From the NCBI GenBank assembly GCA_043228905.1, contig JBHGNT010000005.1, positions 20,088,001-20,152,000 of the forward strand: a DNA stretch of 64,000 bases, read 5' to 3'. The notes beneath the pieces are model-generated. The model made no database searches, was not told the DNA's origin, and worked only from the letters and a program-made list of their open reading frames with translations. Origin of the DNA: Azolla caroliniana (lineage: Eukaryota > Plantae > Polypodiophyta). Made by a program: the position numbers and the translations under genes. Of the stretch, positions 1 to 64,000 are shown one piece after another; the first letter of the stretch is position 1, and every line of letters begins with the position of its first letter.

Positions 1-3000
1 GGTTTGGTAGCTCGATCTAGCCCATCCGCGTGTGTTGTGTTCTACGTTGACGTTCGAGAAGAACTGGTCCATCACTATCGTAGTGCGACTACATAACTCG
101 TATTTGAGAGGGAAAGAAAAGAAAAGAAGGAAGAAATCTTCAGCGACAATGAATACTCAAATGGGGAGCAGTCTCCCTAGCGAGAAGCTAGATTGAAACA
201 ACTTTGCATCTTGGGAGTACAAGATGCACCAATACCTTATCGGCCAAGGCTATTGGAGTTACATCAAAGGAGCACAAGAAAACCGACCTGACCCGAAAGA
301 TGCCGACTATGAAACATGGGAGCAAGCGGCAAGCCAAGTGATGTATTGCTTGGAGACATGTGTTCACGACCACATGCTCGGATACATTCAAGAAGCCGAG
401 ACGCCAAAGGAAGCGTGGGAGAATCTACGAAAGATTTTCGCCGCCAACACAACCGCGAGAAAGCTTCAACTCTGCCAAGAGTTGAACAACATCCAACAAA
501 GGGATATGTCCATCACAAGCTACACCTTGAAGATCAAGGAGCTTTGTGACTCGCTTGGCTCAATAAGTGTCAATGTGGACGATGATGAGATGGTGCAAAT
601 ATGCCTCGGCAGCCTTGCACTGTGGTTCGACGCGATGAGGACCGCTGTATTAGCACGGGAGAATCCACCCTACTTCGATCTTCAATCCATGTTGTTGGTC
701 GAAGAAAACCATGTTCGAACAAGGAGCAACGCCTCGGAAGGCCACATGCTTTACCCACACTTGGACGGAGGAAGAGGATGCGGCCGTGCAAGAAGAGTCC
801 GATTCGGCCAAGGACAAGGCAGATGAAGGCCGACTTACGAAAACAACTCGCAATTTCGACATCAAGACGGAAGCCATCGAGGAACCTTCAGAAGAAGGGG
901 GAGCATCCATTCTGGTCCGAGCCGACAAAACTCCGTCGAATGCAGATATTGTGGAAAAATTGGTCACCATGAAGAAGAATGTCGTAAGAAGATGCGCGAG
1001 TTGGTATCCACTAGTTGACAACTCACCAATTATGCCACCAACTTCGACTATGACGATCATGGCAGAATGTTCATGATGAGACATAGAGCAAATTCTATGT
1101 TGGCTTCTACTTCAACTAGTGCTTCTGGTCCGGAAGATGTATGGTTCATCGACTCCGTTGCCTCGAACCATATGACGTCTCATCAAGAATGGTCCCAAGA
1201 ACTTCGAGAGTCGGAACGCCCCGACTATGTCGAAACCGGAGACGACACTACGCATCCGATTCGACACATCGGCAATGTCCCATTCGGCAAAGATGGTAAC
1301 CAAACTTTTATTAAAAATGTCTTGCATGTACCAACCATTATGAAGAATTTGGTCTCTGTCGGCCAAATTGTTGAGCAAGGGATGCAAGTACGATTTAATC
1401 AAGGCGGTTGCTTCATCGAAAAAGAGCGCCGACTCATTGCTCGCGGACGAAGAGAGGGTCGAATGTTCATTCTCGACTCGCACGAGATGAAATCGGCCAT
1501 GTTCGCAAAGGGCACAAAAGCATAATTCGACATAGAGTTATGGCACAAGCGGATTGGCCATATCAACCTCCAAAAGCTCAAGGCAATGCAATCGAAAGGA
1601 GTCGTCATCAGGATCCCGACATTCAAGGAGAAAGAGATTGAAGGTGTGTGTGCTTGCCAATTAGGCAAGCAACATCAACACCCATTTCCGAAGGAGCGGA
1701 ATGTGAGCAAAGGCATACTTGACGTAATTCATTCTGATGTATGGTGTCTGGCTCAGACGGTTACATTCGACGGATGCCAATACTACGTGGCCTTCATCGA
1801 CAACTTCTCCAGGCACACCTGGATCTACCCCATGCGGCAGAAGAACGAAGTGTTCGGACATTTCCAAAAATTTAAGTATGAAGTTGAGAAAGTCGCGGGC
1901 CGACATGTACGATGTCTTCGGTCGGATGGAGGCAAGGAGTACTTCTCCGACGAATTTTCGGCTTTTCTACGGAAAGAAGGAATTCGGCGAGAGTTTTTGT
2001 GTTGACATACACCACCACAAACGGAGTCGCCGAACGAAAAAATCAGCACATCCTCGAAGTAGCATGAGCCATGATGAATGAAAAGAACCCGCCGAAGTCA
2101 TACTGGGCAGAAGCGGCTAACACAACCGTATACCTCATGAATCAGTGTACGACATCGGGTGTGCCTAAACTTACTCCGCACAAGAAGTTTTTCGGAAAGA
2201 AGCCAGACCTATCACATGTTTGGATATTCGGCTCTATTGTGTACGAGAAGCGACAAAAGCTCGACCTGAAGTCGGAGAAATGTATCCTCATAGGATACTT
2301 ACTGGAGCAAAAGGGGTACAAGTACTATAACCCCTCAACTCGAAAATCTCGAAAAAGTCGAGACGTCGTTTTCGACAAGTCTGCATCCTGGTATGCACTA
2401 GAGACAACTTTGACTCCGATTCCGCCGAAATAGAGATAGAAGTCAAAGATCGGCTCACACGCATGTTCGAAGAAAGCCTGATTATGACAAGGCTTAGTGG
2501 CCACAAGAGCCTCTGAGTGATCAAAGCACATCTCGGTCGAGTCCGAAGCTGGACAAAGGGAAGGCGAAAATGCCGGAGTATGAAGACGATCACTTCGACA
2601 ACAACGAATCGACTCACTCCCTCGATAGTGAGTTTGAAAGCCTTGACATCGAAACAATTGGAGCGAAGAAAGCCTTAGTATCTGCAAACGAGAAGCTCCG
2701 CCGATCTACCCGTGAAAAGAAACCCGTAAGCCGATTCGGCTACAACGATTATATGGTGTACCATTATGCCTTTACGATGAAGGTAGCGAGAATATGGGAG
2801 ACGGAATCATTTTCCGAAGCGGCGAAGTACCCAAGATGGGTTGAAGTGATGAATGAGGAGATGCAAGCACTCTCCAAAAACAAGACATGGGATCTTGTCC
2901 GCCACTCACCGCACAAGAAGGCGATCGGCTACAGATAGATCTACAAGGTGAAGTATAAAGCTGACGGCTCCGTAAACCGCTACAAAGCTCGACTCGTGGC

Positions 3001-4322
3001 AAAAGGATATGCACAGACACATGGAGACAACTATGAAGAGACATTTGCCCCGCTGGCAAAGATGACGACTGTGCGGACCGTGATCCCACTCGCATTAGCG
3101 AAAGGGTGGCACATTCACCAAATGGACGTCAAGAACGCCTTTTTTCAAGGAGAATTAGAAGAGGTGTACATGGTACAACCACCCAGCTTCAAATCCAGCA
3201 TTCATCTGAAAGCCGTATGCCAACTCAAGAAGCCTCTTTATGGCCTCAACCAAGCACTGAGTGCTTGGCATTCGAAGATTACACAATATCTTCATCAAAT
3301 CGGCTTTCGAATGTCAAAATCCGACAACTCCCTCTACGTACGAAACAACTCTAGAAGCCCGATCTTCATCATCCTATACGTGGATGATCTGGTTATTGGA
3401 GGTGAGTATTTGGTCAACATCAACAAGATGAAATCCCTCCTCTCAAACAAATTTGAGATGACGGACATTAAGGAGCTTCATTACTTCCTAGGCATTGATG
3501 TAATTCGGGTTCCAACTGGCATTATGATCTCTCAACAACACTACATTCTCAACTTATTATTACAAGTTCAAGATAACATAGTGCAAATATGTTGCAACCC
3601 CTCTTGATCGAAACCTCAAACTAGATGCCGACTCCGGCACAGATGAGTGCGAGCTGACTCAATATCAACAACTAATCGGGAGCCTCATCTATCTCACGAT
3701 CACACGACCCGACCTCAACTATCCGGTCGGCCTCCTTAGCCAATTCACGCAAACTTCGAGAGATAGCCATTTCGATTGCCCTAAGCAAGTATTACGATAT
3801 GTGAGCGACACAATGGATTACGACATCCTTTACGCAAAACCCACACCAATTCGACTCGAAGGGTACATGGATGCCGACTGGGCCGGATACATAGCCGATC
3901 GACGATCAACCTCTGGTTTTGTTTTCTCCCTTGGTAGCGGAGCAATTTCGTGGAGTAGCAAGAAGCAACCAATCGTAGCTCTTTTGAGTACAGAGGCCGA
4001 ATACAGGGGCGCAACCGTAGTTGCATGTGAATCCGTATCACTCAAGAGGATTTTGAAGGATCTGGGCATTCCTACCAAGGATCCGACTCCCATTTATTGC
4101 GACAACATGAGCAGTATATATCTGGCTTGGAACCCGGTGTTCCACGCACGCACGAAGCATATCAAAGTCCACAAAGCATATCGGAGATGTCGATCTTCTA
4201 CACATCAACACGAATTTTCAGACAACCGACATCTTCACCAAGGCCCTAGGAGCCGACAAGCTTTGGCAATTCATGTCACACCTTGGATTGACAATCCCTG
4301 ACTTGCTAAGCTTGAGGGGGAG
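1..4322 (+). mobile_element. Decayed Ty1/copia internal region (gag-PR-IN-RT-RH), 5' LTR outside window, 3' LTR absent
   Basis: Gag ATG at 149 (MNTQMGSSLPSEKLD*), UBN2-type gag (224-826), protease WFIDSVASNHM, integrase [31 protein letters not shown] and YVDDL, RNase H YMDADWAG/TEAEY. Many stops and frameshifts. Ends in CTTGAGGGGGAG (4311-4322). Leader matches 52831-52980. Confidence 0.93.
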
Positions 4323-4339
4323 TACAAGCGGAGACTGGA

Positions 4340-4458
4340 GATTGCACTCACAACGGCGAAAGGGTGGCACCTCCACCAAATGGACGTCAAGAATGCCTTT
4401 CTTCAAGGTGAATTAGAAGAGGAGGTGTACATGGTACAACACCCCGGCTTCGAATCCA
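4340..4458 (+). pseudogene. Isolated copia RT fragment from a sibling copy
   Basis: Encodes [34 protein letters not shown]. Similar to, but not identical with, 3090-3197 and 55780-55892. Confidence 0.85.
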
Positions 4459-4459
4459 C

Positions 4460-7400
4460 CCAATTCTTTACATATCCAATACAACCCTATCCACCGAAAT
4501 CGAAGTTTTGTGGGCATTTGTCCCATATGTGTTCGGAATACAAGTACAGTTTTTCCGATTTCAAAAAATTTCTCATTACCTCCTTGATTTCGATTCACGA
4601 ACGCCTTTCGACAGCATTGCTCCTGTTCCAGGATTGCCATGCTCTTTGTCGAGTGCGAGATGTTGCTGTAGTCGCAGTTGTTCCGACTGTTTTTCGGGAA
4701 GGCATTCCTGAATCTGTATTTGCAAGCTCGGGACCTGGAACTCGACATGCATTACGGCTTCGAGTCCACACGCTAACCAATAGGGCACTATGAAGCTTAG
4801 TATCCCAATCCGTGCGGTTTTCGTCGATGGTCTTCTTTAAAATGTTCTGTAAAGTTTTGTTCATAGATTCCGTGAGTCCATTCACTTGAGGGTAGTACGA
4901 GGTACTTTTTTTTGTGGACTACGGCGTAGTGTTCGGTGAGCCTGTGAATCACTGTATTCAGGAAGTGGCCTCCTCGGTCACTAATGAGTTCGATAGGATA
5001 GCCGAAACGGCACTAGATGTTCTCATACAAAAATTTTGCGGTGGATGCCGCCGTATTGTCTCGTAAGGCTTTTGCTTTGACCCATTTGGTGCAGTAATCT
5101 ATTGCCACCAAAATGTATTTGTTGCCTGTGTGTGCCACGGTTGGGGTAAATGGGCCGACGAAATCGAGGTCCCATTTTTGGAATGGCTCTAATGGGAGCA
5201 TTCAGACTCGCTCCATAGGTTGTCCCATTCGCTGACACAGGTTGCATTCTCAGCTGTATGCTTGGGCGTCCTTCTGTGTGGTTGGCCACCAGAGCCCACC
5301 TTGCCATATCTTCTACACGTTAGTGTCTCCCGCGTAATGGCCCCCGGCTATACCGCAATGGGCTTCTCGTAATACTGCTTCCTTCTCATAATTGCGAACA
5401 CACCTTCGCCAAATGCCGTCGTGTCCCTTGTGATACAAGGTTCCTTCTAGTACTTAGGCAAAAGTTGTGACCCCTGACCACCAATCGCTTCTTATCGTAT
5501 GTTCGCATCCGTGGAGGTGGTAGGCCTATGCTTAGGAAATGGCTCATATCCTCAAGACATTTGTCGTATGGTGATGACTTGTCTGTCTCAGGTTCGCTTG
5601 CCGAAATGCGTAGGATTCCAATGTATGGAAAGTCATCATCCCCTTCGACACCATCCTCACCATTTTCGATACGACTTAAATAATCGGTCATCGCATGCTG
5701 AGCGCCTGGCCGATGTTGGATTTCGAATTTGAATTCCTATAATAACAACATCCATCGTGCCAGCTTCCCTGTAAGCGATTGCTTTGAAACCAGATAGAGG
5801 AGGGCCACGTGATCCACGTGAAAGACGAATTTCCGACCTAATAGGTAGTGTCGAAATTTGGTGATGCTATATATCATGCCGACGGCTTCTCACTTGGTCG
5901 TGGAGTAGTTCTGCTTGGTAACCGATAGTTTCCGGCTGGAGTAACAGATTGGCCGATACTAATTCAACTCGGTCAACTGCATCAGTGCATTGCCGATTGC
6001 TATGTCTGACGGATCCATGAACATGTGAAACAGTTGCATCTAGTCCAGTGGTTGTACTACCGGTGCTTGCTTTGTCTTTCGTGTCGGTCCAATTGAATAG
6101 TGTTCAATGCACCGCTGCATGCAAGGGTGTCGCAAAATCCGCTAGCTAACGAAACATCCGACTGTGCCAACGGATCTGCCCCAGAAAACAACTTAGGGCT
6201 TTTGCATTCTTCGGGGTTGGGGCCTCAATGATGGCCTTGACCTTTCCTGGATCAACCACAATGCCTTCTTAGCTTACTATGTGCTCGGGAAGAGCCCCAC
6301 TGGTGATGCTAAACACACACTTGGTTGGATTAAGGCTAAGTCGTGTTGAGCGGCATCGTTCTAAACAAAACTGGAGGTGTCGTGAATGCTCATCTCCCAC
6401 GACGTAAATCGCGAAGTCGTCGAGGAAGACATGCATGAAAGCATGTATGTATTCGCCGAAGATTTCTGTGATGATGCGTTTAAATGTTGTCGGCGCTGTT
6501 TTAAGCCTGAATATCATCACCACTGGTACGAATACGGCCCAATTCGTCACGAAAGTGGTATTTTCCTGATCGCCCAGACGCATGCAGATCTGATTATAGC
6601 CGATGAACCCATCCAGAAAACTATACATTTCGTGCCTTGCTACGACGTCGAGTACGCCATCTATGAAAGGAAGGGGAAAAGCATTTGTAATTGTTACCGC
6701 GTTGAGTTTTCCGAAAGTCGACATAGACACGAATTTTCCCATTCTTTTTTGTTACAACTATGATCGGACTCAGCCATGTTGCTTGCTTGATTGGTCTAAT
6801 GAACCCGATTTTCAAAAGCTTATCCATTTCCTCTTTTACGTGTGCCACATAGTTCGGGTTCATGCGGTAACGCCTTTGTTGGACGGGTTTTGCATCTGTC
6901 GCCAAGTTAATTTGATGTTGATAGAACTTGGGGTCTAACCCCTTCATATCCTCATGCGACCATGCGAACATATCTTTATATTTGTGCAGGATGTTGGGAA
7001 TTTGGTCCCTCCGGAGGAGCTGGATAGGACGAGCCGAAGGAAGGAGCCGGGATCGGACGGATCCGGAAGATATCCAGATGAATCCAGTGCGAACTGGATC
7101 CAAGGACATATTTGTAAATATGTTTCTAGAGGGCCTATCATGGCCATATTTGTAAATAGTCCTAAAGTCATATAACTATAAATATGAATTGGGGCAACCA
7201 CCTATGTAGTTTACTGTGGTCATGAGAGTTGTTATCATTATTGTTGTAAAGATAGCGAGTGAGAGACATATACAAAAAGTTTTTTCTATTGTAACTGCCA
7301 GTTGGCGAAGACATAGAGCTTGAGGTTGTTGCCTCCGAGTCTCGCTTGGTATCCTCTTCTTATAGTGATAGTTGGAGTTTGTGGGCTCCCGTGGTTTTTT

Positions 7401-10090
7401 TCCCTATTAGGGTTTTCCACGTACACATCTAGTGTCATCTCATATTGTGTAAGTGCATTAATCTCCTTTCTATTTCCTACTTTCTTCCATTGAGTGTTTA
7501 AGAGTCGGTTGAGGCTGAGCACTATTCCGCACACATCATGGCTGCCTTTTTCCAAGGAACTAGGTCCTTTGCTATTGAGAGAGGTTGCAGTGCGTCGGCA
7601 GTCCTGACATAGATTCTTCCAAAGCCAATGTTGTGACACGTCGAGAGATTTCCATTTCTTGATTGAACACATCCTATGCCATACGAAGTTCCATAATAGC
7701 CTCCCTATCTGGTTCACAATCCTCTTCTTCGGCTGTTGCAGGTGTGGCGTATGCTCCAGTCGTCTCGATGACATCGATCTCCATGGCACGATTCGAGGGT
7801 TCTCCTCCAGATATGTTTCCAGTTCCTTGTCGTCTAATCCTTTGAGGATGTGCACTTCTTCCACATAAAGCGGAGTCATCACTTTAATGGGTGGGGTGCT
7901 CTCTTGCGTCGGCACCCGTACCTTGTCTTGGCCTCGTCGAAAGCTGATGTTTTGGTGTTGCCAATTCTGCTTGATGTTTGTGGCAAGCAACCATGGGCGG
8001 CCTAACAAGAGGGGGTAAGCACTAGGAGCATCAAGGGCCAAGAGGACGGCTGATATCTCGAATGTATGTCCGCCTATCATGATTTTCAGCTTACGAAGTA
8101 GCCCCAGCGGTCGGACGGACCATGTATCCGCTATATGGAGCCAGAATGGGCACACTTCCCACTCTATAATGCCGAGGTGGGTGCAAGTTGCCTTGCTAAT
8201 GACATTGACTCCCAAACCTCCATCGATTATGCATCCCGAGATTTCTTCCCCTTGTAGGATAACCTTAATGGCCGGGTTATGGTGATCCACCACGGCCGGC
8301 CCTGTAATAGATTCGGCAAACTGGGTAGGAATCATGACTCGGTCTATGTTACGCATAAGGGTCTCCATGGCCTTCCGGAATCGAGGAACCAAATTCAACA
8401 TTTTGTTCATTGTCACAATGATCTGGTAGTCTGCGAGGGCTTGCCATAGCGGATCCTCACCCGTCGTCGTGTCGTCCATATGGGACGATGCATGCGATCA
8501 ATGTTAGCCTCATTAGCTTTTTCTACGCAAGCTTTTGCAACTTTCCGTATGTCATCTTGCTCTTTCCATCCGGTTGCCTTTGACTGGCTGCGGGTGGTCA
8601 CTTGTTGTACTTCGGTCGTGATAGTATTCACTGCCGGTCCCTTGCCCTTATCGCGTCGAGGGCACTAAGTCGCGTAGTGGCCTGGCTGTTGGTAGATAAA
8701 ACAATGTATATTAGACTCACCTCTTTTTTGCGGTTGGTTGAGCCACGGGCTCGAATGGTGGTGCAGGTTCGTCACGAGGTCGTTGTTGGTACTGATGTTG
8801 CCGCATATTTCGGGACTTCCTACGGTAATCGCGACGTCGGTTTTCCTCCGAATTGTCGTCGTGGGGCAGCTGGTTATGTGGGTGTCTTTCTCCTATGTAC
8901 AACCATGTTTCGGCTTGCACACCTCGATTGTTCGTTGAACGCCGATTCTCATAATGTCGCCCTATGCGGTCGTTATACCGATCGTTCTAATGATAGTCAT
9001 CCTTGTCTTGATCGTCATCGTCCCAGTATTGATCATCTTCGCGATTATTACGGTCGTTCCGGTCATTATGCCAATTCCGATCTGGGTTTCGATAACGCTC
9101 ATCTTGGCGAAAGTGGTCATTGGGTTGCCGATTGTTATGTTGTGGTTCAATCCACTAAACCAGCCCCAAGGGTCGATTCAAAAGGTTGTATTCACATTGG
9201 TCGACTGTATGTGCTCAAGAATGGCAAATAGGAAAGTGAGCCCGCATGTTGGAGTTGACCGCCGAGTGTCCTGGGTTAAGGCAAATTGTGCATTGAATAG
9301 CTTGCTGGAACCGATACTTGTCATCCCGCGGTAACGCTTGTCGTAAGGATGTCATGGACATGCCTTCGTCTGTGTCTTCCAGCTCCATCTGAAGAACCTA
9401 GTCGATAACCATGTCCATTATCTGGCCGGTAAAGTCGAGCGTAAGCTGGTTTCTTAGGTTCTGGAATCGGATGATGAAATCGACGATCGATTCCTGATTG
9501 AACTACCGGATCCAGTAGAACTGACCGATGATTTCTCGCTGCGGAACACTCCAGTGAAATAATCAAAGAAACGTTGTGCAGAGCTGATCGAAGGTTTAAA
9601 AGTCCAGAGGTAGAGTTGCAAGTACCATCGCGCTGCTCGCCCATCAAGAGTAAGCCCGAACTTGGCGATCTTAGAGGTGTTGGCTTCAGCCTTCGGGAGT
9701 CTCTGCGTCACATGGTTCGCATTCTAGAGGTTGAGAAAAGATCTGGTGTGAGCCTCCGCATCGGGTTCACCACTGTAATGGGGATAAGAGAAGGCCATAG
9801 TTGTGCACGTAGATCGTTTGAAGCTATCGTAAGTGGGCTCGGTTGGGTGTGGTGAGGGGTTTGTCTGACTGGTGCTCTAAATGTTCGGGTGAAGTGGGGA
9901 GAGGACCTCCGGACTAGTTGTGCTTTGTTCGGTGAGAGCGGACTCGAACGTGCTTTCAGCAAGATCCGGTAAGCGGGTGTAGAGCCGTAACTTTTCCACA
10001 ATAAGTTCTGCCGCCTTTCGGGATTCTGCCTGAGTCTGAGGTTTGCCTCAACAGTTTGTTTCTTTGCTGCCTCTACAACTAGACACATCC
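4460..10090 (-). mobile_element. Decayed Ty3/gypsy (Athila-like, non-chromovirus) gag-pol without LTRs
   Basis: Minus-strand order: gag (KFGLTLDGRAARWY; degenerate zinc knuckle near 8650-8710), protease IIDGGLGVNVIS, RT (SFLDGFIGYNQI, VFLDDF), RNase H, integrase ([10 protein letters not shown]...[13 protein letters not shown]; [10 protein letters not shown]). Interrupted by a solo LTR. Confidence 0.9.
6992..7533 (+). mobile_element. Solo LTR of the copia family seen at 58056-63464 and 57135-57684
   Basis: Starts TGTTGGGAATTTGGTCCCTCCGG and ends GAGCACTATTCCGCACA, matching the reverse complement of the 58056 LTR ends. Contains AGGGTTTTCCACGT. No PBS follows. Decayed TSD CAGGA/CATCA. Confidence 0.85.
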
Positions 10091-10096
10091 ATCCCC

Positions 10097-10466
10097 GTAA
10101 CTATCCATTCTCCCTATAAAAAAGGGCATGCAGCCTTGTAAAAAATTGTCGGTTGTATTGAGTTAGTCGTCGTAATAGAAATCTCTGCTTGCATAAACTT
10201 GCAACTCTTTTCTGAGCTATTCTTTTCATTACACTGTGAACTGTATTTAGTCGATCGGTTGTAGTCGACTTAGATATTGTATTAAGTGCATACTGCAATC
10301 TGATCAGGTATCATTTTGTGTGAGCATACCTTTATGTCCATCTATGTAGAGTTGCACTGCTCGTCGTGCAACTAGTTAGTATTCCCCAGCCTTTGACCAC
10401 AATACCTTGATCCCGTTACTTATGGAGTAAGTATCCGACCTCATGTTATAGCGGGAGGGTATAACA
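10097..10466 (+). repeat. 5' LTR (5'-truncated) of the Athila-like shell
   Basis: Aligns with 34970-35266 (CTCCCTATAAAAA.GGGCATGCAG ... GGTATAACA). Followed by CCATTTGGCATGTCTGG, a possibly C>T-decayed tRNA-Arg PBS. Confidence 0.7.
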
Positions 10467-11032
10467 CCATTTGGCATGTCTGGGTCGAGTTGTGAGCAAC
10501 AACGAATAGAGGGAGGATGGATGGCGCCTACTTGAAGTGATGGCAAAGGAACCGTGAGACGCGGTTGACCACGCACTAAGTCAGATTCCCGACGTGTGGA
10601 ACAAGAGAATTTGGTGGAAATAGTGCTCTATCGAAGGACAATGAGATTAGGTTTCGACAGGCTGTCCAAGGCATAACATGCTTGAATTTGGGTCATTCAG
10701 CAGTTGAATGCACAATGATGACACATTGCCTGATTTGCCATTCTTGAGCTCACACACTCGAGAAGTGTGAGTATAACCTGTTGAACAAAGCAACTTCCCT
10801 GATATGGCAAATTGCGCTGCAAGATGACCGGATATTAACTAAGGACCATCGTCGACAACCAATCGGTTACAACGATGACGAACTAGCACGGTACGACAAA
10901 CGACCCTAGCTGACAGATGATAGATATTGGGATGATGATTACATAAGAGAGGATCGGGACAGATAAGACCTCGATTGTGTCGTGACATTATCCTCCCCTT
11001 TACGACTGCCTTTTCGAAAGTGTGATGTAGGG

Positions 11033-11305
11033 GTGAGCGGGAAGTAGAGCACTAGCGGATGTGAGTGACCATGTTTGGTCCTCACCAGAGACACGAACAC
11101 CAATGGATGTGAGCGACCATGTATGGTCCTCACCGGGAAGTGGAACACCAAATGACGTGAGCGACCATGTGCGACCCTCATCGAGAACTGGAACACGAAC
11201 GGGGGTGAGCGATCATGCATGGCCCTCACTAGTCCTCATCGGGAACTGGAACACGAACGTGAGTGAGCAACCATGCGGTTCTCACCAGGAATTGGAACAT
11301 GAATA
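11033..11305 (+). repeat. About 48-bp tandem repeat, 5-6 units, each a hairpin
   Basis: Units start GTGAG at 11061, 11109, 11157, 11205 and 11259. Consensus GTGAGCGACCATGTATGGTCCTCACCGGGAACTGGAACAC. Confidence 0.9.
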
Positions 11306-11540
11306 GGAAAGGTTGTAATGTCGATGGAGTTTTAGGTCCACAGTCTCCGGGTCTAGGTACATGAGTGGTTGGAAGAGACAAAGTCGGAACATCACCGTCT
11401 AGAGAAGTTGTTGGAACTGGAAGAGAGACGCTTGCACAACATGTGGCAGCTTGAGCAAAACCAGTGTTGGCGGAAAGCCTTTGTCGAATGTCACCGGAAT
11501 TGGCAAGGCAATGAACGATTATTCGGAATTGGCAAGGCAA

Positions 11541-13870
11541 CTTACTAGTGTTCCAGACCCGGATGGGACAAATGCAAGGGAAGCTGAAGTTCTAATGGAC
11601 GGGACCCTACTAGATCACTGATGCCGTCAAGGGCACCTATCAATTGGGTACGTTAGCCGGAGAAATCTTAGCAAAGTGGGTCAATGGCTTTCACCTCAAG
11701 CCATATGTCAGGCCGACACCCCCTAACCCTTTCTCAGGAAAAAACCAAGAGGCCGACCAAGAAGATTCTACAGGGGAGGAAGTGAGAAAGACCTGGAAAG
11801 TTCCGACAAAATCAACCTCAGAAGGTGGACCCCCTCCGACTTGAGCTACAGAGGACAAACTGTAAATATTCTTGTACTATACATGTAAATTATCGTTCTC
11901 TTTTTCTGTTATACTTGCTTGAAAAAGAAGAAGCATTTAGAGCTATTTAAGAAAGACTTCATGCATGCACAACGCCCAAGAAAGGAAAGTACAACCTTGA
12001 CTCGACGTCTGGCGATTAATGGCCAAAAGGATCTTGAATCTAGGGCACGTTGTGGTTACTCAGGATACAAGGCAACCCCAAAAGACGCGAACACAAGGAA
12101 ACAATCTCATTTCTTACGAAGACGAAGTAGAAGGAGAACAGAAGAAGCAAGAGTCCTCACCACTGACACAAAGTGAACAACTCGTGCACAAGAAGCTCTT
12201 AGAGCATTCATTCTCGACAAAGTCGAAGAATAAAGCCGACTTCATCATATCGGGAGAAGTATGAAGGAGACAAAGTGGACTAGGAATTCTTGACAAGCGA
12301 AACCCTTAGAGCAGGCATTGTTGCTTTGCAGGCTGACAAAAAAGGTTTTGCCGGTCGTTGCCTAGTATTTTTCGGTACTATACCTACCTCGCTTGGCCGT
12401 GCTAGAGAAGAAGCTTTCGGAACCCACTCGGTCCCTAGCAGTAGAGACACAAATAGGGAAGCAGAGAACACTACAACTAGCTCATGTGATTGATGGTCGT
12501 TGCCTCAGAGATGTCGATAATTGTGGTGCCGGAGAAGATGGTGGCACTAATAACCGACAGGGCCACGACCGTGACTGGGAAAATACGAGAAGGGACGGCC
12601 TCCCAGATTGAGGAGGAGGAGGTTCTAGTCTACCAGGATATCCCACCGGCAATACACGAGATGGCCGCCATATTGCAATTTTGACACCACATATGAGCTG
12701 GTGGAATACTTAGCCCGACAACATGTAGCGGCAACAGCCAAGATGGCGGAGGAGCATGAGGACCGGCCGATGATACAGAGAGCCTTAGCCGGCAACATTG
12801 AAGCCGGAGAGGAAGCGGCATTGCACAAAATCGGCAGGAAATGGCAAGGGAAAATGAGCAATCTGGCAATTGAATTGCCGGTACTGAATATTGGCCTTCG
12901 TGGAAGTCCACCAAGAATTGGCGAAGATACGGACAACGGCCAAAGATATGGCCTATAAGAGAAAAATAGGTGATAAAAGGGGCAACACTAGAGGAGGGAC
13001 AATGGTGGGAGGCCACAGGAAAAATTCAAGCCTTGGAACAATGACATTTGCAAGAGGCCGAGGAGAGAGGGCAAGGCACACCTCTAGCGGTTACGGTAGC
13101 ACCTCGATCGCCACGGATCAAGCCTCGTGTAAAAAAAGAGCTAGAGATAAACTGGTAGGACCTAGAAGAGGCAAAGGCAAGACTCAACCGGAACCTACAA
13201 CAAACCATGGAGCATTACGAGAAGGAGCTCAATAAGATGCTCAAGAATTAAAGGCAGTTCGGCACACAGCTGATATGGGCCAGAGGAGAATCAGGCTTCT
13301 GTTGAGAAGGCATCGGCAATGACTGGACCAGCAAATTGAAGCAGCTCTGAATCGGGGATGGAAGGAATGGTCGGCACAAGCGGACGAATTGCAGATATTC
13401 AGAGCCCGACCAAGAAAATCGCCAGAAAGAGGGACAACTATAAAATGGACAGGGACAGCATCAAGTTGCTCAGGGAGGACTTAATGGAAACTTTTGAGTC
13501 CTTGGCCCAAACTCATTGCTCGGAAGTCAAGAAATTGATGGAAGAATTTTGAGGATGAACAGATGCAACTCACCATACACCTTGTGAAGTACAAACTGGA
13601 GCGGACTCGGTTCACGGACGAATCAATTGAACCCAACACAGAAAGAGAGTTGGAGACAGGAGGACTGGAGCAAGCTAAGAGGCAGAACCAATTGAGCAAA
13701 TCAAGCAGGTCAGAGAAAAGCGGGAAGAAGCCGACAGCCTAGCACAAGCCGAAGCTGAAAGAGGGCCACAACCCGAGTAGTCGGGTATGGATGATTCGAC
13801 GTGACAACAACAAGAATGGATGGAAGATTCAACACCTGGAATGGGGAAAGAAGGGCTGACTGTGGGAACA
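11541..13870 (+). pseudogene. Gypsy integrase C-terminus followed by decayed extra (env-position) coding region
   Basis: VFQTRMGQMQGKLKF*WTGPY...LGTLAGEILAKWVNGFHLKPY, then broken E/K/R-rich coiled-coil-like ORF pieces. Confidence 0.55.
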
Positions 13871-14301
13871 TGTTGAGAGGACAAGCTCAAGCGGATCCAA
13901 ATCGCCTGAAAAAACCAGAGCCAGATCGGTATCCGATTCGTATCCGAATTGAGGAGCCGGATCACTATCCAAAAACTAAATAGTGTGAACCGGTAGGTCG
14001 TTAGAGACCTAGGGTCTGAGCCTAGTACGTTGGCATATTCCTTGGGGTTAGTGTAGAAGCTCATTTATGAGCATCCAAGTAGTTATGGTACTTAGTGTTA
14101 GTCCATGTAAGAACTTGTATAAAAAGTGTTCTTTAGGAAATCATATGTACAGAGTGTTATTATTTTGAAATTAAGTTTGGTTATGCTCTCTCTCTCGTAT
14201 GTGTGTTAAGGTTTCCATTAAACCTTCATCTCTACTTTCTATGATCAGTTGCTATCTGGACAAGCTGGTTATCTTAGCTTCCACAAGCTATAGTTTTTAC
14301 A
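13871..14301 (+). repeat. 5' LTR of copia 13871-34671
   Basis: TG...CA ends, diverged direct repeat of 34203-34671, tRNA-iMet-type PBS directly adjacent. Confidence 0.9.
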
Positions 14302-17300
14302 TGGTATTAGAGTGTGAGGGTTAGAAATCCTTTGCTGCAGTTAGAAACCGTTAGGAAGATGAAAACCTAATTTCCAAAAAAAGAAAAAGACAAGAAGAAG
14401 AGAATGGACCGAGGAATGGCTAGCTCACTCTCGATGGAGAAGCTGGACATATCCAACTATGCATCTTTGTCGTACAAGATGCACCAGTACCTGCTCAAGC
14501 ATGGCTACTGGAGTTATGTCGAAGGAGCTAATAATGTAGCACCTGACGCGACACACAGGGACTTTTCGACTTGGGAACAAGCGGCAAGCATGGTAATGTA
14601 CTGCTTCGCGTCTAGTGTCAGTGATCAGCTGCTCAGCCATATCCGAGACGCCAAGACACCAAAGGAAGCTTGGGGAAACCTGAAGGTCTTCGTCGTAAGC
14701 ACCACGGCTCAGAAGCTACAACTTCGACAAAAAGATATGTCGGTGGCCAACTACACGACCTGAATTAAAGACATCTGCGACTCACTTGTGTCTATGAATG
14801 TGGCCATCGAAGAAGATGAGCTGGTGTAGGTCTGTCTCGGGGGCCTGGCGTCAAAGTTCGGAGCATTCCGGACGGCGTTATGTACAAGGGAGAATACGCC
14901 TTCTTTTTTGGACTTACAACCGATGTTCCTTGTAGAGGAGAACCACACGAGTGCATCGACGAGCACGCACACCAACAACAAGATGTTGTACACGGAGGTA
15001 GATAGGCCCTATGGACGTGGAGGTCAAGGCGGATCAACGCGCAATGTAGGCGGGCGGCAAGAGCAGAATCAGAGTCACAAAGATGGTGCCGACAATAATT
15101 TTGGACCCTCCGAAAACAAGGGGAGTCAAAGCGGCTCCGGAAGGGTCGTGACAAAGAAAACGAGTGCTGGAAGAAAAGAGCCAATTTAGACAAAGTCAGA
15201 TCGAACTGGAAAGACGCAGACATGCATCACCGATCACACTTCGTTAGAAGCTCGAAAGGAGCCGTCTCGGGACTGGCCCTCGTTATGAAGCATAAAGCCA
15301 ACTGAATGGCTACATCCAACTCAAAGTCAAAGGAAGTTTGGTATGTGGACTTCAGAGCTTCAAACCACATGACGAACCACAAAGAGTGGTTCTCTTTTCT
15401 CGAGAAGCTGAAGAAGCCGGGGGTAGTCGAAACCGGAGACGACACCCCACATCCCATCAAGCACATCGAAGATGTCCCTCTGCGCCATGTCGGCCAGAAA
15501 GGAATCGTGAGGAACGTCCTACATGTTTCGGCGATCACCAAGAACTTGGTGTCGGTCGACCAGATCGTAGATCCAAGAATGCAGGTCTGATTCACTCACC
15601 ACAGATGCTTCATCGAGGAGGAAGGCCGGATCATCACGCAAGGGCACCGCTATGTTCGTGAAAGGGCAGAAGGTTGAGTCGGACATCGACCAATGGCATA
15701 AGCGGATAGGCCACATCAACATTCAGAAGCTTCAAGAGATGCAGTCAAAACATGTTGTTTCCAGACTGCCGAAGTTCAGTGGTCGGAAAGGTCAAATATG
15801 TGAATCTTGCCAGCTCGGGAAGCAACATAGGCTTCCATTCCGATGTGTGAGGACTGGCTCAAAACATGAGTATTGGCAAGAGTTGATATTTCGTCTCCTT
15901 CATCAATGATTTCAGTCGACAAACTTGGATCTATTTGATCGAGAAGAAGAGCGAAGTTTTCTCATGCTTCACGGACTTAAAGAATTATGTTGAACAAGAA
16001 ACCGAAAGGAATATCAAGTGTCTGAGATCGGATGGTGGAAATGAGTACTTTTCCAGCCAGTTCACTAGTTATCTACAGGCCAAGGGAATTCGCTGAAGCA
16101 AAATGGTGTGGCCGAACGTTGGAATTGGACGTTGGTAGAAGCAACAAAGGCAATGCTAGAAGAGAAGTGCATGCCCCGGATCTATTGGGCTGAAGCAATT
16201 CGAATTGTCGTCTACATACAGAATCGAACATCTGCCTCAGGGACAAAGGTGTCGCCGCACAAACTGTATTTCGAGTGGAAGCCGAATTTGGCACACCTTC
16301 AAGTATTCGGCGACATTGCGTATGTCCATGTCCCAGGTGAGAAGTGGAAGAAACTAGATGCCAAATCCGAGAAGTGTATCTTGGTTGGCTACTCTGACGA
16401 GCAAAACGGGTACAAATGCTTCAACCCCCGTTCGAAGCAAGTCCGAGTTAATCATGATGTTGTCTTTGACGAATCAGCATCCTGGTACTTCTCATCACCT
16501 GGACTCGAGCCGATTGTTGCGGATGAGGCAGCGGTATTCGAACAGCCGGATAGTCTAACTTCTCTCCGGATCAGTGGATTGAATGAGGACCGGTTGAGCC
16601 AAAGCGGTCAACTCGATGACTAGCAAGCGAGTAGTGAAGACTCAGTCATGCTCTCCCTACGTAAGGAACCAAGGAGACGGTTCATGCACAAAGAGAATGT
16701 GAAGAACAAGATGTCGGAATACGATACCAACAGAGATGACTCGGATCAGAGCGGATCCGACTCCGGAAGGAACGAAGACAGACCTTCGGAAACGAAGTTT
16801 GTGTCAGCCAAGAAGGCCAAGAAATCGGCGAACCAAGGATTGCGCCAATCCACCGGCCCAAAGCACCCCGCAACTTGATACGGATACAACGAGTATATAA
16901 CACATCATCATGCATACATGGTGAAGGTGGCAGTCGTGCGTGAGCCGAACAACTACGTAGAAGCGGTTAAGGATCCGAATCGGTAGAAGGCCATGGAGGA
17001 AGAGATGCACACGCTCACGGAAAATGAGACTTGGGACTTGGTGGACATACCGAAAGGAGTGAGCCGATCGGTTGTCGGTGGGTGTACAAAGTCAAATATA
17101 ATGCCGATGGCTCCCTCAACCCGTACAAGGCCCGATTAGTGGCGAAGGGTTACAGGCAACAACACAGAATCGATTATGATGAGACCTTCACACCGGTCAC
17201 GAAGATGACGACTGTACGTGTCTTGCTTGTGGTCGCAACGAATCAACAAGAGGCTAGCAACATGATGACGATGTTCGAGCGGATGATACAAGAACAACGC

Positions 17301-18821
17301 GCGATGTCAGATATTGCGGCGGCAATGGAGCGTCTCGTGCAACGGAACGGGCCATTCAACGGGAAGAATGTGTTACGTTATTTGTGGAACTACAAGGCGG
17401 AGATACTACGGTGTGGAATACCGGAAGGATTGCAAGTGACATCCTTCAATCGAGAGGCTATTGATGGGCTTCAAGGGAGTATCCACGGGGCAGCGCTTGA
17501 AGAAGCATTGAAGACCACGTTCGCTATCAAGGACTCCTCCAAGGCAACGCGAAGAGGATTCAAAGATTGGGTGGAAACACCGGACAAGGGGTTGAAGGTC
17601 CTCTATGTATTTTTGGCATTCGAAAGTCGATTCGGGAGGTTCTCCGCGAGAGATCAAGCTATCCTTGCACCAGACAAAGTGATCATGTTCTTACGAGTTG
17701 TGGACGTCTGGGACCGGAAAGATCTTGGAGTGCTTCTAGAGGATATGAATACTGAGAGTGGCCTCACCAATACATGGGAAAATGTGTGGGACATCGTCGC
17801 ACGATACACAAAGAGGGGGCAATGGCTTGGTAATGAAGAAAAGAGGGTTTCGGAACCAATTCCGAGAGCAAGAGCTGGATTGGAAGATCACCAACCATGA
17901 CCCCGGGAGACTACGGCCGAAAAGGGAATCAATGTGACCACGGTGGAGCAATTGTTGAAGGAGATGGAAAATCTCAAGATTGTCATGGTGAAGAAATCGG
18001 AAGACCATCCCACGAGTTCCAAGTATATGGATCGTTGGTGCATATGGTGCGATCACACCGAACATGATCGGAAAGATTGCGATGAGCACAAGGAGGCTCT
18101 ACGACGGGATCTCATCTACTACGAGGGAAATCGGATCCATTCAATGGACTCTTGGAAGCCACTTCGACCGAACTTCCGAAAAGGCAGCATGAAGAAGGTC
18201 CTAGGGGAGGAGATTGTGGAAAAAAGTAATTATGCGACAACCGCGGGAATATGTGTGGGAGACATCTAGGGGAAAGTTGTCTTTCTAGCTGGAAGTGCTA
18301 GAAATCTCCGAGAAAACCGACTCTGATGAAATCCGAAGCACCACGTAAGGCATCTGAGAAGCTACGAGATGGGAGTGTGTCGTAGATAAGAATAGCATAT
18401 ATGCCTTATGTCAATTACATGAGGTGTATGTAGATGAGAAGCGACGGCGTAGAGATGATGCGACCGGACCATCGAAGATGCCAGAAAGCTAGAATTCCGA
18501 AAGGAAAGGAAAAGGAAAAATGACTACGACATTCAAACTGGCTTCGGACATCGAACAACAAACGGACTTAAAGAAGGTGTTCGAAGAGAGAATCCTTGAT
18601 AGTTCGGTGGAATTCTCCCTCTGAGAATTGCTCTGAATAGTGAAGAAAGAGTTCCATGACCTGGTCATGGATCTCGTGAAAAGAAAGAGGCAAGCTATGG
18701 AAGAATCAAATGCTCCAAGAGTGCAAATACCGTTCTAATGAACGATACAGAAATAGAGGATGAGATTCCGAACTCCCACTACACAAAGCCACACTTGGTA
18801 CGGGCAACTACGGAGACTCCA

Positions 18822-18910
18822 TGATGTTGGAGACGAGGTCGTCTATGCGGAAGATCAAGAAGCATTCGATTGGTTCTTGAATACTTGCGTATGACAGTTT
18901 CTAGGTCGTT

Positions 18911-18955
<45 letters not shown>

Positions 18956-21900
18956 CACAAAAGACTTTCTATTCAATAGAAACAATAATACAACACCCAA
19001 CCTTACAAAAAGGTTACAAGGTCACTATATATAGAGACCGACTTAGGGCAACTACCCTTTATGCTAATTACACAAATGGCCCAAAGGGATAGTGTGAATA
19101 CGTCCATTATACACTTGTATTCGACACTCCCCCGTAATGGGCGTATACATGGGTTATCTAAGATTACAGGTATAGACTTAGGTTCTCGGACATATCAGCT
19201 TTGTTCGAGTCGGCAGGGTCCGAAGGCAGAAGACCGAACTGGTCGGGTCGGAACAGTTGAAGCCGATCATTAAGGAACTGATGTCGGTTGTCGGGAACCA
19301 TCCTGCTCTGTGTCCGGCTCTAACCGGACTGGTTTGTCGTTACGCCCATCTGATGCCGAAGAAACCGAAAGCGGTCTGCCGAAAGACACTTGGTCATTCC
19401 ATCTGCGACATTGTCGGTTGTGGATATTTTCTCTAGACCGATTTTCCCTGAAATGACGCAGTCCCGAACGAAGTGATATCGAACGTCGATATGTTTGGAG
19501 GCGTTGTGGTGAACCGGATTTTTTGACAAGGCAACAGCACCTTGACTGTCGCTGTAGACAACTGGAGCCGAGTCATGGTCGACTTGTCGAAACGTGTGCG
19601 CCAGCCGACCGAGCCACAAAGCTTCTTTTGCTGCGTCGGACGCAGCTACATATTCTGCTTCGGTCGTTGAGGTCGCTGTGCACTCCTGAAGTTTCGACTT
19701 CCACGAGATTGCTCCATTGCCGAATTTGAAGCAGTATCCGGTTGTTGATTTCCGACTGTCTGTACAGCCGGCGAAGTCCGAGTCGGTGTAACCGACTACG
19801 CCTGAGGTTCGGTTCGGACCGAAAAGAATGCCATGGTCTTTTGTGCCAGCCAGATATCTGAACACATGCTTGACTGCGTTCCAATGCGATCGGCCAGGAT
19901 TGTGCATAAATCTGCTAACGACTCCTACGGCATGAGAAATATCAGGTCGTGTCGCGACCATCAGGTACATAAGGGAGCCGACTGCCGGTGCATACGGTAC
20001 CGACTTCATATCTTCCCCCTCCGGGCCGGATGTCGGGCAGTCTCGCTGAGAGAGCCGAAGATTCATTGGGAGCGGGGTTGAAGCAGATTTGGCTGATTGC
20101 ATGTTGAAGCGTTCCAAGACACGTCGGATATAGTCGGTCTGAGACAAAAAAAGATGTCGTTTATCGCGATGCCGACTAATCTTCATGCCGAGTATGTGTC
20201 GTGCCGGACCGAGGTCCTTCATGGCAAACTTCAACCGCAGTTGCCGAAGGAGATCGGCAAGTTCGCCCGCGTGGCGTCCAGAAATTAGCATGTCGTCCAC
20301 GTAAATGATGAGGAAGATGGGTGATCCATCTTGAGCTGTGTTGGTGAAGAGACAATGGTCCTCATCGCTTTTGGAGAAGCCGATCGATTGGATGAAGTCG
20401 TCGAACTTCTTGTACCATTGTCGTGGTGCCTGTTTGAGGCCGTATAGACTCTTCCTGAGTCGGCAGACTAGATGTTCTTGGCCAGTTGCCACGAAGCCTT
20501 TTGGCTGCTCCATATAAATTTCCTCCTCGAGATCAGCATGGAGGAAGGCTGTTTTGACATCTAGCTGAATCAGCTCCAAGTTGTCGGCTGCCACTACGCC
20601 GAGTAGAAAACGAAGGGTTGTCATTTTCACCACTGGTGAAAAAATCTCGTCGAAGTCGACGCCATATTCTTGTCGGAAGCCCTTCGCAACTAATCTGGCC
20701 TTGTACTTTGGGGTGGTCGAATCAGACGTCTCTTTTAGTCGATAAACCCACTTGCAAGGAAGAGCACGTCGGTTCTTAGGTAATTCGACCAGATCCCAAG
20801 TCTTGTTTGCCCGAATGGAGTGCATTTCCGACTCCATCGCCAGATGCCAGGTGGCTGAATCGACAGATGTCGATGCTTCTTCGTAAGACGTCGGTTCGCC
20901 GGCGTCGGTGAAGAAAATTCCAGGAGAGTACCTCTCCGGAGGTTGCGACAGTCTCTCGGATCGTCGAGGTATGATTGGACTGGTCGCATCAGGTATCGTG
21001 GTCGGATGGTCCGAAAGCGGATTGTTCTGCTGTGCCGAGTCGGAGTTGTCCGAGTCGGTAGTGTAAGGTTCAGCTACCCGTGAAGCTGACCGTGTGTTGA
21101 GAGCGGGGCCTTCTTGAAGGGTCGGCACATCGGAAAATGTTACCCTTCGGACTTCGATCGGTTTTTCGACTGATGGATTCATAGCCGACTCGTTGAACAC
21201 AACGTCCGAACTTCGGACAATTTGTCTGCGTTCGGGATCCCAGAGTCGGTATCCCATTTCGCCGTCGGATCCATATCCAAGGAAAATGCATTTCCTGGAC
21301 CGAGGTGCAACTTTTCGGCGATCATCTTTCGGAATAAGGGCGTACGCCTCGCATCCGAAGATCCTCGGCTTGTCGTAATTCGGCTTACTGCCGATCCATC
21401 GTTCCTGAGGAATTTGAAGTCCTAGAGGTCTACTTGGCGACATATTGATTATGTGTACTGCCGTGAGTAGAGCCTCTGCCCAGAAGCCATCCGACAGTCC
21501 GGAGTGTTGGAGCATGGAAACTATCCGTTCTTGGATTGTCCGATTCATTCGCTCTGCAATCCCGTTTTGCTCCGGACTGTGTGGTGCCGTAAATTCTCGT
21601 CGGATGCCGCGTTGTCGGCAGAATTTGACGAATTCTTCTGATTTGAACTCTCCCCCATTGTCGGTCCGAAAGCATTTCAGTTTTCGGTCGGTTTGATTTT
21701 CTACCATAGCGAGCCAATCGGAGAAGATCGAGAAGACCCGATCTTTGGTGCGAATCGGATAAGCCCACACCTTTCGAGTCGAATCGTCAATAAAAGTGAC
21801 GAAGTAAGAGGCACCGCCGAGAGACTGATGCGGCATTGGGCCACAGACGTCCGAGTGGACCAAATCAAGAGGTCTCGTTTCTCTTGGTGCTGATGTCAGG

Positions 21901-24084
21901 TGTGATGCGGCTGCTTGTTTGCCATACTGGCAATGCTCGCAGAATTGATGGTCGGAGAAGGAGAGTTTAGGGATGTATCCGGCTCTAGATAGATGCGTAA
22001 TGCCGGCCTTGCTGAGGTGTCCTAATCTTCTGTGCCATAGTGATGACACAGGAATATCCACCAAAAACAGGTTACCCTCTCTGAGCGTAACATGTAACGG
22101 ATACAGTGAGTGTATCTTGGGTCCTCTAGCAAGCAGGAGGTTCCCCCTGTGGAGTGTCCACCCTCCCGAAGAAAAACCGGCACGAATGCCGTCTTCATCT
22201 AGTTGTCCGACTGAGATCAATGGCCTTGAGAGCTCGGGTACATGTCGGACATTGTGGAGTACAAGTGTAGAGCCACCTGCAAGGTTGAGCTCTACTGTGT
22301 CGATTCCGATGATGTCACAGTGTTGTGAGTTGCCGACTCGAACTGAGTCGGAGTGACGGATCGTATATTGCCGAAATTGGGATCGATGAGGAGTCACGTG
22401 AAATGACGCGCCCGAATCTAAGAGCCATGTGCTCGACTCTTCAGTCGTGAGTAGGACTTCTGATCCGACTGGATTTTCGATTGATAGTATATTCGGGTCG
22501 TCTGGTAGCACATCAGCTGAGAAGCTGACGTAATTGATCTCCTCATGCCGGCCACTCTTCTTGTTGTTCTTGTTCTTGAGTGCGCGGCAGTCGGCTTTGA
22601 TGTGTTCGGGTTTCTTGCAGTAGTTGCAGATTCGGTTATCCCGTGACTGGCTCCGTCTTCGCTGATTGTTCGGCGGTCGTGAGGAATCTCTTCCTCGTAT
22701 GTTCGATCGGTCTGTCGAACATTGTACTACATAAGCGTCGTCTGTTGAGTCTTTGGCGAAAGACTTTCTCCGAGCTGCTTCGGTCAGGATTGCGCTCGTG
22801 ACTTCGGAGTATTTAACAGCCGTGGTTGACGCGTTGCACACGGTTGTGACGAAAGTTTCCCATGATGAGGGAAGGCTACTCATGAGTATCATTGCTCTGA
22901 GTTCATCCTCGATTGCCGTCCCCTGTGACGAGATTTGGGAGCTTATGCTTTCGTACTCATTGAGGTGTGCTTGAACCGAGTCGGATTCTTTCATCCGCAA
23001 GTTGTAGAGGCGCCGGATCAGAAACATCTTTGTTGCGGCGACCTTCTTTTCGTAAGTGTCTGACAGTGTTTTCCACAGGTCGAATGCTGTCGTACACGAT
23101 TGCACCGTAAAGTATACCGATTCCGATAGGTGCATCCGAATCGTGGCGCGGACGATTCTGTCCAGCTTCTGCCACTCAATTGGTTTGTATCCTTCTGGAG
23201 GTTCTTCATTTTCGATGGGATCGATTTGCCCCTTGACTATGAGATAGTCCTGCATTTGTTCCTTCCAGAAGTTGAAGTTCGATCCATCGAACTTTCGTAG
23301 ACTCATTTCTGACGAGCCGGATGTTGATGCCATCAAATTGGGTTTCGGTTGACGAAGCTCGGTTCGGAGTTGACTACGAGCCTTGTTGGAGTGCAGCCGG
23401 TTGGCTCACCCGATATCGTTCTAGTCGGATTTGAACCCGAGTCGGTTCGGCTTCGGAACTTGCTCGAATTGACTCCGGTAGCTTGAGGGACAGAACCGAC
23501 TGGTCTTCCCGAATGTTGCCGAGTCGGAGTGAGCCCGGTTCGCTTCGGATATATATGCCGAATACCGATTATTGAAACCGATTATCTGGACCGATTCTGC
23601 TTCGGTTGACTGCAGCAACGAGAGAGACGGATCCAACTGATCCTCCCGAATGTCGATCAGCCAGATGAAGCACGAATTTGGGGTTGTTGTCTTGAGACCG
23701 ATCTGCACCGAGTGGTTACAATGAGCGGCGTTTGATTACCTCTTCGGATGCCGTTTAACCGGGTGGAGCACGATCGTGTCAATGTTGCACAAGGGGATTT
23801 CACCTCGAGCGGTTACGATCACAAGGGACAGAGTACAACCTGCTGGCTTACTCCAAGCGAAGATGATCTAACGCGATGAGATGCAAGCCTCGTTTCTCTT
23901 CTTCTTCGAATGACGCAGGAAACCGAATGCTGTGCAGGCTGAGACGACGGCCGACAGCAGATTGAAGGACCGACTACTGTGCAGGCTCTGATACCAGATG
24001 TTGGAGACGAGGTCATCTATGCGGAAGATCAAGAAGCATTCGATTGGTTCTTGAATACCTGCGTATGACAGTTTCTAGGTCGTT

Positions 24085-24125
<41 letters not shown>

Positions 24126-24296
24126 CACAAAAGACTTTCTATTCAATAGAAACAATAATACAACACCCAACCTTACAAAAAGGTTACAAGGTCACTATAT
24201 ATAGAGACCGACTTAGGGCAACTACCCTTTATGCTAATTACACAAATGGCCCAAAGGGATAGTGTGAATACGTCCATTATACACTTGTATTCGACA
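18822..24296 (-). mobile_element. Young full-length Ty1/copia
   Basis: LTRs 18825-19126 and 23999-24296 (2 substitutions plus a 4-nt (AG)n length difference). PBS-iMet 23985-23996. PPT 19127-19134. TSD CTCCA (18817-18821, 24297-24301). Intact polyprotein. Confidence 0.97.
19320..23336 (-). CDS. Copia Gag-Pol polyprotein, 1338 aa, uninterrupted
   Basis: CNYCKKPEHIKADC, WLLDSGASFH, LWHRRLGH, HSDVCGP/FIDD/DNGGEF/GIAERMN, QLDVKTAF, YVDDML, YTDSDFAG/TEAEY/ADGMTK. Confidence 0.97.
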   Translation of the reverse strand: MMASTSGSSEMSLRKFDGSNFNFWKEQMQDYLIVKGQIDPIENEEPPEGYKPIEWQKLDRIVRATIRMHLSESVYFTVQSCTTAFDLWKTLSDTYEKKVAATKMFLIRRLYNLRMKESDSVQAHLNEYESISSQISSQGTAIEDELRAMILMSSLPSSWETFVTTVCNASTTAVKYSEVTSAILTEAARRKSFAKDSTDDAYVVQCSTDRSNIRGRDSSRPPNNQRRRSQSRDNRICNYCKKPEHIKADCRALKNKNNKKSGRHEEINYVSFSADVLPDDPNILSIENPVGSEVLLTTEESSTWLLDSGASFHVTPHRSQFRQYTIRHSDSVRVGNSQHCDIIGIDTVELNLAGGSTLVLHNVRHVPELSRPLISVGQLDEDGIRAGFSSGGWTLHRGNLLLARGPKIHSLYPLHVTLREGNLFLVDIPVSSLWHRRLGHLSKAGITHLSRAGYIPKLSFSDHQFCEHCQYGKQAAASHLTSAPRETRPLDLVHSDVCGPMPHQSLGGASYFVTFIDDSTRKVWAYPIRTKDRVFSIFSDWLAMVENQTDRKLKCFRTDNGGEFKSEEFVKFCRQRGIRREFTAPHSPEQNGIAERMNRTIQERIVSMLQHSGLSDGFWAEALLTAVHIINMSPSRPLGLQIPQERWIGSKPNYDKPRIFGCEAYALIPKDDRRKVAPRSRKCIFLGYGSDGEMGYRLWDPERRQIVRSSDVVFNESAMNPSVEKPIEVRRVTFSDVPTLQEGPALNTRSASRVAEPYTTDSDNSDSAQQNNPLSDHPTTIPDATSPIIPRRSERLSQPPERYSPGIFFTDAGEPTSYEEASTSVDSATWHLAMESEMHSIRANKTWDLVELPKNRRALPCKWVYRLKETSDSTTPKYKARLVAKGFRQEYGVDFDEIFSPVVKMTTLRFLLGVVAADNLELIQLDVKTAFLHADLEEEIYMEQPKGFVATGQEHLVCRLRKSLYGLKQAPRQWYKKFDDFIQSIGFSKSDEDHCLFTNTAQDGSPIFLIIYVDDMLISGRHAGELADLLRQLRLKFAMKDLGPARHILGMKISRHRDKRHLFLSQTDYIRRVLERFNMQSAKSASTPLPMNLRLSQRDCPTSGPEGEDMKSVPYAPAVGSLMYLMVATRPDISHAVGVVSRFMHNPGRSHWNAVKHVFRYLAGTKDHGILFGPNRTSGVVGYTDSDFAGCTDSRKSTTGYCFKFGNGAISWKSKLQECTATSTTEAEYVAASDAAKEALWLGRLAHTFRQVDHDSAPVVYSDSQGAVALSKNPVHHNASKHIDVRYHFVRDCVISGKIGLEKISTTDNVADGMTKCLSADRFRFLRHQMGVTTNQSG

Positions 24297-24307
24297 CTCC
24301 AGTCTGG

Positions 24308-24824
24308 TGTCGTGAAGATTTTCGTCCATAGGCGAAAACTGGGGTGGAATAGGCAAATCGGTGGTGTGCACCATGTGCACATGTATACTAGGAAATGGTG
24401 TATAGAGATAAGAGGGGGAAATTTTATCCCACATTGTAAGGTCCCTCCCTCCTTGGGCTATAAAAGGGAGGGGTCACTTATGAAGGGGTTGCCTATTTTG
24501 AGGGAGAGAGGCATACCACTTAGGTCGAGGGTTTCCTATTCGGTTTTAGGGTTTCGGTTAGGGTTTTCTTCTTGGGTTTTCCTTTAGGGTTTTTCTCATA
24601 GTCATTTGGTGCGGCCATGGCGGCCACCATTGTAAAGCATTTATGCTTCCTTAAGCTAACTTGTTGAGCATCTTGCCCCTTCTATTCTATGTTATTGTCT
24701 TATTTCTTCTCACCTCCTCTTGAGCTAAGCTTCCATTTTGTGTCTTATTCTTTCTCCTCTACTCCCTAGTCCAAGACCCCCGTGGTCCCGCCCCTTCTAC
24801 ACGCACGCGCGTAACAACGTGACA
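24308..24824 (+). repeat. 5' LTR of the gag-only element
   Basis: TGTCGTGAAG...ACGTGACA. TATA (CTATAAAAG) near 24458. Telomere-like TAGGGTTT motifs at 24544-24593. Confidence 0.95.
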
Positions 24825-24828
24825 TCTT

Positions 24829-24846
24829 TGGTGAACCCGACGTGAA
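24829..24846 (+). promoter_or_regulatory. Primer-binding site complementary to cytosolic tRNA-Trp
   Basis: TGGTGAACCCGACGTGAA is the reverse complement of the plant tRNA-Trp 3' end TTCACGTCGGGTTCACCA as I recall it. It lies 4 nt after the LTR end. Confidence 0.88.
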
Positions 24847-24861
24847 GGGCGGCAAGGGAGC

Positions 24862-27324
24862 ATGGAGGTGGAAGAAGACTTCGACTTCGAGGAGATGATG
24901 GCAAAGATCGTAATGGATGCGCGACGGAAAAGGGCGAGGCGAGATGCGGCTCAACAAACCGTCGAGAGGGTGGTCGATCGAGTCGGCCGATTCAACGGGG
25001 ACGATGTCCCGAGGTTCTTGGAAGCGTACAATGCCGAGATGACGGAGTGGGGCGTGGACGAAGCGATGCGGCTAGAGTATTTTCGTCGAGTGGCGGCCGT
25101 ATCGGTGCATAAAGAGGTCAAGGAGCTTCAAGAAGCTCACGAGTCATGGGAGTCCTTCGACGGAGCTCTAATGGAGGCATACGGATACGCGAAACCAAAG
25201 TGGGTATGCCGGCAATATGATGGGGAGCGGTCGGCAGCGACTTGGCCCGCGAGCGACGGAAAAGAGAGGGCGGTGGGTGGCTACACACCACCGCCGGAAG
25301 AGAGCTTGACGCACGATCAACCGGAGGAGTACGACTTCGAGGCGTTGGTATGGGAGGCGTGCGAGAGCGTGAAGGTGAAGTTCGAAGCCAAGGAAGGGCT
25401 TATTACGGAGTTGGGCCCAAGCGGATCGAAGGATGCGGAGGAAGAAGCCTCCCTACGCGTGGAGACATCAAGTGGGGAGGAGACAAGAAGCGGTGTCGGG
25501 TCCTTACCCACACCGATTCTAGAGACTCCGGCATCCGGCTCGAGAGCCGGTGTGAGACCTAGAGTGATGAACGGTGGCGGCGGCAAGGCAGGCAACCAAG
25601 ACGATGGCAAGGAGATCAAGGAAGAGGAGGTGGCAAGCGTAATCAAGGCTTCCGCGATCGGGGACGGGGTAGCCACGGACAACGACGTCCAGATAGAGGT
25701 GGCTACGGACATAACGAGCGGCGGTGCCGCGACCTTACACACACCAGTCCTAGAGGCTCCAACGGTCGGCCCGAGTGCCGGCGTGAGACCTAGAGCGACG
25801 GGCGGTGGCGGCGGCAAGGCGGGCAACCGAGACGACGACATGGAAGAGACGGCGGCAAGCGTAATCGAGGCTTGCGCAATCGGAGGCGGGGTAGCCGCGG
25901 ACAATGACGTCCGGACGAAAGCGGCTACGGACACAACGAGTGGGGGTGTCGGGTCCTTACGCACACCGGCCCTAGAGGCTCCGGCGGTGGGCCCGAGAGC
26001 CCACGTGAGACCTAGAGCGACGGGCGGTGGCAGCGGCAAAGTGGACGATCGAAACGACGACGAGGAAGGTCATAGCGGACGGAGGAGAGACCCCTCGACA
26101 CCGAGACTAGAGACTACACCGGTTGCGCTCGAATGCCAACGTAAGACCGGAGACAAGGACGGTGGTCGTGAGGAGGCATGGCCCGGTACGAACACGTGCG
26201 AAGATGAGGATGCGAGGCCCAGAACGGGCATATACAAGAGGACCGACGGAGAGGTCGGGAACGGCAAGGAGGAGAGAGTCAGGAACCGACTCGACCGGAA
26301 GATGAACCGGTCGATAATCCGGCACGACCGAAATACGACGTGGAAGACGATTGGAGCGGGGTTCGGTCAACTGGGCCCGAACCGAAGAAGAGCCGGCAAG
26401 GCCAGATTTGTTTGTACAAACATGTACCAGCCGGTTACGATTACGGAAGGGAGACGACCAAACCGGAACTCGATTGGCCGAGCCCGATCCGGGCGAAGGC
26501 TAAGTCGGCATGATTGGAGGTCGAGGCGAACGAGCCACAACACCCGATGGGAGCCGGTGAGCATGAGAAGGAGGCTAACCGGGCACAGTGATTACGGCTT
26601 GGCGGAAGACCGAGAGCAAGGGAAACCCTCCACACCTATTCTTGAGACTTCGGCGGTTGCGGATCAACATAAGACTGAAGAGACGGCAGGTGGCGGCGAG
26701 GAGTTAGAGGCCGATGCGGAGTTGGAGACCGGTGTAGATATCCGGTATGGAATAATGGACGAGCGGGGCCAAGACGGCAAGCCCGAGTCGGAATGGGCTA
26801 CGGCAACGAAGGATGAAGAGACCAACGCGAAGGTCGAGTCTACGGTGGATGAGGCGCGTAATACGAAGTATGCCCTACGGCGTAAAACGGAGCATGCACT
26901 ACGGCTGGCGAAGGGCCTAGAAGCAAGCGTGCATTCGGAGGAGCCGCAACGAGTGACCGACGATGACGGTCGAAGGAAGCCTTCGAGAGGCAAGCGCGGG
27001 ACGACAGACGGTGCGATGAGACGCCAAGATCGACGGAACGAGACGAGCGTGATCGGCATGAACGAAGGATTGTGTCTGGGAAAACGGAGGGGATGCGTGG
27101 AGAACGGAGGGTCAGGTACCATGAAGAGAAAATGGGGCATCCCGAAGGATGTGTGCGGCCGAGCGGGCCAAGCGGGCCAAGAGGGCGCAAGTCGAGGCGA
27201 GGCAGTAACGAGAGCCTCGAGGGACACCGACACGGAGGTCGGGATGACGATACGCTCTACTACGAGAGAGCACGGAGAGCAAGGGAGAATAGAGGTGTGC
27301 GTAATGGGGTCACCTAAGGGCTAA
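24862..27324 (+). CDS. Gag capsid N-terminal-like domain fused to repetitive low-complexity region (820 aa)
   Basis: ATG 15 nt after the PBS. VERVVDRVGRFNGDDVPRFLEAYNAEM resembles host Gag [27 protein letters not shown]. Rest is G/E/R/T-rich with repeats. Confidence 0.75.
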   Translation: MEVEEDFDFEEMMAKIVMDARRKRARRDAAQQTVERVVDRVGRFNGDDVPRFLEAYNAEMTEWGVDEAMRLEYFRRVAAVSVHKEVKELQEAHESWESFDGALMEAYGYAKPKWVCRQYDGERSAATWPASDGKERAVGGYTPPPEESLTHDQPEEYDFEALVWEACESVKVKFEAKEGLITELGPSGSKDAEEEASLRVETSSGEETRSGVGSLPTPILETPASGSRAGVRPRVMNGGGGKAGNQDDGKEIKEEEVASVIKASAIGDGVATDNDVQIEVATDITSGGAATLHTPVLEAPTVGPSAGVRPRATGGGGGKAGNRDDDMEETAASVIEACAIGGGVAADNDVRTKAATDTTSGGVGSLRTPALEAPAVGPRAHVRPRATGGGSGKVDDRNDDEEGHSGRRRDPSTPRLETTPVALECQRKTGDKDGGREEAWPGTNTCEDEDARPRTGIYKRTDGEVGNGKEERVRNRLDRKMNRSIIRHDRNTTWKTIGAGFGQLGPNRRRAGKARFVCTNMYQPVTITEGRRPNRNSIGRARSGRRLSRHDWRSRRTSHNTRWEPVSMRRRLTGHSDYGLAEDREQGKPSTPILETSAVADQHKTEETAGGGEELEADAELETGVDIRYGIMDERGQDGKPESEWATATKDEETNAKVESTVDEARNTKYALRRKTEHALRLAKGLEASVHSEEPQRVTDDDGRRKPSRGKRGTTDGAMRRQDRRNETSVIGMNEGLCLGKRRGCVENGGSGTMKRKWGIPKDVCGRAGQAGQEGASRGEAVTRASRDTDTEVGMTIRSTTREHGEQGRIEVCVMGSPKG
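25491..26065 (+). repeat. In-frame coding tandem repeat, about 222-231 bp x 2.5
   Basis: Units start at 25491, 25722 and 25944 (GxLxTPxLExP...VRPRxxGGGGKAGNxDD). Partial copies near 26093 and 26630. Confidence 0.9.
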
Positions 27325-28047
27325 AGAATGAGCGCATATTCGGGGGACAACATCGGCGCACGGGAAGAGCTTACGAAAGGCAAGTGCGGAGCGGGAAGAG
27401 TCGACACACTGAGGTGTTCGGCATGCGGAGACGATAAAACCAAAGGAGGAACATACGCGGCACGAAAAGGGCGGGATCCAGAGTGCGATCGGAGAGATCG
27501 GGAGCGCACCCGTAGGACATACGAGCCTTTGCGAGGAATGCACGCGGCGAGAGACGGAGCAGTGAGGTGCCGGTATCAGTGGATGATCGGCGAGCATGGA
27601 AGGCTATGTCTTGAGAACCAGGGGAGGTGTGTGGAGAGCAATGGACTACGCGCCGGGAAGAGGAAGCGCGGCGTCCTGGAAGGCATTCGAGGCCAAGCGG
27701 GCCAAGAGGATGAGAGTCGAGATGAAGCGGTAACGGGAGTCACGAAGGACACTAACATGGTGGTCGGGATGACGGTATGCTCTACGGTGAGAGAGCACGG
27801 CGAGCAAAGGAGAAGCGAGGAGTGCGTAATGAGGTCGCCGAGGGACCAAAGAACGAGCGCATGTTCGGGAGACAACAAGGGCACACGGAAAGAGCCTACG
27901 GAAGGTGAGCGCAGAACGGAGGGAATCGGCACGAGGTGTACGAGACGAAGAGAGGATCGAGCCGGAGATAGAACACAAGCGGTAGGCGAGGGGCGGAATC
28001 CGGCGAGCAAACGGGGTGACCGAGGGCCTAATCGGAGGACCTACGTG
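27049..28047 (+). repeat. Diverged in-frame duplication, about 525-534 bp x 2
   Basis: 27049-27525 versus 27583-28047 (LCL...CVE...GQAGQE...EAVT...DT...VGMT..ST.REHGEQ...CVM.SP). Confidence 0.88.
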
Positions 28048-28671
28048 GCAGACAAAGTAAGAGTGACCGGATCGGCAATGGCGTTCGGGAGGACCGACCG
28101 GGGAGGAAGGCGCATGCGGTGGATATGGCGGTTCGGATGGAGTCGATGTTTCGGGGACACACGGTGGACGTGGTGCATCAGTTGGAGCCATCGGCTCGAG
28201 GACGTGCGATGGATACGGTGGAACGGGATGCTACGACGGTTCGGACGGGCATGCTCGAAATGGAAAACGAAGCCGAGCAAGGCCAACGAGGACACAATGG
28301 ACCTCGGTTTTATCACCATGGCCGCAAAATCTCACCTCTTCTCCTTTCTTGGCACATACCGGTGGATGTGCGGTTTGGTGGGGGCGGATGTCGTGAAGAT
28401 TTTCGTCCATAGGCGGAAACTGGGGTGGAATAGGCAAATCGGTGGTGTGCACCATGTGCACATGTATACTAGGAAATGGTGTATAGAGATAAGAGGGGGA
28501 ATTTTATCCCACATTGTAAGGTCCCTCCCTCCTTGGGCTATAAAAGGAAGGGAGGGGTCACTTATGAAGGGGTTGCCTATTTTGAGGGAGAGAGGCATAC
28601 CACTTAGGTCGAGGGTTTCCTATTCGGTTTTAGGGTTTTGGTTAGGGTTTTCTTCTTGGGTTTTCCTTTAG
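27328..28671 (+). CDS. In-frame continuation of the gag-only ORF, running into the 3' LTR
   Basis: Same frame as 24862. Separated only by TAA 27322-27324, which aligns with CAA 27847-27849 in the sister repeat. Confidence 0.5.
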   Translation: MSAYSGDNIGAREELTKGKCGAGRVDTLRCSACGDDKTKGGTYAARKGRDPECDRRDRERTRRTYEPLRGMHAARDGAVRCRYQWMIGEHGRLCLENQGRCVESNGLRAGKRKRGVLEGIRGQAGQEDESRDEAVTGVTKDTNMVVGMTVCSTVREHGEQRRSEECVMRSPRDQRTSACSGDNKGTRKEPTEGERRTEGIGTRCTRRREDRAGDRTQAVGEGRNPASKRGDRGPNRRTYVADKVRVTGSAMAFGRTDRGGRRMRWIWRFGWSRCFGDTRWTWCISWSHRLEDVRWIRWNGMLRRFGRACSKWKTKPSKANEDTMDLGFITMAAKSHLFSFLGTYRWMCGLVGADVVKIFVHRRKLGWNRQIGGVHHVHMYTRKWCIEIRGGILSHIVRSLPPWAIKGREGSLMKGLPILRERGIPLRSRVSYSVLGFWLGFSSWVFL

Positions 28672-28908
28672 GGTTTTTCTCATAGTCATTTGGTGCAACC
28701 ATGGCGGCCACCATTGTAAAGCATTTATGCTTCCTTAAGCTAACTTGTTGAGCATCTTGCCCCTTCTATTCTATGTTATTGTCTTATTTCTTCTCACCTC
28801 CTCTTGAGCTAAGCTTCCATTTTGTGTCTTATTCTTTCTCCTCTACTCCCTAGTCCAAGACCCCCGTGGTCCCGCCCCTTCTACACGCACGCGCGTAACA
28901 ACGTGACA
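28389..28908 (+). repeat. 3' LTR of the gag-only element
   Basis: Near-identical to 24308-24824, preceded by PPT GGTTTGGTGGGGGCGGA. Confidence 0.95.
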
Positions 28909-29417
28909 CCGGATTGGAAACATCAAAGAGCACGTAGTTGCATTGATTGATCATGGATCAGAGATCAACTTGATGTCCAAGGAGTTCTACCGGAAGGGAA
29001 AGTGGCCTATTAACGTCAATCATGGATGGAAGATCCGCGCAGCCACTAAAGCAACGGAAGACCTATCTGTGGCTTGTCCGTAGAAAAGAAGGTGAAATCG
29101 CCAATAGTGAACAAAAGAGGAAAGAAGTCTCTGGAGATCCAACACTTCGGAAGTCCATGGATATCGGACATACCTTCACAAATGATACCCGGAAGAAACT
29201 CTAGATCGGTGGAGATTAGTTCCTCTTATCGAAGGAAGAAGAAAGATTTTGGAGATGTTGGAGCATCATGGAAAATCATTCGCATTCACATCAAGAGAGA
29301 TAGGGTGCATTGATCCAAAGATAGTGGAGCCGATGGTGATCTTCACGATTGAACATGTGTCGAGGAACCTGAAGCTTATTCCGGTGCCATGGGAGTATAT
29401 TCCATAAAATCATTGAC

Positions 29418-30624
29418 TTGCTCAAGGAGAAGGTGGTGATGGACATTCTAGAGCCATCAAATGCTTCGTACTCAGATCGATGGTTTACGATTCTGAAGAA
29501 GAATGGGTCCCTCCGGTTCATTCAAGATTTGCAACTGGTGAACAAGGTCATGATTCGGAACTCCAGAGTCGGTCCAATAGTGGATGAATTTGCAGATGCA
29601 TTTGCCAGATGCACGATATACTCCATCGGGGACCTATACTCCGAGTATTACCAATTCCAACTAGCTGTGGAGAGCCGAGATATCACTACAATGTGGACAC
29701 TAATAGGACTAGTCCATATGTGTACGCTACCACAAGGAGCGACGAACTCGGTCGCACATATGATGAATGTGATGAACAAGGTGCTCCGAGATTGCATCCC
29801 GGAGATAACAATGTCGTTCCTAGATGACATTCTGATGAAAGGATGTGCGGTGGAAGAAAAGGATGAGAATATGGATGATCGGGAATGTCGTAAGTTCATA
29901 GTCGATCATATTCGCAACTGTGAGAAAGTGCTACAGAAGTTAGAAGATGCGCACTTAATACTCTTCGGAGAGAAATCGGCATTCGGACAAGAAGAGATAT
30001 TGGTAGTCAAACATCTATGTGGGCCCTACGGCCGAAGTCCGTCACCAATCAAGATCGATGCGATTCAAGCTATGAAAGAAATATGTGATTCACAATCCGA
30101 AGTCCGTAGATTTCTTGGTGCGTGTGCATTTTATCACATATGGATTCCGCACTATGCACACATTGCGGACCCACTCTATCACTTGTTGCGGAAGGGTAAG
30201 AAGTTCGAATGGAGACCGGAACATACCAAAGCCATGAAGAAGTTCAAGAAAACACTACAGAGGGTGGAAGCACTTAAGAAGCCAAACTATGACCGACCGA
30301 TCATAGTGACGGTTGATACAAGTCCAATCGGGATCGGATGGGTCATCAACCAAGTTGACTCGGATGGTTCACGATACCCGATTCGATTTAGAGCAAAGGT
30401 TCTCAATGAAAGACAACGCGGATGCACAAGTCAAAAGAGAATTATGGGGAGTCGTGTCAGCAATAAAATCAGATCGAGATTATTTGATCGGAGACAAAGT
30501 AGTGATTGAAACGGATTGTCTTCCAATACTCGGGATGGTGCGATGTTGCAAGGTACCGGGTGTAGCCGATGTGGCTATGCTAAGATGGATTGCATATGTA
30601 AAGTCACTTAATCCGGAGGTTTGA
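29418..30624 (+). pseudogene. Gypsy RT-RNase H of the host element
   Basis: GSLRFIQDLQLVNK, LPQGATNS, FLDDIL, VRRFLG, VTVDTSPIGIGW, ETDCLPI. Frameshifted. Confidence 0.9.
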
Positions 30625-32209
30625 CACATTTCGGCGAAAGACAACACGGTAGCGGATATGTTATCAAGGGCCCGGTTCGAGGATGACATAGTTGAACCAG
30701 ATAATGAAAAAGTTTTCGAATACTACTTTACTTCGAAGCACATATGCCGGCTGAACATGATTCGGGAGTTCCAGGAAGACGAAGACGAATACGAGGGAGA
30801 CAGCTTACTGATCGGGAAAGTGCTACAAGAAATCGAAGAATCATCGGACAATAAAGAAAGGAGAGCCGAGCCGAAGGAAGAAACGACAAGTTCGGAAGTT
30901 CTTCTTGAACAATGGATTAATTTGGAGGGACCCGAAAAGACTAGATGGTATACCACTCCGAGTAGTCGGCACAAAGGAACAACAGAAACAAGTAATATCC
31001 AAATTTCACAAATCCGATTGTGTTGGACATCGGGGAACATGGGCAACATTTGCAAAGATCAAGCAAAAATATTGGTGGAAGAATTTGTACAAGGATGTAG
31101 CGGATTTCACCAAAAGTTGACTCCGGAGTTCAATACCAGGACGAATTACATCCAACATTCTCACCGACAATCAACTTTAAATGGATGGTCGACATCGTGG
31201 CCATGCCGACCGGGATCGGACAAAAGAAGTACTTGGTTCTATCTCAGAAGGATCTGACGAACCAAGTAGAAGGTCGGGCGCTACGGAGAAAAACATGTTT
31301 TGCAGTATGCCAATTTCTCCTGGAAGAAGTGTTATGTAGGTACAGGTGCGTAGGAGAAGTGATTGCGGATCGGGGAGAACTTGACTCTGATAAGATAGGG
31401 AATTCTTCGCTAAACATGGAGTACGGCTGACACTAACCACAACATACAACCCAAATGCAAACGGGAAGATTGAATGAGGACATAGTCCAATCGTGAAAGC
31501 ACTTGCAAAAGCGTGCGACGGGGGGGTGAAGAATTGGCCGCAAATGCTTCTGCATAGTTCCGATTGGATATATGCCAATGGAACTTATGACCAGACAAGC
31601 TCCGGTAATGCCTACGGAAACCACAATTACATGGACGGTACTACCATGGAAGGAAGAGTTGAGTCAGGAAGAACTACTAACAGTCTGGATACCATAGCTA
31701 GAAGGAAGACCGGAAGATGTAGTGGAAGTTGTGCACCGACAATAAGAAGCGAAATTTTGGAACAAACGTTGATTCGATAAAAAGCACTAACTTTGACTGC
31801 TACATATTGAAGAAGGGGATTGGGTAATAGTCTACGACAGTAGTCTGGATCATCAACACAACTCAATACAGGAATTTGCTAAAAGGTGGTTCAGACCATA
31901 CAAAGTTCGAAAAACATTCGACAACGGAACTTATTGGCTAAGTGAGCTAGATGGAACAATTCTTTGAGTGCCTATAGCGGGGAAGTGGGTGAAGATTTTC
32001 AAGAAACAAATTAACGAAGAACCCTATGTAGTCTTAGACAAACCCGACACAAAGGAGCAATCGAATAACAATCACGAAGGTGCGGAAAGTGAGTTGGCTT
32101 TAATAATCGACATAGGGGAAGAGGCAAAGGGTGCTTCAGATGAAGAAGAGTAACAAGTATTGGAAACTTCAGCACATACCGGAGGATGCGTAGGTTAGGA
32201 GGGGGTGAG

Positions 32210-32949
32210 TGTTGTAGTGTACTTTGTACACTGCGTAAAATATGTGTGGAGAACCCGATTGACTAAGTATAAAGAAATAGGAAAAGAAAAATACTAAAAT
32301 AATTACATTATATGCATAGGGCAAGACTTGAACCCTATACCTCCATGTTAATAATTTGTAGCTTTACCATTATATTAACACATCATAAGTGTTAAAAAAG
32401 TAGATATCCCACATACAAAGATTATTTCACATATATTTTTTTTAGGAAATGCTACTTTTACACGTAGAGTGCATAAAACTTTAGTTAGAAGAATACGCAT
32501 GATCGAAAATTAAGGTTCTTCATGCACATTTCACGTGCATGAACACTATTATTAGAAGAAAAAGCATGAAGTCTATAGTTCGAAAAAGCATGGGTTGCTA
32601 TATACTTAGTCACTCCTATCATTATATAAGGGTGGGGAGCAAATTGTAATGGTTGTTGATTCTTGGGTTTTTTATTACGATCTAAATATTGATTAATATA
32701 ATACTTGTGGGATTCACAAGTTTTGATCTCTTTTTTCAATCTATTCTAAATTATTTCAATTTAATACTATGATTTTAAATATTAAGTTAAACTAGTTCAC
32801 TATATTTGTGGGATTCACAAACTTCTACCTCTCTTTCTTATAATCTATTTATATATTCTTATTAACCTTAAAACTCTCCTCCTCCTAGTCCAAAACCCCA
32901 GCGATTCCCACCTAACTCACGCAACGATCCGGCGCTGAAAGGCACGACA
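32210..32949 (+). repeat. 3' LTR of the host gypsy
   Basis: Follows a PPT, TGTTGTA...GCACGACA ends, AT-rich. Copia RT/RNase H resumes immediately after. Confidence 0.72.
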
Positions 32950-34202
32950 GCACACTGAATACTCAGGTACGTTAGTGGCCCTTAGGATCAGTGTAGTCAG
33001 ACCGTTGGTCAGCTACACGGATGTCGACTGGGCCGGAAATGCTGACGATCGAAGGTCAACTTCTGGATTTACGTTTTCACTTGGAAGTGTTGCGATCACC
33101 TAGAGCAGCAAGAAACAGCCAACAGTTGCACTTTTGAGCACTGAGGCCGAGTATCGAGGAGCAGCTATCGCAACGTGTGAAGCCATTTGGCTCAAGAGGC
33201 TGCTCAAGGATTTGCAGATGGAGGTGTTTGATCCGACGACGATCTATTGTGACAACTTTAGCAGTATCCAGTTGGCAAAGAATCCCATTTTCCACACCCG
33301 GATCAAGCACATTGAGGTGCATTACCATTTTGTCCGTGAGTGTGTACTCTCCGGTGAAGTCGAACTAGTATATGTTCTAACGGATCGGCAGGCGGCCGAT
33401 ATCTTCACCGAACCATTCGGCTTGGACAAGTTGAGGCAATTTTCGGGCATGTTTGGTATGTGGCGCCTCAATGTGCCGACCTTGAGGGGGAGGAATGAAA
33501 CGGGGAGAGATGGTCGAGCCGGAATAGAAGACGTTAGGGAAGCCGAAGCAGATACCAAACTCAATTTCGGTCCAACAGAAGAAGTTGGAGTGTTCGGGTC
33601 GGCTAAAGAAGCCGAGGATGGATGGACATATGCAGATAGGACAGACAAGTGGAGGCTTATCAGACGTAGGGCGAGCGACCATAAGGGAAAGCTGTAGCCC
33701 AAGCCAACCGAAAAGGTGAAGGTAAAGCCAAGATGCCTAAGAAGACCAAGACACGAACGTCATCTGATTTCGTGAAGGGTTTGAAGATCGGAGAAGACTT
33801 GGAGATAGCCAGCTCAAACGAAGAAGAGAACGAGTCGGAGACAACCGATTCGGCCGAAAATCGAAGTGAACTGGAAGCTCCTGATTCAATCAAAATGTTC
33901 GATTCAGAGGAGCCAAATCGATTGGTCAAGTGGTCGAAAGCACAATGGAAGTCGACATCGAATGGAGGAGTCGACGGGTCGAGAAGCGCCAGAATCACGA
34001 CAACAACGAAACTTACTTGGAACAAAGGAGCAAACAAACCGACCAAGAAGGCCGAGGTGCACACAAGCGGATGGGTTGTGGGAAGAGGAACCGAACCAGA
34101 GGAGGAGCGTTAGCTAGGTGGGAAGACGCCAGGAGGAGCCGGAGAAGAGGACCGGCGGACACAGACACAACGATCCGACCTCAAGTTGAGCTTGAGGGGG
34201 AG

Positions 34203-34671
34203 TGTTGAGCGGACAAGCTCAACCGAATTCGGATCGGCTGAATAAGCCAGAGCCGGATTGGTATCCGGCTCGTATCCGAATCAAGGAGTCGGATCGGTAT
34301 CCGAAAATTGGAGAACCAAACCGTACTCCGGAATAGTGTGAACCGGTAGGCCATTAGAGCCCTATGGTCTAAGACTAGTACGTAGGCATATTCCTTAGAA
34401 TTAGTGTAGAGGCTCATTTATGAGCATCCAAGTATTTATAGTACTTGTTTTAGTCCATGTAAGGACTTGCATAAAAAGTGTTCTTTAGGAAATCGTATGT
34501 ACAGAGTGTTATTATTTTGAAATTAAGTTTGGTTCTGCTCTCTCTCTCTCTATGTGTCTCTCCTGCGTATGTGTGTTAAGGATTCCATTAAACCTTCATC
34601 TCTACTTTCTGTGGTCTGTTGCTATCCGGAGAAGCCGGTTATCTTAGCTTCCGCACGCTATCATTTTTACA
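34203..34671 (+). repeat. 3' LTR of copia 13871-34671
   Basis: After PPT, direct repeat of 13871-14301, followed by TSD AAACA. Confidence 0.9.
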
Positions 34672-34919
34672 AAACATCACCAACAACGGCGACAAAGGAT
34701 TAGACAACTGAACCCGAACAAACAAGGGAGGTCACAGAGTTTATCTGCAATAGCACCACCGGCAACAACAAAACGGCTCAACCGGAGCTGAACATTTTGC
34801 ACATTTTTACGACGTGTGGTCGGCAAATTGGTTTTCCTATGGGTTCAACCATGCAAGGCACTGTCCCATAGGCATGTCGTGTGTTGGCCAAGCAGGACGG
34901 CCAAGGTGTGAAAGGGCGA

Positions 34920-35266
34920 TGTAACATATGTAAATGATTCAATAGAGTAGTCGTGGTTTACATTCTTGTCATAACCGTCCATACTCCCTATAAAAAGGGG
35001 CATGCAGTCGTGTAAAAAGTTATCGATTGTATTTAGTTAGTTGTCATAATAGAAATCGGTTGTAGCCGACTCGGATCTTGTATTCAAGCACATACTACAA
35101 TCTGATCAAGTATCGTTTTGTGTGAGTGTACCTTTACATCCATTTTTGTAGAGTTGCATTGTTCGTCGTGCAACCAATTAGTATTCCCTAGGCTCGTGCA
35201 ACCTTGATTCTAATACTTAGGGAGTTACAAGTATCTAGCCCCATGTTACACCAGGATGGTATAACA
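34920..35266 (+). repeat. 3' LTR of the Athila-like shell
   Basis: Begins TGTAACA after the PPT, homologous to 10097-10466. Confidence 0.7.
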
Positions 35267-35899
35267 CCCTTAAGCAACGGAAAACAATTTTCATATCTTC
35301 TTAGCCTTAGTAAGGCTAAATGTGTAACTCCCGCTATCCTGAAGCAATTGTTTCATGATATAAAAACAAACTCACCAACAGTTCGACACATCAAGCACAA
35401 GCTACACCACACCGTTCCCACAAACATGATATGATCATTTCCTAAAGCTTGTGTAATAAATGTGAGACCTTTTTTACATTCTCAACCCTTTTCATTCTTG
35501 ATCTACTACAATATTATGAAATTTACCTAGAAACAATTGTGTGACTAAAGTGTATAGCAACAATCTAACTAGACATGCTTGGCTAATGAATCTTAGAATC
35601 AGAATGGGTTAGGTTAATTTTCCATTACGCATTGTATGTGAAACCAAACCCTCCCTCAATTACATTCCTGTCTTCATAACTCATTTGCTTGGTCCGACTA
35701 TTGAAATACTCCACAATCTTTCTCTCTATAATTTTAATTTCATTTTTTCCATTCTCAGTGATGTTCAGATCTACAATACAACCAATACCTCCATTGAGTT
35801 TAGTTGAAATGACTAGGATTCATGAGGGTTATTGATTAACATTCTACTTCACTTTCTAGTGAAAAATCATGATAAGCTAATTAAATTTGGCTGGAGACA

Positions 35900-36918
35900 T
35901 CAACCTCTAATACATTGGCACCAACGAGCAGGCAGCCAATACTTTCAGAATGGCACTAGGTCTTGACAAATTGCAACAATTCTCAGTGGATCTAAGCTTT
36001 AGACTACTCAATATGCTAATCTTGAGGAGGAATACATGTACAAAGATGAGTTCCAAGACCAAGATCTTGAAGGATTACATCGAGAATCAAGCAGAAAATG
36101 AAGAGTGAGGTCGACATCTATAGAGCAAGCCCGATACATTTTATCCAACTTAGCATGACAAGTTGGAGGAAAACTTTTCAATAGCTCGTAGTTTTAAGGC
36201 AAAAAAGATAAACTTGACCATGAATAAGCAACAATGATGAAAACAAAGAACAAGGGAGATAGGGTAAGACGAACACAGGATCAACACTCAGAACAAAAGT
36301 TGAGTTCTAGATAAGCTTGGCGAAAAACCTCAATACCTCAAAAAACCAAGCTTAACCTCGATACCTCAAAAACGTAGTTTTTAGATCAACAAGACCAGCC
36401 TTGCTTGATCAAGATAAAGTATATTGGAGCAATGTGAAGACCACAATCCAACTATTCGAGCAACTTCAGCCAAGTCTACAACTACACCAAGACAACCAGG
36501 CTTAAGAGGACATATAATAGACCTTGAGGGGGTGGGGTGTATTGAGAATCAAAAAGTGTGTTAGCACACTTCATTGTAATTCATGTGAACTATCTAGCTA
36601 CACAAAAAACTACATTGCGACATCTAGCAAGTTGTATGTCAAGTGTAAATGTGATCAAAGAATATTAGATATTCTAATGACAAAATCGTACTCGAGTGGT
36701 TGTCTACAACTAGACTCCACCAACCACATTTAATATGGTAGTCCCTTAACTTGTATATAAAGCCCACTTGGCTCATTATGTTCAATTGATGAGTTTTAGT
36801 TGATTAATATAGCTTTCTTTTCAAAGCATAAGCTACCATCGCGCCTCGTGTGTATTTTTTATTTTTGGTTGTTTTGTCTGATTTCTTGTCTTGCTCACAC
36901 ACCCATACATTCTTTACA
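35900..36918 (+). mobile_element. Old copia 3' remnant (RNase H tail, 3' region, PPT, LTR 36538-36918)
   Basis: IGTNEQAANTFRMALGLDKLQQF, PPT TTGAGGGGGTGGGG, then TGT...TTCTTTACA (same ending as the LTR ending at 52818). Confidence 0.65.
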
Positions 36919-37742
36919 AGTATTTATTTCACCATAAAGGGCTAATTTGTGTTCCTTTTGGAAGACTTGGCAAGAACTTGGCCTTTCCTATCAAACTTGG
37001 CACATAGCTCTTTAAAATAAGTGTCACCCGATGGAATGGCAATCAATCCAATGGCACACGATATGAAACCACCCCCAACGTGAGGAAATTGTCTATTTCG
37101 TTATTTTTAAATAAGAACAAAGTACATGTTTTGAACCACCACCGTCACGTCTTTGAACGAAGTAAATACCACGAGAATAATCATATATTCTTATAGATCC
37201 AATCAATTTAACCATTGTATGTAAGTTAAAGCATGAGGGTTAAGTGGCAACATACTCTTAACCCTTAGTACATATGAGACCCTATATAAAGGGCATCCAA
37301 TCTTATGAGAAAAAAAGGGAAGAGAAAAACATCAACTATCTTATGATGGGGGAGGGGGGGGGGGGGGAGCGGAGAATACAAGAGCTTTGTGGCTCACAAA
37401 TTCCATCATGTATGAGTCATTATTTAACTAATAGTGTCAAATTTTTTATTTGAGTATGTGTAATGTAGAGATTAGATGTTTAATTTATATTTTAAAAAAA
37501 TTCAATATCTTATGGTTTGTTGGTAGAACTTGCATAATCTATCTCGAAGTTCATAAGTTCAAGACCTAACTTGACAAGCACAATCATTATGAACCATCTT
37601 TTTGCTCCTCTCACCACTCGTAGACAGAGACCTAGTGTTTGTCTACGCAAGTATGTCATGCACTTCGTGAAAATGTTGACAAGTGGGTAATGGGTGGTTC
37701 CCTCAAGCCCACACGAAAGAGATTTTCTATTGGTTCTAAGAG

Positions 37743-38042
37743 GAGCTCTTTCTATAGGTTCTAAGAAGACATGAACATCTTCACTTGTGGAGAGCCTTTA
37801 CAATAACTTCTTTCGCATCAATCATACAAGTTGAACTCGCAAACTGTTTCACAAGGGAACTTTAGTAAGATGAATATATATTCATCATTGGTCGAGCTCT
37901 TTCTATAGGTTCTAAGAAGAGAAGAACATCTTCACTTGTGGAGAGCCTTTTCAATAACTTCTTTCGCATTGATCGTACAAGATGAACTCACTAATTGTTT
38001 CACAAGGGAACTTTAGGAAAATGAATATATTCGTCATTGATC
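37743..38042. repeat. About 151-bp tandem duplication
   Basis: GAGCTCTTTCTATAGGTTCTAAGAAG starts at 37743 and 37894. Confidence 0.92.
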
Positions 38043-38613
38043 ATCTTCTTTGTTTGTATCAACTTTAGCACGTTATGAACCCTTGACCTTTTATTCCCAG
38101 TGGCTAACTCTTCAATTCGATCTTTCTCTTTTTCTTCCAATCATTAGAATCTCGAGGAAAACTTGCCTTTTTTCCCTTTTCTCCCTTGTCACATGCCATA
38201 TGACAACAAAGTCATCCTAAAAACATAGACATAAATGTATGTTGATGTGTTCACAGTTATTGTTTACTTCCTTACTTATGCATAGTTGCGCATCTTTTTC
38301 CCTTGTATTTGGTTACCCTTCAATTTGTTTTTTCACCTTACCTTTTGGTGATCATTTCGACCAGAATCTCGAGCCAACACTACCTATTTCGTGCTTTTCT
38401 CCCCTCACACATGCCACATAACAACAAAGTCATCCTAAAAACATAAACATATTCTTGGCTATTTTCAATGGACCAAACTTCAAACATTGTTTGAACGCAA
38501 GTATGAATAGAAATTGAAAACAATTCCATTGCTACTTCTATAGTGACTGGCATCATCACATGATCAATCTTTCTCATAAAACTTCTGATCATCGTAAATA
38601 CAAACATGTTGTC

Positions 38614-38800
38614 ATCATAAAAGTGGGCATATGCTTCATTGTTGTGTATCGTCCAAACCTTCAAAGCATTGACCAAAACAAAATGAGAAAAGATGAGACA
38701 AACATTCCTGAGATCATAAAAGCAGGCATATTCTTCATTGTTGTGTATCATCCAAACCTATGAAGCATTGATCAAAACAAAATGAGAAAAGATGAGACAA
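38614..38800. repeat. About 99-bp tandem duplication (plus a 60-bp dispersed repeat at about 38178 and 38395)
   Basis: TCATAAAAG..GGCATAT.CTTCATTGTTGTGTATC..CAAAACAAAATGAGAAAAGATGAGACAA occurs twice. Confidence 0.88.
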
Positions 38801-39823
38801 CGATTATACAACGTTCCTCAAACGATCAAATCAATCTTACTTCATCAATATTATACATATCCATGACATGCAAATGGTGCATGTGATTGGCATGGGATGG
38901 CATCGATCGCAAATACAAAGCATGTATTATTGGCAAAGAAAGGGAACAGAAGGAAGGCACACGAAAGGGGCGCGGAGCATGGCAGCATGATGGAAGTAGA
39001 TACGTGACCAGGGTAAAACAAGCACGGAGGCATCGGTTGAAGGCCGGAACGGGATATCGTGTGAAGTGAGGAGGCATTTCTACATTGTGTGTATGATAAG
39101 AGGGTGTGAGTGCGAGAAAAGGATTCAAGAGATTGGCCGAAGGCCCTGACTGAGCCTAGGGCCTTGGACCTAGGATCCTGAGCCTCCTGGGGGCTTGAGT
39201 TTGGCCCTCCTGAGACTTGAGTTTGGGCCCTGAGTCTGGGCCCTGGGCCTGGGGCCTGGGATTGGAAGTTTTCAGGAGAGTCATGAGGTGTGTAGAATGT
39301 GGGTGTTTTTGTGAGGAGAAGGAGAAGTGATCATTTTGATGAGGACAACCATGTGAAAGAAGAGAAAGAAAGAGTCAAATGAAAAAAGCAGGAAACAGAG
39401 TAATGGGGTCTCTCTACCAAACAATAAGAAGAAGAAGAAGAAGAAGAAGAAGAAAGAAAGAAAGAAAGAAAACAGAGTAGACCATCTGATGTTGATGATG
39501 ATGATGATGGGTAAGGCTCTGCTTTTCCTTTGATTAATCCTATCGAAGCTTTGGTGGTTCCCCCCTCCCCTCCCATGTTGTAAATCTCAGTAAACCCCAT
39601 TTGAGATATTACTGTTTTTCTTTTTCATTATGAGATTTATGCATAGCTTTCATGGCTATGGATGAGGACACAATGTAAGCTATAATTCAGGAAATCATTA
39701 TTGAGATCACTGATTTGAAAGGATGCTCCGGAGTTTTTTGTCTTGTTTTCCGTTTACTATGTATATGATGTAACTCAGAAACCCTAATTGAGATCACTGT
39801 TTCGTCTGAGATTCATAGCTTTC

Positions 39824-41905
39824 ATGGCTATGGAAGAGGCTTTCTCGGAGTTTTTGTCTTGTTACCCTCAGTATAAGGACACCTTGGTCATTGATCAGCT
39901 CAGACAGGTAGAATATCCGCATCTCAATGAAAAGGATCAAGTTTGTCTGGATTATACTGGTGTAGGAATCTTCTCAAGCACACAAAAGAGCTCAGGTTCT
40001 GATGGTGGATTTGGTATAGCTCTTTCTTACATATCTTTGAACTTGGCCACACATGCAATGTATGTGGACGATAATAGTGTGGAAGGAATCTTCCGCAAAA
40101 GAATTCTTCGATATCTAAGTCTTGATGAAGATGATTATTACATCGTATTTACTGCCAATGCGCTCTCTGCATTTAAGCTGTTGGGAGAATCTTACCCATT
40201 TCATGAGGCTCAAAACCTTTTGCATGCTTATGATCATGTTTGTGAGAATGTCGATGCTATTGTTGAATGTGCTCAAGCAAAAGGTGCGTTTTCCCAGTCT
40301 GTAAATATACAATATCCATGCTTTAAAATGGATTCTGAAGACATCAGGAAAAAGCTGCAAAGAAAGAGGAAAATTCCTGGTCAAAAGTCGGGTTCTCTTA
40401 GTTATAAGGGGCTTCTTGCATACCCTTATTCTTCTCGAGTTACAGGATGTAGAAATTCTTCACAATGGATTGCTGAAGCACAGCAGAATGGTTGGCATGT
40501 TCTTTTAGATGTTACTAGTGCTGACCCGAAAATGTTTGATTCATTGGGTCTTTCATTGTTCCGTCCCGACTTCTTAATATGTTCTTTCTATACTCTCTTT
40601 GGTGAAGATCCGAGCGGGTTCGGCTCTCTTGTTGTGAAGAAATCAGTGCTTAGAACCCTTGGCGATTCATTCCGAGCACGGGCAATCGGAATGGTGGAGA
40701 TAGTGTCCAAGCAATCTTCAAGTCCATCAACTTCTCGAAGAGCTATCAAGTTTCCAAATGATTTATCTATGAAGCATACACAATTAGACTGTGGGAATAA
40801 TAAAGATGGTTCCAACTCATCAAACTATTTGTTAGCAAATACTAGATCTTGCTGGAGTAGTAGTGATAAGAGTACAAATGGCATGGCACATATAGATCCA
40901 TGGAACGCTATCAACAATTGTTTTGTATATCAAAGCTCATCAGAGTTGTTAAGGTCTAGCTCAAAGATGAATAAGAATAATAGTAGTGACTCAAGACAAA
41001 GGAGGTCATTGGATAGTTGGGATATGTATGAATGTGAAATTACTGTAAATGCTTCTGATGATATTATACCATGTACAAGCTTCAAAGACTGTCTAATTGA
41101 TCATGTTGCATTGTATTCTTCCAACTCTGAGCTTGCATTTTCTAGCCTTGAAGCTAAGCAAAGTTCTCAACATTGGGCAGCAAAAACTCTTAAAGAGATC
41201 AAAGCAAAAAATGTTGAAGAGAAAAAAGTGTTTTGCAACAATTCGCTTCCTAGATTGTCACCCATAAACAATGAAGAAACCAAAAGCTTGAAGCATCGAA
41301 TTTCTGGAGTAGAAATTGCAATGACAGAAGAACCATATATTCCTTGCAAGGGGCTGGATCATGCTGATATGCTAGGATATGTCAAAATATCCACTCGACT
41401 ACGAACTTTAGCAAGCTGGTTGACATTGAATCTATTGAAATTAAAGCATAATCCGCCGTTTAACTCTGAGCTTGTGAGGTTTTATAGCCAAATTTCTCCA
41501 TCAGAATGTGGGTCAACTATTGCTTTCAGCCTTTTGGATTCGAAAGGCAATTGTATAGAAGCCAAGAGAGTGCAAATGCTTGCAGATCGGCATAGTATCT
41601 CTATCAGAACAGGTCAACTTGAGGGAATCCCCTCCCCTATGGACCATCAGCACGAAAATGATGATAAGGCAGGGGAAGAGTCCATACTGAGTTGTGTGGA
41701 GTTCCCCAACTATAAACGGCGTCCAAAAGGGAATGTAACACACAAAGTACAATTACCTGTGAATTGTATATCATTGAGCTTTCTCAATAATTTTTCCGAT
41801 GCTTTTCGGCTTTGGCAATTTGTTTCAAAGTTTCTGGAACCAGAATTCGTTCATGGGGAACTTTGGCATTATCAGGCTCTTAACCAAGAAACAATTCAAA
41901 TTTGA
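39824..41905 (+). CDS. Molybdenum cofactor sulfurase-like protein (PLP-dependent transferase / aminotransferase class V fold), intronless, no MOSC domain
   Basis: IDQLRQVEYPHL, VCLDYTGVGIFS, VFTAN..SAFKLLGESYPF, SRVTG, AQQNGWHVLLD, LGLSLFRPDFLICSFY, CKGLDHAD, LSFLNNFSDAFRLWQFVSKFLEPEFV. First in-frame ATG at 39824; an upstream exon cannot be excluded. Confidence 0.9.
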   Translation: MAMEEAFSEFLSCYPQYKDTLVIDQLRQVEYPHLNEKDQVCLDYTGVGIFSSTQKSSGSDGGFGIALSYISLNLATHAMYVDDNSVEGIFRKRILRYLSLDEDDYYIVFTANALSAFKLLGESYPFHEAQNLLHAYDHVCENVDAIVECAQAKGAFSQSVNIQYPCFKMDSEDIRKKLQRKRKIPGQKSGSLSYKGLLAYPYSSRVTGCRNSSQWIAEAQQNGWHVLLDVTSADPKMFDSLGLSLFRPDFLICSFYTLFGEDPSGFGSLVVKKSVLRTLGDSFRARAIGMVEIVSKQSSSPSTSRRAIKFPNDLSMKHTQLDCGNNKDGSNSSNYLLANTRSCWSSSDKSTNGMAHIDPWNAINNCFVYQSSSELLRSSSKMNKNNSSDSRQRRSLDSWDMYECEITVNASDDIIPCTSFKDCLIDHVALYSSNSELAFSSLEAKQSSQHWAAKTLKEIKAKNVEEKKVFCNNSLPRLSPINNEETKSLKHRISGVEIAMTEEPYIPCKGLDHADMLGYVKISTRLRTLASWLTLNLLKLKHNPPFNSELVRFYSQISPSECGSTIAFSLLDSKGNCIEAKRVQMLADRHSISIRTGQLEGIPSPMDHQHENDDKAGEESILSCVEFPNYKRRPKGNVTHKVQLPVNCISLSFLNNFSDAFRLWQFVSKFLEPEFVHGELWHYQALNQETIQI

Positions 41906-43960
41906 TTGCCTCTGTATATTTTTAACCCTTCAATGCTTGTCCTAGCCCTCACAGTAGAATGGGTTAAAAAGCTTAATCTTGAAGCAGGAAATTATATTCA
42001 TAGGAATTCTGCTCTCGAATTATGAAAAACAAGCCCTTAACCCTTAACCTTGAATAAGGTAAGCATATACATCTGGTAACATTCTCTTCAATAAAAACAG
42101 TTTTGCTGCACGAATCATAATTGGAACATTTGAATCAGAATTTATTGCAATACTAATGAATGGAATGATTTGGTTAAGTGATAAATATTAAGATTTGTAT
42201 CCTTCCAAGGCATCAGTTGCTTGCATTGGCAATTACAGTGCATATATCTTCCAAATAGCTGAAAATATCTCACATTTTCATGCCGTCCATACATTTTCTT
42301 CATCTAAAAAGTTGATGATATTTGAAGCTCTAGCATTTCATGGGGTGAAAGTAATATCCAGGTATTACACTAATTTAACATTGCAAGCATCATTGCTTGC
42401 CTGAAATTTTATTTCGTCTGAATTAATTTTTAATCAGTACATGTAACACAACAAGAGACTGTAAGTGTACACAATCACAACATCTGGCCATAGTTTTGTT
42501 AGTACAGTGTTCATGTCATAAGCAAGTTGTACTCTGTTCTAATGAATCAGATGTCAAGACACTTTCCTATCATACATGATTTGAAATATGAGAGAAATGT
42601 TTGATACCAGCCTCTCTTAGAGATCCATCTTGCAACCTAAGCTTATATGTACTAGGGCCCAAAAATTATCTTTAAGAGGATGTGATATTGAATGATTAGA
42701 TCATTGTATTGAAAGGCTAGAGAAAAGTGTGATTAACAATGTTGAAAGACATGAGAAATGTTTCATAGCAGCATCTCTCACAAACCCTTAATGAAAGGCT
42801 CATTCTCTTCTAAAGGGCATGATGTGGAATATATACATTATTGAATTATAATCTCCACAGCTGAAAACACAAGGTAGAAAAAGTATGAAAGTGATGAAGG
42901 AATGAGTAATCACCATACAGAAAGATATCCAACAGTTAAGCCGCATAAATTACGTAATGGTAACAAAATTATGAGTGATGTTTTATGAGATGTGGAATGA
43001 AATTTTCCTCTCTGAAGTTTGTATGTATGAGAAACATTTCAACGAAGATCTTAAAAAGAAATGCAAAAATTTGCCAGAGTTGAATGCTAAAACATACAAA
43101 ATAATGAGACGGAGAACTTAATGTGCCATACCTGACAAAACAAAGAAAAGCATAAAGAAAACTTGTCCATTCTTGCTAAGGTGAAAAAACCATTGTGAAA
43201 TAGTTAATAAAGAGGTGAACGATACTCACATTGAGGGAAATCCTAGTAGCTTTCACAATGACTATTTCAGAACAATAGATCAAATAAAAGCTACACCACA
43301 TGGAAGTATTAGGAGAAATGAGAATACCCATGCCACAACAAGCATTACCAACTTGACCACAAACTCAAAATAGAGATGAAAAGATTAATAGCACAATGAC
43401 AAGAAAAAGATAATGTGGCAAGCTAATTCCAAGAATCTTCCACTTCAACGCATTCCCACCCATCAGAGATGAGGCATGTATTTGTTCAATTGTTTCAGAC
43501 TCTTATCCACAGGTTATTTTAGCCATGGACATTAGCACATCCACTAATTGTGAGCATCCAGACCCACAAATTCCATCCCCCATAATGTACCAAATAAAAA
43601 TGTGTGTTTGCACTTTCATCAACATGGATAACCAGGGTTGCAGGTTTGATATTAAGACAATATTGTAACAATGAAGGTTATATAGTAGCGTTCCTCAAGG
43701 TCGATATACTCCTCACACAAGGATTTCAAAATTGTCTTTTGCCAGTATATAAATTTAACAATGGTAAAGAAACAACATTTCACAATTTCTCAGCTTCATA
43801 TTTTCCATCATGGAAACCATTAGCTTCATGTTTCCCAGGAAAAGGCAATCTTTGACCACCTTCGAATTAATTGGACTTGCACCTTTAACCACTTTGAAAT
43901 CAAGATTTTCTACTTGTGTATGGCTAGATAACTACTTGAAATAAAGGCCATATAGATTCA

Positions 43961-44836
43961 TCACAACACATCTGACATACTTTTGCTCATTTGCTCCAAC
44001 AGTGACAAGGCTTTGCGGCGTGCTCTTGCTGTGCCATTCTTTGCGAGTTCCCTTAATGCACCGTGAGCACCAACAACTTGGCATACAAGCATTGTTTGTG
44101 ACGGGTCATTTATGCAAATTGCCAAAAGAACAGCTGCAGCATTCTCTTTGTTCCGTGATGAACCCACTGTTATGAGGTTCACTAAGATTGGAATAGCTAA
44201 TGCTTCACTGATGGCAGCTCGTCCTTCTACGTGTGTTGCTAAGACAGCAAGTATTGCAAGAGCTTCATCAATCATCTCTAATTGTGGATCAACAAGAAGT
44301 TGCATTAAAGGAGGCACAACCATTGCTCTCACAGCTCTTGCTTTATTGCCTTGGTAAATTGAAAGGTTAAAAAGAGCTGTGGCAGCATCTTTTTTTCCCC
44401 GTAAAGTGCCATCACAAAGTAGATTTACAAGGGCAGGTATTGCATCAGAGGCTCCTATTAAAACTTTATTGTCATCCACAACAGAGAGACTAAAGAGTGT
44501 GGCAGCCGCATTCTCTCTTGCTTCCATGCTTCCATGCTTAAGAACCTCAACAATGGGATCAATTGCACCTGCTTCTACAATCGGTCCCTTATTTCCCTCA
44601 TGTATAGACAAGTTTAAGAGGGCTGTGACAGCATGCTCTTGTGTGCCTTTATCACAGGATGATAAAAGCCCAACCAAAAGAGGAATAGCACCAGCCTCTG
44701 CTATACATACTCTGTTCTCAGCATTTCTCTTTGCCAATGCTCGTAATTCCCCTGCCGCTTCTCTCTGAAATTTTGGCTGCCCATTCATCAATTTTTGTAA
44801 TAGCATTTCTATTGTCTTCCTATCTCCAGCACCCGT
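43961..44836 (-). CDS. U-box/ARM E3 ligase (PUB13/14-like), exon 5: ARM repeats
   Basis: [66 protein letters not shown]. Acceptor TTTTTCTCAG; the exact acceptor is less certain. Confidence 0.92.
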
Positions 44837-45011
44837 CTGAGAAAAACATGGTAGCTTTACATGTTTTAAGCCTTTTTTGCAATCAAGAATGAAAAGACCA
44901 CTTATGTGGAGAAAAAAATCTATATGAGAGAAATGTTTATATGGAAAAGCACCTATACATGAAAATGACCATGTGAGAAAAGACATTTAAAGTTTGTATG
45001 AGAATGCAAAC

Positions 45012-45173
45012 CTTTTTTGTCAGCTTGATTCCATGTGTCTCACACCATTGTGCAATCAAGCTTTTTAATACATAATTGGGTGTCAATATTGTATGTGACA
45101 AGACTTGTTGCGTTTTTGGGCAAGTTTTATTTCCGGCATCAATCCATTGCTGGATACAGGCTCCCTCGTATGT
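45012..45173 (-). CDS. PUB exon 4: second half of the U-box
   Basis: [49 protein letters not shown] boundaries, 162 nt, phase 0. Confidence 0.9.
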
Positions 45174-45253
45174 CTTCAAACGAAAGACAAGAATTAAGAA
45201 AAGAATCCAAAAGAGAAACAATAGACAATCGACAAGTTAGATAAAAGACGAAC

Positions 45254-45688
45254 CTGGCCAGTAGCTACAATGACTGGATCTTTCATTATCTCTAGTGAGA
45301 TAGGACAGCGAAAATCATCCGGTATGACAAAAGAACCTTCTTTCTCAAGTTGCATATCCTTTTCTTCATTATCGAATTCATTTAAAAATGATTCACCTTC
45401 AAATAGAAGACCTTTAAGCCGTGCAAGCAACATTGACATTTGCTCATATTGTTCCATATTCTCATTACTGCTCTCTAGGTGAAGAGAGTTCAAAGCTCTC
45501 AACTCTTGCTTAAACTCAGATAATGTCTTGAGTTGCAATTTATCAGCCAACCTTTCCAAGGCACCCTTGGTATCTTCTTTGTCAATACTGTCTTGGGACA
45601 ACACAAACGTGAGATCATTATAAATATCCATATCTTGGATATCTGCTCTTGCTTTTGCTCTCTTCAATTGGGCATGTGCTAGTTCAAC
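45254..45688 (-). CDS. PUB exon 3: UND domain end and U-box start
   Basis: VELAHAQLKRAKAR...IPDDFRCPISLEIMKDPVIVATGQ. 435 nt, phase 0. Confidence 0.92.
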
Positions 45689-45806
45689 CTGCATTTTGAA
45701 TCAATTAAATAACACACAATCAAAAATGTAAAACGTCAACACACACACAAAGAAACACATAAAATGTTGCAGAATAAGCATAAAGACTCTCAAACGTAGG
45801 ACATAC

Positions 45807-45923
45807 CTGCTCTCTGACTTCATCAGATATATCTAGAAGCTTGAAAATATTGACATCCAGTGCCTCTTCCAGATCTGCCATCACTGATGCAAATCGTTTT
45901 ACGATAGTTTCACATTCAAAAAG
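45807..45923 (-). CDS. PUB exon 2
   Basis: LFECETIVKRF...LDISDEVREQ. CAG acceptor and GTATGT donor, 117 nt. Confidence 0.88.
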
Positions 45924-46979
45924 CTGCCAAAAATCAAATAAGACCTTTTTATTCCATTGAAAAATGGTGGTATATGTAGCCACAAGATGTGATTATATTT
46001 GAGACCCCAAGATAAAAAAGAACAAAAAAAGAAAGATGAAAGCGAAACTAGCCTACTAATATTGTTAAAGATAGAATGGACGCAATGCAAGGGTAATGAT
46101 GCTAAGACTCCAAATATAAAAGGAAAAGGGCCAAACATGGTTGGATTATCTACGATATGACTTGTAAATTTCTCAGGGTAATGTATCAGCTACAATATTC
46201 AAAGATAAATTGGATTTAATTCACAAGATCAGAGCCTTCGAGTGATAGCCTGGGATTATTACATTTTCTCTGGAAATGAAAGAGACCTGTGTGATCATAT
46301 CATATCGTCGAATCCCCAAGATCCCATTAGGGAGACAACTTAGACCTTTTGTGGTTGGAAATCCATAGTCAAGTTTATGTCACCTTATGTATTGCCTCAG
46401 ATCATATAATCTACCATCCCACCAGAGAAAAAAATCTGTGCCCATTTCAGATGCAATAACTCTCTGGTCCAAAAAATTTGATATCGATATACAGCATAAG
46501 CTACATCGGATAATTTACCACATTGAGAATAGCCTGCAACGATTAATAAGACTAGGGAAATGTGCATGTGCTTATTATATAATATCCTCTAAAAATCAGA
46601 CCCCATAAGAAGAACACGTTGGGTCATTTCAGATGCAACAACGTTTTAGTAGAAAACATCCATATCACGTACAAAAGAGTTAAATTAGCACAAGAAAAGA
46701 AATACAACACCTAAATATAAACCTACAAAAAGAGTTATATCAATACACAAAATAACTAAATTACATACAAAACAATTCCATTATCCTATAAACCCAGTTA
46801 AATAACCCTATGAAGGAGCTTAATTATCATAAAAAGAGTTAGAATTAGGGAAAATTAATTCAATTAGACCATAAAGAAGCTAACTATTGCAGACATAAAA
46901 AGCTAATTTACCATATGAAAGAGATCCAAATTACCATACAAAGAAAGAGATAAAGTACGTAATTAGGACGTTTACCTAC

Positions 46980-47498
46980 CAGATAGATCTTACTGGAGGT
47001 GTGGCAGACCTGAAGAATCTCCTGGGCCGACTGCAGAGCTCGATCGATCGATCGGAAACAAGCTAACAAATCCTTATTCTCACACACCAGATTTTCTCTT
47101 CTAGATTCCTTCATCTCTTCAAACAGTGGGGAGAGGAGCTTCACCCTTCGGATGAGGCTGGAACACTCTGTTCTGAACATCTTCCTGTGAGGACATGGAC
47201 TGATGAGGGAACGTTGATGTGGACAGGATGCAAGGCGCTGCGGACGAGGACCACAAGAAGATATTTCATCCACGCATTCAATAATGCGGCAAATGATGCC
47301 ATGAACCTCATCTTTCATTGCTTCTCTCTTTTCTTCTTCTTCTTCTTCTTCTTCTTCTTCTTCTTCTTCTTCTTCTTCATCCTTGTGTTCAGCTTCATCT
47401 TCAGTTTGATGGGTTTCTCCTGATCTGGGCAACAACACAGGATCGTGGTCATGCTTGGGTTCCATGAGATTCAAATCAATGGAAGGAATCTGAGTCAT
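46980..47498 (-). CDS. PUB exon 1 (UND domain, poly-Glu); spliced product about 702 aa
   Basis: ECSSLIRRVKLLSPLFEE...SKIYL then GTAGGT donor, 519 nt. (GAA)n encodes the poly-E tract. Confidence 0.85.
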
Positions 47499-47702
47499 GA
47501 GCTTTGAATAAATCCTCTCTCTCTCTCTCTGACTGTTTGTGTCAGAGGAGATCCCCTAACCTCTCTCTAGACTCTGTGTATGCATTTTGAGTGTGGGTGG
47601 GTGTTTTCTGCAGTAGACGAGATTGTCTAATGGATGCTCTGTGATTGCAGAGGGATGTAGGTGTGTGTTCATTCATTCATGAATGCAGAGGGAATGAGAA
47701 AG

Positions 47703-47705
<3 letters not shown>

Positions 47706-47744
<39 letters not shown>

Positions 47745-47962
47745 TGTGTGTGTGTGTGTGGAGAGAGAGAGTGTGTGTGTATGTGTGTGTGTGTGTGGAG
47801 AGAGAAAGAGAGAGAGTGTGTGTGTGTGTGTGTGTGTGTGGAGAGAGAGAGTGTGTGTATGGAGAGAGAGAGTGTGTGTATGTGTGTGTGGAGAGAGAGT
47901 GTGTGTGTATGTGTGTGTGTGTGGAGAGAGAGAGAGAGAGAGTGTGTGTGTGTGTGTGTGTG

Positions 47963-48032
<70 letters not shown>

Positions 48033-48107
48033 AGAGAGAGAGAGAGTGTGTGTATGTGTGTGTGGAGAGAGAAAGAGTGTGTGTGTGTGTGGAGAGAGAG
48101 TGTATGT
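47706..48107. repeat. Compound (GA)n(GT)n microsatellite with higher-order blocks
   Basis: About 9 alternating GA and GT blocks joined by GG, with recurrent GTAT and GAAA interruptions. Confidence 0.97.
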
Positions 48108-48712
48108 GATAGACCAAGATAGAGACAGTAAGAGGGGCACGGGCAGAGATAGAGACAAGAGACCCAAATCTATGTGCCTTTCTCGGACCACCCATAAAAG
48201 CATCCCGAATTCCGTAGCTTTAACTCTGGCCTCTCCGAAGACCCTAACAGACCCTTAACTCCTAAAGCCCTCTGTATGTATCTCTCCGATCCAATTCCCT
48301 TCCCGTCAAGGCAGGTTCTTTTACATATGTGTGTGTGTTTGTTTGTGTGTGTGCGCACTTTTAGTGGAGGTTTTTACGGGATTTGGTGAAAAAAAAGTCA
48401 TTCTCTGGTCGTGTGTACTTCATTCTGGGGTTCTTGGGGTTCTCATTGGTTGGTTTTCTTGGGCGCGTGTGCCCTACCTTTCGATGTGGTTTGATTGTTT
48501 CACATGTTATCATATTGCTAATTGTAATTACAATGTAGTGTCATGGTTGTTATTATCAACTCCAGACAATCATAATATTACAAAATGTCGATAATATTAT
48601 CGTTTGTTCCTGTTCTTCAATGCACAAACGAAAGAGAGTGGGTGAGAGTGCATCCATGTTTAACACCCAAAGTGCTAATGAAAATTAGATTTGAAATTCC
48701 ACCAATGGTGAT

Positions 48713-48748
<36 letters not shown>

Positions 48749-49572
48749 TTACATAAGGCTCCCATGGGGTGAGTAGAAGATGTGAAACACTTGCCTTAAA
48801 ATAGTCAGGATATCTGTGGTAGTTGTTCAAAAAACTAGGTTTCTTGACCTATCGCATTTAGTAAAAGGTGGACATGTGACTTGAGACTTGTGAGCATATG
48901 CCTCAATGAGGATTTATCGTTTGGGAGTACAAAGATCAAAACATGTTGAATGGGCCAATGATATTGAAGGAAATTTTGCTTTTAATTCTATCCATGAAGA
49001 TGGGAAATTGAATTTGCCCTTTTGCACATAGGATCCCATGTAAATATGCTTTCGACATATGGTAGAAGACAAGAGTTTTTTTCTTCTGTCTCGTGTGAAT
49101 CAGCCTTAGTTTGTAAAACGTGATTGATCACGAGCGTACAACTAAAGGTGGTGGTTGATAAAACACATGTATTTTAACTTCTCCCAAGGGTGAAAACATG
49201 ATAGCATGACTTCCGCTCCTTGTGTGAGATTTCGTACAAAGATATTGTTAGGATGGCATTGGGGTCACAAACGACATTTTTCTCAACACTTTCATTTGAA
49301 TTGATTCTAGTTTCGTGATTTGGATTTACCCAAACAAAAAGATAATGGTGGACATATTATGCTCTTCATTTTGTGAAATATAAATGTGGTTGGGAATCCT
49401 AAACAAAATTGAAATAAACTTTTGGTTCACGAAGATCAATAAAAAGATCTAGGATGAGAGCATGTTTTAGCTCCCTATTATCTATCTAATCGATGCAATA
49501 TTATGCTCTTGGGTTTGGCTCGTAGAATTTTGGAAACCGTGAACAGAGGAGTGATCGGTCTCTACGGAATAA

Positions 49573-49824
49573 TATGTGGTTCACTAGAGACACGGAATAC
49601 GAATTGTTGGGTTAATCTAGCATGTGTAAATTTTATATGAAAGCTGAACAAGTGTAAAGATGACATCTCATTACATACATATGCAATGACCAATTATGTG
49701 GTTCACTAGAGACGCGGAATACGAATTGTTGGGTTAATCTAGCAAATAGATTTGTGTAAATTTTATATGAAAGCTGAACAAGTGTAAAGATGACATCTCA
49801 TTACATACATATGCAATGACCAAT
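49573..49824. repeat. Recent 122/130-bp tandem duplication
   Basis: Copies start at 49573 and 49695 and differ by one substitution and an 8-nt indel. Confidence 0.93.
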
Positions 49825-51689
49825 TAAGTAAACCTTCAAGTATGAATAAGCAAAGTAAGACTGAGGAATAATTAAATTTCACTTCACTAGAGCTTTGTGA
49901 TATACAACTTACAAATAACAAAACTTCATTTGAAATGAATATAATGGTAGCAAAACAAAATCTTCATAAACAAGGCAAACATTAGGCTTTAGTCTCACAT
50001 ACAACAGGGATGCGTAGATAAAAATGTGAATGAAAACCAAATGTGACCATCAAGGCATGACGTAACATTCTTGACAAAATGTGATTTGTTTGAAACAAGA
50101 CAACATGTGAAGTTCGGGGTAAATCATGGTGTCATGACCCCATGTTCTCTAAACAACTAAAATGTAAAAACAAGTCATGCATATGCATATAAAAGAAAAC
50201 AATGCATGTGTTTTTTTACGATGAAGTTAAAAATTACAATATTGCAAATATATGCAACAAAACAAATAGAGCTATACACATTTCTACTATTTTCTCACAA
50301 TTGAACTTATCAAAACAACATATATAGTAGTGCTAAAAAGATTGCCTTCCAAAATACAACTAGAATTGTCGACAATTAAAGCCATCGTAAAACTTAAATC
50401 CATCTTTACATGTTTGACCACAATGTACATGTATGAAGATTCAAAACATATGCATTGATGCATGAATATATGGTTTGTTTTGAATGGGATATATTGTCAA
50501 CCTAAGCCAATGTTATATCACAAGTAATCACACTTAGAATATAGATGCATCTGGTAGACATCTTAAGGGATTCCTGAAGCTCCAAATGTACCTGTAAAAT
50601 TAATGCTATAATATTAGGGGAAAATAAAAATGCTTGCCACAATGAGCAGAAATTCACATTTGTTTTTTTTTTACTTTTCAAAAATATTGCTTTCAATATT
50701 TACTTATTAAAAAATGACAACAAGGTAAGTGATAATTATGTACATACATATTTTAATTACTAATGCTAATGATATGTAAATGGATATTATTATTTAATTA
50801 CAAAAATAAAATGACGAGTTGGATTAGGGTAAGCTAATTAAAATGTATTTATTTGGATTATGTTACATCACTTATCAAGAAAAAAACCTTAGTTGAGAGA
50901 ACCAAAATTATCTTTCCACCTTGGAGGCCAAAGTTGGACACAAAAAGCAATTGAATATGCCGTGTTTAAAGCATCATAATAACAACAATTAGATTGAATA
51001 GTAGATCATGAAGAATATTAACCAAGTCCAACATTGCTTGTCCAAGGATATGGTAGAAGAGCTCCTCTTGAAGAAAACAAGCTTTATGAGACCAAAGTGG
51101 CTTTAGAGTACATGTACCAAACAATTTGATTTTACTACCAAGCACTCACCGATTGGATCAATGACCCATATAAGCTCAATGTACATAAGATATGATTGGA
51201 TGTTTGATCCAATACAAATGTATAATGGTTCGTAGTGTTATTATTCTTGCAGAACCCAACATTTGATGTTAGAGGAAGGCATTCCATCATTATACATAAT
51301 AATAACTCACACATAAGAATATGACAAGTGGTCAAGTGCCCAAAGAGGGAACAAAAAGCTGGTTGTTTCCTCCATAGGTGGAGTTTGTTTTACCTTATGA
51401 CAGTGGGGGATATATTTTTTTCTCTGTTATCTTACCTTCCACTAGATTGTATCATTATGTGCTTTGTATACACTTATTGGATTGGTAATGGAATATATGA
51501 TGTAGTTTGGAAAAAAAGAAGAGGGAACAAAAAGCTTGGAGGAGCATTATCTTATTTTTAAATTATCTCTAACAAAAACAGTCAAAGATTTGATCCTAAT
51601 GCATCAATGGTGTGTTGCATAACTTGTCTTTAATAAACTGTGTACATTGATATGCTTAGGGTCAGAATTGACCAAACACTCACGCAACT

Positions 51690-52290
51690 ATTGACCACTC
51701 CGGGTTATGATTCCAAATCAATAGGGAAACAATAACAAAATGCAAAACAAGGACACGCGATATTTAACGTGGAAAACCCTAAATCGGGAAAAACCATGGG
51801 ACCCTCTGGGTACCAAAATTTCACTATAGTTCAAAGTGTGCGGACAGAAATAGCCTCCCTAGATCTCACTAGGGGAACATCAAAATCTCAAGGCCACAAC
51901 ATTTACACAATTTTCGTCTCACTAAGTGGACGGAACAAACAGAAATAGTAGAAAACCCAGAGAAATAAGACCTGGTTGGGATGATTGCCCACTTAGAGAT
52001 GATGGTGCCACAACACCTGCAAATCGTAGATTTTGAAGTCCCTTTGCCTTTCTACCGAGTCTTGCAAGAACGTTGTAGAGTTCACCTCTATCTTTTCTAT
52101 CTCTGTTGACCTCACACACACTACACGACACCACTGTTCATACATACGCTATATATGTTTACCATGACCAAGAAAAAACCTAACTTGGTTTTTGGCACTT
52201 CACCCATTTTTAGCCGTTTGACCCTTAGCCGGTTCTTAGCCGGCTTTCTACCCTTCCTTCTCCCATGTGGAGGGAAGCAAACAAAACGAA
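51690..52290 (-). mobile_element. Probable old copia LTR fragment, boundaries approximate
   Basis: ACGTGGAAAACCCTAAATCGGGAAAAACCATGGG motif shared with the 57135 and 58056 LTRs. Confidence 0.5.
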
Positions 52291-52294
52291 TATA

Positions 52295-55200
52295 TGTTAT
52301 GGACATCTATGATTTGAGGTTGAACATGTAGAACACAAACCATATGAAGGCTATTGAGAATGAAGCTCAACCTAGTCTAGTGTGTGAACACACATTTGAG
52401 AATCTATGAGCACTCAAAGGTCAAAAGTCACCACTACTCTCTAAACATTAACTATGTGTCATAGAATCATATTCTATGACACATAACTAATGAGTTCCAA
52501 ATTCCCCATGACTAACGAGTCTCCACATTCCCCAAGGTTCTAAAGAGAGAGTGTGTGTTATTGTGAATTAATGAAGAGAGAGGGTGACCTTATATAAAGC
52601 ACCCTCCTCCTACTTCATAAAGAGTCGGTTATCCTCCCTTATAATGCTACATATTTGTACATCATATTCTCCGTGTTAATATACATCTTCTTGAGTACTT
52701 CATTTCTTTTATCTATCTTGTGTTTCTCTCCTCTCCTCTCCTCTTTCCACAAACACACACACACACACACATAACACACATCTCTTCTGCTGCACACAAT
52801 CATATCCGATTCTTTACATGGTATCAAAGCGATTTGGTAGCTCGATCTAGCCCATCCATATGTGGTGTGTCCTACATTGATGTTCAAGAAGAATCGACTC
52901 ATCGTTATCGTAGTGTCACTACATAGCTTGTGCTCAAGAGAGAAGGAAAAGAAGAAGTAAATCTACATCGACATAATGAATACTCAAATGGGTAGTGCTC
53001 TTCTTAGCGAGAAGTTGGACAGAAACAACTTTGCATCTTGGGAGTATAAGATGCACCAATATCTTGTTGGCCAAGGCTATTGGGGCTACATTCAAGTAGC
53101 ACAAGAAAACAAACTTGACCCAAAGGAATGCGACTACTCAACATGGGAGCAAGCAGCAAGTCAAGTGATGTATCATTTGGCAACATGTGTCCATGATCAC
53201 CTGCTTGGCTACATTCGAGAAGCCAAGATGTCGAAGGAAGCATGGGAGAATCTAAGGAAGATTTTCGCGGCCAACACAACCGCAATGAAGCTTCAACTCC
53301 ACCAAGAGTTTAACAACATCAAACAAAGGGATATGTCCATCACAAGCTACACCTTGAAGATCAAGGAGCTTTGTGACTCGCTCAGCTCAATACGCGTCAA
53401 CGGAGGATGATGAGATGGTGAAAATATGCCTAGGCAGCCTCGCACCACGGCCTCAATGAGAACCATCATTCTAGTAAGGGAGAATCCTCCCTCTTTCTTC
53501 GATCTTCAATTAGTGTTGTTTGAAGAAAACCATGTTCGAACAAGGAGCAACACCTCGAAAGGCCACATGCTCTACACACACTCAGGAAAAGGACGTTGTC
53601 CAACCTATGAAAACAACTTGCAATTTCGGGAAGAAAGCGGAAACAATAGAGGAATGTTAGGAAGAAGGGGGAGCTTCCATGTTGGTCCAAGCCGACAAAA
53701 CTCAATCGAGTGCGGATATTGCGGCAAGATCGGCCACCACGAAGAAGAGTGCTGAAAGAAGACGCGTGAGTCGGCTTCCACAAGCCAACAACTCACCAAT
53801 TACGCCACCAACTCCAACTATGAAGACCATTCTGGAATGTTCTTGACGAGGCATAGAGAAAAATCTATGTCGGCTTCTATGTATGGTTCGTCGACTCCGG
53901 TGCTTCGAATCATATGACGTCTCATGAGGAATGGTTCTGAGACTTATGAGAGCCGAATCAAGTCGGCTATGTTGAGACTAGAGACGACATTACTCATCCG
54001 ATTCGGCATATCGGTAATGTCCCATTCGGGAAAGAGGGCAACCAAACATACATTAAGAATGTCTTGCATGTACTGACCACCATGAAGAATTTGGTCTCCG
54101 TCAGCCAAATTGTGGAGCAAGGCATGCAAGTTCGATTCAACCAAGGTGGTTGCTTCATAGAAAAAGAGGGCTGACTCATCACTCGTGGACGAAGAGAAGG
54201 CCGAATGTTCATTCTCGATTCGCACGAGATGAAATCGGCCATGTTTGCAAAAGGCACCTTGAAAGCCGACACCGACATAGAGGTATGACATAAGAGATTC
54301 AGCCATATCAACCTCCAAAAGCTCAAGGGATGCAATAAAAAGGAATCTTCATCGGGCTCTTGACTTTCAAAGAGAAAGAGATTGAAGGCATATGTGCAGC
54401 TTGCCAATTCAGCAAGCAACACCGGCACCTATTCCTGAAAGAGAGGAACGTGAGCAAATGCATACTAGATGTAATACGTTCCGACGTATGGGGACCGGCT
54501 CAGACAACTACATTCGATGGATGTTGATATTACGTGACCTTTATCGACGACTTCTCCAGGCACACTGATCTACCCCATGCGGCAAAAGAGCGAAGTGTTC
54601 GAACACTTCCAAAAATTTAAGAATGAAGTCGAGAAAGCACAAGTCAACATGTCCAATGTCTTTGGTCAGATGGAGGCAAGGAATAATTCTCCGATGCATT
54701 CACTACATACCTTCAGCAAGAAGGAATCCTATAAGAATTTTCGTGGTGACATACACCGCAACAGAATGGAGTGGCCGAACGCAAAAATCGGCACATCCTC
54801 GAAGTAGCATGGGCCATCCTAAATGAGAAGCACATGCCGAAGTAGCAAATACTACCGTCTACCTCATGAACTGGTGCACAACATCCGGAGTGCACGAGGT
54901 TACCCCACACGAAAAGTACTATGGAAAGAAGCCAGATCTATCCCATGTTAAGATATTCGGCTCACTTGCATACGTGCACATCCCCGATGAGAAGCGGCAA
55001 AAGCTAGATTCCAAGTTGGAGAAATGTATCCTCGTAGGATACTCACTAGAGCAAAAGGGGTAAAAATGCTTCAACCCCTCTACTCGGAAGGTTCGTGTGA
55101 GTCGAGATGTAGTCTTTGATGAATCAACATCTTGGTACGAACCCGAGCCGATTCCTCATGAACCATCTACGAACGACCTTGACAACACAAAAGACGATGA

Positions 55201-55920
55201 TCAACTAAGGTCAATACATGAGTAGAGTATGATCTCAACTAAGAATATCTCAGCCGAGTTCGAAGATGGACAAAGGGAAGGCCAAAATGGTAGAGTATGA
55301 AGATGATCTATTCGACGACAATGAGTCGGCTCACTCACTCGACAATGAATATAATAGCTTTGATGTGACACTTATGAGGTCACTAGGAGTAAAGAAAGCA
55401 CTCACATCAGCAAATGAAAAACCCTGTCGCTCCACTCGAGAGACAAATCCAGTTAGTCGATTCGGCTACAACAACTATATGGCATATCACTATGCCTTTA
55501 TGATGAAAGTGACAACAGTTCATGAATTGGAAAAAGTTTTCGAGGTAGCCAAGGATCCACGATGGGTCGAAGCAATGAACGAGGAGATACGGGCACTATG
55601 CAAGAATGAAACATGGGATCTCGTTCCCCACTCATCTACAAAGTGAAGTATAATGTTGACGGCTCCATCAACTGCTACAAAGCTCAACTTGTAGCGAAAG
55701 GATACGCACAAACACATGGAGTCGACTATGAAGAGACCTTTGCCCCGATGGCAAAGATGACGACTATGTGTACCGTGATTGCACTTGCAGCGGCAAAAGG
55801 GTGGTACCTCCACCAAATGGATGTCAAGAACACCTTTCTTCAAGGTGAATTAGAAGAGGTGTACATGGTACAACCACCCGGCTTTGAATCCAGCATCCAT
55901 CCAAAACAATCTGTTCGCCT
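52295..55920 (+). mobile_element. Decayed, 3'-truncated Ty1/copia, same family as 1-4322
   Basis: LTR ends TTCTTTACA at 52818 (start uncertain), PBS TGGTATCAAAGC 52819-52830, gag from 52976, CGYCGKIGHHEEEC, IN, RT truncated after MVQPPGFESSIH. Confidence 0.9.
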
Positions 55921-55947
55921 AAGAGGAGTATGATCCGGAGGCGGAGG

Positions 55948-56442
55948 TGTGAAACGGAAAGAGATAAAGACGGATAATAATAATATATTATAGATAAATA
56001 GTATTAAGGAAGTGACGGATCCAGATAAAGCTATTTTGAGCTATTAAAGCTATTATAACGATTAAACCTATTAGAGCTATTTGAGGTATTACCCACTTAT
56101 TAAGCTAAATACTTATTCAAAGTACATTTTATCAAGTATTTTAGCTATTAGAGCTATTGCCCACTAATGTATGTGCCTCTTATGCATGGGTGACACTTGG
56201 CACTCATACACCCACCTTCCTCATGTATAAAAAGGGGAAGAGTAACCTTATCAAGGGGGGAATAACAATAGATGTCAAATGATTGTAATCAGCTAGAAAA
56301 GAAATACTATTGTAATAATCTTGGAAAGATCAATACAAGCTATTTTTGTTTCTCCTCTTTCTTTGACAAGAAGCCTGATGCTTACTTCCTAGATTCACAT
56401 TTCCTTTTTCCGTTGCATGTGTAGGTCGTGATCAACATCACA
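55948..56442 (+). mobile_element. Orphan 3' LTR
   Basis: Purine tract GGAGGCGGAGG, then TGTGA...TCACA inverted termini and internal TATAAAAAGGGG. Confidence 0.55.
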
Positions 56443-56595
56443 TCGCTAACCCTATTCCTATCTTTATCACCATTATCATTAACCCTAACCCTAACCCTAC
56501 AACAAGAGAGAGAGCTCGGCACTCAAACCGTCAGCACTTCGTACTCCAAAACACGGATCCCTTGCACAGTCTTCTCTCCCTCCTTTTATAGCTCA

Positions 56596-56651
<56 letters not shown>

Positions 56652-56895
56652 TTACATCAAGTTGTTAAGACAACCGCTTCAGACCGAGATTTCCCTCGAT
56701 TCCCTCCATGAGATATTTCTATTATTCTCTATGCATGTGGCCCTTAAAGTACCAGTCAATCACACCTACCTAGTATTCCACAACACTTAACTAACACCAT
56801 GGTATTTACACACATTTGTATAGAAAGACATATTTTGAGTGCATTCATGCACGTTTGACCCCTTTTTCTCCTCGTAGCCGGAATTCCTCACGACA
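56443..56895 (-). mobile_element. Truncated LTR related to the 24308 element
   Basis: Minus strand starts TGTCGTGAGGAATTCCG and contains CTCCTTGAGCTATAAAAGGAGGG and (TAGGGT)3, paralleling TGTCGTGAAGATTTTCG, CTCCTTGGGCTATAAAAGGGAGGG and TAGGGTTT of the 24308 LTR. Includes the (GA)n at about 56598-56648. Confidence 0.65.
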
Positions 56896-56959
56896 CCGCT
56901 TGTGCCACAGGTCGATATCTGATTCGACCTTCTGACCTTTTGCAAATCTTCATGTGCAT

Positions 56960-57684
56960 TACCTCCCAAGTCGGGAGCATCTATCTTGTCTGGTCTTGCA
57001 TCTCCAAACTGTACCGGCAGCCAGAGATCTTTGACCACCAACATGTCCCTCATCTTCGACTTCCATACTAGGTAGTTGGAGCCGGTGAGCTTGAACATGC
57101 CGCTGAATGGATCTTCCATGCTTTGATACCAGATTGATAGAAATAGGGCTCATCCACAACCGAGTTCCACAATGTAAATGGGAGATTGAACAGAAAGTAA
57201 CAATGCACTTAACAAGATAGAAGAAATGACATCAAATGTTAACGTGGAAAACCCTAATTGGGAAAAACCATGGGAGCCCACAAGCTCCAACTATCACTAT
57301 GAGAGAAAGATACTACAATGTGAGACTCTGAAGCAACGACCTCAAGCTCTGTCTTCGTCAACCGGCGGTTACAACAAAAAATGCTTAAATTTTGTTTCTC
57401 TCTCTCTCTTTGTATGACAATAAGAATAATTACAACAACACTCTCAACAGTATTGCCCTAGTTATATTTATACTTATATAACTTTGGGGCTATTTACAAA
57501 TATGGCCTCAATGGCACATAGTAACATATTTACCAATATGGCTCTTCTCATGGTTCACATCCGATCCGGCCGGACCCCTTATGGATCCATCCGGTCCAGC
57601 TTTCGGATATCCTTCCGAGTGCATCTGATGCGGCTCCTTGCTTCGGCTCTTCCTACCCTATCCGAAGGGACCAGATTCCCAACA
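56960..57684 (-). mobile_element. Copia 5' end: LTR 57135-57684, PBS 57120-57131, gag N-terminus
   Basis: LTR homologous to the 58056 LTR. TGGTATCAAAGC is directly followed by ATG (MEDPFSGMFKLTGSNYLVWKSKMRDMLVVKDLW). Confidence 0.85.
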
Positions 57685-58055
57685 GATGAGAGAGACAGAT
57701 CCAACGACCTCCCACATTAACACCTTCAGTCGGGTGTTATCCGAACTGTCCTCCCAAGGGATTAACTTCAAAGAAGAAGTGAAAGCCCTTGCCTTACTTT
57801 TGAGCTTGCTGGCGATCTGGGAGGTATTCTGCACTACTTTCGCCAATAGCTGTCCAAAGCTGAATTTGGACGAAACAATCGGACAAGTCCTCACTGAGGA
57901 TATCCGACGAAAATCGGACAACTCGGCAAAAGCCCACTACTCGACCAAGCAAGCCGAAAGAACCGACCGAAGAACTAGTAAGTCAAGGAGGATCTATAAT
58001 CGACAATGGTCAAAGTTGAGGAATAGTCGATCAAGTACTTTCTGCACTCATTGCA
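57685..58055 (+). pseudogene. Copia gag fragment, host of the 58056 insertion
   Basis: MRETDPTTSHINTFSRVLSEL...KALALLLSL..WEVFCTT...FCTHC. Continues after 63469. Confidence 0.8.
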
Positions 58056-58511
58056 TGTAAAAACAGTGCTCGGCCACAACCGAGGAATGGGATCAACTCA
58101 CAAAAAAACAGGAAATACAAAATGCACAAAACAATAGAGAGAAAGGTACACTGGATGTTTTACGTGGAAAACCCTAAATGGGAAAAACCACGGGAGTCCT
58201 CAAACTCCAACTATCACTATGAACAGGGATGTACACTGGTGAAGCTACAAGGCAACAACCTTGAGCTCACTGTCTTCGCCACAGGCGGCGGCAATACACA
58301 GAGGCAACGACCTCTTCGTCTCTCTCTCTCTCTCTCTCTCGGCTGCTCTCACTTCGCATGAAAAATTAAGCAACAACATAAACTGTTTGCCCTAAGTCAT
58401 ATTTATACACATATGACTTTCGGGCTATTTACAAATATAGCCTCAAGGGCTCTTGGCAAACATATTCACAAATATGTCCCCGCATCCGGATCTCCCTCCG
58501 GGTACATTCGT

Positions 58512-58641
58512 CATCCGGCTCCGTAACCGGGGTCTTCAGCATCCGGCTCCGTAGCCGGGGTATTCATCATCCGGCTCCGTAGCCGGGGTCTTCAGCATCC
58601 GGCTCCGTAGCCAGGGTCTTCGTCATCCGGCTCCGTAACCG
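58512..58641. repeat. 28-bp tandem array in the LTR U3 (second copy 63274-63403)
   Basis: CATCCGGCTCCGTAGCCGGGGTCTTCAG units at 58512, 58540, 58568, 58596 and 58624 (partial). Confidence 0.95.
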
Positions 58642-58712
58642 CAACCGGGCTTGCCGTCATTCATCTCCGGACATCCCATCCGGAGGGACCGAAATCCCAA
58701 CAAACTCCCCCT

Positions 58713-61700
58713 TCACTTCGGCATGGGATGTCTCTCCAATCCGATCCTCTTCCGGCATGCTTCCAGCTTGTCGGGTGTGAGCACTTTGGTCAGCATATCT
58801 GAGCCGTTCTCGTCCGTGTGGATCTTCGTCAGCACGAACTCCTGGTCTTCTATCCTTTCCCGGATCCAGTGATATCTTCGCTGGATGTGCTTCGTCCGGG
58901 AGTGATAGGCCGCGTTCTTCGCAAGGTGGATGGCACTCTGACTGTCGCAGTAGAGTCGGTACTCCTCCTGCCGGATACCGAGCTCTCTAATGAAGTCCTT
59001 CATCCATATCATTTCCTTGCCGGCTTCAACAGCCGCCATGTACTCCGCCTCCGTGGTTGACAACGCAACCGTCTTCTGAAGCCTCGACTGCCACGAAACA
59101 GCTCCCCCTGTATACGTCATCACATACCCTGATGTGGACCGGCTGGTATCTACATCAGCCAACATATCCGAATCGGTAAAGCCGTCGAGTTCGGGCTTAC
59201 CGGAGCCGAATCGGAGGCATACGTTTGCCGTGCCCTTCAGGTATCGGAGTATCCACTTGACCGCGTTCCAGTGCTCCTTGCCGGGATTGCTCATGTACTG
59301 GCTCACCACTCCGACTGCGTATCCTATGTCCGGTCTTGTACACACCATTGCGTACATCAAGCTTCCAACGGCAGAGGCATATGGTACTTTCATCATGTCC
59401 TCCTTCTCAGCCTTTGTCTTGGGACTTTGCTTGCTAGACAACTTGCAGTTTGTCGGGAGGGTTGACCCGACCGGTCTTGCTTCCGACATGTTGAACCGGT
59501 GAAGCACCTTTGTCACGTACTTCTCCTGTGACAGCCACAACTGCTTCTTCTTCCGGTCCCGGATGATGTGCATCCCTAGTATTTGCCTCGCCGGACCCAG
59601 GTCCTTCATTGAGAAGGTTTGGTGAAGCGCTTTCTTCAGTGTCTGTATCTTGACCCGGTCCCGTCCGACGATCAACATGTCGTCCACGTATAGGAGGAGT
59701 ATTAGAGAGTCTCCTCCTTCGAACTTCTTCACAAACACGCAGTGATCGGGCTGCGTTTTGTGGTACCCTTCGTCGGTCATGAAGGAGTCGAACTTCCGGT
59801 ACCATTGCCGGGGAGCCTGCTTCAGTCCGTAAAGACTCTTCTTCAACCGGCATACCAGGTGCTCCTTCCCTTTCTTCTCGAATCCCTCCGGTTGCTGCAT
59901 GTAGATCTCTTCTTCGAGGTCACCGTGAAGGAATGCCGTCTTCACGTCCATCTGTTCTACCTCGAGGTCCATGCTTGCCGCTATGCTCAGCAAAGTCCGG
60001 ATGGAGGTCATCTTCACTACCGGGGCAAATATCTCGTCGAAGTCGACGCCCTTCTTCTGCTGAAACCCCTTCACCACGATCCTGGCTTTGTATCTCGGGG
60101 GGTTTCCGGCATCTCCCGGTTTCAGCTTGAACACCCACTTGTTTCGAAGTGCCCGCTTTCCTTTCGGCAACTCCACAAGTTCATATGTGTGGTTCTCATG
60201 CAGGGAATCCATCTCGTCCTGCATGGCACTCAACCACCTGCGGCTCTGGGTGTCGTGCTTTGCTTCTTCAAAGCTCTCCGGCTCCCCCTCGTCGGTTAGC
60301 AGTACGTGCTCTGGTTCCGGAAATCTCCGGGGGGCCCTTCTCTCTCTTAGAGGATATCTCCGTTCGGGAGCTTCGGTAACCGGTTGCTCCGTTTCCTCTT
60401 CATCCGAATCTATTTCGGGATCGGGGCCGGTTCCGGTATCAGTTTCATCTTCCTCGGCCGGTTCTGTTTCTTCACCGTCTTCGGCCGGATCCTCGAGTGC
60501 TAACCGGTCCCTTGCCGGTCGGGACTGCTCCTCGTAGAGTTTATCCTCACCGGTCGACTTGGAGCTCTTCATCTTCTTCTCCGACTCCCAGTCGGCGAGT
60601 GTCTTGTCCTCCATGAAGATGATATCTCGACTCCTGAATATCTTCTTGTCGACCGGGTCCCATACTCGGTAGCCGAACTCGTCGTCACCGTAACCGAGGA
60701 ATATGCATGGCCGGGTCTTTGGATCTAGCTTTCCTCTCCAGTCCTTTGCCACATGCACGTATGCGAGACACCCGAACACCTTCAGATGCCAGTAGGATAC
60801 TTCCCTACCGGTCCACACTCTCTGCGGCGTGTCTCCGTCCAAAGGTACTGAGGGTGATCTGTTTATCACGTACGTCGCCGTCGACATTGCCTCAGCCCAA
60901 AATCCCTTGGGTAATTTCGCATGCGCCAGCATACTCCGGACCCTCTCCATTATGGTCCGGTTCATCCTCTCGGCCAGCCCGTTCAGTTCCGGCGTCTTCG
61001 GCACAGTAAACTCGAGCCGGATTCCCTTCGAGCGACAGTACTCCTGGAACTGCCCCCGGTATTCCCCTCCGTTATCCGCTCGTATCGCTTTCAGCTTCTT
61101 GCCGGATTCTCTTTCCACTCTCGCGTGGAGTTCTTTGAAGACGGACAACACTTGGTCCTTTGTCTTCAACGGTGCCGTCCACAGCTTCCGGATGTGATCA
61201 TCAATGAATGTCACGAAGTACTGGGCTCCGCCATGTGACTTCGTTTCTACCTGACACACATCAGTGTGCACCAGCTCCAATGGTGCACTACGTCTCGTCG
61301 GTGGCCTTGAGTGGAAGGAGGTCCGGTTTTGCTTACCGGCCAGGCAGTCGGTGCACTTCTCCAGGTGCACATGCTTCACTGGAATAAGGTTGTCTTCTGC
61401 AAGCCTCTTCATCCCCTTCTCACTCATGTGGCACAGTCTTTTGTGCCACAGCTCACCGGCAGTGTCGGCTGCCACGTTCAGCTCTTCCGGACATAATCGG
61501 GCATTCATCAGGTACAGAGTGTTGACCTTCCGGGCCCGAGCCACTATCAGGCTCCCTTTGCTGAACTTCATGACACCGTTCCGGATGCTACCCGTGTAGC
61601 CTTCATCGTCTAGCCTCTCGGCCGAAATCAGGTTCAATCGAACCTCCGGAACGTGTCGAACATCCTTCAGCAGCATCTTGCATCCGGTTGATGTCATCAA

Positions 61701-62786
61701 CCACACGTCTCCTATGCCGGCAATCCGGCATGTACCTTCATTTCCCATCCGGACAAAGCCGTGCTCACCGGCTGTGTAGGATGAGAAGTATTTCTTCTCC
61801 GGGGTCAGGTGGAACGACGCTCCGGAATCGACCACCCAGGTCATCTCTACGCCGGCAAGGTTCAGCTCCCTCTCTTCGGTAATGAGCATTATCTCTTCTT
61901 CACTTGCCGCAAGTGCCGTCGTTCCTTTCCGGTCCTGCCCTCGCCGATCCGAACCTCTCCGGTCCGTGGCTCCCCGGTATGCACCGTTTCTCTCCGGTGC
62001 CTTCTTCGAATCGGTGTCGTCGGCTCCGTTGTCCTTTCGGTAATGCCGACAATTCTTCCGGAAGTGCCCCGACTTCCCACAGTGGAAGCATGTGGGTCTT
62101 CCTCTTGACTGCGACCGGGTCCCCGACTTCTCCCGTCTTTGCGGACTCCGGTTCCATTGTCTTCCCCGTTCCGATTCGGTGAGCAGCGCCTTCGAGTCGG
62201 AGGCCGGTTCTTTATCTCTCCGACGCGCTTCTTCGTTCAAAATACTTGTCTTTACCGTTTGTAGGGACAAGTTATCTTCGGTGCAGGAGGTGCTGAGAGT
62301 CACCACCAGGTTCTCCCAGCTTTCCGGCAATGTACACATCAGGATGATGGCCTGCATTGCATCCTCCAACGGGAACTTGATCGCCGCAAGCTGGTTCACG
62401 AATCCCATGAACGTGCTTACGTGTTCCACCATACTCTCGCCGTCCCGGTACTTGAGGTTCACTATCTTTCTCATCAGGGAGGTCCGGTTCAACGCATTCT
62501 TCCTCTCGTAGAGGCCCGACAGCTTCCTCCACATCTCATATGCGTTGGTGTCGTTCGCCACGTGTTGTAGAACGCTCACGTCGACGTATTGCCGAATGGT
62601 TGCAACGGCTTTCCGGTTCAGAAGCCTCCACTCCGTCTCAAGTACCCCCTTGGGTATTTCCGACCTGTCGATCGGTTCATACAGGTCCCGAACAATGAGC
62701 AGATCCTCCATCTTTATCTTCCAGTCGGCGTAGTTCTGCGCATTCAGCACCATCATCCCCGGCTGCCCGCTGCTGCCGCCTTCCAT
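58713..62786 (-). CDS. Copia Gag-Pol polyprotein, 1357 aa, uninterrupted
   Basis: Start MEGGSSGQPG just after the PBS. CFHCGKSGHFRKNC, WVVDSGASFH, HTDVC/FIDD/DNGGEY/GLAERMN, QMDVKTAF, YVDDML, FTDSDM/TEAEY. Confidence 0.97.
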   Translation of the reverse strand: MEGGSSGQPGMMVLNAQNYADWKIKMEDLLIVRDLYEPIDRSEIPKGVLETEWRLLNRKAVATIRQYVDVSVLQHVANDTNAYEMWRKLSGLYERKNALNRTSLMRKIVNLKYRDGESMVEHVSTFMGFVNQLAAIKFPLEDAMQAIILMCTLPESWENLVVTLSTSCTEDNLSLQTVKTSILNEEARRRDKEPASDSKALLTESERGRQWNRSPQRREKSGTRSQSRGRPTCFHCGKSGHFRKNCRHYRKDNGADDTDSKKAPERNGAYRGATDRRGSDRRGQDRKGTTALAASEEEIMLITEERELNLAGVEMTWVVDSGASFHLTPEKKYFSSYTAGEHGFVRMGNEGTCRIAGIGDVWLMTSTGCKMLLKDVRHVPEVRLNLISAERLDDEGYTGSIRNGVMKFSKGSLIVARARKVNTLYLMNARLCPEELNVAADTAGELWHKRLCHMSEKGMKRLAEDNLIPVKHVHLEKCTDCLAGKQNRTSFHSRPPTRRSAPLELVHTDVCQVETKSHGGAQYFVTFIDDHIRKLWTAPLKTKDQVLSVFKELHARVERESGKKLKAIRADNGGEYRGQFQEYCRSKGIRLEFTVPKTPELNGLAERMNRTIMERVRSMLAHAKLPKGFWAEAMSTATYVINRSPSVPLDGDTPQRVWTGREVSYWHLKVFGCLAYVHVAKDWRGKLDPKTRPCIFLGYGDDEFGYRVWDPVDKKIFRSRDIIFMEDKTLADWESEKKMKSSKSTGEDKLYEEQSRPARDRLALEDPAEDGEETEPAEEDETDTGTGPDPEIDSDEEETEQPVTEAPERRYPLRERRAPRRFPEPEHVLLTDEGEPESFEEAKHDTQSRRWLSAMQDEMDSLHENHTYELVELPKGKRALRNKWVFKLKPGDAGNPPRYKARIVVKGFQQKKGVDFDEIFAPVVKMTSIRTLLSIAASMDLEVEQMDVKTAFLHGDLEEEIYMQQPEGFEKKGKEHLVCRLKKSLYGLKQAPRQWYRKFDSFMTDEGYHKTQPDHCVFVKKFEGGDSLILLLYVDDMLIVGRDRVKIQTLKKALHQTFSMKDLGPARQILGMHIIRDRKKKQLWLSQEKYVTKVLHRFNMSEARPVGSTLPTNCKLSSKQSPKTKAEKEDMMKVPYASAVGSLMYAMVCTRPDIGYAVGVVSQYMSNPGKEHWNAVKWILRYLKGTANVCLRFGSGKPELDGFTDSDMLADVDTSRSTSGYVMTYTGGAVSWQSRLQKTVALSTTEAEYMAAVEAGKEMIWMKDFIRELGIRQEEYRLYCDSQSAIHLAKNAAYHSRTKHIQRRYHWIRERIEDQEFVLTKIHTDENGSDMLTKVLTPDKLEACRKRIGLERHPMPK

Positions 62787-63464
62787 TTTCTGTGTTACCG
62801 TCGCTCTGATACCAGTTTGTAAAAACAGTGCTCGGCCACAACCGAGGAATGGGATCAACTCACAAAAAAACAGGAAATACAAAATGCACAAAACAATAGA
62901 GAGAAAGGTACACTGGATGTTTTACGTGGAAAACCCTAAATGGGAAAAACCACGGGAGTCCTCAAACTCCAACTATCACTATGAACAGGGATGTACACTG
63001 GTGAAGCTACAAGGCAACAACCTTGAGCTCACTGTCTTCGCCACAGGCGGCGGCAATACACAGAGGCAACGACCTCTTCGTCTCTCTCTCTCTCTCTCTC
63101 TCGGCTGCTCTCACTTCGCATGAAAAATTAAGCAACAACATAAACTGTTTGCCCTAAGTCATATTTATACACATATGACTTTCGGGCTATTTACAAATAT
63201 AGCCTCAAGGGCTCTTGGCAAACATATTCACAAATATGTCCCCGCATCCGGATCTCCCTCCGGGTACATTCGTCATCCGGCTCCGTAACCGGGGTCTTCA
63301 GCATCCGGCTCCGTAGCCGGGGTATTCATCATCCGGCTCCGTAGCCGGGGTCTTCAGCATCCGGCTCCGTAGCCAGGGTCTTCGTCATCCGGCTCCGTAA
63401 CCGCAACCGGGCTTGCCGTCATTCATCTCCGGACATCCCATCCGGAGGGACCGAAATCCCAACA

Positions 63465-64000
63465 TTGCAGACAGTATGGTTAGGATGCCTCCAACTGTTA
63501 GTCGATTAAGAAGAAGGAGAACGGTCGGCGATTCAAGCGAATCCAAGACAATTTGATTTGAATTGTTCTCCCACTGGCAACCAAGTTAATGTTGCCAAAT
63601 CCCGGTCGGGAGAAATGCTCTCCATGGAATTATCGACCGGTGAAATTCTATACAACACGTAAGATGCGCAAATGTGGTTGTTAGACTCTGGAGCTACATT
63701 TCATGTGACCCCCGACATCGAATGGTGCTCGGACTATTCGGCCGGCACCAGTGGCACAATTCAACTAGGCAATGGGCAAGAGTGTGTAATCATAGGGATC
63801 AACGAGGTTCCCATCCAATTGTCAAACAATAATACTATCACCCTACACCAAGTCTGGCACATACCCACACTGAAAAGGAGTGTGGTCTACATCGGCATGC
63901 TAGCCAAAGCCGGGTACAAAACGACTCTCAATGAGTCCTCATGGACGATTAGTCGAGGAAATCTGAAGATCGAGAACGGATACAAATACAATAACGGGAC
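63465..64000 (+). pseudogene. Continuation of the host copia: zinc-knuckle end and protease
   Basis: Joined reading CTHC-RQYG*DASNC, then WLLDSGATFHVTP...LGNGQEC. Confidence 0.85.

Follow-up and report, generated by a model that had tools for sequence, protein, structure and literature searches.

The locus and the element

The window, a 64,000-nucleotide (64-kb) stretch of genomic DNA from Azolla caroliniana, contains a decayed gypsy element that hosts a shorter LTR element of 4601 bp (24308-28908). The features of the host, the element and its long reading frame are as follows.

17262-32949 (+): decayed host gypsy, comprising gag with a CCHC knuckle, PR, RT, RH and IN, with an inferred 3′ LTR at 32210-32949; the element sits in its protease region
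24304-24307 (+): left target-site copy, CTGG, with one mismatch to the right copy; the host protease frame continues across both copies
24308-24824 (+): 5′ LTR, 517 nt, TG...CA, with TATAAA at 24459
24829-24845 (+): primer-binding site (PBS), starting 4 nt past the 5′ LTR
24862-25197 (+): ATG, N-terminal helix and predicted Gag capsid N-lobe (codons 1-112); pLDDT 84-96 over residues 11-110, dArc1 match
25195-25200 (+): junction left where 83 codons are missing in frame (C-lobe, residues 111-193 in sister protein P0004), bridged by at least 10 contigs
25198-25461 (+): remnant of the last C-lobe helix, linker and post-capsid helix, a helix common to helper-type Gag
25483-26066 (+): three in-frame repeats, acidic/Gly-rich and near-neutral, at offsets of 231 and 222 nt
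27073-28045 (+): two in-frame repeats, near-neutral, at offsets of 534, 528, 525 and 522 nt
27322-27324 (+): premature stop at codon 821 of the window copy; sisters are open from the ATG to the 3′ end
28108-28273 (+): basic Trp/Arg-rich tip, conserved in distant family members and lying 3′ of the stop in the window copy
28351-28388 (+): pre-PPT motif and G-rich PPT, common to the host gypsy
28389-28908 (+): 3′ LTR, 520 nt; the long frame terminates inside it at 28669-28671 (LTR position 283)
28909-28912 (+): right target-site copy, CCGG, which fits NCGN

The two LTRs differ by four transitions and two indels (about 0.8%), which at plant substitution rates corresponds very roughly to 0.3-1 million years. 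The PBS, which we take to be that of tRNA-Trp, is the sole match within the 64-kb window (0.01 expected), and no tRNA gene was found in the window. The PPT proper (about 28375-28388) contains some pyrimidines. The first-pass annotation had cited near-identical LTRs, a PBS, a PPT and a target-site duplication (TSD); the first three stand, and the TSD is corrected to 4 bp with one mismatch.

The absence of PR, RT, RH and IN was borne out by a Pfam scan of the frame and by comparison of the host pol with the element interior, which returned a single 21-aa match on the minus strand (E 0.05). Neither part of the long frame had a Pfam family at E≤1, the window Gag not being detected directly, and Rfam gave 0 matches at E≤1. 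A reading of the tail as a pol remnant was rejected, as no such remnant was detected, and minus-strand ORFs of 250 and 218 aa, neither with a Pfam match, were read as shadows of the plus-strand frame.

The host gypsy is of helper type by the end motifs that it shares with the element (pre-PPT and LTR end); neither its PBS nor its 5′ LTR was found in the window. A copia RT fragment (Pfam RVT_2; 17028-17900, +) reads in frame into the host Gag. Only about 10 host bases separate the element from a copia (18823-24297, -) inserted in the same host protease region, whose LTRs are nearly identical and whose 1361-aa ORF (19320-23405) is intact. A second copia (58056-63430, -) is very recent, with an intact 1402-aa ORF (58713-62921) and LTRs that carry 28-nt tandem repeats and are identical over the 300 nt compared. 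Two host genes lie downstream: a 705-codon frame (39788-41905, +), presumably related to molybdenum-cofactor sulfurases and class V aminotransferases, and a U-box/ARM E3 ligase with relatives in Streptophyta (43961-47555, -), which is adjoined by a low-complexity array with an 8-nt period (47691-48118).

Contig depth at 24700-24953 and 28256-28500, which hold the LTR end, PBS and pre-PPT motif, was about 10-30 times that of the interior, and contig joints jump most of the interior, for example from 24824 to 28357. Other families, internally deleted or different, likely share the element's ends. A pyrimidine tract (28331-28350) directly precedes the shared pre-PPT motif, at a point where the frame varies between copies; it could be an RNA stability element, and ENE-like elements are described in EVD (PMC12501189).

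A long frame with a predicted capsid N-lobe

The long frame runs from the ATG at 24862, through a single stop at codon 821, onward to 28671 inside the 3′ LTR. That one stop compares with 54 and 32 after the ATG in the other two plus-strand frames, ruling out a chance ORF produced by purine bias. A tail of over 1000 codons had been proposed, and the frame does extend to 28671, but the stop at 27322-27324 breaks it and the product of this copy is 820 aa. The stop is not among the 40 variant rows listed out of 544, and 0.36 stops of this kind are expected since insertion. As it removes the basic tip, which the window copy hence does not make despite the original claim, this copy is likely a damaged member of its family.

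The N-terminus resembles the host gypsy Gag, as first suggested (41% identity over 56 aa, E 1e-9). A model of residues 1-200 was confident over residues 11-110, with a Gag capsid N-lobe fold predicted for residues 28-109, in line with the capsid assignment of the first-pass annotation. The best 20 structural matches to the N-terminus were all Gag-derived capsids, and the dArc1 capsid N-lobe matched with Z 11.3 and an rmsd of 1.8 Å over 77 residues (VIA-align). Because Z values below 13 can arise by chance for helical folds, and both capsid lobes have the same fold, the N-lobe call rests also on the position of this region in sisters with a whole capsid. The model of one such sister, P0021, has two lobes with a hinge near residues 107-110 (best Z 8.7, VIA-align); Foldseek returned no match to the whole-capsid model at E≤0.001. 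A complex of the window N-lobe and four helper-type capsids (P0088), predicted without alignments, scored 0.00 and was counted neither way.

Whole-capsid, N-lobe-only and C-lobe-only family members

Compared with P0004, the window protein lacks residues 111-193, almost the entire C-lobe, in frame. The element has neither a C-lobe nor a CCHC knuckle, confirming what was first reported of it. The knuckle was found in none of the family proteins, even those with a whole capsid, and is present in 12 helper-type Gags.

Whole-capsid sisters without pol have intact frames of 618-1419 aa, and no pol family was found in the five that were scanned. The 1419-aa sisters (P0004, P0014, P0016, P0017 and P0020) differ from one another at 2-20 sites and may be copies or resamplings; P0013 has 1116 aa, and more distant sisters are P0002 (673 aa), P0035 (624 aa) and P0083 (618 aa). 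Each of these proteins, the 1419-aa ones included, joins a whole capsid to tail and tip within a single frame. P0003 and P0005 terminate early. Because these sisters have both lobes together with the same tail, the base design of the family is a whole capsid plus tail. The tail did not replace the C-lobe, as had been supposed; the window copy is instead short of 83 codons in frame.

The same 83-codon loss is found in five proteins: the window protein, P0043 (92%), P0048 (62%), P0081 and P0082. A reciprocal loss of the N-lobe, with a common junction, is found in P0057, P0060, P0063, P0073 and P0144 and in the chimera P0039, and in each of the two losses the break falls at the hinge, around model residues 107-110. 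Single-instance capsid deletions (P0076, P0077, P0095, P0099, P0110, P0122 and P0141) were excluded from these counts as possible decay of dead copies, and P0136 was discarded as a spurious repeat match.

We found the window junction again in assembled contigs from public DNA runs. At least ten bridge it among the 32 contig pieces listed, a further 1040 lying outside that listing, with at least 31 letters on each side and 1-16 differences: three in run X1, four in X4, two in X5 and one in X6, plus two borderline cases. They span four studies, X1 possibly being the source sample and one of the other three carrying another organism label, and loose contig ends in all four runs lead into the whole-capsid form. 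Thus, the N-lobe-only form multiplied once the C-lobe had been lost, and whole-capsid sisters exist alongside it. Read depth gives no copy count here; several junction-bridging haplotypes inside single runs indicate at least two copies, so the element is not single-copy. The recurrence of the loss in other proteins and contigs also rules out one-off decay of the window copy. Together, these results support the original description of a non-autonomous, multi-copy and recently moved parasite. Locus searches recovered two decayed loci in metagenome contigs and none in viral contigs or prokaryote genomes.

Several other proteins combine Gag parts in different ways. P0093 and P0113 are chimeras of a helper-type N-lobe and a family-type C-lobe, which points to template switching between the RNAs of helper and parasite. 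In P0121, a helper-type capsid is fused in frame to the protease region, the knuckle and the middle of Gag being missing. P0120 and P0126, again without a pol family, represent a Gag lineage of their own, in which a whole capsid is combined with a long acidic tail that is unrelated; the capsid-plus-long-tail design may have arisen more than once.

A drifting tail, a conserved tip and the kept lobe

The bulk of the tail does not behave as a selected protein domain, contrary to the first reading. Its internal repeats in the window copy differ by 18.5% and 28% at the DNA level, and 34 of the 108 repeat codons with a single change are synonymous (32.7 expected), an omega-like ratio of 0.94. NG86 estimates for the tail are 0.72-0.95, and read variants in it are synonymous in 13 of 39 cases (10.6 expected; 39 of the 40 rows listed out of 544). 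The frame itself is kept. All seven repeat offsets (7/7) are multiples of 3, and the tail is 43-56% identical to those of sisters, about 10% drift or more per lineage; in simulations of 974 codons at 10% drift, 8.5 stops were expected and 0 of 2000 runs were stop-free, compared with the 1 and 0 seen. The sisters were found as long proteins, so that their intactness is subject to ascertainment, but their lineages still had to purge stops. The tail thus drifts almost neutrally while indels keep the frame and stops are purged. None of the three outcomes named at first pass as refuting the reading is fully realised: the element is not single-copy, the predicted fold is that of a capsid, and, of random frameshifts in siblings with a dN/dS near 1, the ratio holds for the tail (omega about 0.9-1) but the frame is preserved.

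The C-terminal tip differs from the rest of the tail. A net basic C-terminal stretch was present in 6/6 long family proteins examined, and the Trp/Arg motif aligned in 9/9, even between groups with tails that align poorly elsewhere; this conservation is at the protein level only and could reflect an RNA signal. As regards the basic tail first proposed, it is this conserved tip that could stand in for a nucleocapsid in the family. The last 30-40 codons differ in frame between copies, with P0237 reading the same DNA in another frame.

Evidence of constraint on the capsid lobes came from variants and from comparisons between proteins. At the end of the N-lobe, 13 of 22 variants were synonymous (6.2 expected, P 0.002), and just past the junction 8 of 18 were (5.5 expected, P 0.15), whole and deleted forms being pooled in both tests. 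The kept lobe exceeds the linker in identity between the window protein and P0048 (73% versus 47%) and between P0057 and P0060 (79% versus 55%); between the window protein and P0043 there is no contrast (lobe 96%, linker 95%). Recombination may have inflated linker divergence in these comparisons, and those of three of the five N-lobe-only proteins span just the best-conserved last 29 residues.

A proposed cis-acting passenger Gag and its alternatives

We favour, at about an even chance of being correct, a reading in which the protein of this pol-less, Phygy-type gypsy family acts in cis as a passenger Gag, using one lobe for docking and carrying its own RNA along. An autonomous helper would build the particles into which the kept lobe docks; behind the lobe would lie a neutral spacer whose length is immaterial, and the basic Trp/Arg tip would take over from the lost zinc knuckle in binding the RNA of the element itself. 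Reverse transcriptase and integrase would be supplied by the helper through presumably shared PBS, PPT and LTR ends. One lobe would be enough for a minority subunit, so that N-lobe-only and C-lobe-only subfamilies could spread after in-frame losses at the hinge. The Ty3 capsid NTD is described in PMC4974528 as binding both the NTD and the CTD of other subunits; by analogy, a single lobe could plausibly join the lattice as a minority subunit. We infer translation, docking, RNA binding and the identity of the helper. Against a cis passenger, the comparisons do not single out selection acting on the N-lobe once the C-lobe was gone, since the variant test pools forms and the window protein and P0043 are equally conserved in lobe and linker. 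Non-coding mini-Ty1 elements are reported to be mobile with proteins supplied in trans (PMC4974528), so a protein in cis is unneeded in general, and a lobe-only subunit could, by analogy with Ty1 p18 as described in PMC13709905, poison the lattice. We also consider, more tentatively, that the lobes may be modular cargo tags: whole, N-lobe and C-lobe lineages would recombine, each lobe docking spacer and tip, and the halves may complement each other.

The main rival, which we regard as unlikely, places selection on the RNA. The ribosome would have to read from the PBS to the 3′ LTR for the genomic RNA to escape surveillance or to reach assembly, and the protein would be mostly a by-product. This would account for a tail with omega about 0.94 from which stops and frameshifts are purged, for coding sequences that close at the 3′ LTR or just within it, with three or more different final frames among them, and for the dispensability of either lobe; a study in Arabidopsis also describes translation state as deciding the fate of TE RNA (PMC8892269). 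It fits less well with the kept lobes being more conserved than linkers, with the hinge being respected by both losses and with the conserved tip. Moreover, long 3′ UTRs are reported not to predict NMD in moss (PMC6009662), and non-coding families of TRIM/LARD type are described as amplifying in plants (PMC13570524).

Alternatively, the half-capsid forms might be second-order parasites, only whole-capsid sisters making useful Gag and the lobe of the half forms being vestigial and refreshed by recombination. Both forms do occur in the same runs, the path from the window N-lobe to whole-capsid P0037 (0.16) is shorter than that to N-lobe-only P0048 (0.31), the best trees separate the deleted forms from each other, and the family is visibly mosaic (P0039, P0093 and P0023). 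Nevertheless, we consider this improbable: it leaves hundreds of open codons in half-capsid lineages unexplained, a diagnostic C-lobe of its own marks the C-lobe-only lineage, with 69-92% identity among its members, and the trees, which neither show nor reject a single origin of the C-lobe loss (AU p 0.10 and 0.065; 29 and 20 rows), leave one deletion event standing. The first-pass annotation had also raised restriction of the helper, the half capsid being a trans-dominant modulator kept to limit it. Lobe-only Gag is described as poisoning Ty1 lattices (p18 and Drt2; PMC13709905), and the C-lobe-only sisters share that architecture, but the restrictors in that account are C-lobes, not N-lobes. 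In addition, the element relies on a helper and has multiplied, which sets it apart from restrictors domesticated at a single locus, and the window copy lies within nested TE debris with a premature stop. Restriction thus fits poorly, and we hold it to be very improbable.

The family bears on why many pol-less plant elements keep a Gag, whether for donation to a helper, for self-packaging in cis or for an open frame only. It offers natural whole, N-lobe-only and C-lobe-only capsids on one backbone, which separates those options, and a kilobase-scale tail in which selection on the frame and selection on amino acids come apart, so that genome copies alone suffice to test whether protein or translation is what counts in cis. 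The family also illustrates how Gags with a single lobe, similar to the Ty1 restrictors, can originate and spread; if the modular reading were true, the lobes would represent a new kind of retroelement parasitism and raw material for lobe-only restriction factors. As Pfam misses the ORF, families of this sort have probably been classified as non-coding (LARD-type).

Comparison with known systems

In the open-access literature we found no account of pol-less Phygy elements, of amplified single-lobe Gag subfamilies or of a neutral, frame-locked tail. Among the closest known classes is TR-GAG, defined in PMC4350172 as elements of less than 4 kb, of which TR-GAG1 is described with a 433-aa Gag bearing a zinc finger. 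Like these, the element has two LTRs, a PBS and a PPT around a single Gag-like ORF without PR, RT, RH or IN, is present in at least two copies and was recently mobile. It differs from them, as they are described there, in its length (4601 bp, or 4.6 kb), in lacking a whole Gag (C-lobe deleted, no CCHC knuckle), and, across its family, in the 400-1200-aa low-complexity tail and the half-capsid subfamilies.

By its ends, the element resembles Phygy, a non-chromovirus Ty3/gypsy lineage of Physcomitrella whose members are reported to be 7.7-10 kb long, with a polyprotein over nearly the whole interior, a 4-bp NCGN TSD in 100% and a tRNA-Trp PBS in 81% of 186 elements (PMC6317226). The window element shares the 4-bp NCGN-type TSD (a single site, CCGG/CTGG) and has a Gag related to that of the host gypsy. 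Its PBS is, on our assumption, likewise of the Trp type. With 4.6 kb, no pol and no interior-wide polyprotein, it derives from a Phygy-like lineage without being a canonical member, a placement made by TSD and PBS.

Ty1 p22/p18 and Drt2 are likewise single capsid lobes of retrotransposon Gag, described as C-lobes that block assembly and derive from an internal transcript or a domesticated gene (PMC13709905). The window form, by contrast, is an N-lobe on a mobile element, and just the C-lobe-only sisters match the architecture of these restrictors.

Another close parallel is the wheat pair RLG_Quinta and RLG_Cereba, in which Quinta is described as centromeric, derived from CRM and a proposed donor of whole Gag (PMC11302176). 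Both Quinta and the present family are long-lived, pol-less gypsy elements with one ORF for Gag plus an extra domain and with recombining Gag variants. Quinta is described as sharing its PBS, PPT and LTR ends with a helper; here, the pre-PPT and LTR-end motifs match the host gypsy, and a PBS-like leader precedes the helper-type N-lobe of P0093. What sets the Azolla family apart from Quinta, as described in that report, is that single-lobe forms amplify and that the extension drifts neutrally.
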